A stretch of DNA of 64,000 bases from Limisphaerales bacterium (GCA_044230345.1 JBGARF010000002.1:193291-257290), one strand, 5' to 3'. Numbered from the stretch's first letter, positions 1 to 64,000 are shown. The notes: generated by a model from the letters alone, not told the origin. Numbers and translations: made by a program.

Positions 1-274
1 TGCCCGAGAACAGACCGAAAGAAGGGATTCGTAACCGTTCGCCTTCCGCCGCTCGTCCCCCGGAACGGGCCGAGCATTGCGGCGTTGCCGTAAAACTCAA
101 GCCGCATTTCTTTGATGTTTTTTGGGGGAGCGGCGCATCGGGCGATCCGAGCGGAACGCGGAGCATCTCACGAAGAGGTAGGCCCCAAGCGATCCTTGAT
201 TTTTTGAAATAGTAGAAATTGTCGTGGTCCGATCATCGCGACGGCTTGTAGCACTCGTTAGAAAACCAGTGACT

Positions 275-3200
275 ATGCGCATTACATCGGACACAGCCAC
301 CACCGAACGGAAGCAAGGGCTTCGGACTCCTCGAGCAGTGCCGCCCCTCCCCCTCCGTTTTCCGGGCACTTTGAGCTTCTCTGCTCAGAATTGCCTCACC
401 CTGCTGCTGGCTCTTTCCACCCTCACGGCCTTTGCCGACGATCGGGTCTACAATACCAGCGGCACGCTGGACTGGGTGATGGTGGAGGAGCGTCGGCCGT
501 ATTTTCAGGGGAGCAACTGGAGTCCTTTCCAGGGCAATGGTTATCCCGTGGTCAGCACGGAGGGGGCTTGGGTCGATTTCTACGCCGGTTTTGGAGACCT
601 TGGCTCGGCGGGAAGCGGATTCTCCCACTTTTCCACCTGGCCGATAGTCAACCCAATCCATCCGGATGATGGCGTCAAGATTGCCTATCTGGGCACCACG
701 GAAACAGGACACGATACAGACGGCGCCGAAGGAACTTCTGCCGGCAGCACCGGAGCGCCGCCCTTTGGAATCTTGACCAACGTCTGGTATCGGTTTGCCA
801 TCCGTTGCTGGCAGCCGGCCGATGGGACGCCTCACGTGGGGTATGTGGGACAATGGCAGCGGGAGGAGACATCCGGTGTCTGGTATCACAAGGTGACATT
901 CAAGATGCCCTTCACGGCGACGGGGGTGACGGGGCTGGGTGGATTCATCGAAGGCATTTTTCCCTACGACGGGGCCCGGCAGCTCAATTTCCGCAACGCC
1001 TACGCCCACCAGTTTGGCCAGCCTGCGACCACGATTCAGAAGGCCAATCAGTGCTCGGTTTTCATGAACCCATCGCCGGGCGGTTATGCGGGTCTCAGCC
1101 CGGATGGCAGTTATGTCATTGCGAGTTCAATGTATAATGTCACCGCGGATCCGCTCGGCACGTCCTACCCCGTGAACTGCGCCGGCAACACGGTGACAAT
1201 CACCTTGGCCAACCAACCCGCGACCCCGCCATTTGATCCCATCGTGGTCACCAGCCGCGGCGCCACCGCATTTGGCTCGCAGTTACTGGTGCACTGGGCA
1301 TCGCCCGCCACGAGTTCGCCGCAACTGGGCTACAGAATCGAGGTGTTCAACGATGCCAGTTATTCGGGTGCGCCGGCGCTGACTTTCGTTGAGCGCGAGC
1401 CGGAGATTCGCCAGAAGCTACTGAACATCCCCAGCATCGCCACCCCTTACGTCCGGCTTACCATCACCGATATCTTTGATCGCACCAGCGATCCAATCCT
1501 GATCACGCCGGTCGCGGCAACGCTGAACCCGCCCACCGAGGTCACCGGCGCAGTCAGCGGTCTCTCCTACAATTACTACCAGGCCGGGAACGGTGTCGTG
1601 TGGTCGAACCTGCCGGTTTTCTCAGCCCTGACCCCGGTGTTGCAAGGTGCGGTGGGCAATGTGGACACCAGCCTTCGCACCCGGCGCAGCCAATACGCGT
1701 TCAACTATACCGGCTTCATTCAGGTGCCCGCCAACGGACTTTATGCCTTTACGCTCACCTCCTATGACAGCAGCAAGCTGTTGGTGGACGGCGTCGAGGT
1801 GGTCAACTTCGACGGTCTTCATCAGCGGGCGGACAAAAGCGGCTGGATCGCCCTGGCGGCGGGCCAGCATGCGGTCAGCGTCCAATACGCCTTTTCAGAC
1901 CAGCGCGGGCAGACGACGTATTGGGACGATATCTGGGTTGCCTATGAAGGCCCGGGGATCAGCAAACAGTGGGTGCCGGCCAACGCCTGGTATCGCCTGC
2001 CGGGCAGCGGCGAACCGACCGTCAGCCTGGCCACGCCGGCCAACAGCGGCACGGTCTGCGGCTCGAATATCACCCTGACGGCCGCGGTCACCCTGAACGG
2101 CGCCACGGCGAACCGCATTCAATACTACGTCGGCAACTATTCCCTGGGCCAGTCCGCCACCAGTCCGTATTCGATCACAGCGCTCTATGGCGCTGCCGCG
2201 ACGAACCGGCTCCGCGCACGCTTGTTTTACAACGACGGCTATTCGGTGGATTCCGTCCCGGATTCGCTGGTGGCCACGACCAACATGGACGTGTCGCCCT
2301 GGACCTTGACCCCTCTGCAATTCCACAACTATCCCACGGGAGCGAGGGTTCAGGCAGGCGAGGTCACATTGACCGGCGACTATCTCAATTTGATGACGCG
2401 CCAGGTCACCGGCGACTTTACCTTCATCGCTCGCCTGGCCGCGATGACGCCGAATGTCCCATCAACGGATGGCCGCTTGCCGGAAGGGGCATGGCGCGCG
2501 GGTGTCATCGTTCGCGGCACCACCAACCTGACGATGGGCCAACCGTTGGGCGATGGTACTGTCACTCGGTCCACGGAACTGTTCAGTTCGGTCGGCGGTG
2601 GCACGCATTACGAGGACGACACCATGCGCGACGCCAACGGCGATGCCAACAGGTGGTCGGCTGACCTTGGCGGGGCCCATCGCTGGTATAAAATCGTTCG
2701 TGCCGGCGACACCTTTTACAGCTCGATCTCAGCGGATGGAGCGAACTGGAAGCAGGTCTGGAGCAACACGCTGACCAACATCGGCCCGGCGCCCCATGTG
2801 GGCCTGTTCACCTATGCCGTCCAGTCTGCAAATCCGCACCGGCACTGGGCCACGTTCGACAGCATCAGCCTGGTCGGAAATGGCGTGGGCGCGCCGGAGG
2901 TCACCGTTTCACCGGCCACCGTGCGGACAGGCGCCGGCCAGACCGTGATTTTGAGCGCCGGCGTGGTCGGTCGAGCTCCGTTTGCCTTTCAGTGGCAGCA
3001 TAACGGAGCGAACATCGTGGGCGCCACGAACTCAACGCTCACCCTGAGCGGCGTCCAGCTCTCCGACAGTGGCACCTACACCGTCACCCTTCTCGCTGGC
3101 AACGGCAGTGCGGACAGCGGTCCCTCGGCCTTGACCGTGGCGGAGCCGTGGATTTGGGATGCCAGACCTGCTTTATCCAGCGTGCAGGATGGCAGCGGCA

Positions 3201-6200
3201 TCTGGAGCGGCACGGCGACCAACTGGTGGGCCGGTGCCGGCGATGTGGCCTGGCAGGACGGTTACCCGGCGGCCTTCGGCGTCAACACCACCACGAATTG
3301 TACGGTGACCCTAACCAACGACGTGACGCCCTTGAGCCTGGCCTTCAACGCCACCGGCGGCGGGAGCTACACATTGGCGGGCGCCAACACGATTTGGGCG
3401 AACGACGCGCCGCTGCCCATCCTCTGCAATGCCGACGCCACCATCAGCGGCATCCTCAACGGCAGCGGCGGCGTGGCCAAGAGCGGCAGCGGCAAGCTCA
3501 CCTTCAGCGGCGACGACAGCTACGCCGGCAGCGGGGGCCTGTTCATCAATGGCGGAACGCTGGTTTTGAACACCCCGCACTTCAACACATTTCACGGCGG
3601 CGGCGTTTTCATCAACAACGGCTCCACCTTTCGCGTCACGCAAACGGGCGGGGCAACCCGTTACGACTTCCCCGGCACCCCGTTCACCTTCGACGCGAAT
3701 GGCGGCGGGACCATTGATACGTCCAGCGGCGTGAACTTTGTGATCCGGGGCGAATGCGCCTTTAACACCCGCGGCGGTGCGCAGGACCTCATCATCGGAT
3801 CGAGCGGACTGAACCTGGGAGGGCACCCCATTGTCTTCGACGTGACGCGTGGAACCGGCGTGAGCGATTTAAAGGTGGCGACGCACCTCTGGAACGCCGG
3901 CTTCCTGACCAAGACCGGCACCGGAATTCTGGAACTCTCCGCCACCAACACCTACCCCGGTGCCACGACCGTCGAAGCCGGAATGCTTTGGGTGAACGGC
4001 GAAATCGCTGCCGGAGAGCTGACGGTCAACACCGACGGATCGCTGGGCGGCACCGGCGTTATCGCCGGCCCCACCACCATAAGGGCGGGCGGGACGCTCT
4101 CGCCGGGCACCACCGGGATTGGCACGCTCACCATCAACAACAGCCTGTCTCTCTCAGGAGTAACTCGGACGCGTCTCAATGCATCAGCCGCCACGGCCGA
4201 CAAAGTTCGAGGCCTCAGCAGCCTGGTCTGCGGCGGCACCCTAAGCGTCGTCAACCTGGATGGCGTGCTCGCGGCGGGCCACACCTTCACTCTCTTCAGC
4301 GCCGCCACCTACCAGGGGACTTTCGACAACATCATCCTGCCGGCGCTCAACGACGGTCTGACTTGGAACACGGCCAGTCTGGCCGTTAATGGAACCCTCT
4401 CCGTGGTCGCGTTTACCGGGGCGAACCCGCCCGCAGATGCCCCCTTGAACCTCACGGCTTCGATTGCTTCTGGTCGTCAGATCAATCTCAGTTGGTCTCC
4501 CGTCAATGGGGCCACCGCCTATGTGCTGAGCCGCGATGGAACGCCCCTGGCGAGCGTCTCGGGCACCAGTTATGCCGACACGGATTTTACTCCCGGCGCG
4601 ACCTCCTGTTACACCGTCACGGCAGTGAACTTCGGCGGCAGTTCCGCGGCCAGCCCCAGCGCCTGCGCCAACGCAACGCTGACGTGGGATGCCAATCTCG
4701 GCCCTGGCGGGGCTCAGGACGGCAATGGAATCTGGGACACCACCTCGGCGCATTGGTTTGTGGGCAGTAGCAATTTCATCTGGGCGGAGCACAGCGCCGC
4801 GAGCTTTTGTGTCAGTACCGGCACGAATTGCACCGTGACGATCGCCCAGGATGTCACTCCGGCATGTCTCACCTTCAACGAATCTGGCAAAGGCCAATAC
4901 ACCCTAGCCGGCGGCGGCGGGGGCATCATCTTGTCCGGCCCAACCGTGATCACCGTCTCCAACGCGGGCGCCATCGCCACCCGGAACAGTGCCGGCGTGA
5001 GCGCCGAGCTCAAGGGCGCCGGGTCACTAATCAAGGCGGGCCGGGGCACGCTGGCGTTGACCGGCGGCAACAACACTTACACGGGTGGCACCATCATCAA
5101 GGAAGGAACGTTGTATGTGAACCAGGCCAACGAGAACTTCGGGTCCTCGACCTTTCAAGGGGCCGTCACAGTAGATCCAGGCGCGACGCTCATCATGAGC
5201 AACAATCCGGCCGGCTGGGGCGGTGGATTGACGACCCTGAATGTCAACGGCGGCATCGTCACCGGCAACGGCGGCATCGGCGCCTTCGGGGTGATCTACA
5301 ACCTGACCAGCGGCCAAATCACCGGAGCGGCCAGGATGGATTTGGGCACCTACAATTTCGTCGATGGCGCCATCCATTCCCTGGCCAGTTCCGCCACTTC
5401 GATCATCAACCCTGGCCAGGGTCTGATGCTCCGCGGCGATTCGGGGCAGACGAATTATGTCATCGCCGTGGAGGCGGGATCCACGGCCAACAAGGTGGAC
5501 CTGCAAATCATTGGGGCAATTGCGGAAAATGGTGCGGCCTGTTCCCTGACCAAGGCGGGGCCGGGCACGCTGGTGCTAACCGGCGGCAACAACACCTACA
5601 CCGGCGGCACCATTATCAACGACGGAATCCTCTATGTGAACCAGGACAACGAGGGCTTCAATTCCTCGGCTTTTCGGGGGACCGTCACGGTCAACCCGGG
5701 CGCGACGCTGACCATGCTCAACAACCCGGCCGGCTGGGGCGGCGGGTTGACAGCATTGAATGTCAACGGCGGCACCGTCACCGGCAACGGCGGTCTCGGG
5801 GCGTTCGGCGTGATCTACAACCTGACCGGTGGCCACATCACCGGCACGTCCAGGATCGATTTGGGCAGCTACAATTCCGTCAATGGCGCGATCCGTTCTC
5901 TCGCCAGCCCCGTCACTTCGATCGTCAACCCTGGCTTGGGCCTGATGCTCCGCGGCGATTCCGGGCAGACGGCCTACGTCATCACCGTCGACGCGGGAAC
6001 GACTCCCAGCGGAGTGGATCTGCAATTCGATGGCGGCATCACGGAAAACGCTTCGCCCTGTTCCCTGATCAAGGCGGGTCCCGGCACGCTCGCGCTTGCT
6101 GGCGTCAGCAGTTACACGGGCGCCACCATCGTGAGCAACGGGACGCTGCTGGTGAATGGTCGTCTGGATCCGCGCAGCGGAGTCACCGTTCTCGCCAACG

Positions 6201-7042
6201 GGATCCTGGGAGGGACGGGAACCTTGAATGGCCCCACGACCGTTCAGGCGGGTGGCGCTCTGTCGCCAGGAGCCAAATCGATCGGCAATTTGATTGTGAA
6301 CGACAACCTGACGCTGTCCGGCGGAAGCACGGTTTTGATGGAAGCCAGCAAAAACGGCGGACTGTTGCGCAGCGATGTTGCGTTCGTCAGCGGCACGCTG
6401 GTTCAGAACGGAACCTTGGTGGTGACCCATCTCGGCCCTGACCCCTTGGCGCCGGGCGACAACGTCCTGTTGTTCGGTGCCGGCACCTTCCGCGGCGGGT
6501 TCACGAATCTCATCCTGCCCGCGCTGCCTGCTGGATTGGTGTGGTTGACCAATTCGCTGGCCGATGAGGGCGCGCTGACGGTCGGTGTGAGGACCTCCAG
6601 CCTGAACTATCTGGCCGGCCCCAACGGGACTCTTTCCGGCGTCGTCCGGCAAACGGTGAATTACGCGGGCAGCGGTAGCACGGTCACCGCCGTGCCGGAC
6701 ACCGGCTACCGGTTCACCCGTTGGAGCGACGGTCTGATCGCCAACCCGCGAACGGACACCCATGTGACGAACGACCTGACGGTCACGGCGAACTTCGAGC
6801 CGGTAGCCGCCGCGCAGCCCGTCATCACGAACGCCGCCAAGGCGCCTAACGGAACAGCGTTCACCCTCACCGGGCAAGGCGTGGCCGGCCTGAGTTATGT
6901 CCTGCTGATCGCCTCGAACCTGCCGCCCGTGGCCTGGCAGCCGGTGCGGACGAACACGGCGGATAACAGTGGCGTGTTCCACTTCACCGACCTCGGAGCG
7001 ACCAACGCCCAGCGGTTCTATCGCGTCCGATCCAGTCCGTAG
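275..7042 (+). CDS. giant secreted surface protein (PA14 domain, Ig-like modules, autotransporter-associated beta-strand repeats, Listeria-Bacteroides/InlB-B-type repeat)
   Basis: ORF track gives 224..7042 with GTG at 224. The first ATG, at 275, lies upstream of a hydrophobic signal-like stretch LTLLLALSTLTAFA. PA14-like segment GLYAFTLTSYDSSKLLVDGVEVVNFDG. Ig-like FAFQWQHNG..SGTYTVTL. At least five G.G.L.L.G.N.YTG.T.I..G.L.VN beta-strand-repeat motifs. GYRFTRWSDG repeat. Ends QRFYRVRSSP. Start codon uncertain. Confidence 0.9.
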   Translation: MRITSDTATTERKQGLRTPRAVPPLPLRFPGTLSFSAQNCLTLLLALSTLTAFADDRVYNTSGTLDWVMVEERRPYFQGSNWSPFQGNGYPVVSTEGAWVDFYAGFGDLGSAGSGFSHFSTWPIVNPIHPDDGVKIAYLGTTETGHDTDGAEGTSAGSTGAPPFGILTNVWYRFAIRCWQPADGTPHVGYVGQWQREETSGVWYHKVTFKMPFTATGVTGLGGFIEGIFPYDGARQLNFRNAYAHQFGQPATTIQKANQCSVFMNPSPGGYAGLSPDGSYVIASSMYNVTADPLGTSYPVNCAGNTVTITLANQPATPPFDPIVVTSRGATAFGSQLLVHWASPATSSPQLGYRIEVFNDASYSGAPALTFVEREPEIRQKLLNIPSIATPYVRLTITDIFDRTSDPILITPVAATLNPPTEVTGAVSGLSYNYYQAGNGVVWSNLPVFSALTPVLQGAVGNVDTSLRTRRSQYAFNYTGFIQVPANGLYAFTLTSYDSSKLLVDGVEVVNFDGLHQRADKSGWIALAAGQHAVSVQYAFSDQRGQTTYWDDIWVAYEGPGISKQWVPANAWYRLPGSGEPTVSLATPANSGTVCGSNITLTAAVTLNGATANRIQYYVGNYSLGQSATSPYSITALYGAAATNRLRARLFYNDGYSVDSVPDSLVATTNMDVSPWTLTPLQFHNYPTGARVQAGEVTLTGDYLNLMTRQVTGDFTFIARLAAMTPNVPSTDGRLPEGAWRAGVIVRGTTNLTMGQPLGDGTVTRSTELFSSVGGGTHYEDDTMRDANGDANRWSADLGGAHRWYKIVRAGDTFYSSISADGANWKQVWSNTLTNIGPAPHVGLFTYAVQSANPHRHWATFDSISLVGNGVGAPEVTVSPATVRTGAGQTVILSAGVVGRAPFAFQWQHNGANIVGATNSTLTLSGVQLSDSGTYTVTLLAGNGSADSGPSALTVAEPWIWDARPALSSVQDGSGIWSGTATNWWAGAGDVAWQDGYPAAFGVNTTTNCTVTLTNDVTPLSLAFNATGGGSYTLAGANTIWANDAPLPILCNADATISGILNGSGGVAKSGSGKLTFSGDDSYAGSGGLFINGGTLVLNTPHFNTFHGGGVFINNGSTFRVTQTGGATRYDFPGTPFTFDANGGGTIDTSSGVNFVIRGECAFNTRGGAQDLIIGSSGLNLGGHPIVFDVTRGTGVSDLKVATHLWNAGFLTKTGTGILELSATNTYPGATTVEAGMLWVNGEIAAGELTVNTDGSLGGTGVIAGPTTIRAGGTLSPGTTGIGTLTINNSLSLSGVTRTRLNASAATADKVRGLSSLVCGGTLSVVNLDGVLAAGHTFTLFSAATYQGTFDNIILPALNDGLTWNTASLAVNGTLSVVAFTGANPPADAPLNLTASIASGRQINLSWSPVNGATAYVLSRDGTPLASVSGTSYADTDFTPGATSCYTVTAVNFGGSSAASPSACANATLTWDANLGPGGAQDGNGIWDTTSAHWFVGSSNFIWAEHSAASFCVSTGTNCTVTIAQDVTPACLTFNESGKGQYTLAGGGGGIILSGPTVITVSNAGAIATRNSAGVSAELKGAGSLIKAGRGTLALTGGNNTYTGGTIIKEGTLYVNQANENFGSSTFQGAVTVDPGATLIMSNNPAGWGGGLTTLNVNGGIVTGNGGIGAFGVIYNLTSGQITGAARMDLGTYNFVDGAIHSLASSATSIINPGQGLMLRGDSGQTNYVIAVEAGSTANKVDLQIIGAIAENGAACSLTKAGPGTLVLTGGNNTYTGGTIINDGILYVNQDNEGFNSSAFRGTVTVNPGATLTMLNNPAGWGGGLTALNVNGGTVTGNGGLGAFGVIYNLTGGHITGTSRIDLGSYNSVNGAIRSLASPVTSIVNPGLGLMLRGDSGQTAYVITVDAGTTPSGVDLQFDGGITENASPCSLIKAGPGTLALAGVSSYTGATIVSNGTLLVNGRLDPRSGVTVLANGILGGTGTLNGPTTVQAGGALSPGAKSIGNLIVNDNLTLSGGSTVLMEASKNGGLLRSDVAFVSGTLVQNGTLVVTHLGPDPLAPGDNVLLFGAGTFRGGFTNLILPALPAGLVWLTNSLADEGALTVGVRTSSLNYLAGPNGTLSGVVRQTVNYAGSGSTVTAVPDTGYRFTRWSDGLIANPRTDTHVTNDLTVTANFEPVAAAQPVITNAAKAPNGTAFTLTGQGVAGLSYVLLIASNLPPVAWQPVRTNTADNSGVFHFTDLGATNAQRFYRVRSSP
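5033..6070 (+). repeat. in-frame tandem duplication (2 x 519 bp) inside the giant surface-protein gene
   Basis: Unit 1 (5033-5551) and unit 2 (5552-6070) both start at the AAG codon of KAG(R/P)GTL.LTGGNNTYTGGTII and run 173 codons. A third KAGPGTLALAG start follows at 6071. Roughly three quarters of residues are identical by eye. Confidence 0.85.
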
Positions 7043-7088
7043 TTCAGACGCTCAACAAGGGCCGCTGGCTGACGTCGCCTCGGAGGCA

Positions 7089-7124
7089 GGCGCCGGGCGG
7101 AGATTTCCGACCGGCGCCTTTTCC
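7089..7124 (+). terminator. putative intrinsic terminator after the giant surface-protein gene
   Basis: 8-bp GC stem ggcgccgg (7089-7096) pairs with ccggcgcc (7111-7118). It is followed by tttt (7119-7122), 47 nt after the stop codon. Confidence 0.55.
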
Positions 7125-7280
7125 CTCGACCCATCGCAGGCGTTCAGACCGCAGGGGTGGAGGACCAGGTCCTGCTCCCGAATCACTCCCCCGCGCTGCA
7201 GCAGGCATGGACGAACGAGCCGGATTGGGCCCCATCTTCCGACTTTCTCTTTCTCCGGCGATGACTAAGCTCCGCCCGCG

Positions 7281-8018
7281 ATGGCACACCATGGGAATCC
7301 ACCGGGGGACGCGATCCGCTTTCGGACGACGCGGTGGAGCGTCGTGCTGCGCGCCGGGCAGTCGTCAACCGACGAGGCGTCGCCCGCGCTGGAGGAGTTG
7401 TGCCGCACCTATTGGTATCCCCTCTATCTCTACGTCCGCCGCCGGGGCCACGACGCTCATCAAGCCCAGGATCTCACCCAGGGCTTCTTTGCCCGTCTGC
7501 TGGAGAAGAACTCCTTTGCCGTCGCCGATCCCGACCGCGGCCGATTCCGCACCTTTCTGCTCTGCGCGCTGAACAATTTTCTTCACAACGAGCATGAGCA
7601 CGCGACCCGGGCCAAGCGCGGCGGCGGCCGGGAGATGCTGCCCCTCGAGGCCGAGGACGCCGAGCAACGCTTCCAGAACGAGCCGGCCTGTCACGAAACC
7701 CCGGAGCGGATCTTCGAGCGGCGCTGGGTGGAGACCCTGCTCCAGCGCGTGATCACGCGCCTGCGCCAGGAAAACATCGACGCCGGGGACGGCGAACGGT
7801 TTGAGATCCTCAAGGTTTATCTGGTGGAGGATCGCGGCGCCGTCACCTTTGCCGACATGGCCCCCCGGCTCGGCCTGACCGAGGCTGGCGTGAAGGGAGT
7901 GGTGCGCCGCCTCCGCGGCCGCTATCGCGAAATCCTGCGCGAGGAGGTGGCCCAAACGCTGGACGACCCTGCGGACGTCGACTCCGAGATCCGCCACCTC
8001 CTCGCCGCCTTGAGCTGA
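7281..8018 (+). CDS. ECF-type RNA polymerase sigma factor (Ser/Thr-kinase-associated type)
   Basis: 245-aa ORF. Region-2-like TYWYPLYLYVRRRGHDAHQAQDLTQGFF. Region-4 HTH-like TFADMAPRLGLTEAGVKGVVRRLRGRYRE. Clearly paralogous to the ORF at 33432..34172, with about half of the N-terminal positions identical by eye. A kinase gene follows after 83 bp. Confidence 0.85.
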   Translation: MAHHGNPPGDAIRFRTTRWSVVLRAGQSSTDEASPALEELCRTYWYPLYLYVRRRGHDAHQAQDLTQGFFARLLEKNSFAVADPDRGRFRTFLLCALNNFLHNEHEHATRAKRGGGREMLPLEAEDAEQRFQNEPACHETPERIFERRWVETLLQRVITRLRQENIDAGDGERFEILKVYLVEDRGAVTFADMAPRLGLTEAGVKGVVRRLRGRYREILREEVAQTLDDPADVDSEIRHLLAALS

Positions 8019-8101
8019 GCCACGACGTGATTTGAGGTGATGTCCGGAAAATTTCCGCAGTCCGGCAAGCGCCGGCTGCTGTAGCATCCATCGAAACTGA
8101 C

Positions 8102-11100
8102 ATGCCCGAGCCCAGCCAGCCTTGCGGTCGATGCGGACGTCCGCTGGACGCTTCGTCCGTCGAAGGTCTGTGCTGTGCCTGTCTGCTGGGCCGTGCCCTG
8201 CTCAGCGAGATGGATGACGAAATCGCCGCGGGCGAGCCGCTTCGCCTCGGTGACTACGACCTGCTGGAGCGCCTGGGCCAGGGCGGCATGGGGGTGGTCT
8301 ACCGGGCCCGACACCGGCCGCTAAACCGCCTGGTCGCGCTGAAGATCATCTCCGCCGGCGAGCTGGCCGCTCCGGATTTCGTGGAGCGATTTCGCATCGA
8401 AGCCGAGGCCGCCGCCAGCCTTGATCACCCGAACATCGTCCCCATTTACGAGATCGGGAGGGAGGGTGAACGCCATTTCTTTGCGATGAAGCTGGCCGAG
8501 GGCGGCACCCTGGCCAACCGGCCCGGGGCCGGATCCGGAGCCGGGCTCTGGCGGAGCAGCAACGAGGAGGTCGCCAGGCTCATGGCGTGCCTGGCCCAGG
8601 CGGTCCACTATGCCCATCAGCGCGGCGTGCTCCATCGCGACATCAAGCCGGACAACGTGCTGCTCGACACCTCGGGCAAACCGCTGCTCAGCGACTTCGG
8701 TCTGGCCAAGCTGATCGATCAGGATTCCCAGTTGACCCGCACCCTTGCGGTCCTTGGCACCCCGGCCTACATCGCCCCGGAGCAAGCCGCCGGCGCCGGC
8801 ACGCCGGTCACCACCGCCACGGACGTCTACGGCCTGGGCGCCGTGCTTTACGAGCTGCTCACGGGCCGCCCTCCCTTTGCCGGGCACACGGCCGCCGCCA
8901 CCCTCCGCCAGGTGCTCGAACAGGATCCGGTGCGCCTCTCGCATCTTCAGCCGGCCATTCACCAGGACCTCGAAACCATCTGCCTGAAGTGCCTCGAAAA
9001 AAATCCGGCGTCGCGCTACGGCTCGGCCCTCGCCTTGGCGGAGGACCTGGAGCGATGGCTGCGTCACGAGCCGATCGAGGCGCGCCCGGCCACGGCCATC
9101 GAGCGGGTCGTGAAATGGGTTCGCCGTCATCCGGCTTATTCCGCGCTGATTACCGTCGTGGCCGTCTCGCTTGTCAGCATCGCGCTGATCTCCAACATCG
9201 CCCGGGCGCGAGTCGCGGCCGCGCTCCAGGAATCAGAGGCGCAGAAATCCCGGATTCAGCAGAGCCGGCGCGAGCTGGCCACCAGTCAGGCCAGCACCGC
9301 CCGGCAGCTTGGCAGCTCCCTCTTTCTGCAGGGGATCCATGCGGCCGAAGCCCGGCAAAATGGCCCCGCTCTGGCCTATTGGGCGCACGCGCTCCGTGTC
9401 GATCCTCTCCACCGTGGGGCCGCCTCCCGGATCTTTCACACTCTCTCGCAGTGCCGGTTTCTCCAGCCGGCCATTCCCCCGCTGGTCGAACATCGGATGG
9501 TCAGCCAGTGCGCCATCACTCCAGATGGCGAGCGCGTCGCCATCGGCTTCCAGCGGGAGACGAATCAGGTCTGGATTCGCGACGCCCACACGGGACGCCT
9601 GCTGCACCGCATCGGGCTCGGCAAACCCTGCCAGCGGCTGGCCATGAGTCCTGACGGCCAATACCTCGCGACCGCCGCCGGCCTTCCGGGGAACGGCCCG
9701 GGCAGCGTGCAACTGTGGGAGGTCGCGACCGGGACAGCCGCAAGCCCCGCCATCCCTACGCCCGAGGGGATTGAGTTTCTGAACTTCAGTCCGGATGGGC
9801 ACTCCATCGCTTTCACGATCGTAAACGCTCTCCTCTACGTGGCTGACGTGCCGTCCGGCAGGATCCGCCTGGAACCCCGCAGCTACCCGCCGTCCATCAG
9901 AACGCAGACCAGCCCCGTGTGGGCTCCGGACTCCCGGAGCGTGTATGCCGGCGTCAACAACACCAGGATCGTCCGTTACGATGCGACGACGGGTAACATT
10001 CTCGCGACCTGGCAAGCCCGGAGCGATCCTCTGAGTGAGCTGCATCTCTCGCCGGACGGCGCACGAATGATCACCTTGACCGGGCGCAAGGTGCCCGTCT
10101 ACGACACCTCGACCGGCTCTGTCGTGCAGTGGCTGACTCATGAACACTCGCCTGAGTGCATGGCCATTTCTCCGCAGGGCGACACCGTCGCCATCGCCAA
10201 GCACGACGGGACAATCCGCCTGTGGAACATCAAGGATGCCACGGTCAAGGCCACCTTTGACGCCGTCACCCCGCAGCGACACATGGTCTTCAGCCTGGAT
10301 GGCACCTCGCTGGCCTCTCACGGATTCGACAATGCCCTCCGGCTTTGGGACGTCCGTTCCGGTGAGTCCCTCTGCGAGCCGGCGCTCCACGAACAGACGA
10401 TCACCACGATCGCTTTCCATCCCGATGGCCGCGGCGTTGTCAGCGGCTCGCGCGACGGGGCCGTCCATTTTTGGAAATTGAGCGCCTCTCACCGGAGCGA
10501 ACAGCGTTTGCCCCATGACGACGGGGTGCGCCGCGCCACCTTCTCCCCGAGCCAGCACCTGATCGCCACCGCCACCCTCGACCGGCATGTCCGCGTGTGG
10601 CGTCGGTCCGGGGAATTGCTCAGCCGCTCCGGACCGTTCTCCGCTCCCGTCGCGAGCCTTCAGTTCAGCCGCGACGATCGTCGCCTGCTTGTCAGCTACG
10701 GACGACATGCCGAGGTCCGCGATGCGCACAGCGGCCAGCCGATCGGCCCGGCGCTGGATCAGGAGACGCAGATGTTTTGCGTCTTGGCTCCCGACGGAGA
10801 GACCGTCGTCGGCGGCAGCCAGAGCTTGCTTCACTTCTGGGATGCGCGCTCGGGGGCGGAACGACTTCCACCCACCCGGCTGTCCCATCCGCTGCGCGAC
10901 GTTCGCCTAACCCCCGATGGGACCCGCATCGCCACGGTGATCACCACCGCCGAAGTCGATTTGTGGAACCTGACCAATGGTCAGCACCTCGCCACCTTTC
11001 AGTGTGAAGGCTCGCCCCGGGCCGTGCGGTTTGCCCGCGACGGCCGGACCATGGTGGCCATTCAGCCCAATGGATTTGTCGTGTTCGACGTGGCCACGGG

Positions 11101-11740
11101 TCGGCTCCTCCGGCGCGGGCGGGCGGCGGCGGCGGAGGTCAAGGCCGGCGAGATCAATGAGGATGCCAGCCGCGTAGCTCTGAAATGCTTCGACAATTGC
11201 GTCCGTATCTTTGACGGCCGGACCGGCGAGCTCGTCGCCCCGCCATCCTCGCATCGACCTGCGATCAACGGCCTGATGGTGGACCCGGCAGGGGGCCGCT
11301 ATGCCATCACCGGATCCAATGGTCGCGTCGAAGTGTTCGACATCGCCACCGCCCGCTCCTGGACCGGCCCCCTCTGGCACGACGATTCCCGACGGGAAGA
11401 TTCGGCGGTGGCGGTCCACACTGTCGAATTCAGCGACGATGGAGGCCAGCTACTCACCGCCGGGGAGGACGGGACGGCCCGCCTTTGGGAGCTCGGAGTC
11501 GTATCAGACGAGCTTGCCCCTGACTGGCTGCCCGCCTTCGCGGAAGCCATCGGCGGGCTCAGGCTTCACGCGCCCACTAGCGCCAAGGATACCCTCCAAC
11601 TCATACCGGTAAGCTATCGGGACCGCGAAGCCCTCCGGGCGCGGATGGCCACGGCTCCGGGAACCAACCGCTGGATTCAAGTCGCCCGCCTGTTGTCGAC
11701 GAACAACTTTTCCGGCGAACCGTCGTCGGCACTACACTGA
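8102..11740 (+). CDS. membrane Ser/Thr protein kinase with N-terminal Cys4 motif and C-terminal WD40 beta-propeller repeats
   Basis: CGRCGRPLDASSVEGLCCAC (C-x2-C-x12-C-x2-C). Kinase motifs GQGGMGVVY, HRDIKPDNVLL, DFGLAK, GTPAYIAPE. One TM helix AYSALITVVAVSLVSIALISNIA. About 800 aa with many WD40-like units (GTIRLWNI, ALRLWDV, GAVHFWKL, HVRVWRR, TARLWEL). Confidence 0.9.
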   Translation: MPEPSQPCGRCGRPLDASSVEGLCCACLLGRALLSEMDDEIAAGEPLRLGDYDLLERLGQGGMGVVYRARHRPLNRLVALKIISAGELAAPDFVERFRIEAEAAASLDHPNIVPIYEIGREGERHFFAMKLAEGGTLANRPGAGSGAGLWRSSNEEVARLMACLAQAVHYAHQRGVLHRDIKPDNVLLDTSGKPLLSDFGLAKLIDQDSQLTRTLAVLGTPAYIAPEQAAGAGTPVTTATDVYGLGAVLYELLTGRPPFAGHTAAATLRQVLEQDPVRLSHLQPAIHQDLETICLKCLEKNPASRYGSALALAEDLERWLRHEPIEARPATAIERVVKWVRRHPAYSALITVVAVSLVSIALISNIARARVAAALQESEAQKSRIQQSRRELATSQASTARQLGSSLFLQGIHAAEARQNGPALAYWAHALRVDPLHRGAASRIFHTLSQCRFLQPAIPPLVEHRMVSQCAITPDGERVAIGFQRETNQVWIRDAHTGRLLHRIGLGKPCQRLAMSPDGQYLATAAGLPGNGPGSVQLWEVATGTAASPAIPTPEGIEFLNFSPDGHSIAFTIVNALLYVADVPSGRIRLEPRSYPPSIRTQTSPVWAPDSRSVYAGVNNTRIVRYDATTGNILATWQARSDPLSELHLSPDGARMITLTGRKVPVYDTSTGSVVQWLTHEHSPECMAISPQGDTVAIAKHDGTIRLWNIKDATVKATFDAVTPQRHMVFSLDGTSLASHGFDNALRLWDVRSGESLCEPALHEQTITTIAFHPDGRGVVSGSRDGAVHFWKLSASHRSEQRLPHDDGVRRATFSPSQHLIATATLDRHVRVWRRSGELLSRSGPFSAPVASLQFSRDDRRLLVSYGRHAEVRDAHSGQPIGPALDQETQMFCVLAPDGETVVGGSQSLLHFWDARSGAERLPPTRLSHPLRDVRLTPDGTRIATVITTAEVDLWNLTNGQHLATFQCEGSPRAVRFARDGRTMVAIQPNGFVVFDVATGRLLRRGRAAAAEVKAGEINEDASRVALKCFDNCVRIFDGRTGELVAPPSSHRPAINGLMVDPAGGRYAITGSNGRVEVFDIATARSWTGPLWHDDSRREDSAVAVHTVEFSDDGGQLLTAGEDGTARLWELGVVSDELAPDWLPAFAEAIGGLRLHAPTSAKDTLQLIPVSYRDREALRARMATAPGTNRWIQVARLLSTNNFSGEPSSALH

Positions 11741-12105
11741 CGGGCATTATCGCGTTGCCCGAAGCGGCTGGCAGAGTTGCTGACGGTCGTTATCGGCGTC
11801 GTTGAAAAGTCGAACGCTCCTTCGCATGGCTTGGAAACTTCCGTCGCCTGGTCGTTCGCGACGTACGTTCCCTCCGGCTCTATGAGCTTTTTTCCATTTC
11901 GTCTGCCTCGTTGCCGCCTGCTGATGAAGCTGGCCACCATCGGTCTGGTGAATCCACAAACCTCGAACTGGACGCTTGCGTGGGTTGAAGATGCTTTGGT
12001 AGCTTGCGCTCAGTTGCGGGCATTCGAGCCGTCGCTGTGGCATAAAAAGTGGCACAATCCACTTGCCAGACGAGACCTCGTTCGCAAGCATCTGGCCCTC
12101 AGTTA

Positions 12106-12190
12106 GCCCGCGTGGCGGAATTGGCAGACGCGCTAGATTCAGGTTCTAGTGAGTAACATCGTACAGGTTCAAGTCCTGTCGCGGGCACCA
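12106..12190 (+). tRNA. tRNA-Leu (anticodon CAG), encoded CCA end
   Basis: Acceptor stem GCCCGCG/CGCGGGC. Anticodon stem CTAGA/TCTAG with loop TTCAGGT (anticodon CAG). Long variable arm typical of class II tRNA. T arm ACAGG-TTCAAGT-CCTGT. Ends ACCA. Confidence 0.9.
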
Positions 12191-12200
12191 CTCTCCTTGG

Positions 12201-12228
12201 TTTCCGGTTTCAAATTTCCGGTTTCAAA
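12201..12228. repeat. perfect 14-bp tandem direct repeat (tttccggtttcaaa x2)
   Basis: 12201-12214 and 12215-12228 are identical. The repeat lies between the tRNA-Leu 3' end and the stop codon of the convergent LRR gene. Confidence 0.9.
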
Positions 12229-12259
12229 ATTCCCTTCGCCAACCCGCAAGTCGCGTCGC

Positions 12260-14992
12260 CTAGCGCACCGGCGAACGAATCAGGCGGTAGAAGCGGATGC
12301 CTTTCGACGGACTGACGACCACCGACCGCATCGTGCCGTTGATCGAAACGGCTTCCGGGGAAGGAACCCAGCTCGCGTCATCGAGACTGACGTTTTCCTG
12401 CAACATCCAGTCGGCGGCGGAAATCGGCCATGACACCATCAGTCCATTTGCGACGTTCTCGATGGACAACGATGGAACATCGTCGCTTGAAAGGCCGGAT
12501 GGGTTAGCGCCGGCACCTGGCTCACGCAACACGCCGGCCAGTTCCAGAACGGACAGGACCGCAGGAGGACTGGCGGTGCTCCCATACTGATCCCGCGCCA
12601 CAACCGTATAGGTTCCGGCGTGTTTGCTCTGAACGGATGCGATGGTGAAAGTCCGGCTCCGAGCCCCTGCAATGTTCTGACCGTTGAGTTGCCACTGGTA
12701 GGCGGTTGACGGAGGACCGAAGACGCTCACGTTGAAGGTGACTTTGCTCCCGGCCTGAACCGACTGACTCATTGGCGCCTCCACAATTACTGGAACGGTG
12801 ACAGCGACCGTGGGATGTCCTTGGAAGGTCGAGTCCCATCCGTTCGCACCGGACAGGAAGTAAACGTTCACCTCAGCCGCTCCGAGCAAAATGTTGGAAT
12901 CCAAATTCACGGGTGTGTCGCCCAGAAAGAAAACTTTGGCCAGATTGGTGCATCCGGAAAACGCTTCTGATCCGATGCCCACCACGTCCCTCGGGATGGT
13001 CACCGCGATCAAATCAACGCACCCCAGAAACGCGCCTGCCCCAATGCTGGTCAAGCTCCCCGGCATCGCAACGTCTTCCAGGCTGGTGCAGCCGGAAAAT
13101 GCGTAGTTCCCAATGCGGGCGACTTTCGTGGGAAGGACGATTCGGGTCAATTGACTGCACCCCTGGAATGAACTGTTCCCGATCGTCGCAAGTTTGGATG
13201 GGAGGGAAACCTCAGACAGACTGATGCATCCGGAAAACGTGTAGTCCCCGAGGCTTTCGACGTTGGCGTTCACGGTGACCTGGGCGAGGCTGGTGCAGTC
13301 CGAGAACACATTATTGCCGATGCTGACAACGCTGCGGGGCACGACAGCGCTCGCAAGACTGGCACATCCTGAAAACGCGTAGTCGCCAATCTCTTTCAGA
13401 CCGTTCGGAATGATCAGGTTGGTCAGGCTAACACAATTGGCAAAGACGCTGTTCCCGATGGATTTCACGGATTTTGAGAGCACCACGCTGCCGAGGCTGG
13501 CGCAGTCAAAGAAGGCCTTGTTCCCGATGGTCTTTACGGTGCTCGGCAGAGAGACGACCGCCAGCCGGGTGCATCCCGAGAACGCGTCGCTTTCAATGCT
13601 CTGGACACCCGCCGGAACGGCGATGGACGCAAGGCTGGCACAATCCGAAAACGCGAAACTGCCGATGCCCTTCACGCCTTTATTGATCGTCACCCGGCTC
13701 AAGCGGACGCAGCCCGAGAAAAGACCGTCGGCGATGCCGACCACCTTCTCGGGCAGCGTGATTTCCGGCAAACTGACACAGCCCGCGAATGCACCGGTTC
13801 CGATGGTCTTCAGACCTTTCGTGGCCGAGAAGCTGAGGAGACTGCTGCAGCCGGAAAAGGCGTAGTTGCCAATTCGCGCGACCTTCTCCGGGATTCGCAT
13901 GCTCACCAAACTGGCGCAGCCGGAGAACGCGTAGTTGCCAATGCTGTTGACGCCCGCGGAAATCGTGACGGTGGTCAAGTTGGAGCAGCCGAGGAACGTG
14001 TTGTCGTCAATGGCTGCGAGCTGCTCGGGAATGGTGACACTCTCGAGGGTCGTGTTTCCCGCAAAAGCCGCGTAGCCGATGCTGGTGATGCTGTTGGGAA
14101 GGGTGATCCTGCTCAGGCCGGCGCAGCCCAGGAAAGCGTAGCTCTCGATGGTCTTGACGCTGTTTGGAATGGTGACGGTGTTGAGGCTGCTGCAACCGGA
14201 GAACATGTCCCCGCCAATGCTGGTGATACTGCTGGGGATCGCAAAGTTGGTCAGGCTCGTACACTGGGACAGCGCGCCGTCGCCGATGACCTTGACGCTA
14301 TTGGGCACCGTGAGGCTCGACAAGGCAGCGCAGCCGTAGAACGCGCCACTTCCGATCTTGGTCACACTCTCAGGAATCGCCACGCTGCGAAGGTTGACGC
14401 TTCCGGCGAACACGTAGTCTCCCAGGCTCATCACTGTGTTCGGAATTTCAACGTTCAAGAGGTTGACGCAGCCATAAAAAGCGTAGTTTCCCACCGCCGT
14501 TACACTGCTTGGAACCGTATAGCTTCCGCTCTTCCCGCCCGGACACTGGATGAGCGTATTCTGGCTCTTGTCCAGCAATACGCCGTTCACGCTGCTGTAT
14601 TTTTTGTTGAGTGCGTTCACCTCGATTTCCACCAGGTTGGTGCAACCCGAGAACACGTTGTCTCCGATGTTGATGACGCTGCCGGGAATGCTCAGCCCGG
14701 TTAGCTCGCTCCAGTTGTAGAAGGCGGAATCTCCGATCCGCGTCACGGTCAGACCCCCGAGGGTGTCGGGAATAGCCACATCCCCACCCGGGCCGGTGTA
14801 TCCGGTGACGGTGATGGTTCCGTGATTAGTCGTGAACGTGAATTGCGCCTGCGCCGCGCCCGACATCGTCAACGACCAGAGCAACAGCAGGAGCCTCCAG
14901 CGTTTTAGGGCACGAGCGCGAAGCGCTCGCCCCCTCAAGGGCAAATCCATCGATGCCGAACCCAAATTCATCGGGCGTTCATTGTTTTTCAT
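12260..14992 (-). CDS. secreted BspA-type leucine-rich-repeat protein with C-terminal Ig-like domain
   Basis: Signal-like LLLLLWSLTMSGAAQA. Roughly 25 consecutive ~23-aa units of the form IP.SV..IG..AF.GC.SL.SV. Ig-like YQWQLNGQNIAG..AGTYTVVA. Ends IRFYRLIRSPVR. GC is visibly lower than in flanking genes. Confidence 0.88.
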   Translation of the reverse strand: MKNNERPMNLGSASMDLPLRGRALRARALKRWRLLLLLWSLTMSGAAQAQFTFTTNHGTITVTGYTGPGGDVAIPDTLGGLTVTRIGDSAFYNWSELTGLSIPGSVINIGDNVFSGCTNLVEIEVNALNKKYSSVNGVLLDKSQNTLIQCPGGKSGSYTVPSSVTAVGNYAFYGCVNLLNVEIPNTVMSLGDYVFAGSVNLRSVAIPESVTKIGSGAFYGCAALSSLTVPNSVKVIGDGALSQCTSLTNFAIPSSITSIGGDMFSGCSSLNTVTIPNSVKTIESYAFLGCAGLSRITLPNSITSIGYAAFAGNTTLESVTIPEQLAAIDDNTFLGCSNLTTVTISAGVNSIGNYAFSGCASLVSMRIPEKVARIGNYAFSGCSSLLSFSATKGLKTIGTGAFAGCVSLPEITLPEKVVGIADGLFSGCVRLSRVTINKGVKGIGSFAFSDCASLASIAVPAGVQSIESDAFSGCTRLAVVSLPSTVKTIGNKAFFDCASLGSVVLSKSVKSIGNSVFANCVSLTNLIIPNGLKEIGDYAFSGCASLASAVVPRSVVSIGNNVFSDCTSLAQVTVNANVESLGDYTFSGCISLSEVSLPSKLATIGNSSFQGCSQLTRIVLPTKVARIGNYAFSGCTSLEDVAMPGSLTSIGAGAFLGCVDLIAVTIPRDVVGIGSEAFSGCTNLAKVFFLGDTPVNLDSNILLGAAEVNVYFLSGANGWDSTFQGHPTVAVTVPVIVEAPMSQSVQAGSKVTFNVSVFGPPSTAYQWQLNGQNIAGARSRTFTIASVQSKHAGTYTVVARDQYGSTASPPAVLSVLELAGVLREPGAGANPSGLSSDDVPSLSIENVANGLMVSWPISAADWMLQENVSLDDASWVPSPEAVSINGTMRSVVVSPSKGIRFYRLIRSPVR

Positions 14993-15035
14993 GTGCTTAT
15001 ACGGACTGAAACTGCCGGCGCCCCGCCTTTTCTCC

Positions 15036-15425
15036 CTATCTCCGACGACGCGGGCTGTAGAGCTTCACCACCGCGGCGTGGGCCAAAACAACGTCCGGGT
15101 CGCGCTGCAAAGCGTCGAAGTAGTGCCGAGCAAAGCCTTCGCCCGTTTCCGATGCCACCAGCAGGACCCGCGCTTGTTGCACCAACGCATCGGCAATCTC
15201 CGTGGTCAAAGGCCCTTTCCCATCCAACGCTTCATCCATCGTGACGATCAACTGGGACACGGGGTGCAACCAGGCGAACCACGGGTCTTCGGTTAGCAGC
15301 TGCAGAAAATGACTGGGCGACCGGATGCCGCCGATGGTTTTCTCGTAGCTGATACGTTCTGAATCGACCAAAGCCTTGTGCAGATCCAGCAACGCGCCGC
15401 GCAGTTCCGCCAGTCGGTCTTTCAT
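15036..15425 (-). CDS. hypothetical protein (129 aa)
   Basis: The ORF-track start at 15629 would overlap the 3' end of the kinase gene by 128 nt. The first ATG after the kinase stop is at 15425 (MKDRLAELRGALLDLHKAL...). No recognisable motif. Start uncertain. Confidence 0.55.
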   Translation of the reverse strand: MKDRLAELRGALLDLHKALVDSERISYEKTIGGIRSPSHFLQLLTEDPWFAWLHPVSQLIVTMDEALDGKGPLTTEIADALVQQARVLLVASETGEGFARHYFDALQRDPDVVLAHAAVVKLYSPRRRR

Positions 15426-15501
15426 GGAATGATCAATGCCATCCTTGGCGCATTGCTCCAGCAAAAAAGCGGTTGAAACCGAGAGCGCATCACACTCGAT
15501 C

Positions 15502-18500
15502 TCACTGGGACCTGGCCTGGACGTCCTGAAGCCGCGGCGCCACCCGCAGGATCCGGACCGTGTTCTCGTCCGTCGTAAAGGCGATGGCGTCTCCGGAAGG
15601 CGAGAAGCTGACGTGTTCGCCCGCGTCATGAGCCGTCAATGACATCACCTCCCGCAAGGTGTCCAGGTGCCAGAGGTTGACGGACTGGCTTGAACCAATC
15701 GAGGCCAGCAGCCGCCCATCCGGTGAGAAGGAAACGCCGCTGGCCTCCTCAAAGTAGCGAACCAGTTCTCCCCGCAGGCGGCCGTCGTCCGTGTTCCAGA
15801 GTCGAATGACGCGGTCCACGCCGGCACTCGCCAGCATGGCTCCGTCCGGAGAGAAGGCCAGGCCCTTCACCTCCTCCGTGTGATTGGTCAAGGCCAAGCT
15901 GCGTCCTGTCGGGAGATGGTGCAGCCAGACCGTGTAGGGTGAGGTCACGGTAAACGCCAGGAAATCACCGCGCGGGCTCAGGGCTTCCGCAATGACTGGA
16001 TACCGAGACGGCATCGGGACAACCGCGGTCCGTCTCCCGTCAGCGATGCGCCACACGATGAACTCCTGGTCCGAGTTCACGACCAGGGTGGTGCCATCGG
16101 CAGAGAAAGCGAAACCACGACCCTCGCCCGGCTTGACCGGTCCCTCCAAGGCAGCCCCGCGCACGAGCGTGCCGGAAGAAGATTGCCAGTGTTCCAAAAA
16201 GGAAGCGTCGTCATCCAACAAGACGACGTCTTCGCCGTTCGTGCCAAATCCGGCCACCCAGCGGTGGTCGAACTGAGCACGCACGGCACCCGAGACGCTG
16301 TCGCGCAAGGTTACCGTCGCCGGAGATTTCGCCGCATCATTCAGGGTCAGAATCCCTGTGCCGCTGCGGGAAAACTGGGGACGCCAATGGCGGCGACAAG
16401 GAATGGCGTCGGTCTGCGCCACGGATCGCGCTGGCCAAAGGCGCAGCGTGGCGTCTTTGCTGGCCGTGATCAACGTTGCGCCTTCCCGGCTCCAGGCCAC
16501 CGCCCAGACCTCGTCGTCGTGGCCGTCCAAGACGGTGGATCGATCCACGCCGTCCAAAGCACGGATCTGGAGTGTCCGATCCGATCCGCTCGTGACGACG
16601 TGCCGGTTGTCCGGGGAAAACGCAACGCCCCAAAGGTTGAACTGATGGCCTGCCAACGCCACGGGCGCGGCCCGATCGCCGAGCAGATTCCAAATGCGTC
16701 CACCCAGGTTAAAACCGGCGGCCGCGAGTCGGCTTCCATCCGGGGAGAACGCAATGGTCCAGGGCGAATCCGCGCAGGCCAGCGTGTGTGCCTCGCCGGT
16801 CTGCAGATTCCAAAGGTAGATGTCCTGGCGCTCGCCGCCAGCAGCCACCCACTGGCCATCAGGGGAAATTGCCACGCGCCGCGCCACCACATTGGTCTCA
16901 AACAGCACGCGACGCGCGCGCCAGTCCCAAACCTTCACGCCCCGATGAGCATCGAAATAGCGAAACGGTGTGGACATCGAAATCGCCAACCGCGAACCGT
17001 CGCCGGAAAGGGCGGCATTCCGGCCCTCGAGCGGCGCTTCTGCGACCGCCCCGGCGCGGGTCCAGAAGCGAACCTTCCCGTCGGCTCCTGCGCTCACCAC
17101 GCGCTGGCCATCCGCCGTGAACTCCACGGACCAGACGACCCCGCCGTGCGCAGTGGACTTGGCCACGCTTCGCTGGGCGTCCAAATCCCAAAAGTGAACC
17201 GTCGCATCCATCCCACCTGACACCGCCGACCGCCCGTCGGGCGAAAGCGCCACGCAGGTGACCGTGGCCGTATGGCCGGTGAGCACAGCCCGATGTTGCC
17301 CCTGGCACAACTGCTCAAGCAGCCGCCATTCGAATCCGCGCAAATCCGGCTCGTTTGCCCCGGGTTTCTGCGCCGCGAGCATCCGGCGCGCGAGCCCGAG
17401 ATCGTGAGTGGCGAGCGCTTGGGAGGCGACTTGAAGGTCCGCGGCGTACCGCTCCACTTCCCGACGATAGGCGTGTTCCTCTGCCCTTCGCCACTGGAGC
17501 GTGATGCCCACGATCCCGGCCGTTACGGCCAGCAAAAGGGCGCCCAGCATCGCGGCGAGAGCAGGACGCCGTTGCATCCAGCGGTGGAGACGTTCGGCAC
17601 CGGACGCAGGGCGGGCGAGAACAGGTTCGCCGCGCAACCAGCGCTCCAGCTCATCGGCCAGAGCCTCGGCGGAGGAGTATCGACGTTCCGGATCCTTGCC
17701 CAGACATTTGAGGCAAACCGTGCGTAAATCGCGATCGCCCACGGCGGAGGCGTCGGGTTCGTCCTCAACAATCTTGCGCAGCAAGCTCGGAACATTCTCG
17801 GAAGAGAACGGCGGCCGGCCGGTGAGCAGCTCGAAAAGGATCGCGCCAAGCGCGTAGATGTCCGCTGCCGTTGTGAGATTCTTGGTGTCGCCGGCCGCCT
17901 GTTCCGGGGACATGTAAGCCGGGCTGCCGAGCACTTCCGAACTCAGCGTCAGGCTGCTGTCGCGACCGGCGAACTTTGCCAGACCGAAGTCGCTGACATG
18001 CGGCCGGCCGGCGGCGTCCAGCAGCACATTATGGGGTTTGAGATCCCGGTGTTGAATGCCGCGTTGATGCGCATAGTGAACCGCCCGGGCCGTGGCGGCC
18101 AGCAATCGGACGGCGTCACGCTGACCGGTGACCGATTGAAAACTCACCTTGGACCCGGCAAGCGCGCCGCCCTCCGCCAGCTTCATGGTGAAGTAAGGCT
18201 GTCCTTGCACACTGCCCACCTCAAAGATCGGAAGAATGTTCGGATGATCCAGCGCCGCGACCGCCTCCGCCTCCTGCCGGAACCGTTGCAGTTGAGCCGG
18301 GGAGGACAATCGCGATGGGTGCAGCATCTTCAACGCGACCGTTCGATTGAGGCTGAGATGCCGCGCTTCATAAACCACCCCCATGCCGCCGCGCCCCAGC
18401 TCGCGAATCAGTTCATAGTCGCCGAAGCGACGGCCGAAGCCCGCACTGGTATCACCCGTTGCCTCCTGTTCTGGCTCCTCGTCCTGCTTCAGCGTGTTTC

Positions 18501-18588
18501 GCATGAGGCAGCGGGGACACAGTCCGCGGGTCCAGCGGCCACGCAGGGCCGCACCGCACTCGGGACAGATGGGGGATGAAGTCGCCAT
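15502..18588 (-). CDS. membrane Ser/Thr protein kinase with N-terminal Cys4 motif and WD40 repeats (no adjacent sigma factor)
   Basis: CPECGAALRGRWTRGLCPRC has the same C-x2-C-x12-C-x2-C spacing as the 8102 kinase. Kinase motifs GRGGMGVVY, HRDLKPHNVLL, DFGLAK, GSPAYMSPE. TM helix LAAMLGALLLAVTAGIVGITL. WD40-like units (ATVHFWDL, GKVRFWT, QDIYLWNL, ATLRLWP, RVIRLWN, QSVNLWHL). Confidence 0.9.
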   Translation of the reverse strand: MATSSPICPECGAALRGRWTRGLCPRCLMRNTLKQDEEPEQEATGDTSAGFGRRFGDYELIRELGRGGMGVVYEARHLSLNRTVALKMLHPSRLSSPAQLQRFRQEAEAVAALDHPNILPIFEVGSVQGQPYFTMKLAEGGALAGSKVSFQSVTGQRDAVRLLAATARAVHYAHQRGIQHRDLKPHNVLLDAAGRPHVSDFGLAKFAGRDSSLTLSSEVLGSPAYMSPEQAAGDTKNLTTAADIYALGAILFELLTGRPPFSSENVPSLLRKIVEDEPDASAVGDRDLRTVCLKCLGKDPERRYSSAEALADELERWLRGEPVLARPASGAERLHRWMQRRPALAAMLGALLLAVTAGIVGITLQWRRAEEHAYRREVERYAADLQVASQALATHDLGLARRMLAAQKPGANEPDLRGFEWRLLEQLCQGQHRAVLTGHTATVTCVALSPDGRSAVSGGMDATVHFWDLDAQRSVAKSTAHGGVVWSVEFTADGQRVVSAGADGKVRFWTRAGAVAEAPLEGRNAALSGDGSRLAISMSTPFRYFDAHRGVKVWDWRARRVLFETNVVARRVAISPDGQWVAAGGERQDIYLWNLQTGEAHTLACADSPWTIAFSPDGSRLAAAGFNLGGRIWNLLGDRAAPVALAGHQFNLWGVAFSPDNRHVVTSGSDRTLQIRALDGVDRSTVLDGHDDEVWAVAWSREGATLITASKDATLRLWPARSVAQTDAIPCRRHWRPQFSRSGTGILTLNDAAKSPATVTLRDSVSGAVRAQFDHRWVAGFGTNGEDVVLLDDDASFLEHWQSSSGTLVRGAALEGPVKPGEGRGFAFSADGTTLVVNSDQEFIVWRIADGRRTAVVPMPSRYPVIAEALSPRGDFLAFTVTSPYTVWLHHLPTGRSLALTNHTEEVKGLAFSPDGAMLASAGVDRVIRLWNTDDGRLRGELVRYFEEASGVSFSPDGRLLASIGSSQSVNLWHLDTLREVMSLTAHDAGEHVSFSPSGDAIAFTTDENTVRILRVAPRLQDVQARSQ

Positions 18589-18691
18589 CTCGAATCAGCC
18601 TCAAGCCAGCCCGGCGTTCGGGTTAGCCCATTCGGAAATACCCCGGTGAGCATCGGCCACGTCGCGGCCCCAGAGGAAGGAGAACGGCCGT

Positions 18692-18740
18692 CGCGAATCG
18701 CCCTCACCCCCAAATCTCCCCCCCGGGGAAAGGGGAAACA
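18692..18740. repeat. GGGGAGAGG-hairpin repeat, inverted partner copy
   Basis: cgcgaatcgccctcacccccaaatctccccccggggaaaggggaaaca resembles the reverse complement of the core of the 18871-18971 module. Confidence 0.7.
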
Positions 18741-18870
18741 TCAGCGTCGTCGTCCTTATGCGGAGGAGCGTCGACACGTGCGAGCCTCTCGGCCGCCAGG
18801 TCAGACCTCGCCACGAAGGTCGACGCGCAGTCCAATCGCAATGGGAGTCGACAGTTAGGCAGGCCGCGAT

Positions 18871-18971
18871 CGTTCCTCCCTCTCCCCGGGGGAGAGGGCC
18901 GGGGTGAGGGCGGATCACAAGCGCCTTTTTGCTCTCTCCGGTTGCATCGGAATCTCCGAAAGGCATTGGCG
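18871..18971. repeat. ~100-nt repeat module abutting the GH44-like gene stop codon
   Basis: cgttcctccctctccccgggggagagggccggggtgagggcggatcacaagcgcctttttgc...cggaatctccgaaaggcattg. Aligned by hand against 21656-21753: 16 mismatches in 98 positions. Contains the palindrome ccctctcccc/ggggagaggg. Confidence 0.85.
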
Positions 18972-21269
18972 TTAAAAGTTAGGCAACCAGATCGCCCGGA
19001 AGAAGCGATGCCCCTGCTCCGTCGTCGCGATGGGCAGCACTAAGCTGGCCTCCACCAGAGTATTGGTGGCGACCGGCGACCAGTTCAAAAGGTCCGTCGA
19101 ACCTTCGAGCCGATATCGCTGACCAGCGCTCCCGGACAGGCGAAGCGCCCCCGGCTGGATCTCCAAGCGCGAGCGGGCGTCCGGCAACACCAGGAGCGTG
19201 ATGGACTGGGCCGGGAGCGACAGCCTGAGCCGACCGTTCGTCACCGCCTCATCGGCCAGCCGGGTGATCTGGTTGGCGGAAGTGAGCTGCCAGACCTGGG
19301 CGGCTGCTCCCGTGAAGTTGGTCAGGGCCAGTGTGACATTCGTCGGATTGGACAGTGCCTTCTGGACGAGCATCACGGTCAAGGCAGCATCCGTTGAACG
19401 CTGCGCGGCGAAGACCGCCAGTGCGTCGGGATTAATCGGATTGCTCACGCCGACAGCGACATCACCAAAGGTCGAGCGCGCGCCATCGTAATTCCGATAC
19501 ATCTGGATCGCCTTGAACGCCGGTGAACCCATGGCCGGGGTGGTCCAGCGCTCAGCCAGATCAAGGCCTTCGCGTCCGAGGATGCCCAGGATGTCAGCTT
19601 GCGCCGTGGCGCCATTGATGTGGCCCTCCGCGCCCCAGTTATATTCGGTGAGTCCCGTGAGAGTGCCGGGATAGTTGGCTGTCACCCACTGTTTGAGACG
19701 GGGAATCAGGCGGACGTTCCTCGTCAGCGTGTTATCGGCCAACCAATTCTCCTCGATGTAGGCGGGATCCCACAATGATCGCGTCGAGCGGTTGCGCCGT
19801 TGTTGCATGGCCACGCTCACGTCGTCGCTGAACTCGCCCCCCTGCGGATAGTAGTGAACCGTGCAGACATCGAGGAGACGCCGGCCCGCGCTGGCGGAAG
19901 CCTTCGCCATTTCCCGAAGGAGGTAGGGATAAACATCCGAGTTCCCATGCGCGACGCGATCCGGATAGTTGCCGCGAAAGCCATTGGTTCCGTCATACTG
20001 GGCGTCAGCGCCGCTGAAGATCGTGCCGAAGAAATGCCATTCCTCGGGACCGAGCACCAGGGCATCCGCGTCAGTCGCTTTGATGCGCGTCGCGTATGCG
20101 ATCATCTTGTCGCGGATCTCGTCCATCGTCGCGCCCGCGGGGTGGACATCGCGATGGGAGGAATGCCAGATGCCCGGTTCGTTATCGAGATGGTAGTAAC
20201 GGAGCCCGCCGTTCGTGGCGCGCCCCCAGCGTTGCGTGAGGTGATCGAGCCAGCCCTGCTGAAACGAGGGACCGGCCGCGACATTCGCGTCTGCCGGATT
20301 GTTGGTGACAATGAGCGATCCATTCAGGCGGACGCCATTGCCGCAATCAGGCCGGAACGGCTCGGTGGCCTGCTGCGGCCCGTACTTGGCCAGCGAATAA
20401 CTCCAAAGCCACTGCCGGTTCGGCCCCAGCCGCGCGACCCAATCGAGCATCGGAATGGTCAAGCTTGGTTCGGCGCCACCGTTGCGCGATTCCTGAATAA
20501 ACTGGTCGCCGTGCTCTCCGGGTGTCGCGCTGTCGTAGGGAATGCTGAGGAAGTAGTAGTCGTTGGCGCGATTGTCAGCGTTGGCCTGCCAGTTGTAGCG
20601 CGATGTGTTGTTGCCGCCTTGCCGGTTGAGCGGTGCGTTCAGTTGCCGCAGCGCATTCGACGACGCAAAGGCCACGCCGTAAATGCGCGGATCGATCGGA
20701 CGCCGACCGGACGCCGGATCCACTCGGATCGTGACGGCCATGTTGGTAGCCGGCGGCGCGTTGGTGACGGCGACGAGCGCAAGGTCATCCACAAAGAAGT
20801 CAGGCTGGGCCGTCCCGGTCCGGTCCTGGAGATAAAAGCCATTGAAGTTCGTTTGGTTGACTAGCCCCAGCGCAGCAAACGACACGGTAAACTCCCGCCA
20901 GGCGTTCGCACTCAACGGCGGCAAATTCGTGGCGGCCAACGGGACGCCGTTCGTCAACCCCTGCAACTGCAATTGCTGTCCGCCGGTCGCGCCGCCGTGC
21001 AACCAAAAGGTGATCGCGCGAAATTCCGACGCACTCTGTGCCGGGTGGTGAAGATACAGCGCTTCCCACGCCTCGGCGGTGACCCGGATCGATCGAGGTC
21101 CGCCATGAACGGGCGACGCGTTGTTCCGGTCGGTCGCCGCCCAGCTCCAATCCTCCCAGCCGTTTTGCAGCGCGTCCGCGAAGATGGACTGATCGGCCTT
21201 CGCCTCGGCGCCCGCGAGGAACGCCGTGGCCAACAACGCGCCGAACGGAACATTGAACAGAGTTCTCAT
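18972..21269 (-). CDS. secreted glycoside hydrolase, GH44-like
   Basis: Signal peptide MRTLFNVPFGALLATAFLAGAEA. NRQGGNNTSRYNWQ and YYHLDNEPGIW resemble GH44 signature regions as I remember them. N-terminal CBM-like ~170 aa. C-terminal module ends HRFFRAIWLPNF. The family assignment needs an HMM check. Confidence 0.8.
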   Translation of the reverse strand: MRTLFNVPFGALLATAFLAGAEAKADQSIFADALQNGWEDWSWAATDRNNASPVHGGPRSIRVTAEAWEALYLHHPAQSASEFRAITFWLHGGATGGQQLQLQGLTNGVPLAATNLPPLSANAWREFTVSFAALGLVNQTNFNGFYLQDRTGTAQPDFFVDDLALVAVTNAPPATNMAVTIRVDPASGRRPIDPRIYGVAFASSNALRQLNAPLNRQGGNNTSRYNWQANADNRANDYYFLSIPYDSATPGEHGDQFIQESRNGGAEPSLTIPMLDWVARLGPNRQWLWSYSLAKYGPQQATEPFRPDCGNGVRLNGSLIVTNNPADANVAAGPSFQQGWLDHLTQRWGRATNGGLRYYHLDNEPGIWHSSHRDVHPAGATMDEIRDKMIAYATRIKATDADALVLGPEEWHFFGTIFSGADAQYDGTNGFRGNYPDRVAHGNSDVYPYLLREMAKASASAGRRLLDVCTVHYYPQGGEFSDDVSVAMQQRRNRSTRSLWDPAYIEENWLADNTLTRNVRLIPRLKQWVTANYPGTLTGLTEYNWGAEGHINGATAQADILGILGREGLDLAERWTTPAMGSPAFKAIQMYRNYDGARSTFGDVAVGVSNPINPDALAVFAAQRSTDAALTVMLVQKALSNPTNVTLALTNFTGAAAQVWQLTSANQITRLADEAVTNGRLRLSLPAQSITLLVLPDARSRLEIQPGALRLSGSAGQRYRLEGSTDLLNWSPVATNTLVEASLVLPIATTEQGHRFFRAIWLPNF

Positions 21270-21463
21270 AGTGATTCCTTCACAACCCTACAGGCTTCTA
21301 CCGCGGTCAGACAGTCGGATCATGCCCCGCCATGCGAGGCGGGTGCAGCTTAAAGTTTTTTGCAGCGGGCGGACTCGACCCGGCGCGTCCGAACCATTGC
21401 CCAAAGCCCTTCGAAGATCAGCTCCTGCCAATGCTAAACCTCGAAGGGCGGAAGTGCTTTCGG

Positions 21464-21526
21464 ACCCGCCCTCACCCCATCCCTCTCCCCCGGGGAGCCG
21501 GGGGAGCCGGGGAGAGGGGGAACCTC
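21464..21526. repeat. GGGGAGAGG-hairpin repeat, inverted partner copy (with internal ggggagccg duplication)
   Basis: acccgccctcaccccatccctctcccccggggagccgggggagccggggagagggggaacc. It has the same orientation as the copy at 18692-18740. Confidence 0.7.
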
Positions 21527-21655
21527 CGCAGCCGCGTGGAGAGGTGAGTGGCGTTTGCAACGGCGATACGCTCTTGCGAGCAGGTGAGGGCTCGTGGTGA
21601 GAAACGACGAGCACCCGAACCGAGACGTGGCTCGCCGTCACAAACCGGCAGCGAC

Positions 21656-21753
21656 CGTTCCTCCCTCTCCCTGGGGGAGAGGGTTGGGGTGAGGGCGAAT
21701 CGCAAGCGCATTTTTGCCTCCAGCCGTCGCAGCGGAATTTCCGGAAGGCATTG
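21656..21753. repeat. ~100-nt repeat module just downstream of the M4-domain giant gene stop
   Basis: cgttcctccctctccctgggggagagggttggggtgagggcgaatcgcaagcgcatttttgc...cggaatttccggaaggcattg. It is the homologue of 18871-18971. Confidence 0.85.
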
Positions 21754-21773
21754 CTTCCCGGGCGACCCGCCAT

Positions 21774-24700
21774 TCAGGGCCGCACGAGCCGCACGCGATA
21801 AAAGCCCTGGCCACCCGCCGACTCCGTATCGCTCAAGGCCAGAACACCACCCTGCGCGGTGAGCACGGGACCGACCGGACTCCACTGCCCCGATTGGGCA
21901 TCGAGGGCCCGCTCCAGTTGGAAGCTTTGGCCCGTCGGACCGATGAACTCCACACGCACTTCTTCAAATCCGTGAGTGATCCGAACAATCCGGAACAGAC
22001 TCTCCGCGTCCGTCGGGTCGGTGCCCGCCTCGAATTCCGCCTGATTGCTGGCGCCATCTCCATCGGAATCCACCAGCGCATCCGCGGCCGAGCCACGATT
22101 CAGGCCGTATCGATTCTCCCATCCATCCGGCAGGCCATCGCCGTCCGCATCCTCCGTGGTGCTGCCCGGATCTCCGCCCACGCTCCACGTCGCGGCCAGC
22201 GTCGCCGGTGCGCCCATTTCGCCGGGTTGGAAGGCGAGCATGGAGCCCAATTCCGTCTGACCGAGCTGCACGGCGGCCGGATTATAGTCTCCCACGACGG
22301 CGAACAGTCGGGCGGGCTGGCCCGCGACTGGCTTGGTCCACAGTTCCACGCGCCAGCCGCCGACCGCCGCCGCGGCGAAACCTCCGCCGCCACCGCCACC
22401 GCGCGAAGCGATGGCCTTCGCGGCCTGCTGCAGAGTATTGCCCGCGGCCGGTTGGAGGTAGAGTGTCTGATTCACGATTTGCACCTGATCGAACACAATG
22501 ACGCGCGTGGGATCCGGATTGATTCGGTCTCTAAATCGAGCCTGGAATTCGTTGCAGCCGCCAAACATGCAGGCCATCCACCAGTCCTTCGAGATGAGTG
22601 GACAATCGCGCAGCTCGCGGCATTGCAGCGGATTAGTGCCAAAGGTGATTGGGCACGGATCGAACTCATCCGGCGTGCCGTCGTTGTCGTCGTCGAGGTC
22701 TTCGCAGTCCAACAGCCCGTCGCCGTCGTGATTGGCGCCTTCGCTCCCGTAGACATCGCCCGTGCGTGGGTTGCAGGTAATGGAGTAGAAGCTGCCCACG
22801 CGGACGGAGGCGCTGTTGGGATGCTGATCCACCGTGTTCCGGCAGCCGTCGCCATCGATGTCGTCGTCGCAGACGTCGCCCTGTTTGTCGCCATCTTGAT
22901 CCTCCTGGCCGGGGTTGAACGCTCTCGGACAATTGTCACAGGCATCACCGCGGCCGTCGCCGTCCAGGTCCAGCTGATTGATGTTCGCCTTGTTTCGGCA
23001 GTTGTCGATCAAGTCGGGCCAGAAATCACGGTCGATGTCGCTGGGCCGATCCTCGATGCCATTGCAATCGGCGTCGCCCCAGCCGACCTCCACCGCCGCC
23101 CAGGCATTGCGGACGGTGCACACGTCATTTTGGTTAAAGCCCAACGTGCCATTTTTCGCCCAGGCAATGGCCGTGCCCACCTCGAAGGCCCGCGCCGCCT
23201 CGAAGCCCGCCGAATCCGGCAGATTCCGCAAGGCCTCCCACTTCAACATCCGCACCTTGTCTTGACTCATCGGCAACACCCGCACGCCATTGGTCATCCC
23301 GCCGGCAATCATGAAATAGCCGGCGCGGTTGGCGATACCGCTGAAGCGGTGAACACCCCCGTCGTCATCGTCCTCCGAAACGCGCTCGTACTTGGAGAGT
23401 CGATCCACCGCCAGGTTCTGGAAGTCGCGCACCGCTCCGCCCATGCCGACGCGATTCTCGCCCAGCAACCAATTGCCGTCGCCGGCCTCGCGATCGGCGA
23501 TGATCGCCATCATGTCGGCATAACTTTCGTTGAGCGCGCCGGACTGGTGCTTGTAGATCAGCTCGCTGGTTTCATTGATGATGCCGTGCGTGAACTCGTG
23601 CACAATGATTTCAAAATCCACCCAGCCGTCCCTAATCTGCATCTGCTCGCAGAAGCGGCTCCACGCCGCGTTCGGCACGTCAGCGCGGAGAAAAATTTCG
23701 ACCTGCGCAAAATCATTGTCGTAAGAGTGCCAGTCAAATCGCCGGTGAAAGAAGGCGTAGCAGTTCTGGGCGTGAAGATAGGCGAGAATGGCCTGAACGT
23801 TGTTGGCGTATTCCGAATACAACCCGTTTTCGTTGGCGACGTCCTCGTCGTTGCTCAAGTTGAAACACCAGTCGTCCGCCGAGTTCGCCTCGTTCTCCGC
23901 ATCCTGCATGTCCAGATCGAACCCGTGCAGGTCCGAACCGTTTTCATGAGACAACGGCAGCCGGGAAACGACCGCGCCGGTCTGGGCGTCGACGAACAGC
24001 TCGTCATGGGCGCCCTGCAGCAGAACCCGCCAGACCAGATGCGGGATGGACGGTCCCTGCGCCAGCACGGACTCATCGTAGATCTGCAGATGAGTCGGCT
24101 GAAGCACGTTGGCACCCGCCAAACCCAAAACCTGGCGCGCGGCATCTTCCGCTTGCGCCGCAGCGAGCGTCGGCGCCGGATTGAAGTTCCCGGCGTCCAA
24201 CGGGGCCGTCGGCAGCAGCGACCCGGTGAAGGCGAGAACTTCGCCCCCCACCAGACTGACCACGACGCTGCCTCCAAACACCGGCACACCCCGGTAATGC
24301 TGACGAAAGGCGACGTGCTCCGGCCCGGAAGCCGACACCCGACGCACGCTCAGATCCCCATCCGGATTGGTTTGGAGCAGGAGATCTTGGTAGGTCCGTA
24401 GAAAGTGCCGCGCTCGCTCGACCGCATCCGCACCCGGCACCGGCACGCTGACGTTCATGGCCACGGGAAAGCCATTGCGAAACGCGACGTAAGGCGGCTG
24501 CGTGCAGGCGGCTTCGAGCGCACGCAGGGACGTCAGCTGCGGATCCGTTTCCAACGGATTGGGCAGATAGGTCAGCGCGGACGCGAGCGTGGCGCTGCCA
24601 CGCGCATCTTCCACGGTCAACGACCGCGCGCCGAACAGCTCGCCTGGGGGCAGTGGTGGCACTTCACCCGTGAGGCTCAAGCCGTCCGGAGACACCACCA

Positions 24701-27530
24701 CGTTGCGCAGCTGATTCGCCACGCCATCTCCCGCGGGAAAACCCACCCGAACCCGCGTGTCGCTCCGCAACTGAGTCCCGCGCACGAGCACACGCGCGCC
24801 GCCACGTGCGTAGACTTCATTCGGTTCCACCGAAATCACGGATGCCTTCTCGACGGCCTGGATCGATTCTGCCCACGCCGCCACGATTTCACCGCAGCGG
24901 CGGACCTGCACGGTGTGGCTCCCTTCGGTCAACGCTGGAGCCTGCCCCTGGATTCCGCCGTCGTTCACCAGCACCGGATAGAGCAGCGGCAGTCCGTCGA
25001 TGAGCACCTCATCGTCCGGGGTGAACCCAGTCCCGAGGACCGTCAGCTGCGCGCCACCAACGAGACCGAGCAGGGCCGGAGAGACGCGCACCAGGGTCGG
25101 GGCTGCAAACTCAGGACCGCCGCTCACGGTCACAATGAAACTGCACTGGGAAAGGTTGCTGGCCGCATCCATGGCCTGGCAAATCACCGCTGTTTGACCG
25201 CGGGGGAACAGGCTGCCCGAAGCCGGCGTGCACTGCACAGTGGGGGATGAATCGCAGCCATCGACCACGCTGACCACATAGTCGACCTGGGCGCCACAGG
25301 GACGGCTGGCCTCGACGGCGACATCGGCTGGACACTGAATGAGGGGCGGCAGCGCATCGGGCACGAGGGGCGTTTGCACGGAACTGACCCGTCCTTGCTC
25401 ATCCGTGGCCGAAACAATCAGGGTATTGACCCCGGACTCCAGCGTGAGCTCGAGGTTGAAGGGCGGATTGATGCCGCAGTCGTCGCACACCGTAACGGGC
25501 GCCGCTCCGTTCAGCTCATACGAGACCCGGCGAACCGCATTGGTGCAGCTTCGCACTGAACCGGTGACCATGATGGGCCCTGGCTGAGCGCACGGCAGGG
25601 AGTTCAGTTCCACGCGCAGGCATTCCTCAATCGAGATGCGTTGGCCACAGCCCACGACGAGATCGATGGGGTTGCCACTGACCGTGGCGCTGGTGGCATC
25701 CGCGGGCGTTATGTAGGGCGTGAGGCGATAGGTGCCTTGCGGCAACTGCATGACCACCTGTCCGTTGGTGGCCGCGCTGGCGGGCGAATTCGGCGTTCCG
25801 AAAACCGGGTCCACATAGACCGAATAACTCGCGGCGGCGCCCCGAAAATCGACGTTCGTGAAGCCGCCCGAACTGAAGCGAATGTTCGGGTTATAAAACG
25901 GTTCGGTCGATCGGAAGACGATGCGCACCTCGCTCAGGCAATAGGCCACGTCACTGGTGGTTGTTTCAGACGGAACAATCTCGGTTTTGGCCGGCGCGGT
26001 GTCCGTGACCGAAAAGCCATAGTAATAGTAGTCCTCGTCCGCGACGTCGCCGCTGTAGCCGAGCACCGACAGCACGTTCCGGCTCCAGAGCGTTCGTTCG
26101 CCATTCAGCCCGCCCAGCGGCATTTCGTAGGTTCCTTCGTAGGCGCTGGTCTCGGGGTTGAAGGCACCCTTGAACCCCGTGTAACCATAGCCATAGCTCG
26201 CCGTATAACTCGCCCCCGCCGCCGCTTCGTCCACCCCCATCGCCCCGACGGTAGAATAATAAATCCCGTAGACGCCCAGCGCATCGGGAATGCCGTCGTC
26301 ATCCGAGTCATTGTCCGAGGCGAAGCTCAATCCGCGCAGCAGCGACGGCCGGCCGGCGGTTTCGGCCGGACCTTGCAGAACCACCCGGCCACGCAAGTAG
26401 CCTGGATCGATGACGAAAAGACTATCCAGATCAAGATTGTCGCCGGGCTCAACGCGGAGCGCCGGATTCGCCCCCGCGCCCAACGCTGGAGTGCGGAAAT
26501 AGGCGAGCCGCTCATGGCTGCGGACATACATTTCCGCGCTGACCAGATAGCCCGGCGAGGCCGGATCAAGGGTGGAAGGAACCAGGTTCGGCAGGGTGAA
26601 CCTGCCGCTCGCCGCCTCGGTGAAGTTCACCCCGGGAACGGTGCCGTAGCGTTTGTTGCCGAAGGGTCCGTACATCGCGGTCACGCCGGTCAGATCGTTG
26701 TAGTCGCCCGCATCATAGCCATCCACCGTCAACTCGAACTCGCCCAGCATGTCCACGAGGCCAGACGCCTCGGCCAGCACACCGGCGGCCGGCACCACAA
26801 TGTCAACCACACCAAAGCCGTCGCAGGCCACGTTGGCGGTGGTGGTCGCGGTGTAGAGAATGCGATCGGTGAACGTGCTTTCCCCGCGCTGAACGGTCAC
26901 GATCACCTGCAGCTCCACGTCGCCCGGCACGTAAACGTTCTGTTCCGTCACCCCAGTCCCGAGGGTGTGAACGCGTGCCACCTCGCGGGCCGGCGCGACT
27001 TCGTTGGCCACTATCGTTCCGCCATCGACGGGCAGCGGCGTTCCCGCCGAGTCCACAAATCGCACCGTCAAGACACCCAGGCACTCGTTGAAGTCCAACC
27101 GTGGTCCCGGTAATGCGGCCACCACCGGATCGGAAATGACGCTGCGAAAGTAGTAAGTCTGGTTCTGGCCCTGCATCGAAACGCGCGGGAAGACTTCGTA
27201 GGCGATACCAAATACGTCGGAGTCCACCGCGAGCGCATAAGTCGTTTCGGTCCGAGAAGCAGTCGGCAGAAAATCGCTCGCCGCGGATCGATTGGCCGGC
27301 GGCAGGCTCGCCGCGTAAAGGTAAAGGTTGCTCATGCCCTGGTTCGACGGCGGGTTGAGCAGGTCGAGGACAGCCGGGTTCAGATTACTGAAGCGCACCG
27401 TACCCTCGATAACGTTGGGGACAAGGTCCACCTGCGCAGTGGCGGTTGAATTGAGTCCAACGCCGGCCAACGCCAGCAGGATAGCCAAAAGCCCAGGGAA
27501 ACGACGGGTTTTCATAACTTTAAAGTTCAT
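21774..27530 (-). CDS. giant secreted multidomain protein with M4 (thermolysin-type) metallopeptidase domain, HYR-like and IPT/Ig-like modules and thrombospondin-type-3-like Ca-binding repeats
   Basis: Zinc site VHEFTHGIINETSELIYKHQSGALNESYADMMA (HExxH plus downstream NExxxD). HYR-like CPADVAVEASRPCGAQVDYVVSVVDGCD..CSFIVTV. Asp-rich DLDGDGRGDACDNCP..QEDQDGDKQGDVCDDDIDGDG. Signal-like MKTRRFPGLLAILLALAG. In-frame ATGs at 27530 and 27515. Ends GFYRVRLVRP. Confidence 0.9.
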   Translation of the reverse strand: MNFKVMKTRRFPGLLAILLALAGVGLNSTATAQVDLVPNVIEGTVRFSNLNPAVLDLLNPPSNQGMSNLYLYAASLPPANRSAASDFLPTASRTETTYALAVDSDVFGIAYEVFPRVSMQGQNQTYYFRSVISDPVVAALPGPRLDFNECLGVLTVRFVDSAGTPLPVDGGTIVANEVAPAREVARVHTLGTGVTEQNVYVPGDVELQVIVTVQRGESTFTDRILYTATTTANVACDGFGVVDIVVPAAGVLAEASGLVDMLGEFELTVDGYDAGDYNDLTGVTAMYGPFGNKRYGTVPGVNFTEAASGRFTLPNLVPSTLDPASPGYLVSAEMYVRSHERLAYFRTPALGAGANPALRVEPGDNLDLDSLFVIDPGYLRGRVVLQGPAETAGRPSLLRGLSFASDNDSDDDGIPDALGVYGIYYSTVGAMGVDEAAAGASYTASYGYGYTGFKGAFNPETSAYEGTYEMPLGGLNGERTLWSRNVLSVLGYSGDVADEDYYYYGFSVTDTAPAKTEIVPSETTTSDVAYCLSEVRIVFRSTEPFYNPNIRFSSGGFTNVDFRGAAASYSVYVDPVFGTPNSPASAATNGQVVMQLPQGTYRLTPYITPADATSATVSGNPIDLVVGCGQRISIEECLRVELNSLPCAQPGPIMVTGSVRSCTNAVRRVSYELNGAAPVTVCDDCGINPPFNLELTLESGVNTLIVSATDEQGRVSSVQTPLVPDALPPLIQCPADVAVEASRPCGAQVDYVVSVVDGCDSSPTVQCTPASGSLFPRGQTAVICQAMDAASNLSQCSFIVTVSGGPEFAAPTLVRVSPALLGLVGGAQLTVLGTGFTPDDEVLIDGLPLLYPVLVNDGGIQGQAPALTEGSHTVQVRRCGEIVAAWAESIQAVEKASVISVEPNEVYARGGARVLVRGTQLRSDTRVRVGFPAGDGVANQLRNVVVSPDGLSLTGEVPPLPPGELFGARSLTVEDARGSATLASALTYLPNPLETDPQLTSLRALEAACTQPPYVAFRNGFPVAMNVSVPVPGADAVERARHFLRTYQDLLLQTNPDGDLSVRRVSASGPEHVAFRQHYRGVPVFGGSVVVSLVGGEVLAFTGSLLPTAPLDAGNFNPAPTLAAAQAEDAARQVLGLAGANVLQPTHLQIYDESVLAQGPSIPHLVWRVLLQGAHDELFVDAQTGAVVSRLPLSHENGSDLHGFDLDMQDAENEANSADDWCFNLSNDEDVANENGLYSEYANNVQAILAYLHAQNCYAFFHRRFDWHSYDNDFAQVEIFLRADVPNAAWSRFCEQMQIRDGWVDFEIIVHEFTHGIINETSELIYKHQSGALNESYADMMAIIADREAGDGNWLLGENRVGMGGAVRDFQNLAVDRLSKYERVSEDDDDGGVHRFSGIANRAGYFMIAGGMTNGVRVLPMSQDKVRMLKWEALRNLPDSAGFEAARAFEVGTAIAWAKNGTLGFNQNDVCTVRNAWAAVEVGWGDADCNGIEDRPSDIDRDFWPDLIDNCRNKANINQLDLDGDGRGDACDNCPRAFNPGQEDQDGDKQGDVCDDDIDGDGCRNTVDQHPNSASVRVGSFYSITCNPRTGDVYGSEGANHDGDGLLDCEDLDDDNDGTPDEFDPCPITFGTNPLQCRELRDCPLISKDWWMACMFGGCNEFQARFRDRINPDPTRVIVFDQVQIVNQTLYLQPAAGNTLQQAAKAIASRGGGGGGGFAAAAVGGWRVELWTKPVAGQPARLFAVVGDYNPAAVQLGQTELGSMLAFQPGEMGAPATLAATWSVGGDPGSTTEDADGDGLPDGWENRYGLNRGSAADALVDSDGDGASNQAEFEAGTDPTDAESLFRIVRITHGFEEVRVEFIGPTGQSFQLERALDAQSGQWSPVGPVLTAQGGVLALSDTESAGGQGFYRVRLVRP

Positions 27531-27541
27531 TCCACCCGTTC

Positions 27542-27570
27542 CTTGTAAGCTCTGCCCGAAAGGTTACAGG
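27542..27570 (-). promoter_or_regulatory. conserved 29-nt bipartite motif CCTGTAACCTT-N12-TACAAG, 11 nt upstream of the M4-giant start codon
   Basis: The plus strand reads CTTGTAAGCTCTGCCCGAAAGGTTACAGG. The same end blocks with identical spacing occur at 33200-33228 upstream of the metzincin giant. Function unknown. Confidence 0.4.
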
Positions 27571-27717
27571 GTTTCTGGGCAGACTGTTTCGACGCTTCAA
27601 TCCGCGCGCCGTGATTGCTCACGGGGCGACCAAGAAGGACCTCGCACAAGTGCTTGCGACCCGCCCCCATCTTTCTGTCCTAAGTCTTTCTCTATTCCCT
27701 GGGTGGGAACCCGCCTC

Positions 27718-27919
27718 AGGTTCATTGTCTCGTGAGCAGATTAAAAAAGGTAGGACGCGCTCTCCGCAGCGCGCCGGCCGTGCGGTCAACTTCACCGTTC
27801 TCCGAGTAGGACCGCGAAGACAGTTTACAACACGCGTTTGGCGGGGGGCGGCGGAGCGCCCGCCCTACCTGACGTGTCCGGTATTCGTGAAACAGGGAAA
27901 CGCACCTCCGAATGATTCG
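27718..27919. repeat. two degenerate GGTTCATG-element copies flanking a 19-nt inverted repeat
   Basis: aggttcattgtctcgtgagcagattaaaaaagg (27718-27750) matches the 5' half of the 35.2-35.9 kb element. ccggtattcgtgaaacagggaaacgcacctccgaatgattcg (27878-27919) is a weaker copy. ggtaggacgcgctctccgc (27749-27767) is complementary to gcggagcgcccgccctacc (27851-27869) at 16 of 19 positions. Confidence 0.6.
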
Positions 27920-28030
27920 CCCATCCAAGCCGGGCCAGCCTGGGAAAGCGAACCGGGCCGATGGCGACTGTTTCACCACCGGCCCGGCATGGTTTGGGAA
28001 GCACGATCTCCCCTGCCCTCGTCGGAACTT

Positions 28031-31000
28031 CTATCGGCGCACGGGGGCGCCCGACGGCGTGCGCGAGGCATTGTCGAGCAGCGTGCCGCTGTGACCATGC
28101 CCGCTGGTGTCGCCCGTGGTCACGCCCTCCGCGTCCTCCTCGTCAAACCGCCAGAGACCGAGCAGTGACGATTCGTCGCCGGCCGGACTGAAGTGCATGA
28201 GGTCAAGCAACTCCACCTCGCTGAACGTCCGGTTCCACATGGCCACGTCGTCGAGCTGGCCACTCAACGCGGTCGGGTAGTTCGCATAGCGACCGAACTG
28301 CAGCGGCTGCGTGGTGGACGTTGCGCCGGGCGTGCCGGTCCAGCCTCGGGACGAGGCCAACGCTGCATCCACGAACAGGCGGCCGCCGGTTTCATCCACC
28401 ATCAGCGTGACGAAATGCCACTGGCCGTCCGCCACGAAGCCGCCGTCCAAGCCCAACGCGCCGTCCCAAATGTAGTTTGCGCCGTCGCCGAAATACCAAC
28501 CGCGCACGCGCCCTTCGTAAAGGAACAGGCCATATCCGTTCAAACTGCCATCGGCATACTTGGTCACCAGCCCGCGCACCACCGGGTCTTCCGCGGTCGA
28601 GTTCATCCAGAACGAAACGGTGAGCGGATAGGCGTTGAGCGCGTCGTCATGCGGCACTTCCACCCGGGACGCAACGCCATCGCCTTGCAACGCATTGCCG
28701 GCCTGGAGCGTGAGCCCGCTGGGCACGCTGGTGGCCCGATAGAAACGCTGCGGATACAACCCCGCTTCAGCGTCGTGAAAGAGGATTGCCGGAACATCGC
28801 CCACCACGGTGGTCAGCAGATCTGTCCAGACGGCCAAATCGGTGGACGCCTGAATCACCACCTGATCACCGGGGCGTCCGGGCCAGAAAATCCGGCCATT
28901 GGCGGTGCCGTCGCCAACGACGATCTCCGTCGTGATGGCGGGAAGCGGCGAGGTCGCGATGGCATTGGCTGTGACGAGTGTCTCGACGGGCGCGCTGTCG
29001 AACGCGCCATCGCTGACGACGAGCTGGAAGCGGATGGCCATGGCGGAATCGCCGGTTGGCAGCTGAAAACTCGGCGTCGCCGTGTTGGCCCCGGCCAGCG
29101 AGACGGCCGGCCCATCGAGCTGAGTCCACGCGTAGCTGAGCGCGTCGCCATCCGGATCGAAGCTCCCTGCACCGCTCAAGAACACTTTCGTGCCGAGATC
29201 AGCGAGGATGCTCGGTGGCGTCACGGCGACCGGCGGCTGGTTGGCGGGCGTCGGAGGCACGCCAAAGTAAACTTCGGCCCACGTCGACGGATTGTTTGGC
29301 TCGGTCGCCTGCGGCCAATACGCAACCGTCGGGAAACAAATCTCACCAAACAGGATTTCGACGCAGGCGGCGCCGTCGAACTCGATGCTGAGGCGCGCAG
29401 GATGATCCCAGCCACCGATGAGGCTTTCGGCAATGCGGAACTCGGCGCTCCAGCCGGCGTCACCCCGAGCCACCACCGCCTTGAAGCCATCCGCCACGAC
29501 GGCAGGCGGAGCGAGCGACGTTCCGTCTCCGTCCAACTGCCAGGTGGTCCCGTTCTCGTTCACGAAGAACGCGCGATCACCGGGCTGAGCCGTCGCTTCA
29601 CCGCTCGCCTCGGGGTCGACGCGCACGCCGACGGCACCGTTGATGTCGCCCGATCCGTAGGGCATCCCAGTGAAGCTGGCGTAGAGATAACCCGCGCTGT
29701 GGGTGAATCGAGCCACGCCCTGGTTGCCGAAGAAAACCGGCAGCGCACCGGCATAGGCCCGATCCGCGACATCGCCGTCCAAGGTGGGAACGGAAGCTTC
29801 GTTGACCGCGAGTGGAAGGATCTGGAAGGAGACCGTGGTGGCTGAGCGATTGCCATCGCTATCCGTCGAGCTTGCCGTGGCGGTGTATGAACCCGGCGCC
29901 AGCGCGCGGGTGTTGAAGCTGCCCGTCGCCGTGCTCAGCGGCGTTGGGCCCGTGAGATTCCAGGTGGAGCCTTCGGCCGGCAACGAGCCGTCTTCGGGAT
30001 CCACGGCCAGCGCGGTCACCTCAAGGGTCGCACCGAACGGGATGCGTTGACCGTCTTTCACTCCACCGGCGAGCACCTCCGGCGCGCGCCGTTCCACCGC
30101 GAACGGCTCGCTGATGGCGACCGCGCTATGCCAACCGTCCGTCGTGATCACACGCACGCGGCATGTCGCTCCGCCGGGGAGACGTCGGGCATCCACCACA
30201 AAGTTGGCCAGCTTCGAATTGATGCGGAGATTTCGCCAGCTGGCACCATCGTCAGGGCTGAATTGAACGGTGTGCGACAGAAGATCGCCATCGGCATCGG
30301 AGGCCAGGATGGCAATGCCCAGGCTGGGGCCCTGGGGATCGTAGGTCGCGTTGATTCCCGCCACGACCGGCTCGGAGGCGCTGGCGTTCAAGGTGGCCAG
30401 CACCGCGTCGCCGCGGCTCACCTGCACCTGGGTTGCGCCGGGCTGTTTGACCAGGAACTGATTGATCAAGGAGCTGGTGCCATCGCCATCTTCAGATTCA
30501 CGGATGATCAGCGGGACTTCCTCGAGGACGGTGCCCGCGGCGTCGAGCTGGCGAAGTTTGTACGCGTGCTCCTGCTGTCGAGCGGCATCGAGGGAGGCTT
30601 GAATCTTCTCCGGGCTGATCGCTCCGTCCGGGAGCGAATAGCACGGTTTGAGCCGGGCCGTGCGGGTGGTCAGTTTCAGAATGCCGCGGACCAGCAGATA
30701 GGGACCGGCGGGCGGCGCGGCGGCCGCGGCGAATCCGGGTGCGGGTGCGAGCGCGTTGAGCATGGCGTTATACGTCCAGATCGAAGGCCAGCGCGCCGGC
30801 GCGTAACTCAGCAGGTCACCGGCCTGATTGGGCAAGACCGGCGCATAACCGACCATGTCGAAGCCCACTGGCGTGGCGACCAGAGAAACGTTTGTCGGAC
30901 CAAAGGTGCAGCTGTTGTACGGGTATCCTCCGTCCGGCCGGGCCGGCGCACTGCCGCCGCAGCTCATGTTGTCGCGCAGCTGATTGACGTGCCGGCGTCC

Positions 31001-33184
31001 GAGGTTGTGTCCGAATTCATGGGCCAGCGTCCGGCCACCCCAGGTGGTGTTGAACGTCGAGTTATTGTCGGTGGCGTCCATCACCGCGAGCAGATGGTTC
31101 CCGGGCGTGTAACCAAGCCCGCCCCATTTGGTCGCCGCCTTGGGATGAATGCCGCCGATGAAATAGCCCCGAGTACTGCCCGCCGGCGGATGATCGAAGT
31201 TGTCGTAACACGCCAGCTCTTCGAGGGCCTCGTCCCAGTCCTCGTCCTGGGAGAAGTCAAACGGGTCATGACAGAACAGACCGCAGTCGCCGATGGCCTC
31301 CACGTCGCTGACCTGTTCGGTGGTGAACCGCACGTCGATCGACGGAATCGGCAGCAGCGAGGTGGCGCGGGCGATGATCTTGTTGAAGTCTGCGGAATTT
31401 TCCCACGGCCAATAGTTGGGTGCATCGGTCGTCTTCAGCGCGGCGAAGACAAAGGCCGGACGATCCACCCGGACCACGGTGATGTCCACCGGCGACGTGA
31501 AGTTATTGCCGTAAGGATTGCCGCCGCTTTCGTAGACGCCACCTCCGGGATTGATGTTGAACTGGAGGCGGAGGGTGCCTGCGCGCACCCATGGAGCCGG
31601 CAGTTCAAAAAGATGATTGTTGGCCGTCGAGCTGCGATGCGGTGCGAGATCCAATGTCGACAACAGCGTGGGAGCAGTGTCCGCCCGGAGCGGTGAGCCT
31701 GGAAGCTCGACGCCATTGAGCCAGCCGCGCAGCTCACCCGCGGGCCGCCAGCCCGCGTTGCCCGTCGTGTTGGTCACTTCGCGGGCATAGGCGCGGACGA
31801 CCGTGCGTTTGCCTTCGACGAGACGGACCGAGTGATTCATGTCCTGGATGACCTGGACGGCTTCGAGCCCAACGACGCCGAAGTCGAGGAGGATGGGGGG
31901 CGATGCCGTCGGGATGCGCCAGATGGCGGAGTTTCGGGTGAAATAGAGCCAGTGATTGTCGCTGCGGAGGTTGTGCCCGCCTTCGAGTTCGACGGCTTGA
32001 TAGTCGGGATCCACGCCGGTGGACCCCAGAAACAACAGGTTGGCGGTGCTGCGCTTGGATCGGATGACTTCCGGACCCGCGCTGCAAATCCCGAATGGCC
32101 CGCCCGGCGCGGTGACAGGCCGGGTGTTGATGAAGATGTAGTTGCTGTCCAAAGCCACATCGGTGACCTGGATTCGCCCCAGGTTCTCGCCGGCGCGCGG
32201 CCACAGCTGAGTCTGGGTCCCATCACCGGGGTCAATGAGGCTGAGGCGTCCGCCGGTCGCGCAGCTGGACGTGCCGATAATGACGCCGTCATTCACGGCG
32301 GCGTAGAGCTTGTCTTTGATCTCGATGCCAACGCCGATGCCGCCACCGGTCAGCCGGGTCTCAGTTCGGACATCGAAGTCCGCCACGTTGTAGGCGAGCA
32401 CCCGGGGGTTGCGGCTGACGCCGAAAAGCGAGGACAGGTCGAAGCGCAGCAACACGCCGCTGTCGCCCAGGGCGATCCCCACCGGCACGTCAACGTCGCC
32501 GAACAACCCCGCGCGTTTCACGATCATGGACTTCATTTTTTTCACCCGCCCGAGGTAGACATCCGGGATCGTGCCACCATGAGCGACGGTGCTCACGCCG
32601 GCGAGCACATCCGTCACCGGCAGGGACAGCGAATAGATCTGGAAGCGCCCAAGACTGCCGTTTGCTCCGGCGACGGGCGAATCGAACCCGGCGGCGAAGT
32701 AGAGCGTATTCTCCCGCACCATCAGCGCACCCGGCCGGTCAGCGTAGATATAGTTGCCGATGTGGGTGGCGGTCGGGACGCTAAGAGTGGGAATGAGCGA
32801 CGCCGGCAGCCGCCACAGTCCCTGATGGTCGGAGTAGTAAAGAAAGGCATCGTCCCGCGCCACGCCACCGGCGATGGGTGAACCACAACCCTCCCAGTAA
32901 GTGCGCCCGGCGCCGATCACCTGCGGATGAAACACGCCGGGGTCCTTGAACTTCGGCCCGCGAAATCCAAGCGTGCCCAGCGCGTGCGCGTTGCCGAACT
33001 CGCCCGGCCCGCAGCCGCTCACGCTCCCCTGACCGCCCCAGTAGAACAGTCCATTGTCGAAGAATTCGAATTCGGAAAGATAAGGCTGCGACAGCACCCG
33101 CACCGCCGCAACGGCGGGGTTGTGCAGAAGCAGTGTGAACGCGCAAGAGAGGATCCAGCGGAGGAGGAAACAACGTTTTTTCAT
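28031..33184 (-). CDS. giant secreted metzincin-type zinc metalloprotease with PKD-like module and C-terminal LamG/concanavalin-like domain
   Basis: Signal peptide MKKRCFLLRWILSCAFTLLLHNPAVA. HEFGHNLGRRH fits HExxHxxGxxH. SGAGSFDPDGDALSYAWTQLDGP is PKD-like. Internal FYR-type module ends QRFYRATSVP. Final 229 aa are LamG-like (LTVSFWMNS..LFVDAALASS..LDDVAMWNRTFSEVEL). Confidence 0.9.
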   Translation of the reverse strand: MKKRCFLLRWILSCAFTLLLHNPAVAAVRVLSQPYLSEFEFFDNGLFYWGGQGSVSGCGPGEFGNAHALGTLGFRGPKFKDPGVFHPQVIGAGRTYWEGCGSPIAGGVARDDAFLYYSDHQGLWRLPASLIPTLSVPTATHIGNYIYADRPGALMVRENTLYFAAGFDSPVAGANGSLGRFQIYSLSLPVTDVLAGVSTVAHGGTIPDVYLGRVKKMKSMIVKRAGLFGDVDVPVGIALGDSGVLLRFDLSSLFGVSRNPRVLAYNVADFDVRTETRLTGGGIGVGIEIKDKLYAAVNDGVIIGTSSCATGGRLSLIDPGDGTQTQLWPRAGENLGRIQVTDVALDSNYIFINTRPVTAPGGPFGICSAGPEVIRSKRSTANLLFLGSTGVDPDYQAVELEGGHNLRSDNHWLYFTRNSAIWRIPTASPPILLDFGVVGLEAVQVIQDMNHSVRLVEGKRTVVRAYAREVTNTTGNAGWRPAGELRGWLNGVELPGSPLRADTAPTLLSTLDLAPHRSSTANNHLFELPAPWVRAGTLRLQFNINPGGGVYESGGNPYGNNFTSPVDITVVRVDRPAFVFAALKTTDAPNYWPWENSADFNKIIARATSLLPIPSIDVRFTTEQVSDVEAIGDCGLFCHDPFDFSQDEDWDEALEELACYDNFDHPPAGSTRGYFIGGIHPKAATKWGGLGYTPGNHLLAVMDATDNNSTFNTTWGGRTLAHEFGHNLGRRHVNQLRDNMSCGGSAPARPDGGYPYNSCTFGPTNVSLVATPVGFDMVGYAPVLPNQAGDLLSYAPARWPSIWTYNAMLNALAPAPGFAAAAAPPAGPYLLVRGILKLTTRTARLKPCYSLPDGAISPEKIQASLDAARQQEHAYKLRQLDAAGTVLEEVPLIIRESEDGDGTSSLINQFLVKQPGATQVQVSRGDAVLATLNASASEPVVAGINATYDPQGPSLGIAILASDADGDLLSHTVQFSPDDGASWRNLRINSKLANFVVDARRLPGGATCRVRVITTDGWHSAVAISEPFAVERRAPEVLAGGVKDGQRIPFGATLEVTALAVDPEDGSLPAEGSTWNLTGPTPLSTATGSFNTRALAPGSYTATASSTDSDGNRSATTVSFQILPLAVNEASVPTLDGDVADRAYAGALPVFFGNQGVARFTHSAGYLYASFTGMPYGSGDINGAVGVRVDPEASGEATAQPGDRAFFVNENGTTWQLDGDGTSLAPPAVVADGFKAVVARGDAGWSAEFRIAESLIGGWDHPARLSIEFDGAACVEILFGEICFPTVAYWPQATEPNNPSTWAEVYFGVPPTPANQPPVAVTPPSILADLGTKVFLSGAGSFDPDGDALSYAWTQLDGPAVSLAGANTATPSFQLPTGDSAMAIRFQLVVSDGAFDSAPVETLVTANAIATSPLPAITTEIVVGDGTANGRIFWPGRPGDQVVIQASTDLAVWTDLLTTVVGDVPAILFHDAEAGLYPQRFYRATSVPSGLTLQAGNALQGDGVASRVEVPHDDALNAYPLTVSFWMNSTAEDPVVRGLVTKYADGSLNGYGLFLYEGRVRGWYFGDGANYIWDGALGLDGGFVADGQWHFVTLMVDETGGRLFVDAALASSRGWTGTPGATSTTQPLQFGRYANYPTALSGQLDDVAMWNRTFSEVELLDLMHFSPAGDESSLLGLWRFDEEDAEGVTTGDTSGHGHSGTLLDNASRTPSGAPVRR

Positions 33185-33199
33185 ATGTCTTCACCCCTA

Positions 33200-33228
33200 C
33201 TTGTAGGACGCGGCGCGAAGGTTACAGG
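33200..33228 (-). promoter_or_regulatory. second copy of the CCTGTAACCTT-N12-TACAAG motif, 15 nt upstream of the metzincin-giant start codon
   Basis: The plus strand reads CTTGTAGGACGCGGCGCGAAGGTTACAGG. Positions 1-6 and 19-29 are identical to the 27542-27570 copy. Confidence 0.4.
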
Positions 33229-33431
33229 AAAAGGAGAACGCAGGCGCAACGCCAGAGGACTGCCTTACGCCACGCCCTGGCGGATTTCCCAACCGCCCCG
33301 GGCCTCGGGCCGCGTCTTGGAGTCCGGTAGTCCTCTACCGCCTCCCCCCCGACGCTCGTTGAACTCAACGCGAGGTTTCGACCGTCGCCTCTCCCGCCCT
33401 CGCGGCCAAAGCGCCACCTCGACGCACACAA

Positions 33432-34172
33432 TTATCGCCCCAACACGTCCATCAAGTGACTCAACTCCCCATCCACCTCAAGGGGATCGGCGACCGTGTT
33501 CGCGACCGAAGCGCGAACCAGTTCACGGTAACGCTGCCGCAGTCGATGAACAGCCACCTTCACCGCGCCATCGGACATCGCCAAGGCCCGCCCGATCTCG
33601 GCGTAGGTCGAAGGCTGGCGGTCGCCCTGCAAGCACGGCGTGAGCTGCTCGAAGATCGCCTGCTTGCCTGCCCCGACATACTCGGATTCCAGCAAGCTCA
33701 TGGCCTGGTCCAACACTGCCACCGCCCAGGCTTGTTCGTAGAGCGACTGGGGATTCCTCACCTCGACCGGCTCCACCGCGTAACGATCTTCCGCATCTTG
33801 CGCATCGAACGAGATCGTCCGATCGGCCCCCCGCTTCTCGGCGCTGGCTCGTCGCCATTCGTTAGCCATGAAGTTTTTGAGTGAACCCAGCAGGAACGAC
33901 CGAAACCGCCCGCAATCAGGATCGGCTTTGGTCAGCAATCGCTTTTCCAACAGGTAGGCGAAAAACGACTGGGTCATGTCCTGGGCGTCGTGGGGCGAAC
34001 GTCCGGCCCGGCGAATGTAAGCGTAAAGCGGATACCAATAAACCTGACAGAGAGCGTCCAGCGCCTGCGCCTGGGCGTCGCCACGAGAGTCGCCGGCATT
34101 CATCACCACGCTCCAATGCGTGGTCGCGAATACCGCAGCACGCCCGCCACTCTCAAAACCACGGCCAGCCAT
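33432..34172 (-). CDS. ECF-type RNA polymerase sigma factor (paralogue of 7281..8018; no adjacent kinase)
   Basis: VYWYPLYAYIRRAGRSPHDAQDMTQSFF and TYAEIGRALAMSDGAVKVAVHRLRQRYRE. The ORF-track start at 34304 runs into a MITE-like repeat. The ATG at 34172 (MAGRGFESGG...) gives 246 aa colinear with the other sigma factor. Confidence 0.85.
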   Translation of the reverse strand: MAGRGFESGGRAAVFATTHWSVVMNAGDSRGDAQAQALDALCQVYWYPLYAYIRRAGRSPHDAQDMTQSFFAYLLEKRLLTKADPDCGRFRSFLLGSLKNFMANEWRRASAEKRGADRTISFDAQDAEDRYAVEPVEVRNPQSLYEQAWAVAVLDQAMSLLESEYVGAGKQAIFEQLTPCLQGDRQPSTYAEIGRALAMSDGAVKVAVHRLRQRYRELVRASVANTVADPLEVDGELSHLMDVLGR

Positions 34173-34236
34173 GGGAAGCACAGTTACACCTCGTTGCACG
34201 CACGGCAAGGACTCAGACCATTCGCCAAGGGAGCTG

Positions 34237-34398
34237 GGTGCGGTTAAAAGCGGGTGATGGTTCAATGCGTCAAGCTCGCGCCCCACGCGCGCCCGCTGGC
34301 CCACGAACGCCCGCCGCGCCTCCTTCTCCCCTGAACGGGGAGAAGGCCGGGATGCGGGGTGAGACGGTTCGTTGGATCACCCGTCTTTAATCACACCC
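34237..34398. repeat. MITE-like element (long copy) with 12-bp terminal inverted repeats
   Basis: Left end is ggtgcggttaaa. Right end is tttaatcacacc, whose reverse complement ggtgtgattaaa matches at 10 of 12 positions. Internal agctcgcgccccacgcg and the hairpin ttctcccctgaacggggagaa are shared with the copy at 40620-40712. gagctgg occurs on both flanks (34231-34237 and 34403-34409). Confidence 0.7.
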
Positions 34399-34548
34399 AA
34401 GCGAGCTGGCGGCCGACAGCCACCTCCGGACCAAGGCTCCGGACATTAAGGATTACGGAAGGGCCCTCAAGCCTTGGCGTCCGGCGCCGAAGATCCTCGG
34501 AGGCCGCCTTTTCGCCGTGTGGCGAATCAAAGCGATGTCCCATCGAGC

Positions 34549-35145
34549 GTGTCGCCCATCACACATTTGTTCGCCAGCTGGGTCGTCGCCGCGAAGACCA
34601 CCGATAATCTTCGCGACCGCCGACTGGTAGCGCTCAGCGGGCTGCTGCCGGACCTCGACGGTGCCGGCATGGTCATCGATCTGGCGCGGCAGGCAGCACA
34701 TGTTGCCGACGACTATTGGTTCTATCAGAAGTATCATCACCTGCTCTTGCACGGAGTTTTCGGCGCGCTGATCATCGCCCTGGCCCTTGCCTGTTTCGCC
34801 CGCGCACGGCTCCGCGTTTTCATCGTCTGCCTGGTCGTGGCCCACCTGCATCTGCTCTGCGATTTGGTGGGCTCGCGCGGACCGACGCCGCTTGACGTCT
34901 GGCCCATCCACTATCTCGGGCCGTTCAGTTACGCGTGGACGTGGGTTTGGAAGTCCCAGTGGGGCCTCAACGCCTGGCCGAACCAGGTGATCACACTCGC
35001 GCTCTTTGCCTGGTGCCTCTTGCTGGCCGTGCGCCAGGGAGATTCGCCCGTGGGGGTGTTCCATCAAAGGGCCGACGCGGTGTTTGTCGGGGTTTTGCGC
35101 GGCTGGTTCGGCCGCTGGATCAAACGCGACCCGGGAATGGCGTAG
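34549..35145 (+). CDS. membrane-bound metal-dependent hydrolase, YdjM/DUF457-like
   Basis: SPITHLFASWVV...LLPDLDGAG plus several hydrophobic helices. The ORF track starts at a TTG at 34474. The in-frame GTG at 34549 gives the family-typical N-terminus (M)SPITH. Start uncertain. Confidence 0.75.
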   Translation: MSPITHLFASWVVAAKTTDNLRDRRLVALSGLLPDLDGAGMVIDLARQAAHVADDYWFYQKYHHLLLHGVFGALIIALALACFARARLRVFIVCLVVAHLHLLCDLVGSRGPTPLDVWPIHYLGPFSYAWTWVWKSQWGLNAWPNQVITLALFAWCLLLAVRQGDSPVGVFHQRADAVFVGVLRGWFGRWIKRDPGMA

Positions 35146-36025
35146 CTGTTTGTTCCTCACGGACCTCGGCACGCGGCATCCACCTTCCCATGAACCGACC
35201 CTCCGGTTCTTGCTCTTGCTCTTAATCGTGCTCTTGCTCGTCCCGAAGAGAGCAGGAGTAAGAGCAAGGGGGGATGTCCGGTTCATGTCTCGTGAGCAGG
35301 TCTGAAAAGAACGGGCAGCTTTCCATGAACCGACCGGTCCACGAGGGGGGATTAGCCGCGAAAAGGCACAAAGGGCACAAAACGAAAAATCTGCTTTTGT
35401 GCCCTTTGTGCCTCTTCGTGGCCATTCCGGCGCTTGGATCGTAGTTGGATACCGTCCACGGTTCATGGCCCGTGAGCAGGTCCGAAAGGAACAAGCAGCT
35501 TCCCATGAACCGTCCCCAAATCTTCATCGCAAACTTCGTCGGCCGTCCAACCTGTTCGAATCCGTCTGATTTAGTTCACGACGAAGTTCACGACGAAGAT
35601 CTCTCCCCACGACCCTCACTTTCCGGAGGGAGGGTGAGGTGGAGCATCCCCCGGTTCATGGGCCCGTGGGCACGAGTGCGGAACTCGTGAGAGCTTCCCA
35701 TGAACCTCTGCTCCGGAGCGCGGGCCTGTGGCCCGCAGCGGGCGGGATCGGTGGCGCACGAACGAACCCTCAGGCGTCGTCTTCGGCTCGCGCCGCTGCG
35801 GGCTGAAAGCCCGCGGTCCGCCCGAGCAGTCAGCAGTTCATGTCTGGTGAGCAGGTCGGAAAAGGAACGGGTGGCTTCCCATGAACCTCTGCTCCGGAGG
35901 CGCGGATCCCGCGGACGCGGGACCCGCAGCGGGCGGGATCGGTGGCGCACGAACGAACCCTCAGGCGTCGTCTTCGGCTCGCGCCGCTGCCGGCTGTAAT
36001 CCCGCGCTCCGTACGAGCAGCCCCC
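35146..36025. repeat. tandem array of ~53-nt GGTTCATG...CATGAACC palindrome-ended elements at ~180-193-bp spacing
   Basis: Full copies lie at 35279-35332, 35459-35512, 35652-35706 and 35835-35887. A partial or rearranged copy lies at 35146-35197. The units following copies 3 and 4 (35707-35834 and 35888-36020) are homologous to each other. The array fills the whole 880-bp convergent intergenic region. Confidence 0.85.
35364..35413 (-). terminator. perfect 19-bp hairpin; terminator-like on the minus strand
   Basis: aggcacaaagggcacaaaa (35364-35382) pairs perfectly with ttttgtgccctttgtgcct (35395-35413) across a 12-nt loop. On the minus strand the stem is followed by TTTTC. Confidence 0.5.
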
Positions 36026-37579
36026 CTACTCTGCGGGCACGGTGTTCATCGTGTAGAAGGCGGCAGGATGGAGCAGCGGGCGGCCGTCGGCCGATTTCAC
36101 CCCGGGCAGATGCAGCTCATGCACGTGACCTTCCTGTAGTCCGTCCACCACCAAGCGCACGCTGCGACCATCCGCCGCCACCGCGGCGCTCGAAATTGTC
36201 GGTGTGGTTTTGTCGACCTCGGGGCTGCCGTAACTCGACTGATAAATGTAGGTGTAGGTCTCCATGCGATACGACGCGATCGCGGCCGCGCTGGCTGGAT
36301 CCACCGGCGCGGTAAAGGTGAGCTCAAAACCGTTATGCTTCGCGTGCATCTCGTGAATCTCGAACGGGGTCTTGCCGGTCCAGTTCAATCGCTCGAGCGC
36401 GAAGGGTTTACCGCCCCGCGCACCCCATCCCCGGTCGGTGCCCTGCACGAAGAGCGACCCATCCGGGCCAAACTCAAGCGCGAGGCTCCCCGAGCCAAAG
36501 CCTTGACGATGCATGATGCAGGCGCCCTGATAACGTCCGTTCACCTTTTCCAACGCCACGCGCATCACGGTGCTGTGGGTTTGATCGCCGACAAACAACT
36601 GCTTCGCGAACGGGCCGAACTTGCCGGCTGTCGCATCGCAGGCGATGCCGGACGCAGATTGCCCCATCTTCGGATAGGGAAAATACACGGCCGGCAGGCG
36701 CAGCTTTGCAATCTGTTTTGCCGCGGCGACCATGCGTCCACCGCTCTTCGGTTCTTCCGGCCTGGGGCCGAGCAATTCGGTTTCGTGCTCGTTCCACCAG
36801 CGAACGCCACCGGGATGACCGACGAACTCTCCGGGCACGAGATGTTTCAGTGCACAAGCACCATTCCACGGCCCCTGGTTGTCCGTGTAAAACATGTCAC
36901 CCAGCGCGTTGGTGCCGATGCCGCCCGGGGACCGGATGCCCACCGTCGTTGGCAGCGTTTTCCCGTCGGCTCCGACCCGCAGACACCAGCCACGATACGG
37001 ATTGTCGCTGCCGAACGAGCCGGTGAGACAGAGCACGACCCAGATGTTGCCCTCGCGATCGAACTTCGAGCCGAAGGCATATTCGTGGTAATCGCCGTTG
37101 ATCCCCCAGAAATCGCTCACCGTCTCAAACACATCCGCGCGTCCGTCGCCGTTGGTGTCCTTCATTCGAGTCACTTCGCCACGCTGCGTGCAGTAGAGCC
37201 AGCCGTCACGCCAGGTCAGACCCAGCACTTCATGCAAGCCGCTGGCGAATTGGGTGAATTTGACCTTGGCGGGATCGTTGCCAAACGCGCCTTCGACCAG
37301 AAAGATATCGCCGAGCCGAGTTGCGGTGGCGAGTCGTCCATCGGGCAGGAGCTGCAGCGCGCCCGCTTCGAGCACCACTCCGGCGGGAATCGGCAAAGTA
37401 GTGATCCGATAGTATTCATCCTCGGCGGAAGCCGCGGCGTTCTTCGGCGCCGCCGCGAGGGTCGACGACGCCAAGGACGCCAAGCTCAGGCCCATGACCA
37501 AACCAAGTCCCCAGCTCGGCCGGACGATGGATCGGCGGGAGGAGTTCACCAGGCAGATCGTTTTGTTCCAGAGTTTCAT
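36026..37579 (-). CDS. secreted beta-propeller protein, glucose/sorbosone-dehydrogenase-like (partner of the cytochrome)
   Basis: ATG at 37579 has GAGG 6 nt upstream. The ORF-track GTG at 37594 overlaps the upstream stop codon. Signal-like [21 protein letters not shown]. Propeller-like segments ([50 protein letters not shown]). The functional call is weak. Confidence 0.7.
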
Positions 37580-37587
37580 ACCAAACC

Positions 37588-40398
37588 TCACCACAAAATC
37601 TCCTCCACCATGGCGGCCTCGCCCGCGTTGAAGACGAGCGGGACCAGCAACTCGCTGCGTCCGGCGCTCGACCGCACCACCGGCGCACCCGCGCCGGAGA
37701 TTTTCAATCTCACCTTTCCGTCGGCGAGGAACGTGCCGTCCGGGTTCACGTCGATCTTTGTCCCGACCCAGGCCCGGAACCAGAGCTGGTCCGCAGTGGA
37801 TCCCTGAAGCTTGAACGTGCGCCGGAACGACGCGTCCAGTTCTCCCGACACCGCGATCGGATAGTCGTCAATCTGGACGTCGCCGAAGGCGTATCGGAAG
37901 GTGGGCCGTCGACGCTCGTCGAGGGTATAGCCGCGCATTTGGAAGCCACCCGCCTTGCCGGTCGCAGTGGGCCACGCCGAGGTGGAGTCCGCGAGCCGGG
38001 CGAATGCGGGGCCCACCGGCATTTTCAGCACATTGTATCCCAGCGGCCCGATAAAGCCTTCGCCGCGTCCAGCCCGATGCCGTGCGGCATCCACAAACGG
38101 CCCCTGCCACACCGAGGCCAGACGCAATTCGTTCGCGTCAAAGCAAAGGTTCGCCTTTTCCGGATATCCCACTCCGATTGCACGGGAAATGCCGTCGATG
38201 AAGTTTCGATAGATCACCGCCTCGGTGCCCGCGACGAGCTCGGCTTTGCCCTGGATCAACCCGTCGGGAACACCGACTTCACGCGCGCGCGACAGATACG
38301 CCCAAACGGCGCCGATCTGCCGTTCGGTGTTGCCCCCAAGAATGTCTTTGTTCGCGCTCTCTCCGTTCGGCCAGAACGCCGGCATCCGCGTCCCCGGACG
38401 CAACGACGACGGCTCCAGCAAATAACGTCGGAACCAGTCCTTCTTCAGCCGCTTGGTCATCAATGTGAGATCCATCGCGGGAACACCCAGGGATTTGTAG
38501 GGCCCGAACGTATGGCACGCCACACAGGTGAGGCCGCCCGCACCGACCAGCTTGCGCCCGTGCTTCGCGTCGATCGCGTCGGTCGGCGAATCCGCCGCGC
38601 CCGTGCTGTCCGCCCGCTCGAACGCGGCAAGCAAATGCTCCACGTTCTCCGCGCCGAACTGAGGCATGCGCGTCGCCATGTACGGCCGCGCCATTCCCTT
38701 GTTCAACAGGACCTCGCGTGCCCAATCAGGCCGCAGCTTGTCACCCACCCTGGTCAGGTGCGGAGGCACGCGTCCCTCGTCGCCCAAATCAACTTCGCCG
38801 ATGCTCGTAAAATATTCCGTGCGCGCCCCGGGACCGCCGACGCCGTCACGCGAGTGGCAGGCCAGGCAGTTCAAGGCCGCAAGCGTGTGCCCCACTCGCG
38901 AACGATCATCCCGCGGCTGCGACAGGGTTCCCGCCTTCCGCAACGTGGCCCGGAGCGCCTCACGTTGCGCCACGCTCAAGCCGAACTTCGGCGCCCCCAC
39001 CGGAGGCACATCGGCCAGGCAACCCCGCGAAGGATCGACGGCGCGCAAGGAGGGCGGTGGCGCGACGGACGATTTGGGTGGCAGACCGTCGATCTGATGA
39101 CAGGAAACACAACCGAACCGGCTGAACACCTGCCGGCCGGCCTCCGCCTTTGCTGCATCCACGACAAAATCGTTCTCCTCGCCCAACGGCAGCATCGGCT
39201 GGCCTTGATGCGACAACACCGAGCCAGGAATCTCCTGCTTGTTGATGCCGGGTCCTTTCCACAGCACCTTCAGCACGATCTCTCCTCCGCCATTGAAGTA
39301 ATCCACCTGGATCGCATGATCGCCCGCCGCCAGTTTCGTTACCCCCTTCACCTCGGTGGTTGGATGGATGCCATCATTCTCCACGATCTGCTGGCCGTCG
39401 ATGAAGAGCCGTGTGCCGTCGTCCGAGGAAGTGTAAAAGGTGAACTCGCCATCCCGCGGCACGGTCAGGAGGCCGGTGTAGCGAAACCCGATGTTCGAGT
39501 CACGCCGACGGGGCGCGAGGCTGAACGACTCGACCACGCCGCTGGAAACGGGCTGGAGCGAATCGAGCCGGGTCGTGTCCGGCACGCCACCTTCAAAGTA
39601 TTGGTAGGCCAATCCCTTGATCCGGCGGGCGGGACGTGAAGGGTCGGTCAATCCGGATGCCTGCTCGCGCAACAAATACGTGGCAATCGCCGTCGCCTCG
39701 CCCAACGTCAGGCTCATCGAAGGCATGCGACCGGACGGGCGGGACTTGAGGGGATCGAGCAGAAATCGGGCGAGCTCCTCGACGGTGGTCTTGCGGGCCA
39801 GTGGACCGAAGGGAACGGACGCGGCCCGCAGCTCGGCCAAACTGGGGTCGGCATCGCCCATCGGCGTTTGGAGCGCCGCCACCGACACATCCGGAGCATG
39901 GCAGGCGACACAGCCGACCGAGTGGTAGAGCGTTCGGCCTTGCTTCAATTTCAATTGGTCGGCCGCGGCTGAAGACGGCACTGCGCCATTCGAGGGATGG
40001 AGCGACGAAATGAAATGCGTCAATTCGTCCACTGCCTTGGCTTTGGTTGGCGCGGCGAGCCCGTGCAATGGATCCGGCATGGTTGTGCCGGGTTTCTCGC
40101 GATGAGGATTGTCGAGGAAGGCGCGGAGAAATTGCGGTGTGAGGCGTGGCGCACCGTCTCCGAGCCTGGGACTTTGGCGCGAAGCCAGTCGCTCCCGGGC
40201 CGCGGCGTCAGCCGAATGGCAAGCGACGCAGTTCAATTCGCCCAGCAAACGGTCACCGGGGTCGACCCCGGCGAGCAGCGGCGACGCTGGGCCAAGGATC
40301 GCGCCGGAAGACTCCGCGCCGCGCCCGGTGACTGCCGCCAGGCACACGGCCAAGCCCGCGGCCAACCGACCCAGCCCAAAGGATTGCGCAATGTTCAT
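37588..40398 (-). CDS. multi-haem c-type cytochrome (five CxxCH) with embedded PA14 domain
   Basis: Signal-like [25 protein letters not shown]. Haem motifs CVACH (three times), CVSCH and CLACH. PA14-like [45 protein letters not shown] between haem sites 2 and 3. Confidence 0.88.
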
Positions 40399-40619
40399 CG
40401 AGAATGAGTGCGGGCTTTGATGAAGGTGCCACCACCGAAATTCAATGGAACTCCGGCTTGGCAGCCGTTTGCTTGATCTTCTTGCGAAGGCCTTCGTTGT
40501 TCGTCGCTTGCGTATTTCACCTCAATACGCGCACTCCTCACGCCTCGGCCTTCGCCAGCATCTGCGGCGCAACCGTCCACCGCCCAACTGAATCGTTCCG
40601 GCATAGCCGGAACGCTGGG

Positions 40620-40712
40620 GGTGCAATTAAATGCGGGTGAGGGTGCAAGGCGTTTAGCTCGCGCCCCACGCGACTCCCTCTCCCCTCAACGGGGAGAGGT
40701 TTAATCACACCC
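40620..40712. repeat. MITE-like element (short copy) with 12-bp terminal inverted repeats
   Basis: Runs from ggtgcaattaaa to tttaatcacacc. The core gggtgagggtgcaaggcgtttagctcgcgccccacgcgactccctctcccctcaacggggagagg is colinear with 34237-34398 minus two internal blocks. Flanked by aacgctggg (40611-40619) and aacgccggg (40714-40722). Confidence 0.7.
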
Positions 40713-40775
40713 GAACGCCGGGCGACTTGAAACCATGGCTTGCCTTTGGCCCGTGATCCCCGCACGGTTCAAGTC

Positions 40776-42455
40776 ATGCATGCGAGGTTTCGGCCCTTTC
40801 TCCTGACGTCGACGAACATTCTGCTCGCGTTGACCGCGTTCAGCCTGGCGGCGCAAAGCAATCTTCTGACCAACGCCAGCTTCGAGAAGCCCGGCGCCAA
40901 TCCCATTACCTACCGCTGCATTCTCAACGACCTGCCGGAGTGGGAATTTGCATCGAACGGCGCCAACCGTTGTCCCGCGAGCGCCCCCCACGGGAACGTG
41001 ATCGTGTCGTTCGATTCATTCCTTGCGCAGAACGTTCCCACCGTGCCGGGGCGCCGGTATTACCTGAAGTTTGCGTCGCAGGGCGGATTCACCGGGGCGA
41101 GCTTCGGATCGCAGCTGGTCACGACCCTCACCAACCTGGGAGGAACCAATTACTACTTTAACCAACCTTGGTTCTATTCTTACTGTCACTTCGAAGCCAC
41201 CACCGGCGCGGTCACCCGCCTTTCGCTCCTGGCCACCCAATGGGTCAACGTGGACGACCTGTTGCTCGGCTGGCTGGACGAACCGATCTCGCTGGTGCAG
41301 CCGCCGGCCGCGACGGAAGCACCACTGGGCGGACGGGCAACCCTGACGGTCAAGGCTCAGGGCGGGCCCCCGTTGTCGTACCAGTGGTTCAAGGATTCGG
41401 CCGCCATTGCTGGCGCCACAGGCGCGGTCTATTACATCACGAATGGGACCTCCGAGACGGCCGGCCTGTATCACGTCGTTGTCTCGAACCATGTCAACGC
41501 AGTCGCCAGCGCGCCCGTGCACCTCAGCATCGATGCGTCACCCCGGGAGCCGCAGGTGACGTTTCAGCCGGAGGGATTCGAGCTTATCGCGGGGTCGGCC
41601 GCCGTCCTCCGATCGGCTGCCAGTGGCACTCCGCCGCTGCGTCTGCAGTGGCGAAGGAACGGGACGAATCTTCCCGGTGAAACCAACACGCTAATCAAGT
41701 TCACGCCGTTGTCGGTGGAGCAGGCCGGCGTCTACGAGTTGACCGTGGAAAACTCGCACGGCTCAACGGTCAGCCTGCCAGCCACGGTGGTCGTCAAGAC
41801 CGCTGCCCGCGTCGGTGCGCTGCAGTTTTACTCGAACACCTTTCCTGCCTATCGTCAGCCCTGCTTCGACAGCGACGGCATGACGCCTCTGGCGGGATCG
41901 GCTTACCAGTGCCAGTTCTATGCCGGCGAGAGTTCCGAGCGGATGTCGCCGTTGGGATTGCCCCAGGAGTTCCGATCCGGTGGGCTGGCCGGCCTTCCCA
42001 CGTCGCTTCCCACTCTGTGGTTCACCTTTCCGGACAGTTCCACCAACTGGAACATCCAGTATCAATTGCGTGCGTGGGAGTCTGCCTTCGGTGCCTCGTA
42101 TGAAGAGTCACGTTCGCTCGGAGGCAAGGTCGGGAAGTCCGTCCTGCGATCGCAAACGCTGAAGCCAATCAACGTGCCCCCGGGACAGGTCATTGCGCCC
42201 GGGCTGACGCTGCTCGCCGGCCTGCCCGGCTTTACCACCGGTCGAATCGCCGCAGGCGGAACCACCGAGGATGGTCTGGTCGAATGGGAACTGACGGGAG
42301 CCGCGGGCTATACCTATCTGATTGAACGCCGGCATCCCCCGCACACCTGGCTCCCGTTTCAGGTGCTCAGCAACACCTCGGGGATCGTCATTTTCACCGA
42401 TCCCAACCAACACGCTCATTCCCCCGGTTTCTACCGGGCCCGCATGCTGGATTAG
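40776..42455 (+). CDS. secreted protein with N-terminal CBM/DUF642-like region and tandem Ig-like (I-set-like) domains
   Basis: The ATG at 40776 gives the signal peptide MHARFRPFLLTSTNILLALTAFSLAAQS (the ORF track starts at a TTG at 40740). Ig-like LSYQWFKDSAAIAG..AGLYHVVVSN and LRLQWRRNGTNLPG..AGVYELTVEN. Ends PGFYRARMLD. Confidence 0.85.
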   Translation: MHARFRPFLLTSTNILLALTAFSLAAQSNLLTNASFEKPGANPITYRCILNDLPEWEFASNGANRCPASAPHGNVIVSFDSFLAQNVPTVPGRRYYLKFASQGGFTGASFGSQLVTTLTNLGGTNYYFNQPWFYSYCHFEATTGAVTRLSLLATQWVNVDDLLLGWLDEPISLVQPPAATEAPLGGRATLTVKAQGGPPLSYQWFKDSAAIAGATGAVYYITNGTSETAGLYHVVVSNHVNAVASAPVHLSIDASPREPQVTFQPEGFELIAGSAAVLRSAASGTPPLRLQWRRNGTNLPGETNTLIKFTPLSVEQAGVYELTVENSHGSTVSLPATVVVKTAARVGALQFYSNTFPAYRQPCFDSDGMTPLAGSAYQCQFYAGESSERMSPLGLPQEFRSGGLAGLPTSLPTLWFTFPDSSTNWNIQYQLRAWESAFGASYEESRSLGGKVGKSVLRSQTLKPINVPPGQVIAPGLTLLAGLPGFTTGRIAAGGTTEDGLVEWELTGAAGYTYLIERRHPPHTWLPFQVLSNTSGIVIFTDPNQHAHSPGFYRARMLD

Positions 42456-42575
42456 AACCCAGCCCAGCAAGAGGGAGGGGGCGCGCTGCGAGAGATTTTT
42501 GGCGGCGGCAAGGCGGGAGAATGGTCGCCAGCATCACGCAGGGGAAACACTTCGCAGGGCTCGAAGGCACCAAGC

Positions 42576-44790
<2,215 letters not shown>

Positions 44791-44791
44791 G

Positions 44792-44820
44792 AACCTAGGG
44801 AGAAGGCGGGGCAGCGTCAA
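44792..44820 (-). promoter_or_regulatory. candidate sigma-70-type promoter for the thiC leader
   Basis: On the minus strand: TTGACG (44820-44815), a 17-nt spacer, then TAGGTT (44797-44792). This places a start site a few nt before the aptamer. Confidence 0.35.
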
Positions 44821-44953
44821 GGGCGTGATCACTGCCGGTGCGTTCGGCCTTGTTCCGTTTCGACCCCTCGACCGGCCATCCACGAGGGTTGGCACGGCAA
44901 ATCAAAAATCAAAAGTGGGAAGCCATCCCGGCCCCTCCGCAAACGCCCCGACC

Positions 44954-46348
44954 TCACGGCGCCACGGAAGGACGCGCAGCGGGAGCAATCTCGCGCACGG
45001 GGGCCAGCACCGGCAGTTCTAGCGTGAACGTCGCGCCCGCGCCGGAACCTCCGCTGTGAGCCTGCAGGCTGCCGCCCATCTCGAGCGCGTCATTGGCCGC
45101 ACCGTGCAGCCCAAAGCCGTGCCCGTCGGGTTTCGTGGTGAACCCGAACTGAAAGATCCGCGGTCGATCTTCCGGGGCGATGCCCGTTCCGTTGTCCGTC
45201 ACGCTCACCTGAACGAACCCGGGCCGGCTTGAGGTCAGGCGCAATCCCAGGCGCTTGTCAGCCCGCACGACCGCTTGCACCGCGTCCGCCGCGTTGTTGA
45301 TCAGATTGATCAGAATGTGCAGGACCTTGTGCTTGTCGACGGCCACCGGGGGAACATCCTCAAAGTGGCGCTCAATCTCCACTCCGGCTGCGGCCAGGGG
45401 CTCGAGTTGGGCGCGCAGCGCCTCGTCGAGCAGCGAGCGCAACTCCACCTTTTCGATCACCGGCTTGACCCTCGCATGATCCTGCTGGCGCGCGACAACC
45501 TGTTTGATCTGGTGGATTCCCTTGACCACACACTTGACCTCGCCGGCGATGGCAGCGTGCTCGTCGGCCAGCGCGCGGGCGAGTTCGGGCAAATATTTCG
45601 CCACCAGCCGACCGCGCGCGTCATTCGCGATGAAACGGGCCAGCTCGTCGGTATCCCTCGGCAGCAGTGCCACCAACTGTTGCAGGTTCCCCATGTGGGA
45701 TTGGGCGAGATGATCTTCGATTAGCGACGTTGAAATATTTACGCTGGTCAGGGCGTTTCCCACATTGTGCAGCACGGAGGTGGCGATCTGCGCCATGCCG
45801 GCGAGCCGCGAACACTGCATCAGTTTGTCGCGAGTCCGGACCAGGGCCTGCTCCGCCTGCGTTCGGGCGATGAGCGAATACGCGAGCTGACGGAGCTCAA
45901 GGTTGTCGATGGGTTTCTGCAGGATGAGCAGGCGATCGCTTCGTCCGAGATGCGGCACGATGCCGGCCCAATCGAGATTATTGAAAGCGAGGCAGAGCAC
46001 GATGGGCAAATCCGGTTGCATCTGCCAGAGGCGCTCGACCGCGGAGATTTCCTCCCAACAGGACGCCGCCAGCCCCACAAATGCGACCGCGATGCCCTGT
46101 TCCTGGGCCAGCGAGAGGCGCATGACTTCCAGGCCCTCCGCCCAGTTCGGGGCAAACTCCAAATCCAAAATGGGAAAACTGCCCGATCGCGGGCCGTCAG
46201 ACACCGCCTCCGCCCCGCCGGAGGCGGCGCCATCGTCGGGCGCGTGCCAGGACGATTCCTCCGGCCAGATGGGCTCCAGCAACCGACGAAACTCGGCATA
46301 GGTGGCGGGGTCGGAGTCGATGACCAGCAAGCGCGCGCGCGATCGCAT
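44954..46348 (-). CDS. histidine kinase with degenerate N-terminal receiver-like domain
   Basis: HisKA-like SRLAGMAQIATSVLHNVGNAL. HATPase motifs NLINNAADA, DNGTGI, GHGFGLH. The N-terminal domain is colinear with receiver 1 of the 48119 protein but carries G at the phospho-acceptor position (AVAFVGLAAS versus [10 protein letters not shown]). The ATG at 46348 (MRSRARLLVIDSD) is preferred over the GTG at 46417. Confidence 0.85.
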   Translation of the reverse strand: MRSRARLLVIDSDPATYAEFRRLLEPIWPEESSWHAPDDGAASGGAEAVSDGPRSGSFPILDLEFAPNWAEGLEVMRLSLAQEQGIAVAFVGLAASCWEEISAVERLWQMQPDLPIVLCLAFNNLDWAGIVPHLGRSDRLLILQKPIDNLELRQLAYSLIARTQAEQALVRTRDKLMQCSRLAGMAQIATSVLHNVGNALTSVNISTSLIEDHLAQSHMGNLQQLVALLPRDTDELARFIANDARGRLVAKYLPELARALADEHAAIAGEVKCVVKGIHQIKQVVARQQDHARVKPVIEKVELRSLLDEALRAQLEPLAAAGVEIERHFEDVPPVAVDKHKVLHILINLINNAADAVQAVVRADKRLGLRLTSSRPGFVQVSVTDNGTGIAPEDRPRIFQFGFTTKPDGHGFGLHGAANDALEMGGSLQAHSGGSGAGATFTLELPVLAPVREIAPAARPSVAP

Positions 46349-46447
46349 GGCGTGGGTTTGGTTAGGCGGGGACTTCCCGGGGCCGACAGCGAACAGCGAA
46401 ATCCGGCCAACGGACACGGCCGCCCGCTCGTGCCGCGCCGGAAATGC

Positions 46448-46852
46448 TCACGCCCCAGCCTCCCCGGCAGTTCTGCGCGCGGCAAAACGGGCGCGAATCT
46501 TTTCAACCCGATCGAGGCAGTACTCCACCGCGTCGGCATCGCCTGCCTCGGGATTCTCCGCCGCCAACTGACTCAGCCAACGGCCCTCGTCTGCGGCCAG
46601 GGCGGCTTCAACGTCACCGAGTGTTTCCACGCCGGACGCAATGGTCACAAAGGCGCTCCGAACCCCGGCCCACGATTCAGCTCCGGCTCCGGCTCCAGCT
46701 GCGCCGGCCGGGGTCGATGCAACCCGTTTCAGTGCGCCCAGGAGGTCGATCACCCGCTGTTCGAGGCGCGCCAGTTCAGCGCGACTCTCCTCCGCTCGTC
46801 GCCGGACGGGCGGAGGCTGCAGGCGCGGCAAGCGGACGGCGGAAAGGTTCAT
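46448..46852 (-). CDS. small Ala/Arg-rich hypothetical protein (134 aa), translationally coupled
   Basis: ATGA start/stop overlap with the upstream gene at 46849-46852. Helical heptad-like segments AELARLEQRVIDLLGALKRV and VEYCLDRVEKIRARFAARR. Sits in the gap between two recognisable genes of the same operon. No recognisable family. Confidence 0.55.
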   Translation of the reverse strand: MNLSAVRLPRLQPPPVRRRAEESRAELARLEQRVIDLLGALKRVASTPAGAAGAGAGAESWAGVRSAFVTIASGVETLGDVEAALAADEGRWLSQLAAENPEAGDADAVEYCLDRVEKIRARFAARRTAGEAGA

Positions 46853-48114
46853 GCGGCCTGGCTTCGCTGCAAATAGCTGACCGGCCAGTAGTCGCAGATC
46901 TCCAGACAGACGAAGCGGTGCGCCAAGTGCTGGGTGGCCTCGAGACTCAATGCCATGGCGCGGGCAATCTCCTCGATCGAAAGCGGATTTTGCATCAACT
47001 CCGCGAACCGGACTTCGTCATCGTTCAGACTGATCTGCTGAATTCGTTCGTAGCCGAGCCGGGTAAAACTCGGCACCCCGCTGGATCGACACCACGTCAC
47101 CCGTCCGAGATGCTCAAAACGGACCCGCCGCAGGCTCTCGAGCGACCAGCTGGTCATGGAGCCGCGAAAGCCGGCCCGGCCGGCCGCGTAAGCCGGCAGC
47201 GGCACTGAAGCGAAGGAGAAGTTCCCCCGGCGCGCCGACCAGATCGGAGCAAAGAGACGCCACCCTTGCTCGAGACAGAGACGCGCCGCTTCGTCATCGG
47301 GAATCATCCCCTCCTTCGCGAGGCTGAGGTAAACCGGACAGCCGTCACGGGCCTGCGCTGCCCGCGCTTTTTCCCAGGCGCCCGCCTGCGCCGGCGACGG
47401 AGCAAAGTCGGACCCTTCCAGGTAACGCGACGGCGCGCTGCAGGTCAGCAGCACCACCGCTCCGCTGCACACCGACATCTCCAGGCGGTCCCCGGCCAGA
47501 TCGACGCTCAACACGCCGGTCGCGCGCTCTTCTTCAATCGCCTGTAAGGCGCCAAAAATCGGAAAGTGCGCGATGTCCCCGCGAAAGCCAAAACCGGACG
47601 CCTCGCCGGCCACGCGGGCGGAGACCGGCGAAGGGGCGACTGAATTGCCCGGAGACTGGAGAGGGGCTGACGCGACGGTCTGCTCAGCCTTGGCCGCCGA
47701 CGACGTCGGAACCGTTCGCGTTTCGGGGCGGCTGGCGCGGGGATTGGCCAGGACAGCGGTGAGGGTCGAACAGAGCAGCTCGGCCTTGAACGGCTTGGCG
47801 AGGCCGCGCACAACATTCTCGTATTCCGACTGGGTGCGCGTAATCTCCGCCACATTGCTGCTCATCAGCACCACTGGCAGGCCCGCCGTCCGCGCATCCT
47901 TGAGCAACTCCTCGCAGACGGCGTCGCCGCGCAAATCCGGAAGAATGAAATCGAGCAGGATCAAATCCGGCGCCTCTTCCTGGGCGCTCGTCAGGCCTTC
48001 GCGTCCGTCCTTGGCCAGCACCACTTCTGCGTCGCTCATCTGAGCGCTCAACGTCGCCCGAATAAACTGGCGAAGGGTCAGGCTGTCATCGATGACCAGA
48101 ATTCGTTTTCCCAT
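46849..48114 (-). CDS. response regulator: receiver + PATAN/DUF4388-like domain + C-terminal extension
   Basis: Receiver KRILVIDDSLTLRQ..DLILLDFILPD..LAKPF. PATAN-like FRGDIAHFPIFGALQAIEEERATGVLSVDLAGDRLEMSV. Confidence 0.8.
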   Translation of the reverse strand: MGKRILVIDDSLTLRQFIRATLSAQMSDAEVVLAKDGREGLTSAQEEAPDLILLDFILPDLRGDAVCEELLKDARTAGLPVVLMSSNVAEITRTQSEYENVVRGLAKPFKAELLCSTLTAVLANPRASRPETRTVPTSSAAKAEQTVASAPLQSPGNSVAPSPVSARVAGEASGFGFRGDIAHFPIFGALQAIEEERATGVLSVDLAGDRLEMSVCSGAVVLLTCSAPSRYLEGSDFAPSPAQAGAWEKARAAQARDGCPVYLSLAKEGMIPDDEAARLCLEQGWRLFAPIWSARRGNFSFASVPLPAYAAGRAGFRGSMTSWSLESLRRVRFEHLGRVTWCRSSGVPSFTRLGYERIQQISLNDDEVRFAELMQNPLSIEEIARAMALSLEATQHLAHRFVCLEICDYWPVSYLQRSQAA

Positions 48115-48118
48115 TTTT

Positions 48119-49384
48119 TTATGCAGCTTCGGACGACGAGTTACGTTCGTCGACCTGGTGGACCACGTTCAGAAGCAAGCCCTGCCAGCCAACGTGAATG
48201 GTCCGGGTGACCGGCGCCGGATCAACCGCCTCCTCCACGCGTCCCCGCTTCCAGCTGATGATGTCGGCCACGGCCTGCTCGCCCGAACGATCTCCGGCCT
48301 CGGCATGAACAATGTCGCCACCTTCGAAATACAAGCGTCCGTGGGACCCGCTTTCGTTGAAAAAATCGAGCGCCACGGTGGCCGCGGCCAGGCACTTCAG
48401 CTGAATCACGTCGATGGCGGTCAGCTTGGTCAGCGTGGCGGCAAAATTCGCCACCCCGGACCCGTGGCTATCGTCGCTGGCCTGGCGCCGCAGGCGAATC
48501 AGCGTGACCAACTCGTCGATGTTGATCGGTTTCTCCAAAAACCGGAGGACGCCGAGTTCCTCGGCGGCTGCCCGGTAACGCCCGAGTTCCTGGGCGGTCA
48601 TCAAAACCACCTGCGCATCGGCCTGGGTCACCTGGACGTCGCACAGGAAATCGATGCCCGAACCGTCGGGCACCACGATATCGAGCAGGAAGAAATCGAT
48701 CTGATTGTTCGCCAGGAGGGTTTGCGCCTCCGCCACGTTGCGGGCCGTGAAAATTTTCACGTCGGGCAGCGCCGCCGTCAGTTTCCGTTCGATGAACGTC
48801 CGCGTCAGGAGTTCGTCCTCCAGAATCAAAACGGCAAACGGCTGGGCCGGGGCGGACTCGCTCTGCAAAGTGGACGCCCGCAGACCGGAACTCGCCTGCC
48901 ACTTGCGCGTCAGCAGGTGGGCGAGCTGCAGCACTTCCTCCCGCTCGAAGGGCTTTCGCAAGATGGCGAGATTGTCGACATCGCCCAGCGTTTGAATCAT
49001 CCGCTCCCAAGTGTAGTCCGCGTAGGCCGTGCAAATGACCACCTGCAGCTCGGGATAACGCTGCCAGATGCGGCGCACGGTTTCGATCCCGTCCCAGCCG
49101 GGCGGCATGCGGACATCCACGAAGGCCACGGCGTAAGGACGCCCCTCGGACAAGGCGGCGCGAACCATGGCCAGCCCCTCCTCGCCGCTGGCGGCCGCGT
49201 CGACCTGGAAGGACTTTGACGTTTCCGCCGGGTTTCGTTCCCCGAACAACAGTTCGTGGATCTGCCCGAGTGCCGGATTGGCGTCCAGGTCCGCGCCCAG
49301 GACCTTGCGAAAATCCTCGTGCACCGACAACGTGTCGTCGATTACGAGAATTCGATTGTTCCGCAGATTCCGTTTGCTCTTCAT
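48119..49384 (-). CDS. response regulator: two receivers + PATAN/DUF4388-like domain
   Basis: REC1 RILVIDDTLSV..AVAFVDVRMPPGWDGIET..ICTAYADYTWE..LRKPF. REC2 FAVLILEDELL..DFFLLDIVVPDGSG..LEKP. PATAN-like LTKLTAIDVIQLKCLAAATVALDF..GRLYFEGGDIVHAEAGDRSGEQAVADIISW. The ATG at 49384 (MKSKRNLRNNRILVIDD) is preferred over the GTG at 49447. Confidence 0.85.
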   Translation of the reverse strand: MKSKRNLRNNRILVIDDTLSVHEDFRKVLGADLDANPALGQIHELLFGERNPAETSKSFQVDAAASGEEGLAMVRAALSEGRPYAVAFVDVRMPPGWDGIETVRRIWQRYPELQVVICTAYADYTWERMIQTLGDVDNLAILRKPFEREEVLQLAHLLTRKWQASSGLRASTLQSESAPAQPFAVLILEDELLTRTFIERKLTAALPDVKIFTARNVAEAQTLLANNQIDFFLLDIVVPDGSGIDFLCDVQVTQADAQVVLMTAQELGRYRAAAEELGVLRFLEKPINIDELVTLIRLRRQASDDSHGSGVANFAATLTKLTAIDVIQLKCLAAATVALDFFNESGSHGRLYFEGGDIVHAEAGDRSGEQAVADIISWKRGRVEEAVDPAPVTRTIHVGWQGLLLNVVHQVDERNSSSEAA

Positions 49385-49568
49385 CAGGACCGCACGGTGC
49401 TCAGTACCTTTTCCTATCGGCGGGATTTCGCCGCTCCTTAGGCGCACCCCACCGGGTCCACCCGACAGTGGCGACGCTAAAAATTTGCTTTAGGGAATTG
49501 AATCCCAGCCGATCACAACACCCAAGCCGGGGGGACTCCGGCCCGCCGGGAGCACTTCCCTGCGCTGC

Positions 49569-50735
49569 ATGAAAGAAACGAGCGTCAATAGCCAATCCGC
49601 TCCCGAGTCGACCGGACGAAAGGTCATCCTTTTTCTGGACGACTCCCCGGAGTACCTCGAGATCCTTCAGCGGGTCATGGGCGTCTGGAGCCGCGACGAG
49701 TGGGAGATCCTCGTGGCGGGCGACACGGCGGAGGCATTGAAGACGCTCGACCAACGCACGGTGGACGCGGTGGTCATCGATCTGCACATGCCCGTGGTTG
49801 ACGGAGCGCAATTCCTGCAGATGCTCCAGAACAGCCATCCCGGCGTCCGCAAGGTCATCCTCACCGGCTGCGCCGAGGACGCGATGCGGAACCAATGTCT
49901 CAGTCAAGGCGCGGAACTTTTCCTGGAGAAGCCCCGCACCACAACCGGCCTGGAGATTGTCTACCAGACGCTGCGCCAACTCCTGGCGATGCAACCCCAG
50001 GAAGGATTTCGCGGGCTGCTTCGGCGCGTCAGCCTTTCCGACATCGTCCAGCTCGAGTGCCTCAACCGCAGCTCATCGGTCCTGGAGATCGCCGACGGCC
50101 GGCGGCGCGGCCGGATTTTCATTCAACGCGGGGACATCATCCATGCGGAGATGGACGCGCTGACGGGAGTCGACGCGTTTCGGGCCTTGATGCAGCTCAA
50201 AGGCGGCGATTTCAATCTCAAGCCTTTTCTCGCCCCGCCTCGCCAAACCATCGCCGGTTCCTGGGAGTCCCTCCTGCTGGAGGTGGCCCAGTCGGTGGAC
50301 GAACTCTGCGCTTCATCCTTCACCGCCACGGGATCCAGCAGCGGTTCCTGCCAGTCCGCCACCTGGCTGCGTCGCAAACAACTGGAGGATCTGACCGGGG
50401 CGCGCGGCAGCCGCCCCAGCCCGCGCCCGGCCTGGTCGCCGGCGCCGCCCGCGCGAGGGGCCAGCCGCCGCGGCAAGCCGCACGTAACCGAACTGCTTGC
50501 CTACGAAAACGACGGCGGCATCCTCCAATCCTCCGGCTGCAGCCAGGAAGCAGCCCGCCGCAAGTTTCTCGACGAACTATCCGTTGCCGCCCACGAGGTT
50601 TGCACCGGGCTTGAGCTGGTCGAACCGCTCAACCTCGAAGCCATCGGTGATTCGGTCCGCTGGGTCGTCCGCTGGGAGGGCGCCCGCACCACTTTCGCCT
50701 CAGCCCAATACGCCCCGCGACCCGTCGACCCCTGA
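49569..50735 (+). CDS. response regulator: receiver + PATAN/DUF4388-like domain + C-terminal extension
   Basis: Receiver KVILFLDDSPE..DAVVIDLHMPVVDG..LEKP. PATAN-like FRGLLRRVSLSDIVQLECLNRSSSVLEI..GRIFIQRGDIIHAEMDALTGVDAFRALMQLKGGDFNLKP. Confidence 0.85.
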   Translation: MKETSVNSQSAPESTGRKVILFLDDSPEYLEILQRVMGVWSRDEWEILVAGDTAEALKTLDQRTVDAVVIDLHMPVVDGAQFLQMLQNSHPGVRKVILTGCAEDAMRNQCLSQGAELFLEKPRTTTGLEIVYQTLRQLLAMQPQEGFRGLLRRVSLSDIVQLECLNRSSSVLEIADGRRRGRIFIQRGDIIHAEMDALTGVDAFRALMQLKGGDFNLKPFLAPPRQTIAGSWESLLLEVAQSVDELCASSFTATGSSSGSCQSATWLRRKQLEDLTGARGSRPSPRPAWSPAPPARGASRRGKPHVTELLAYENDGGILQSSGCSQEAARRKFLDELSVAAHEVCTGLELVEPLNLEAIGDSVRWVVRWEGARTTFASAQYAPRPVDP

Positions 50736-50743
50736 AGCTCACC

Positions 50744-52201
50744 ATGCAAAAGCCGATCGTCCTGGCCGCCGACGACAGTGTCACTGTCCGCAAGCTGATT
50801 GAGATCAGCCTGCCCCGGGCGGAATTTCAGCTGGACTTCGCGGTCGATGGCCAGGAATGCCTGCGCAAAGCGGCCGAGCAGCCGCCCGACCTGATCCTGC
50901 TCGACTACATCCTCCCCGACATGAAGGGGGTGGAGGTTTGCCAGTCGCTGCTGAATCTGCCCAAAACGCGCAACGTTCCCGTCCTCCTCATCAGCGGCAA
51001 CGGCGCGGCGATTCGGCAGACGTACGAAAGCCTCAGCAATGTCGCGGACTACCTAACCAAACCATTTGCTCCCAATGTCCTCGCCGCGGTCGTGACGCAT
51101 CAGCTTTCCAAGCGCAAGGCCGCCGCCACTTCGGCGGCAGCCGAGCCTGAGCTGAACGTGGCTGGGCCCGGCGCCATGCCCGAGAAGCCACTCGATCCCT
51201 CCGCCGAGCTCCGGGCCAAAATTCGCGCCAGCACGCGCGCCTGCCTGCGGCGCGCCTTCGTCTCGTTCCCTGCCCTGGAAGCCATGCGCGACGGCGAACC
51301 GCCGGAGGACTATTACTGGAATCATCTCGAATCGACGGGCGGATTGGGGGAACTCGAGGACGCCTTGCTGACTTTGGCCGATCTCCGGCCTCCAGCCATC
51401 CTCCTCCGCACACCGAGTGAACTGTGCCGGACCGACGATCTCCTGCGCCATCTCCAATCGACCCGGGCCAGCGGCAGTCTCGCCATTGAACTGCCCGACG
51501 AGAAGGTCCTGGTCCAATTCGAAAACGGCGAGATCGTGTTTATCACGTCAAACCACCCGAAGCGCTACTGTGCCGGCGCCCAGTTCAATTTCCGCGCGGT
51601 CGCCCCGAACGCGGTGGCCGCCGCGGTGACGGAGCAGCAACAAAAGTCGATTCCGTTCTTTCTTGGCTTGCTCCGGGCCGGAGCGCTGCCTCAGGGCTCC
51701 CCGCTGGCGGCCATCCTGCGGGCCCAGGGCGAGGCCACGCTGGCCCGGGCCATCTCGTCGCCCCAGGCCACCTACACGCTGGAAGACCGCCCGCTGGCCG
51801 GTGATCTCGCCGCGTTCCGCCTCCGGTTCCCGCTCGCCCGCTTGCTCCTCGCGGCGTACCGCACGATCGATGACTGGCTGATCATCGAATCAGCCATTCC
51901 AAACTTTGATCTGGCCTTCGCCCGCAACCCGGAAGCCGCCGCCCTCGCGCGCGACCTGAACCTGCTGCCCGCCGAGAGCCAGCTGCTAAGCCTCGTCGAC
52001 GGCGCGCGCTCCGTGCAGGAGTTGGTGACCCTCACCGCGCGTCCTCCCTATCAGGTCTGCCGACAGCTCTACCCGTTTGTACGGCTGAATTTTCTCGTGC
52101 CCGCCGCGACGCCCGCGCAACGCGAGGCCGGCGCCCAGGCCGCCTCCCGGAACGACGTCCCGGTCCTGGCGCAGACCGGAGCCGATCCTGCCGGCATTTG
52201 A
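50744..52201 (+). CDS. response regulator: receiver + PATAN/DUF4388-like domain + C-terminal extension
   Basis: Receiver KPIVLAADDSVTVRK..DLILLDYILPDMKG..LTKPF. PATAN-like DDLLRHLQSTRASGSLAIELPDEKVLVQFENGEIVFITSN. A C-terminal LSLVDGARSVQELVTL segment is also present. Confidence 0.8.
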   Translation: MQKPIVLAADDSVTVRKLIEISLPRAEFQLDFAVDGQECLRKAAEQPPDLILLDYILPDMKGVEVCQSLLNLPKTRNVPVLLISGNGAAIRQTYESLSNVADYLTKPFAPNVLAAVVTHQLSKRKAAATSAAAEPELNVAGPGAMPEKPLDPSAELRAKIRASTRACLRRAFVSFPALEAMRDGEPPEDYYWNHLESTGGLGELEDALLTLADLRPPAILLRTPSELCRTDDLLRHLQSTRASGSLAIELPDEKVLVQFENGEIVFITSNHPKRYCAGAQFNFRAVAPNAVAAAVTEQQQKSIPFFLGLLRAGALPQGSPLAAILRAQGEATLARAISSPQATYTLEDRPLAGDLAAFRLRFPLARLLLAAYRTIDDWLIIESAIPNFDLAFARNPEAAALARDLNLLPAESQLLSLVDGARSVQELVTLTARPPYQVCRQLYPFVRLNFLVPAATPAQREAGAQAASRNDVPVLAQTGADPAGI

Positions 52202-52237
52202 TTTCAATCGATTAACCAATCAACAACGACAACCAAC

Positions 52238-52603
52238 ATGAGCAAAATCCTAATCGTGGACGATCTCTCTACTGAGATTCAGGTGATGAAAACAACCGTG
52301 GGCGGACTGGGCCACCATGTGGTCGAGGCCCGCGATGGTGAAGAGGGCATTCGCCTCGCCAAACAGGAAAAGCCCGACCTGATCCTCCTCGACGTGGTCC
52401 TGCCCAAGGTCGACGGCTTTCAGGTCTGCCGGCGCCTGAAAAAGGATCCGGAGACCGCCAACATTCCCATCATCCTGGTCTCCACCAAAAACCAGGAAAG
52501 CGATCAGTTCTGGGGGATCAAACAGGGCGCCACCGCCTATCTCTCCAAACCGATCGATACCTCGGCCCTTTCCGACAACGTCAAGAAACTGCTGGCGGCC
52601 TGA
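52238..52603 (+). CDS. cheY: single-domain CheY-like response regulator (PilG position)
   Basis: 121 aa. MSKILIVDDLSTE..DLILLDVVLPKVDG..YLSKP. Confidence 0.92.
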   Translation: MSKILIVDDLSTEIQVMKTTVGGLGHHVVEARDGEEGIRLAKQEKPDLILLDVVLPKVDGFQVCRRLKKDPETANIPIILVSTKNQESDQFWGIKQGATAYLSKPIDTSALSDNVKKLLAA

Positions 52604-52662
52604 GCCGTCCGCACTGCCGCGCCGCCGTTGAACTCCGCACCAGTGATTGCAGGAAAAAACCT

Positions 52663-53031
52663 ATGAGCAAAATCCTAATCGTGGACGACCTGGCCACCGA
52701 AATTCAGGTGATGAAGGGTGTCATCGCCGGCCTCGGACATGAGGCCATGTCGGTCAATGACGGCGAGGCCGGATTTCAAGCGGCCAAGCAATACAAGCCG
52801 GACCTCATCCTCATGGATGTCGTCATGCCCAAGATGGACGGCTACCAAACCTGCCGAAAGCTGAAGAAGGATCCGGAGACGTCCGGCATTCCCGTCATCA
52901 TGGTCACCTCGAAGAACAACGACACTGATCGGTCATGGGGTCTCAAGCAAGGGGCCGTTGATTACATCGGAAAGCCGTTTTCGCCGGATGATCTCACCCG
53001 GGCCATCCGCACCCACGTGAAGGGCATCTGA
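52663..53031 (+). CDS. cheY: single-domain CheY-like response regulator (PilH position)
   Basis: 122 aa. MSKILIVDDLATE..DLILMDVVMPKMDG..YIGKPF. The first 26 nt are identical to the preceding cheY. Confidence 0.92.
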   Translation: MSKILIVDDLATEIQVMKGVIAGLGHEAMSVNDGEAGFQAAKQYKPDLILMDVVMPKMDGYQTCRKLKKDPETSGIPVIMVTSKNNDTDRSWGLKQGAVDYIGKPFSPDDLTRAIRTHVKGI

Positions 53032-53573
53032 TGAGCACCGCCTCCGTCCTCTCGCCGGCCGGCCCGCGGGAAACTTCCGGGAACCGGCGCAGCTATGGTT
53101 GTTTCGTCCGCCAGCAGCAGGCGTTCGGCCTCGATGTCGCCTTTCTCCGGGAGGTCGTCCACACCCGCAACGTGACGCCCGTGCCCGCCGCGCCGGCCAG
53201 CGTGGCGGGCGTGATCAGTCTGCGCGGGGAAATCCTGCCGGTGGTCCTCATTGATTCCCTGCTGGGCCTTCAGCCCGAACCATTCGCACCGCGCAAACCC
53301 ATCCTCGTGCTGCGCCGTGACGATTTTCTCGTCGGAGTTCAGGTGGATGTGGTGGAGCGGGTCGAGACTTTCCCCCGCGAGGAAATCCTGCCCAGCCCCC
53401 TCGCGGCGAAGTATCCCTATTTCACGGCGATCCATCATTCCCGACAACGATCGCGCCTGACCAATCTGTTGGATGCCGCCGCCCTGATCGATCAACTCGC
53501 CGGTCAAGTGGCCGGCGGCGCTGGCGCCAAGTCCAAATCGGCCACCCCTGATGCCCCTGACCTTGAAAATTAG
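53031..53573 (+). CDS. cheW: CheW-like coupling protein (PilI position)
   Basis: 180 aa. CheW-like FGLDVAFLREVV...PASVAGVISLRGEILPVVLIDSLLG. Its start overlaps the upstream stop (TGATG). Confidence 0.85.
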   Translation: MSTASVLSPAGPRETSGNRRSYGCFVRQQQAFGLDVAFLREVVHTRNVTPVPAAPASVAGVISLRGEILPVVLIDSLLGLQPEPFAPRKPILVLRRDDFLVGVQVDVVERVETFPREEILPSPLAAKYPYFTAIHHSRQRSRLTNLLDAAALIDQLAGQVAGGAGAKSKSATPDAPDLEN

Positions 53574-53657
53574 CGCCGCCCGCGCCGGCCAACCGCCGGA
53601 CCGCGGCCTTCCCGCAAAATTCATTCTAACCTTTATCAACCATCATCGTAACGAACC

Positions 53658-56270
53658 ATGAGCAAGAATCCCCAACCCCCGTCCCCGTCGGCCGGCCAGG
53701 CATCCCTGTCCGGGTTCAGCCGCCTCAACATTCGCGCCAAGCTCCTGCTGTCCATCGTGACGCTGGGCCTCGTCGCCATCGTCGCCACCGCAGGCGTCAG
53801 CTATTACCTCAGCCGCGAGGCGTTGCAGCAGGAGGCGTTCGCCAAACTGACCGCCGTCGGCAAAGCCAAAGCCGACAGCATCGAGTCTTACTACCAGAAC
53901 ATTCGATATGAACTGTCCTCCACGGCGGACAGCTTGACCGTGCGCAACGCCCTGCGCGAATTGTCGAGTGCCCGGCGCGTCCTCCTCGATGAACTGGCCA
54001 AGGCCGGTGCCCCCGTCGACGCCGCCACGGAAGCGACCATCCGCCGGGACGTCAGCACCTACTACCAGAACGTGCTCCTGGCGAACCTCGCCAAAGTCCG
54101 CTCGTCCGGCATCGGCGACGTCAAGGACTACGTGCAACCGGACCTCGAAGCCAACGTGCTGCAGTTCGTCTACACCGTGAAAAATCCCGCCGTGGTCGGC
54201 AGCAAGTCGGACAACAACGAGCTGGAATCCATCCGGACCAATCCGGCCCTCGACGCCCGCTTCCGCGAAGCGTTCGTCAAAACTTCCTTCGCCCGCGCTC
54301 ACGCAGCCTATCACCCCTGGCTGACCGAAGTCCGCACCCGCTACGGCTATTACGACATCTTCGTTTGCGATGCGGACGGCAACGTGGTCTACACCAACTT
54401 CAAGGAACTGGACTTCAACGGCAACCTGCGCACCGGCCCGGAGAAAGGGACTGGTCTTGGCGAAGCCTACGCCGCCGCCTGGGCAGCCGATCGCGACAAG
54501 ACCTTGGACGGCCACGTCCGCCTGACGGATTTCAAACCGTATCCGAAATCGTATGACGCCCCGGCGGCATTCATCTCCGCACCGATCTTCGGCGCCGACG
54601 GACGCAAGGAGGGCGTGTTTATTTATCAGATGCCCGTCGACCGCATCAACGCCGTGATGACCTCGCACGGCAAGCAGGAGGAGTTCGGCCTGGGCAAATC
54701 TGGGGAATCCTATCTGGTCGGCCCCGACTTCATCCAGCGCACCGACTCGCGTTTCATGGCGGGTTTGTCGGCCGAACAAAAACGGAAGACCGTTGCGTCC
54801 GACGGCCAGGCACTCTCGGAAACCACGATTGGCGTCCTGCCCGTCAAGACGACTGGAGCGGAGAAAGCCCTGTCGAAGGGCAGCGAAGCCGTCGGCGCGG
54901 CCGTGTATCCGGATTATCGTGGCACGCCGGTGGTGGGCTACTATGCGCCGCTCAACGTGAAGGGCCTCAACTACGCGATCCTTTCCGAAATCGACGCCTC
55001 TGAAGCGTTCGCCCCCGCCCAAAAACAAGCGATCGCGTCCAGCGTCGTGGCCTTCTTCGCCCTCCTCCTGTTCATCGGATCCGGCATCTGGCTGGCCAAC
55101 GGCTTCACCCAGCCCATCGTCGCCCTCGCCCGAACGTCGGAACGACTGGCCGCCGGCGATCTCACGGCCCGCGCCAATCTGGCGAGGCAGGACGAACTCG
55201 GCACTCTCGCAACCGGCTTCAATCGAATGGTTGAATCACTCGCCGCCACCCAGACCCGACTCTCGGAAGAAAACAAGGCGCTGCAGGCCAACATTCGTGA
55301 CCTGCTTGGCGTGGTGTCGGATGCCTCCGACGGCAATCTTTCCGTCCGGGCCAAGGTGACGGAAGGCGCGCTCGGTAACGTGGCCGACGCCTTGAACCTG
55401 ATGTTCGACAACATCGGTGAACTGCTCGGCAAGGTCCGCCAGGTCGCCAGCCAGGTGGGTTCCGCCGCCAGCCAAATCCAGGGCTCCGCCGACACGCTCG
55501 CCCAAGGTGCCGAACGCCAGTCCAACGAAATCGTCAATACGACGTCGGCCGTCCAGGAAATGTCCGCCAACATCGAGGCCGTCTCCAACAACGCCACCAC
55601 CGCCGCCGAGGCCGCCCGCCGCGCCAAGGAAGCCTCCGAGGACGGCAACCGGTCCGTCAGCGAGGTCATCAACGGCATGGAAAAACTCCGTGAAGACGTG
55701 CAGGCGCTGGCGAAGAAGATCAAGCGCCTGGGCGAACGTTCGATGGAAATCTCCACCATCACGAACACCATCGCGGAAATCTCCAACCAGACCAACATTC
55801 TGGCCCTGAACGCCGCCATCGAAGCGGCGCGCGCCGGCGAACAAGGCCGCGGCTTCGCCGTCGTCGCCGAGGAAGTCCGCAAGCTGGCCGAACGAACCGC
55901 CGGTTCGACCCGCGAAATCGAGAAGCTCATCGGCAGCATCCAGGCCGAGACGAACGAGGCGGTTGCCTCGATGGAAGCGCAGACTCACGCGGTGGAACAG
56001 GAAAGCCGCATCGTGTCGGCCGCCGGCGAGGCGCTGGGCCGCATTCGCGAGGTGTCCCTGCAGTCCGCCGAGTTGATCAATGAAATCAATCTCTCGGGCA
56101 AACAGCAGGTCCGCGGCGCCGCCGGTGTCGCGCAAGCGATGGAAATCGTGGCGCAGGTCGCCGATCAAGCCCGCAACGGCGCCCAACAAACCAAGCAATC
56201 CACGCAGGGCCTGACCGAGCTCGCCGAGGAACTCAACCGGTCGGTCGCCCAGTTCAAGCTGGCCGCCTGA
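53658..56270 (+). CDS. methyl-accepting chemotaxis protein with periplasmic Cache-like sensor and HAMP (PilJ position)
   Basis: TM helix [23 protein letters not shown]. Cache-like [18 protein letters not shown] and [19 protein letters not shown]. Second TM helix, then HAMP. Signalling hairpin [40 protein letters not shown]. Confidence 0.92.
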
Positions 56271-56301
56271 TTCAACCGTCCACTCCGGCCCGTCATCGCG
56301 T

Positions 56302-57222
56302 ATGCCCAGTCCCGAGATTCAACCGGTGTCCACCCAGGACCTCGAGGCGGTCCGGCAGTTCCTCTGCCGCCGCTTCGGGTTCTGGGTGAAGGACGACTGG
56401 TTGGGGCGGCTGCGCGACAAGATCCGCGCGCGCATGGAGGCGACTGGCAGCAGCACCCCGTTGGATTACCGCCAGCGGCTCGAAGCCACGGCCGGCACCG
56501 CGCCCGCCGTGGCCCCCGAAGCGCGGGAACTGATCGAGGAACTGCTGATTCACGAAAGCCAGTTTCGACGCAACCCGGAGCAACTCGCCACCTTCGAGCA
56601 CGAGATCCTGCCGGAGTGGCAGGCCGGACCCGCCGGCCAGACCCGGCGCGTGGCCAGCCTCGGCTGCTCGACGGGCGAGGAAGCCTACACGCTGGGCATG
56701 AGCATCGAGGACTGCCTGGGCCAGGAGCGCGCCGAGGCCGTGCAAATCGTGGGACTCGACCTCAGTCGTCGTGCCATCGAAGCCGCCCGGCGCGGCCTTT
56801 ATCCAGCCTTTCGGCTGCGCGACCTGCCGACCGCCGTTCGAACGCGACATTTTACCGAGTCGCCCGAAGGCTGGCAGGTCGACGCGCGACTGCGCCGACG
56901 GGTGCGTTTCCTGCAGCACAACCTGCTCGACCCGCTTCCCATCAATTGCCTGGACGCCATCTTCTGCTGCAACGTCCTCATTTATTTTCCACCCGCCTCC
57001 GTGCGGGACGCCCTCGAACACGCGTATCGCGCGCTCAAACCCAACGGTCACCTTTTCCTCGGTCCGACCGACTCAGCCCTCGCCCTGCGCGATCGGTTCG
57101 AACCTTTGTCCAGTCCCGACACCACGTATTACCGGCGCCTTCCCTCACGCCTCGAGGCGGGCGACGCCGCGGTTACCCCACTCCTTCCCTCCCATCATGA
57201 GCCTGTTTCGCAACAACCCTGA
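56302..57222 (+). CDS. cheR: chemotaxis protein methyltransferase CheR (PilK position)
   Basis: ASLGCSTGEEAYTLGM, VGLDLSRRAIEAARRGLYP and DAIFCCNVLIYF are SAM-methyltransferase/CheR motifs. Confidence 0.9.
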   Translation: MPSPEIQPVSTQDLEAVRQFLCRRFGFWVKDDWLGRLRDKIRARMEATGSSTPLDYRQRLEATAGTAPAVAPEARELIEELLIHESQFRRNPEQLATFEHEILPEWQAGPAGQTRRVASLGCSTGEEAYTLGMSIEDCLGQERAEAVQIVGLDLSRRAIEAARRGLYPAFRLRDLPTAVRTRHFTESPEGWQVDARLRRRVRFLQHNLLDPLPINCLDAIFCCNVLIYFPPASVRDALEHAYRALKPNGHLFLGPTDSALALRDRFEPLSSPDTTYYRRLPSRLEAGDAAVTPLLPSHHEPVSQQP

Positions 57223-60200
57223 ACTACGCAGCTGTTTCGAGTCTGATGCCACCAATCTGCTCCAGCGCCTGCAGGAATGCCTCGAGCTCCTGACGCGCGA
57301 GGAGATCCAAGTCGACCAGTTCGAGGTGGCCCAGGAACTTGCCCACACGCTGCGCGGGGCCGCCGCCCTGATCGGAGCCCACTCCATCGCCCGCGTCACC
57401 GGTGATTTCATGCGCCTCTTTGAAATCGCTGACACCTTCAAATTCTCAGCCCTCGACCGCGCCCAAGCCATCTTTCAGTTCGCCCGGCAAAGCCTCGACC
57501 CCCTGCTCTCCGCGGTGGTCGACTGCCTGGCCGACAACCTCGATGCGATGGACCGGACCTGCGACGGCATCCACGAGGCAATCCTCGCGGAATGGGGCGA
57601 CTATTTCTATCAGCAGAACGCCGAGCCCGCAGCCGACACGATCACTCACGCTCAGCCAACTCCGACTCCACCGGCGTCCCCGGAGGATTCAACGGCCAGC
57701 CTGGTCAACGATTTCCTCAACGCCTTTCCGGAAAATGCCGAGCCGACTCCACCAGCCCCAGCCGGTGTTCCCACGTTAACTGTCCTGCCCGACCCCGAAC
57801 CGGCCGACGCCAACCTTCAGCCGGGCGTTGTCGTGGATGATTTCCTCACCGCCGTCGGTGACGGAATCACGCACCAGTCCACTCCGGGCACCACCAGCCC
57901 GGACCCGGTGGGTTTCCTGCCCAGCGACGCCGCGGGCGCCCCTTCCCTCGACACCACGGCGAGCCCCGGGGTCGAGCCCGCCACCGCCGAGGCGAACCCG
58001 CCCGAAGCCGCTTCCACCCGCGGGCTGGCCGAGGATTTTCTGGGCGCTGTCAGCAGCGCGCGCACCGACGAAGGCAACTCGATCGACGACTTTATCGCGA
58101 GCGTTGAACCCGCACCTGCTCCGGTGGCGACTCCCGAAAAGCCCGCGCCCCCGCGCGCGCCGGGCCCTGCCGCGGCCCCGACGGCGGAACCCGCCTTGGA
58201 GGTCGAAGCCGACCTGCTCCCGTTCTTCTACGAAGACGCGTTGACGAACCTCGAATCGATGGAGACGGCACTTCATCGGTGGGAGGACGACGCCTCCGAC
58301 AACGCGTCGTTGCAAGCCATCTACCGGCACACGCACACCATCAAGGGAGCCGCGAACAGCACCGGCCTGCTCGCCATCGGGCGCCTGGCCCACACGGTCG
58401 AGGACGCGCTCGAGGAACGGATCGAAGGCCGGCTCGTCGTCGACCACCACGCGTTGGTTAATTTGATTTACGGGCTGGCTGACGCCATCAAGGCGGGCAT
58501 CCGCGAGCTGCAAAAATCCGGTCGGCTGGCCGAATCGCAGGGCATCTTCGACCGCGTTTGCACTCAGGTGCAAACGCTGCGGGCGACCGCCACCCCCTCC
58601 GCCGAAACGACTGAGCCGTCCGCCGCCGAGACCGGAGAATCCGCCTCGGCCGCGAAGCCAGGCCGGTCACGAAAAAAATCGAAAGCCGCCCCGGCCGCAC
58701 ACCCAGTGCCCGAGCCCGAACGGATCTCGGAGCCATCCTCTGCTCCGGCCGTTGCAGCCGAGCCGGCCGCAGCCCAGTCGGCAGCACCTGCGGATGTCAC
58801 CTCCGGAGAACGGCAACCCCCGGCCCGCGCGGACCGAAACGCCTTGCGCGTGGAAAAGGAGGGAGCTGAAACCCTGGAACAACAGTCGATCCGCATCACC
58901 TCCCAACGGCTCGACGCGCTGATGAATCTGATCGGGGAGCTGGTGGTCAACCGCACGCGCCTCGACAAGAAAATCGTCGACATTGCCCGCCTCAAGGAGG
59001 AGCTCAATTTCTGCAAAGCCCGTCTCCTCGATTCCATCGGCGGCTTTCAGGAACGCTTCGAGTATTCACGCCGCCAGAAGCAGCGGCCGGGCGGACGAAA
59101 CCGCAATGACCTCGCCGCCTTGGGCCTCGGACCGGTGGCGCCGGGACCGGCCACGAACCCCTCCGCGCCCGGCGATTTCTCGGAGCTGGAATTTGATCGC
59201 TACGACGACTTCAACATCCTCGCCCGATCGCTGATTGAAATCGGCAATGACACCTCGGAGATCATCAGCCAGCTGGACCTGTTGTTCGGCTCGTTCAGCG
59301 AGGAATCCGGCCAGTTCAACAAGACCACCACCGAACTGCAAAATGAAGTGACCCGTGTGCGCATGGTGCCGCTCACGTTCCTCTTCCGGCGCCTGCAGCG
59401 CGCCGTTCGCGACGCCGCCCACCGGGAGCAAAAGCAGGTCGAGTTCGCCGTTTCCGGCAGCGAAACCCAGCTGGACAAGGTGATCGTCGATCAGATCTAT
59501 CCCCCGCTCCTTCACCTCGTCCGCAACGCCGTCTCGCACGGCCTCGAAACCAGCGAAGCACGGCAGAAGCACGGCAAGCCGTCCTCCGGACGCGTCTCGG
59601 TCAAGGCCTACCAGCAGGCCAATCAGGTCATCATTGAAGTGGCCGACGACGGACGCGGGCTGAACTTCGAAGCGATTCGCGCCACCGCCATCCGCCAGGG
59701 ATTGCTCAACGCCGAGGCCAATCCCCACGACGAAGAACTGACCAACCTCATCTTCCGGCCCGGCTTCTCCACCGCCCAGACCGTGAGCGAGGTCTCCGGG
59801 CGCGGCGTGGGCATGGACGTCGTCATGGCCGTGGTCTCCCGCCTCAACGGCACGGTCGCCGTCGAATCACGCCCCGGCGCCGGCTGCCTGTTCATTCTTC
59901 GCCTGCCGCTCACGCTCGCCATCAACCAGGCCATGATGATCTCGGTGGGCGAGGCGACCTACGCCATCCCGCTCAGTTTCGTCGAGCACATCGTCCCGTT
60001 CCAGGCCGGGTCCGTGCATGTTTCGGGCGACACCGAACTGTGGGTTTTCCGCGACCTCTCCATGCCGCTCGTCCGGCTCGAACGCTTGTTCGGGCTGCCG
60101 CCCGTCGAAGCTTCGCACGCCACGGTCGTGCAGGTCCGCGTCGCCAACAAAGTCCTCGCCCTGCTCGTCGGCACCCAACTCAGCAAACAGGACATCGTCG

Positions 60201-60763
60201 TCAAGTCGCTCGGCCGCCTGCTCAATGGGCACCGCTACTTCTCCGGCGCCACGCTCTCCGGCGATGGCAATGTCATTCTGATCCTCGACCTGCCCGGCAT
60301 CGAAGCCGCCGTCCGCGGCACCGCCGTGGCCGCCCTCCGCTCCGACACCCCAGCCTTCACCACCCGCACCACCTCCGCCGGCGAAAAACGCCGCGTGCTC
60401 GTGGTCGACGACTCCCTCAGCGTCCGCAAGGTCGCGGAGAAATATCTCCAGGCGCTCGGCTACGAATCCGTCCTGGCCGTCGACGGCCTCGACGCCCTGG
60501 AAAAGCTGCGCACGGAGACGGTCTCGCTTGTCATGACCGATCTGGAAATGCCGCGCATGCACGGGTTCGAACTCATCGCCGAGATCCGCCACCAGCCCGC
60601 CCTCAATCATCTGCCGATCATCGTGGTGACGTCGCGCGACGCGGAAAAACACCGGGCCCGGGCGCGGGAACTCGGCGCCAACGACTACATCACCAAGCCG
60701 TTTTCTCGCGATCAGCTCTCGCAACGCCTCGAACAAATCTTCGGCGCCGTGGTCGCCGCCTGA
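57197..60763 (+). CDS. cheA: hybrid chemotaxis histidine kinase CheA with two HPt-like domains, CheW-like domain and C-terminal receiver (ChpA position)
   Basis: The ATG at 57197 (MSLFRNNPEL) is in frame with ORF 56771..60763; the upstream extension overlaps cheR. HPt motifs AHTLRGAAALIG and THTIKGAANSTG are separated by a Pro/Ala-rich linker. Kinase core HLVRNAVSHGLE, DDGRGLN, GRGVGMDVV. CheW-like ATYAIPLSFVE. Receiver RVLVVDDSLSVRK..LVMTDLEMPRMHG..ITKPF. Confidence 0.92.
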   Translation: MSLFRNNPELRSCFESDATNLLQRLQECLELLTREEIQVDQFEVAQELAHTLRGAAALIGAHSIARVTGDFMRLFEIADTFKFSALDRAQAIFQFARQSLDPLLSAVVDCLADNLDAMDRTCDGIHEAILAEWGDYFYQQNAEPAADTITHAQPTPTPPASPEDSTASLVNDFLNAFPENAEPTPPAPAGVPTLTVLPDPEPADANLQPGVVVDDFLTAVGDGITHQSTPGTTSPDPVGFLPSDAAGAPSLDTTASPGVEPATAEANPPEAASTRGLAEDFLGAVSSARTDEGNSIDDFIASVEPAPAPVATPEKPAPPRAPGPAAAPTAEPALEVEADLLPFFYEDALTNLESMETALHRWEDDASDNASLQAIYRHTHTIKGAANSTGLLAIGRLAHTVEDALEERIEGRLVVDHHALVNLIYGLADAIKAGIRELQKSGRLAESQGIFDRVCTQVQTLRATATPSAETTEPSAAETGESASAAKPGRSRKKSKAAPAAHPVPEPERISEPSSAPAVAAEPAAAQSAAPADVTSGERQPPARADRNALRVEKEGAETLEQQSIRITSQRLDALMNLIGELVVNRTRLDKKIVDIARLKEELNFCKARLLDSIGGFQERFEYSRRQKQRPGGRNRNDLAALGLGPVAPGPATNPSAPGDFSELEFDRYDDFNILARSLIEIGNDTSEIISQLDLLFGSFSEESGQFNKTTTELQNEVTRVRMVPLTFLFRRLQRAVRDAAHREQKQVEFAVSGSETQLDKVIVDQIYPPLLHLVRNAVSHGLETSEARQKHGKPSSGRVSVKAYQQANQVIIEVADDGRGLNFEAIRATAIRQGLLNAEANPHDEELTNLIFRPGFSTAQTVSEVSGRGVGMDVVMAVVSRLNGTVAVESRPGAGCLFILRLPLTLAINQAMMISVGEATYAIPLSFVEHIVPFQAGSVHVSGDTELWVFRDLSMPLVRLERLFGLPPVEASHATVVQVRVANKVLALLVGTQLSKQDIVVKSLGRLLNGHRYFSGATLSGDGNVILILDLPGIEAAVRGTAVAALRSDTPAFTTRTTSAGEKRRVLVVDDSLSVRKVAEKYLQALGYESVLAVDGLDALEKLRTETVSLVMTDLEMPRMHGFELIAEIRHQPALNHLPIIVVTSRDAEKHRARARELGANDYITKPFSRDQLSQRLEQIFGAVVAA

Positions 60764-60768
60764 CCCGG

Positions 60769-61977
60769 ATGAACCGCGACGCACGCCCAGCAAACCCGCC
60801 GCCCGCCCGGCCCCACCCGGCCGCCCCCACGGCGCCCGGGGCCAAAGCGCCGACCCGCGTCCTGGTCGTGGACGACTCGCCCTTCATGCAGCGTCGGCTG
60901 ACCGAGATCCTCGAACACGCGCCCGACCTGCGCGTCGTCGGCCGGGCCCAACACGGCGGCGAAGCCGTCACTCTCGCCGAACGCCTCCAACCCGACGTCA
61001 TCACCATGGACCTGAACATGCCGCACATGGACGGCTTGCAGGCCATCGACGTCATCATGCGAACGTCGCCCCGCCCAATCGTGGTCATCAGCTCGCACAC
61101 GCGACGGTCGGCCCGCGCGGCCTTCGATGCTCTCGAGGCCGGTGCCGTTGAGATCGTGGCCAAGCCGTCGGATCGCAGCGTCTCGCTGGACCTCGATTCG
61201 GTCGCGGAGGAAATCGTGCGCAAGGTCCGTCAGGCCTCACGCATCCGCGTGGTCCGCTCGCGTTCAACCCCGGCGCCGTCCTCACCCCGACCGCCCGCGG
61301 CCGCCACCGCACCTGCCGCCCCGGCCGGACGATCGCCACTCGGCCCGCTCCGCTCCCGCGAGAATCTCGATCGCCCCGCGCTAATCGCCATCGGCAGCTC
61401 CACGGGCGGGCCCGTGGCATTGCGTCAGATTTTCCAGGCCATCCGTCACTCCAATCTTCCGCCGGTGCTGATCGTGCAGCATCTGCCTCCCGGGTTTACC
61501 CGAGACCTGGCCAGCCAACTGAACGCGCTCTCACCCATCGAGGTGGTGGAGGCCGCGCCCGGGCAAGTCCCGCAGCCGGGCGTGGCCTACGTGGCCCCCG
61601 GCGGCCAACACCTGGTATTCGGACCGGATGGCCATTTGGCCCTGAGCCAGGCACCACCCGTCCGGCACTGCCGCCCGTCGGTCGATGTCCTGTTCGAATC
61701 CGTGGCCGGCCACGTCGGCGCCCATGCACTGGGTGTGGTCCTGACTGGGATGGGGGACGACGGAACCAATGGCGCCACTGCGCTGCGGCGCGCGGGTGCC
61801 CGCGTCATCGCCCAGGACGAAGCCACGTCGCTGGTCTACGGCATGCCCAAAGCCGCCGCCGACGCGGGGGCCGTCGATGCGATACTTCCGCTGGATGCCA
61901 TCATCGTACAAATCGCCGCGCTCGCCGAACCGGCACCGGACGCGCCGCGGCTGTCACCACAGCTCTCCACGCCATGA
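60769..61977 (+). CDS. cheB: chemotaxis response regulator protein-glutamate methylesterase CheB (ChpB position)
   Basis: The ATG at 60769 is in frame with ORF 60040..61977. Pro-rich leader, then receiver RVLVVDDSPFMQRR..DVITMDLNMPHMDG. Esterase triad contexts GSSTGGP, VQHLPPGFT, GMGDDGT. Confidence 0.9.
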   Translation: MNRDARPANPPPARPHPAAPTAPGAKAPTRVLVVDDSPFMQRRLTEILEHAPDLRVVGRAQHGGEAVTLAERLQPDVITMDLNMPHMDGLQAIDVIMRTSPRPIVVISSHTRRSARAAFDALEAGAVEIVAKPSDRSVSLDLDSVAEEIVRKVRQASRIRVVRSRSTPAPSSPRPPAAATAPAAPAGRSPLGPLRSRENLDRPALIAIGSSTGGPVALRQIFQAIRHSNLPPVLIVQHLPPGFTRDLASQLNALSPIEVVEAAPGQVPQPGVAYVAPGGQHLVFGPDGHLALSQAPPVRHCRPSVDVLFESVAGHVGAHALGVVLTGMGDDGTNGATALRRAGARVIAQDEATSLVYGMPKAAADAGAVDAILPLDAIIVQIAALAEPAPDAPRLSPQLSTP

Positions 61978-63077
61978 ACGCCGCCCTTGCCCTCAATGCA
62001 AACCGCCCGGCCGGCAGCAGCAGCAGCCGCGCGCCCGGTCCGTCCGGTCATTCCCAGCGGGCCGAACACTTGATCATTCGGGTCAACGTCTTGCTTTACG
62101 CCATCCCCCTCGACGCCTTTGAACAGGTGGCCGTGGGCACGTTTCGCGAAGAGTCGGTGCCAGAGCTGTCGGCCTGGCGTGGCACCGCGCAATGGAACGG
62201 CAGCACCGTGCCCGCCCTGGACCTCCATCGCCTGCTCGATCCCGGCTGCGCCCTCGCGCCTACTCCGATCTCGACGACGTCGCGTCTGGTCATCTTTCCC
62301 GTCGACAACTTTCGTTGCGCCCTCCTCGTTGACGCCTGCGTCGGGTCGTTTGGTCTCAGCCGGGTCGAAGGCCTGCATCTGAACCGCACCCATCTGCTGT
62401 CCGAGCCGCTGGCGGGCTACGGCGAAATCTTCCAGTGGCGTGACGAACTCGTGGTCCGCATTCGCCCGGCCGATTTGTTTCGCCCGCAAGTATTGACCCG
62501 GCTGCGTGCCCGCCTGGCGCAGGTGGATCCCCGCATCGCCCTGTCCGCCGACGGTCGGGCCCAGGCCGCGCGTCTGCAACAGGAGGAGCAGAGCCTTGAG
62601 TTTGACTGGTCGCCCGAGCTCTGTCGGGACCTGGCGCGGCAGTACCACGAACTGGGCCTGGCGCCCGACGCCCAACGATTGGAACGCCTGGCGGCGCAAC
62701 GCAACAACGCGTCCTCGCGTCAAACGCCGGAACGCAGACTGGAGGGAGAACTCAAAGGGCACGGACTCGTCCAGGCGCTCCAGGTCATCGGCGTCCGCCG
62801 GCTGAGCGGCGAGCTGTTCATCGAGTCGGGTGAGCACGGAGCCCACTTGTTTTTCGATGTGGGCCGACCGATCCGCGCCACGTCCAAGGCGAAAGCCGGC
62901 AACGCTGTGCTGGACGAGGCCGCCCACTGGCCGAGCGGCCGCTACCGGTTCACGGAACAGTCCGTGCGCAATCTCACCGGCAATCTGGAGGGTTCCCCGG
63001 AAACCGCCAGCTGGATTCAGCGGCTGCTGTCGCCGTCCGGCAACCCAACCCCGACCGCCGCCTTGCCTAACGCATGA
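61974..63077 (+). CDS. CheW-like domain fused to a C-terminal PATAN/DUF4388-like domain (ChpC position)
   Basis: ATGA overlap with cheB. CheW-like LIIRVNVLLYAIPLDAFEQV..WRGTAQWNGSTVPALDLHRLL. C-terminal LKGHGLVQALQVIGVRRLSGELFIESGEHGAHLFFDVGRPIRATSKAKAGNAVLDEAAHWPSGRYRF. Confidence 0.8.
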   Translation: MNAALALNANRPAGSSSSRAPGPSGHSQRAEHLIIRVNVLLYAIPLDAFEQVAVGTFREESVPELSAWRGTAQWNGSTVPALDLHRLLDPGCALAPTPISTTSRLVIFPVDNFRCALLVDACVGSFGLSRVEGLHLNRTHLLSEPLAGYGEIFQWRDELVVRIRPADLFRPQVLTRLRARLAQVDPRIALSADGRAQAARLQQEEQSLEFDWSPELCRDLARQYHELGLAPDAQRLERLAAQRNNASSRQTPERRLEGELKGHGLVQALQVIGVRRLSGELFIESGEHGAHLFFDVGRPIRATSKAKAGNAVLDEAAHWPSGRYRFTEQSVRNLTGNLEGSPETASWIQRLLSPSGNPTPTAALPNA

Positions 63078-63592
63078 ACGCCTCAGCCCACCTTGCCGTT
63101 GCCGCTTCCCACGCGCCCGCCCGATCCACTTCGAGTGCGGGGCAAATCCTGACCTTCGCCCGGGGCCATCACTCCTTTGCGGCCGATGTGTCCGGCATCC
63201 GGGAAATTCGCCGGTTCGATCGAATCCGCCCCCTCGTCCTCGCCATTCCCACGCTGGCCGGCTTTGTCAGCCTGCGCGATCAGGTGCTGCCCGTGTTTGA
63301 GCCACTCGCCTTTATCGATCAGCGCGCGCCGGCAATTTCCGCACCGTTGACCGCCTGCGTCTGCGGCGATCAGGAAACCGCCCAGTTCTGCCTGGCCGTG
63401 GACCGCATCGAAGCGCACGTCCGACTCGACGCCGGATGGCACGAGTCCGCCCCGGCCGGCTCCTCGGAGTTCATCGTCGGCCGCCGCCAGTTCAGCCCCG
63501 GCCAAAGCTCGCTCGTCATCGATCTCGAGCGAATCCGCCAGTTGCTGAGAGCGCCGGCCCTTTCGCGACGCACCTCCGACTACTCGCCATGA
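63074..63592 (+). CDS. cheW: CheW-like coupling protein
   Basis: ATGA overlap with the upstream gene. QILTFARGHHSFAADVSGIREI...LAGFVSLRDQVLPVFEPLAFI. Confidence 0.8.
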   Translation: MNASAHLAVAASHAPARSTSSAGQILTFARGHHSFAADVSGIREIRRFDRIRPLVLAIPTLAGFVSLRDQVLPVFEPLAFIDQRAPAISAPLTACVCGDQETAQFCLAVDRIEAHVRLDAGWHESAPAGSSEFIVGRRQFSPGQSSLVIDLERIRQLLRAPALSRRTSDYSP

Positions 63593-63975
63593 AGCCGCCC
63601 ACTGCAGCCGGGTCGGATGCCCAGTTCTACGACTGGATCCGGGAACATTGCCACCAGCCAGGGGTCACCGGCGTCGCCCTCTGCCAACCGGACCAGACGC
63701 TGCTCGCCGCTTCTTTCGATGTGGAATTTACCGAGGAACGGCTCCGCATCATTTGGCCCGCGGCCAGTCAGTGCATCACGGCCGTCCGGCAACAAGGCGG
63801 GCCCGCCCGCGAGTTTCTCTGGCAGGGTCGCCAGCGCACATTCTGGATCACGGTCCGTCCCGACGGCGCCTGCCTTGGATGGCTGCACCATCGCGATCTG
63901 GGGACCGAAAGCAGGAAACGCTTGGAGGAAGCCACCGCCGCCTTTCAGGGCCTGGTCCCCGCCGCGAGTGCGTAA
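63589..63975 (+). CDS. hypothetical protein (128 aa), last gene of the chemosensory operon in this window
   Basis: The ATG at 63589 overlaps the cheW stop (ATGA) and is in frame with ORF 63436..63975. No recognisable motif. Confidence 0.55.
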   Translation: MKPPTAAGSDAQFYDWIREHCHQPGVTGVALCQPDQTLLAASFDVEFTEERLRIIWPAASQCITAVRQQGGPAREFLWQGRQRTFWITVRPDGACLGWLHHRDLGTESRKRLEEATAAFQGLVPAASA

Positions 63976-64000
63976 AAGCCCCGGAACCGCCCCGTCCCCA

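Follow-up and report, generated by a model that had tools for sequence, protein, structure and literature searches.

The window, that is, the whole stretch of 64,000 nucleotides that was analysed, contains two divergent operons on either side of a short intergenic region (Table 1). The plus-strand operon is ordered C, D, CheY, CheY, CheW, MCP, CheR, CheA, CheB, CheW-PATAN, CheW and a small ORF, and the minus-strand operon B, A, ORF134 and histidine kinase, with the kinase gene last. The original prediction had placed four response regulators at this point, head-to-head around a divergent region of 184 bp. All four ORFs (named here A to D) are present, the peptide strings quoted for them are found in their translations, and the length of the region between B and C is exact. 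For protein B, an upstream GTG at 49447 is a possible alternative start.

Table 1. Features of the two divergent operons (positions counted from the first nucleotide of the window; scores from Pfam)
Feature	Position	Strand	Description
Histidine kinase with N-terminal pseudo-receiver	44954..46417	minus	HATPase_c 68 bits
ORF134	46448..46852	minus	134 aa; between protein A and the kinase
Protein A	46849-48114	minus	421 aa; REC, PATAN with insertion, C-terminal tail
Protein B	48119-49384	minus	421 aa from ATG; REC, REC, short PATAN
Divergent intergenic region between B and C	49385-49568		184 bp
Protein C	49569-50735	plus	388 aa; REC, short PATAN, Roadblock-like domain (modelled)
Protein D	50744-52201	plus	485 aa; REC, linker, PATAN with insertion, tail
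CheY-like regulator 1, single-domain	52238..52603	plus	Response_reg 90 bits
CheY-like regulator 2, single-domain	52663..53031	plus	Response_reg 96.8 bits
CheW adaptor (PilI slot)	53031..53573	plus	CheW 86.4 bits
Methyl-accepting chemoreceptor	53658..56270	plus	MCPsignal 149 bits; HAMP 54 bits
CheR methyltransferase	56302..57222	plus	CheR 145.3 bits
Hybrid CheA	57197..60763	plus	1188 aa; two Hpt, dimerisation, HATPase, CheW, C-terminal REC
CheB methylesterase with receiver	60769..61977	plus	CheB_methylest 203 bits; Response_reg 79.6 bits
CheW-PATAN fusion (ChpC slot)	61974-63077	plus	CheW 33.1 bits; DUF4388 30.8 bits
Third CheW	63074..63592	plus	CheW 50.1 bits
Small ORF, last gene of the operon	63589..63975	plus	128 aa; homologous to small ORF after C-type genes

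Each of the four proteins was expected to open with a canonical receiver and to continue into a PATAN segment, and the Pfam scores bear this out. Response_reg (PF00072; cut-off 30.2 bits) is matched with 59 bits in A, 100.8 in B (two stretches), 66 in C and 63.5 in D, and DUF4388/PatA_N (PF14332; cut-off 25 bits) with 29.5, 47.2, 59.8 and 37 bits, respectively (E 8e-7 to 3e-16), well beyond chance. PATAN is located by Pfam at residues 178-330 of A, 317-414 of B and 232-378 of D. The receiver comes first and PATAN is C-terminal in all four proteins, the reverse of PatA and PixG, as had been read from the sequence, and the protein said to carry two receivers is B. The equivalents of D12/D13/D57/T-or-S87/K109 are kept in all five receivers, the sole change being E for D12 in the second receiver of B. 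A profile scan of all window ORFs detected exactly five PATAN copies, in A-D and in CheW-PATAN; the number is the predicted one, even if the five copies span about 16 kb and not 19 kb. The NCBIfam matches of A-D are limited to generic response regulators, neither Pfam nor NCBIfam detects a significant DNA-binding family in these four proteins, and searches of the PDB by sequence profile with the PATAN profile as query returned nothing significant.

Beyond these two domains, A and D share an insertion-type PATAN and a conserved tail, and C possesses a Roadblock-like third domain, features that were absent from the original prediction. In A, the insertion of about 55 aa is followed by a C-terminal tail of about 90 aa. 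In D, a linker of about 100 aa separates the receiver from PATAN; the D family is strongly conserved, its C-terminal tail included. The tail of one D homologue gives a weak match to a winged-helix family (PKMT_2nd, E 0.0075, below the cut-off).

In protein C, the short PATAN is followed by a disordered Pro-rich linker and by a 78-aa domain. The AlphaFold2 models of C have a mean pLDDT of 83.5 and 80.9, and the tail is modelled as beta-beta-alpha-beta-beta-beta with a pLDDT above 88. As a Foldseek search with the full model was swamped by receiver structures, C was re-modelled without its receiver; all of the 50 best PDB matches then belonged to the Roadblock/LC7/LAMTOR/MglB family, MglC included (modest E-values of 2.6e-3 to 1.2e-2, with some 80 aligned columns and a target-normalised TM-score that lies mostly at 0.42-0.70), the placement on the C-terminal part being deduced from match length and topology, since the aligned part of the query is not reported. 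The models thus show a Roadblock-like fold for the C tail, with no significant similarity at the sequence level: Pfam Robl_LC7 has no match in C at E <= 1, the PDB sequence-profile search with the C-tail profile gave nothing significant, and hhalign aligned the tail in register with the Pfam-positive Robl region of the database protein P0172 at a non-significant probability of 2%. P0172 itself is organised like C, with REC, DUF4388 and then Pfam Robl_LC7. More distant C-type genes (about 34-43% identical) adjoin HEAT-repeat genes and not che genes. A profile scan of contigs with the full-length C alignment keyed on the generic receiver phospho-site motif and returned 80 unrelated response-regulator loci, none of them with PATAN.

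The last gene of the che operon appears to encode a small partner of the C-type proteins. Indeed, the 128-aa ORF is related to the small ORF found after C-type genes of other genomes (phmmer E 6e-6), is conserved after CheW in the loci L001/L104 and L103, and in P0047 forms a single polypeptide with a C-type protein (blastp E 8e-10). It has no NCBIfam match.

The CheA protein, whose 1188-aa gene is also called on a public contig, displays the traits of the Tfp and ACF classes: it combines two Hpt domains with a receiver at the C-terminus and lacks a match to a Pfam P2/CheY-binding model. Start codons were assigned for both CheA and CheB. About 93% of the multi-Hpt CheAs fall into these two classes (PMC10782961). 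The gene order (regulators, CheW, MCP, CheR, CheA, CheB, CheW) is also that of these classes, and is colinear with the reference cluster pilGHIJK-chpABC (bioRxiv 10.1101/825596); D therefore occupies the PilG/PixG slot. The operon is accordingly described as Pil-Chp-like, of Tfp or ACF class, an assignment by domain content and gene order. NCBIfam yields only generic CheA and MCP matches for the Che proteins and none for CheW-PATAN, and a homologue search with the latter retrieved three proteins only.

A D-type gene followed by CheY, CheW, MCP, (CheR) and a CheA-REC with Hpt domains was found in 16 of 16 related loci (L001, L086, L087/L091, L088, L090, L092-L101). The four genes had been considered as possible chance neighbours of the che operon, an idea rejected because of this synteny of D. 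In three relatives (L001, L086, L090) the operon is moreover closed by CheW-PATAN or by a free PATAN-only protein, the fusion lying at the matching position in L001 and L086; none was seen in L087 and L088 within the stretch read. The proposal that PATAN is part of the pathway is supported by this position at both ends of the operon. Divergent genes that encode an Arf/Ras-like GTPase and a Robl_LC7 protein adjoin the operon in L086, and in L087 a PilM-led cluster is located 7-9 kb upstream. Neither type IV pilus genes nor an MglA-like gene were found in the 64-kb window or within 10 kb downstream of the L001 operon.

The minus-strand unit is related to these genes by paralogy. The closest paralogue of A is the D family (39-41% identity in REC, 26-30% in PATAN), and that of B the C family (27-30% over REC2 plus PATAN), except that B has no Roadblock-like tail and ends directly after PATAN. 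The pair B and A goes back to an old inverted duplication of C and D. The kinase matches NCBIfam kinase-core models at residues of about 290-475, and its N-terminal 170 aa resemble receiver 1 of B (32% identical, E 2e-20), with the phospho-acceptor context FVDVRMP turned into FVGLAAS. A counterpart of this kinase gene is present in L001, and ORF134, which has no Pfam or NCBIfam match, has a counterpart of 123 aa at the equivalent position in L001 and L002. The B-A-kinase unit was seen in the window and in L001/L002, a close relative, but nowhere in L086-L101. Of the four genes said to surround a single Che operon, D is linked to it; A and B belong instead to a divergent operon of their own, together with ORF134 and the kinase. 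The 184-bp region shares several short conserved blocks with L001 and L002. It contains no match to the sigma-70 consensus, and a sigma-54-like motif was rejected for its wrong spacing and its absence from L001.

The inverted domain order, to which the original prediction had drawn attention, is widespread. Among the 149 best PATAN cluster representatives (of 9,892 hits), a receiver immediately precedes PATAN in about 75, and none is a plain PATAN-REC; tandem arrays of two to four PATAN domains make up many of the proteins in the databases. REC-DUF4388 proteins are often annotated as 'CheY-like chemotaxis protein'. The literature searched contains neither the phrase 'REC-PATAN' nor an experimental study of these proteins or an account of their conserved che-operon position, and the statement that no characterised system has this architecture stands, no describing paper having been found there. 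That a D-type REC-PATAN always leads this kind of che operon is likewise not described in that literature; the domain order itself is already common in the databases.

The locus is probably a Pil-Chp/Tax-like system, of Tfp or ACF class, from a probable member of the Verrucomicrobiota, in which the receiver-PATAN fusions are dedicated output regulators. By analogy, REC-PATAN proteins are most likely phosphorylation-controlled adaptors through which the chemosensory pathway is coupled to a polarity machine or a polar pilus. In such a pathway, the receptor would control CheA, which in turn would phosphorylate, via its Hpt domains, both CheYs as well as the receivers of D and C, routes that we infer. 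Phosphorylation would alter binding by the attached PATAN and, in C, may affect the Roadblock-like domain too. A candidate target is the type IV pilus motor, by analogy with Synechocystis, where PATAN-REC regulators interact with the motor components PilB1 and PilC (bioRxiv 10.1101/2021.06.11.447907); another candidate, also by analogy, is a polarity module built around a Ras-like GTPase, like MglA/MglB. These putative binding targets are derived wholly from cyanobacteria and Myxococcus. Rather than transcription, the pathway would control where a machine for surface motility or adhesion is placed or how it is polarised, and the receptor array would be connected to the same partner through CheW-PATAN. 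As A and B share their transcript with another kinase, CheA may never phosphorylate them; together with their pseudo-receiver kinase, A and B probably constitute a second input into the same output layer.

This last point has a rival that is quite possible, if on the doubtful side, according to which B, A, ORF134 and the kinase are an independent two-component system, placed beside the che genes by an old inverted duplication and not fed by CheA. The separate operon with its own kinase and the narrow distribution of the unit agree with such autonomy, and the homology of the pseudo-receiver to the first receiver of B suggests a private kinase-regulator pairing. The head-to-head layout with its shared, partly conserved intergenic region has nevertheless been kept at 66-81% protein identity, and A and B, being paralogous to D and C of the che operon, have the PATAN output domain in common with them and therefore probably share their targets. 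The role of PATAN itself may also be read differently. As a docking or scaffold domain rather than an output, it would bring the REC-PATAN regulators to CheW-PATAN in the array by like-with-like contacts; it would replace the missing P2 of CheA and set the regulators served, the output being left to the CheYs, the Roadblock-like domain or the C-terminal tails. This we regard as unlikely, even if CheA matches no P2 model, PATAN is found on both the array protein and the regulators of the same operon, and the extra C-terminal modules of A, C and D could be the true effectors. The many tandem arrangements can be cited in its favour as well, PATAN therefore often working in multiple copies. Contacts between PATAN domains are however hypothetical so far, B has no module beyond its PATAN, L087 and L088 are without CheW-PATAN in the stretch read, and the interaction reported for the Synechocystis regulators with PilB1 and PilC is summarised as direct PilB interaction mediated by PATAN (PMC10519157).

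It is very improbable that A and D are DNA-binding transcription regulators, their tail or the helical PATAN insertion forming a winged-helix-like element, in which case the pathway would control gene expression. The outputs of chemosensory operons of this layout are machines or second messengers, and A-D are devoid of significant DNA-binding families; what speaks for such a role is the conservation of the tail across the D family and the sub-threshold PKMT_2nd match in one homologue. An older prediction of DNA binding for PatA-type regulators goes in the same direction, but the work that mentions it disputes it, holds it unlikely and demonstrates pilus-motor binding instead (bioRxiv 10.1101/2021.06.11.447907).

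The D-type family reliably marks a conserved che operon, and the locus offers a comparative handle on the general role of PATAN. To our knowledge, studies of this domain have so far been confined to cyanobacteria and to the PATAN-REC order. Its binding partners have begun to emerge only recently. In non-cyanobacterial lineages, the equivalent operon slot is taken by the REC-PATAN order, which is the commoner one. PATAN is here combined with a Roadblock-like fold, and in one relative it adjoins MglA/MglB-like genes. Taken together, these features provide testable candidates for a route from chemosensory signalling to polar machines in the little-studied Verrucomicrobiota. A broader and rather doubtful extension would make this a conserved, so far unrecognised pathway class of Verrucomicrobiota-like bacteria, with PATAN as a general coupling domain, REC-PATAN and CheW-PATAN binding the same polar machine, and REC-PATAN-Roadblock with its small partner linking Che to a Ras-like GTPase switch. 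If true, the cyanobacterial PixG-PilB and myxobacterial Frz-MglA/B logics would be merged in one operon.

The architectures themselves are matched by database REC-DUF4388 proteins, such as P0172 (REC-DUF4388-Robl_LC7) or tandem (REC-PATAN)x2 proteins, which are annotation-level entries. Among characterised systems, Pil-Chp of Pseudomonas aeruginosa shares the gene order from the regulators to the second CheW, a CheA in which multiple Hpt domains are combined with a C-terminal REC, and the use of more than one adaptor protein. It differs in that PilG, PilH and ChpC are without PATAN and that ChpA has eight Hpt domains instead of two; the window locus, for its part, has no pilus genes in its vicinity. 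The Frz chemosensory system of Myxococcus xanthus targets, through its response regulators, a Ras-like GTPase together with the Roadblock-fold protein that partners it (the MglA/MglB polarity module), a likeness found here in the C-terminal fold of C, which matches MglB and MglC structures, and in the small GTPase and Robl_LC7 genes that adjoin the related operon L086. FrzX and FrzZ, however, have neither PATAN nor a Roadblock domain, the window has no MglA-like gene, and the domain of C is a minimal beta-beta-alpha-beta-beta-beta version with at most a putative GAP function. The PatA-type architecture was defined with PATAN N-terminal to the receiver (bioRxiv 10.1101/2021.06.11.447907). A-D depart from it by their order, REC first, as well as by the Roadblock-like domain of C and the conserved tail of A and D, and agree with it in having a phosphorylatable receiver and, for A and D, an insertion-type PATAN. 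Compared with the cyanobacterial Tax/Pix operons, the present one belongs to a non-cyanobacterial lineage, has no detected light-sensing receptor domain, and comprises two such regulators, with two divergent paralogues and a CheW-PATAN fusion in addition. Its regulators nonetheless share both PF14332 and PF00072 with PixG, TaxP2 and Synechocystis PilG, and the Tax/Pix operons begin with a PATAN-REC gene followed by a plain CheY, CheW, MCP and CheA-REC, just as D is followed here.

The four divergently arranged genes A to D, each encoding a receiver (REC, Pfam Response_reg) followed by a PATAN domain (Pfam DUF4388/PatA_N, PF14332), are real according to ORF calls and translations. The Pfam check gave Response_reg scores between 59 and 101 bits, for a cut-off of 30.2, and DUF4388/PatA_N scores of 29.5 (A), 47.2 (B), 59.8 (C) and 37 bits (D), for a cut-off of 25, and the PATAN match lies C-terminal to the receiver in every case. 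As predicted, one protein, B, carries two receivers, and the CheW fusion holds a fifth PATAN copy; a profile scan of every ORF of the window returned exactly five. Judged by alignment to CheY of E. coli, all five receivers retain their active-site residues, namely the two acidic ones, the phospho-acceptor Asp, a Thr or Ser, and the Lys; the sole change is a Glu in place of the first acidic residue in receiver 2 of B. The divergent spacer is 184 bp long, given a B start at ATG 49384, and no sigma-70 consensus match was found in it. Short blocks are kept between this spacer and its counterpart in the related locus L001 (CTATCGGCGGGATT, TCCTTAG, TGCTTTAG and GCCGATCA), and may represent candidate regulator or promoter sites.

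Coordinates of the features in the window and in related loci from other genomes or contigs
Feature	Sequence	Position (strand)
Surface/adhesin-like gene region	window	224-42455
Histidine kinase	window	44954-46417 (-)
134-aa ORF	window	46448-46852 (-)
A	window	46849-48114 (-)
B	window	48119-49384 (-)
Divergent spacer	window	49385-49568
Divergent spacer counterpart	L001	9785-10000
C	window	49569-50735 (+)
D	window	50744-52201 (+)
CheW-PATAN fusion	window	61974-63077
128-aa ORF	window	63589-63975 (+)
HEAT repeat/C-type/small-ORF unit	L083/L084	8577-11493
HEAT repeat/C-type/small-ORF unit	L085	7902-11511
Small ORF after C-type gene	L084	11143-11493
Small ORF after C-type gene	L085	11170-11511
Robl_LC7/GTPase set	L086	6931-9671 (-)
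PilM gene and three small ORFs	L087	107-2887 (+)

The original prediction had presented the receiver-first order as exceptional, a claim which did not survive a wider search. A profile built from the five PATAN segments and run against 1.84 billion cluster representatives retrieved 9,892 proteins at E <= 1e-3 (851 at E <= 1e-10), and receivers and PATAN were mapped with purpose-built profiles on the best 149 of these 9,892. A receiver immediately N-terminal of PATAN was found in about 75 of the 149, among them tandem (REC-PATAN)x2 proteins and long-tailed proteins; the fraction is rough, as the sampling is biased towards sequences close to the query profile. The remainder consists of PATAN alone or PATAN repeats, plain PATAN-REC occurring in none of the best 149, and nine of the mapped proteins were confirmed by Pfam. 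On this profile evidence, the REC-then-PATAN architecture is clearly common. Tandem REC-PATAN-REC-PATAN is seen in single polypeptides (P0119, P0129, P0137, P0139, P0184 and others), as are three or four PATAN repeats, and these tandem-PATAN polypeptides are fused counterparts of the gene pairs of the window. D-like receivers are also found fused to TPR repeats and T2SSE_N/GspE_N (PF05157) in P0302, P0303, P0305, P0307 and P0313. This last domain is the N-terminal one typical of pilus and secretion ATPases, and such fusions are another REC link to pilus ATPases. Among more than 8000 DUF4388 proteins, the majority carry either nothing else or one REC in addition (Han et al., bioRxiv 10.1101/2021.06.11.447907). 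No experimental work on a REC-PATAN protein was found in the papers searched, and the phrase 'REC-PATAN' is absent from them.

The genes had been described as all wrapped around one Che operon. This is correct for C and D, which open a plus-strand operon continuing with CheY, CheY, CheW, MCP, CheR, CheA, CheB, CheW-PATAN, CheW and the 128-aa ORF; A and B belong to a separate minus-strand operon, in the order B, A, 134-aa ORF and histidine kinase, followed by ThiC. All-against-all BLASTP places A nearest to the D family (39-41% identity in the receiver, 26-30% in PATAN) and B nearest to the C family (27-30% over receiver 2 and PATAN). By this pairing, B-A is a deeply diverged mirror copy of C-D, the product of an old inverted duplication. 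Alignment of the five PATAN segments reveals an insertion of ~55 aa common to A and D and lacking in B, C and CheW-PATAN, so that two PATAN subtypes, with and without insertion, coexist in the window. The N-terminal 170 residues of the kinase are 32% identical to receiver 1 of B (E 2e-20), with the phospho-acceptor Asp replaced and the acidic pair DD changed to DS at its second residue. This region is a pseudo-receiver, which may serve for pairing with B rather than for phosphate uptake. The 134-aa ORF matches no family, its N-terminus (MNLSAVRLPRL.PPPVRRRAEES) is strongly conserved, and its position between A and the kinase is kept in L001 and L002. The entire arrangement, including the kinase and a 123-aa ORF, is found again, with 66-81% protein identity, in two loci: L001 (GCA_044229355.1) and L002, a short contig.

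Upon alignment, 29 proteins of the C family share a layout of receiver, PATAN, a variable linker rich in Pro, and a conserved C-terminal module of ~90 residues, modelled confidently by AlphaFold2 as beta-beta-alpha-beta-beta-beta. When the model of C without its receiver was compared with the PDB by Foldseek, the 50 best matches were all Roadblock-superfamily chains, including Ego2, LAMTOR4/5, dynein LC7, M. xanthus MglB and MglC, and Asgard Roadblock, with modest E-values (2.6e-3 to 1.2e-2 over ~80 aligned columns). Since the tool prints no query coordinates, the match was assigned to the C-terminal module on account of its length and topology, which gives C a third domain, of Roadblock-like fold. 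PATAN itself gave nothing significant by fold (Foldseek against the PDB) or by sequence, and Roadblock is not recognisable in the C module by Pfam, profile search or profile alignment. The database protein P0172 has the layout of C, with REC, DUF4388 and a Pfam Robl_LC7 match of 52.9 bits, P0212 is annotated at its source as Roadblock/MglB-like, and the module also follows PATAN in receiver-less proteins.

Homologues of C carry only the organism names Pedosphaera sp. and Verrucomicrobiota bacterium, which makes a source within the Verrucomicrobiota probable for the window. At ~34-43% identity, C-type genes have no adjoining che genes; they overlap a HEAT-repeat gene at its 3' end and precede an ORF of 104-116 aa. 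In other Verrucomicrobiota-like genomes, a three-gene unit devoid of che genes (L083/L084 and L085) begins with the gene of a HEAT/PBS-lyase-like repeat protein, the stop of which overlaps the start of the gene for a REC-PATAN-Roadblock-like protein, and is completed by a small ORF. The latter is homologous to the 128-aa ORF of the window (phmmer E 6e-6), the last gene of the che operon, which keeps its operon position in L001 and a homologue of which occurs in P0047 (residues ~400-460) as a natural fusion with a C-type protein. With C at the start of the operon and this partner at its end, the C module and its partner thus bracket the che operon in the window lineage. The C-D adjacency 5' of che genes is also present in L087/L091.

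The contexts of D were collected by exact-protein look-ups and by scanning metagenomes with an alignment of the D family from which the receiver was left out, yielding 16 distinct loci at ~35-72% identity to D. All loci reaching far enough display D, CheY (sometimes a second CheY), CheW, MCP, usually CheR, and CheA carrying Hpt and a C-terminal REC, often with CheB next. CheW-PatA_N closes the operon in L001 and L086; in L090 a 202-aa PatA_N protein stands there instead. A distant homologue, 27% identical and of REC-PATAN-REC-PATAN layout by profile scan, has no che-gene linkage at its locus. The proposed membership of PATAN in the Che pathway is therefore borne out for D by the 16 loci and for C in the window lineage, and D marks a conserved che operon as its signature regulator. 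The gene order of the cyanobacterial tax operons, namely PATAN-REC, CheY, CheW, MCP, CheA, matches that of the D-led operon. They encode a PATAN-REC regulator and a plain CheY along with CheW, MCP and CheA (bioRxiv 10.1101/2021.06.11.447907). The D-led operon is likewise colinear with P. aeruginosa pilGHIJK-chpABC (cluster named in bioRxiv 10.1101/825596), which puts D in the PilG/PixG slot, the first regulator position of these systems.

The best-supported reading, which we hold to be fairly probable, is that of a Pil-Chp/Tax-like pathway in which the REC-PATAN proteins would act, under the control of phosphorylation, as adaptors to a polar pilus or polarity machine. The window MCP consists of HAMP and a signalling domain, and the 1188-aa CheA has two Hpt, dimerisation, HATPase and CheW domains and a C-terminal REC; the overwhelming majority of CheAs that combine several Hpt domains with a C-terminal receiver are of the Tfp or ACF class (PMC10782961). 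This CheA gave no match to a P2/CheY-binding model. In the main rival reading, which we judge unlikely, PATAN would be a docking module between array and regulators, in place of the missing P2 domain. The pilus motor components PilB1 and PilC are interaction partners of PATAN-REC regulators in Synechocystis, and MglA/MglB homologues are frequent neighbours of PATAN genes (bioRxiv 10.1101/2021.06.11.447907).

No type IV pilus or small GTPase genes were found within the 64-kb window. The rest of it codes for very large surface/adhesin-like proteins: one of 2272 aa has PATR repeats and PA14, another of 1717 aa has Laminin_G_3, and a further one is 1918 aa long. Alongside these are genes for a GH44 glycosidase, for two Ser/Thr kinase-WD40 proteins, for an LRR protein of the BspA type and for a multi-haem cytochrome c-PA14 protein. 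Next to the D-led operon of L086, and divergent to it, lies a set of genes resembling MglA/MglB. They encode a Robl_LC7 protein (159 aa), an Arf/Ras-family GTPase (204 aa) and a protein of 546 aa that matches Roadblock weakly. In L087, a PilM gene (48.9 bits) is located 7-9 kb upstream of the C-D-che operon, followed by three small PilN-/PilO-like ORFs with weak PilN and T2SS-M matches. Both neighbourhoods are hints at the targets of the pathway. The analysis establishes the domains, the intact receiver active sites, the paralogy, the conserved gene order and the Roadblock-like fold; the phosphotransfer routes and binding partners are inferences. In the adaptor reading, CheW-PATAN would tie the receptor array to the partner that the REC-PATAN adaptors bind, and B, A and the pseudo-receiver kinase would supply a second input. 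The conserved D-led operon, the CheW-PATAN fusion and the REC-PATAN-Roadblock protein with its partner are the uncharacterised and testable specifics of an already known kind of protein, the PATAN-bearing regulators of pilus-type chemosensory systems.
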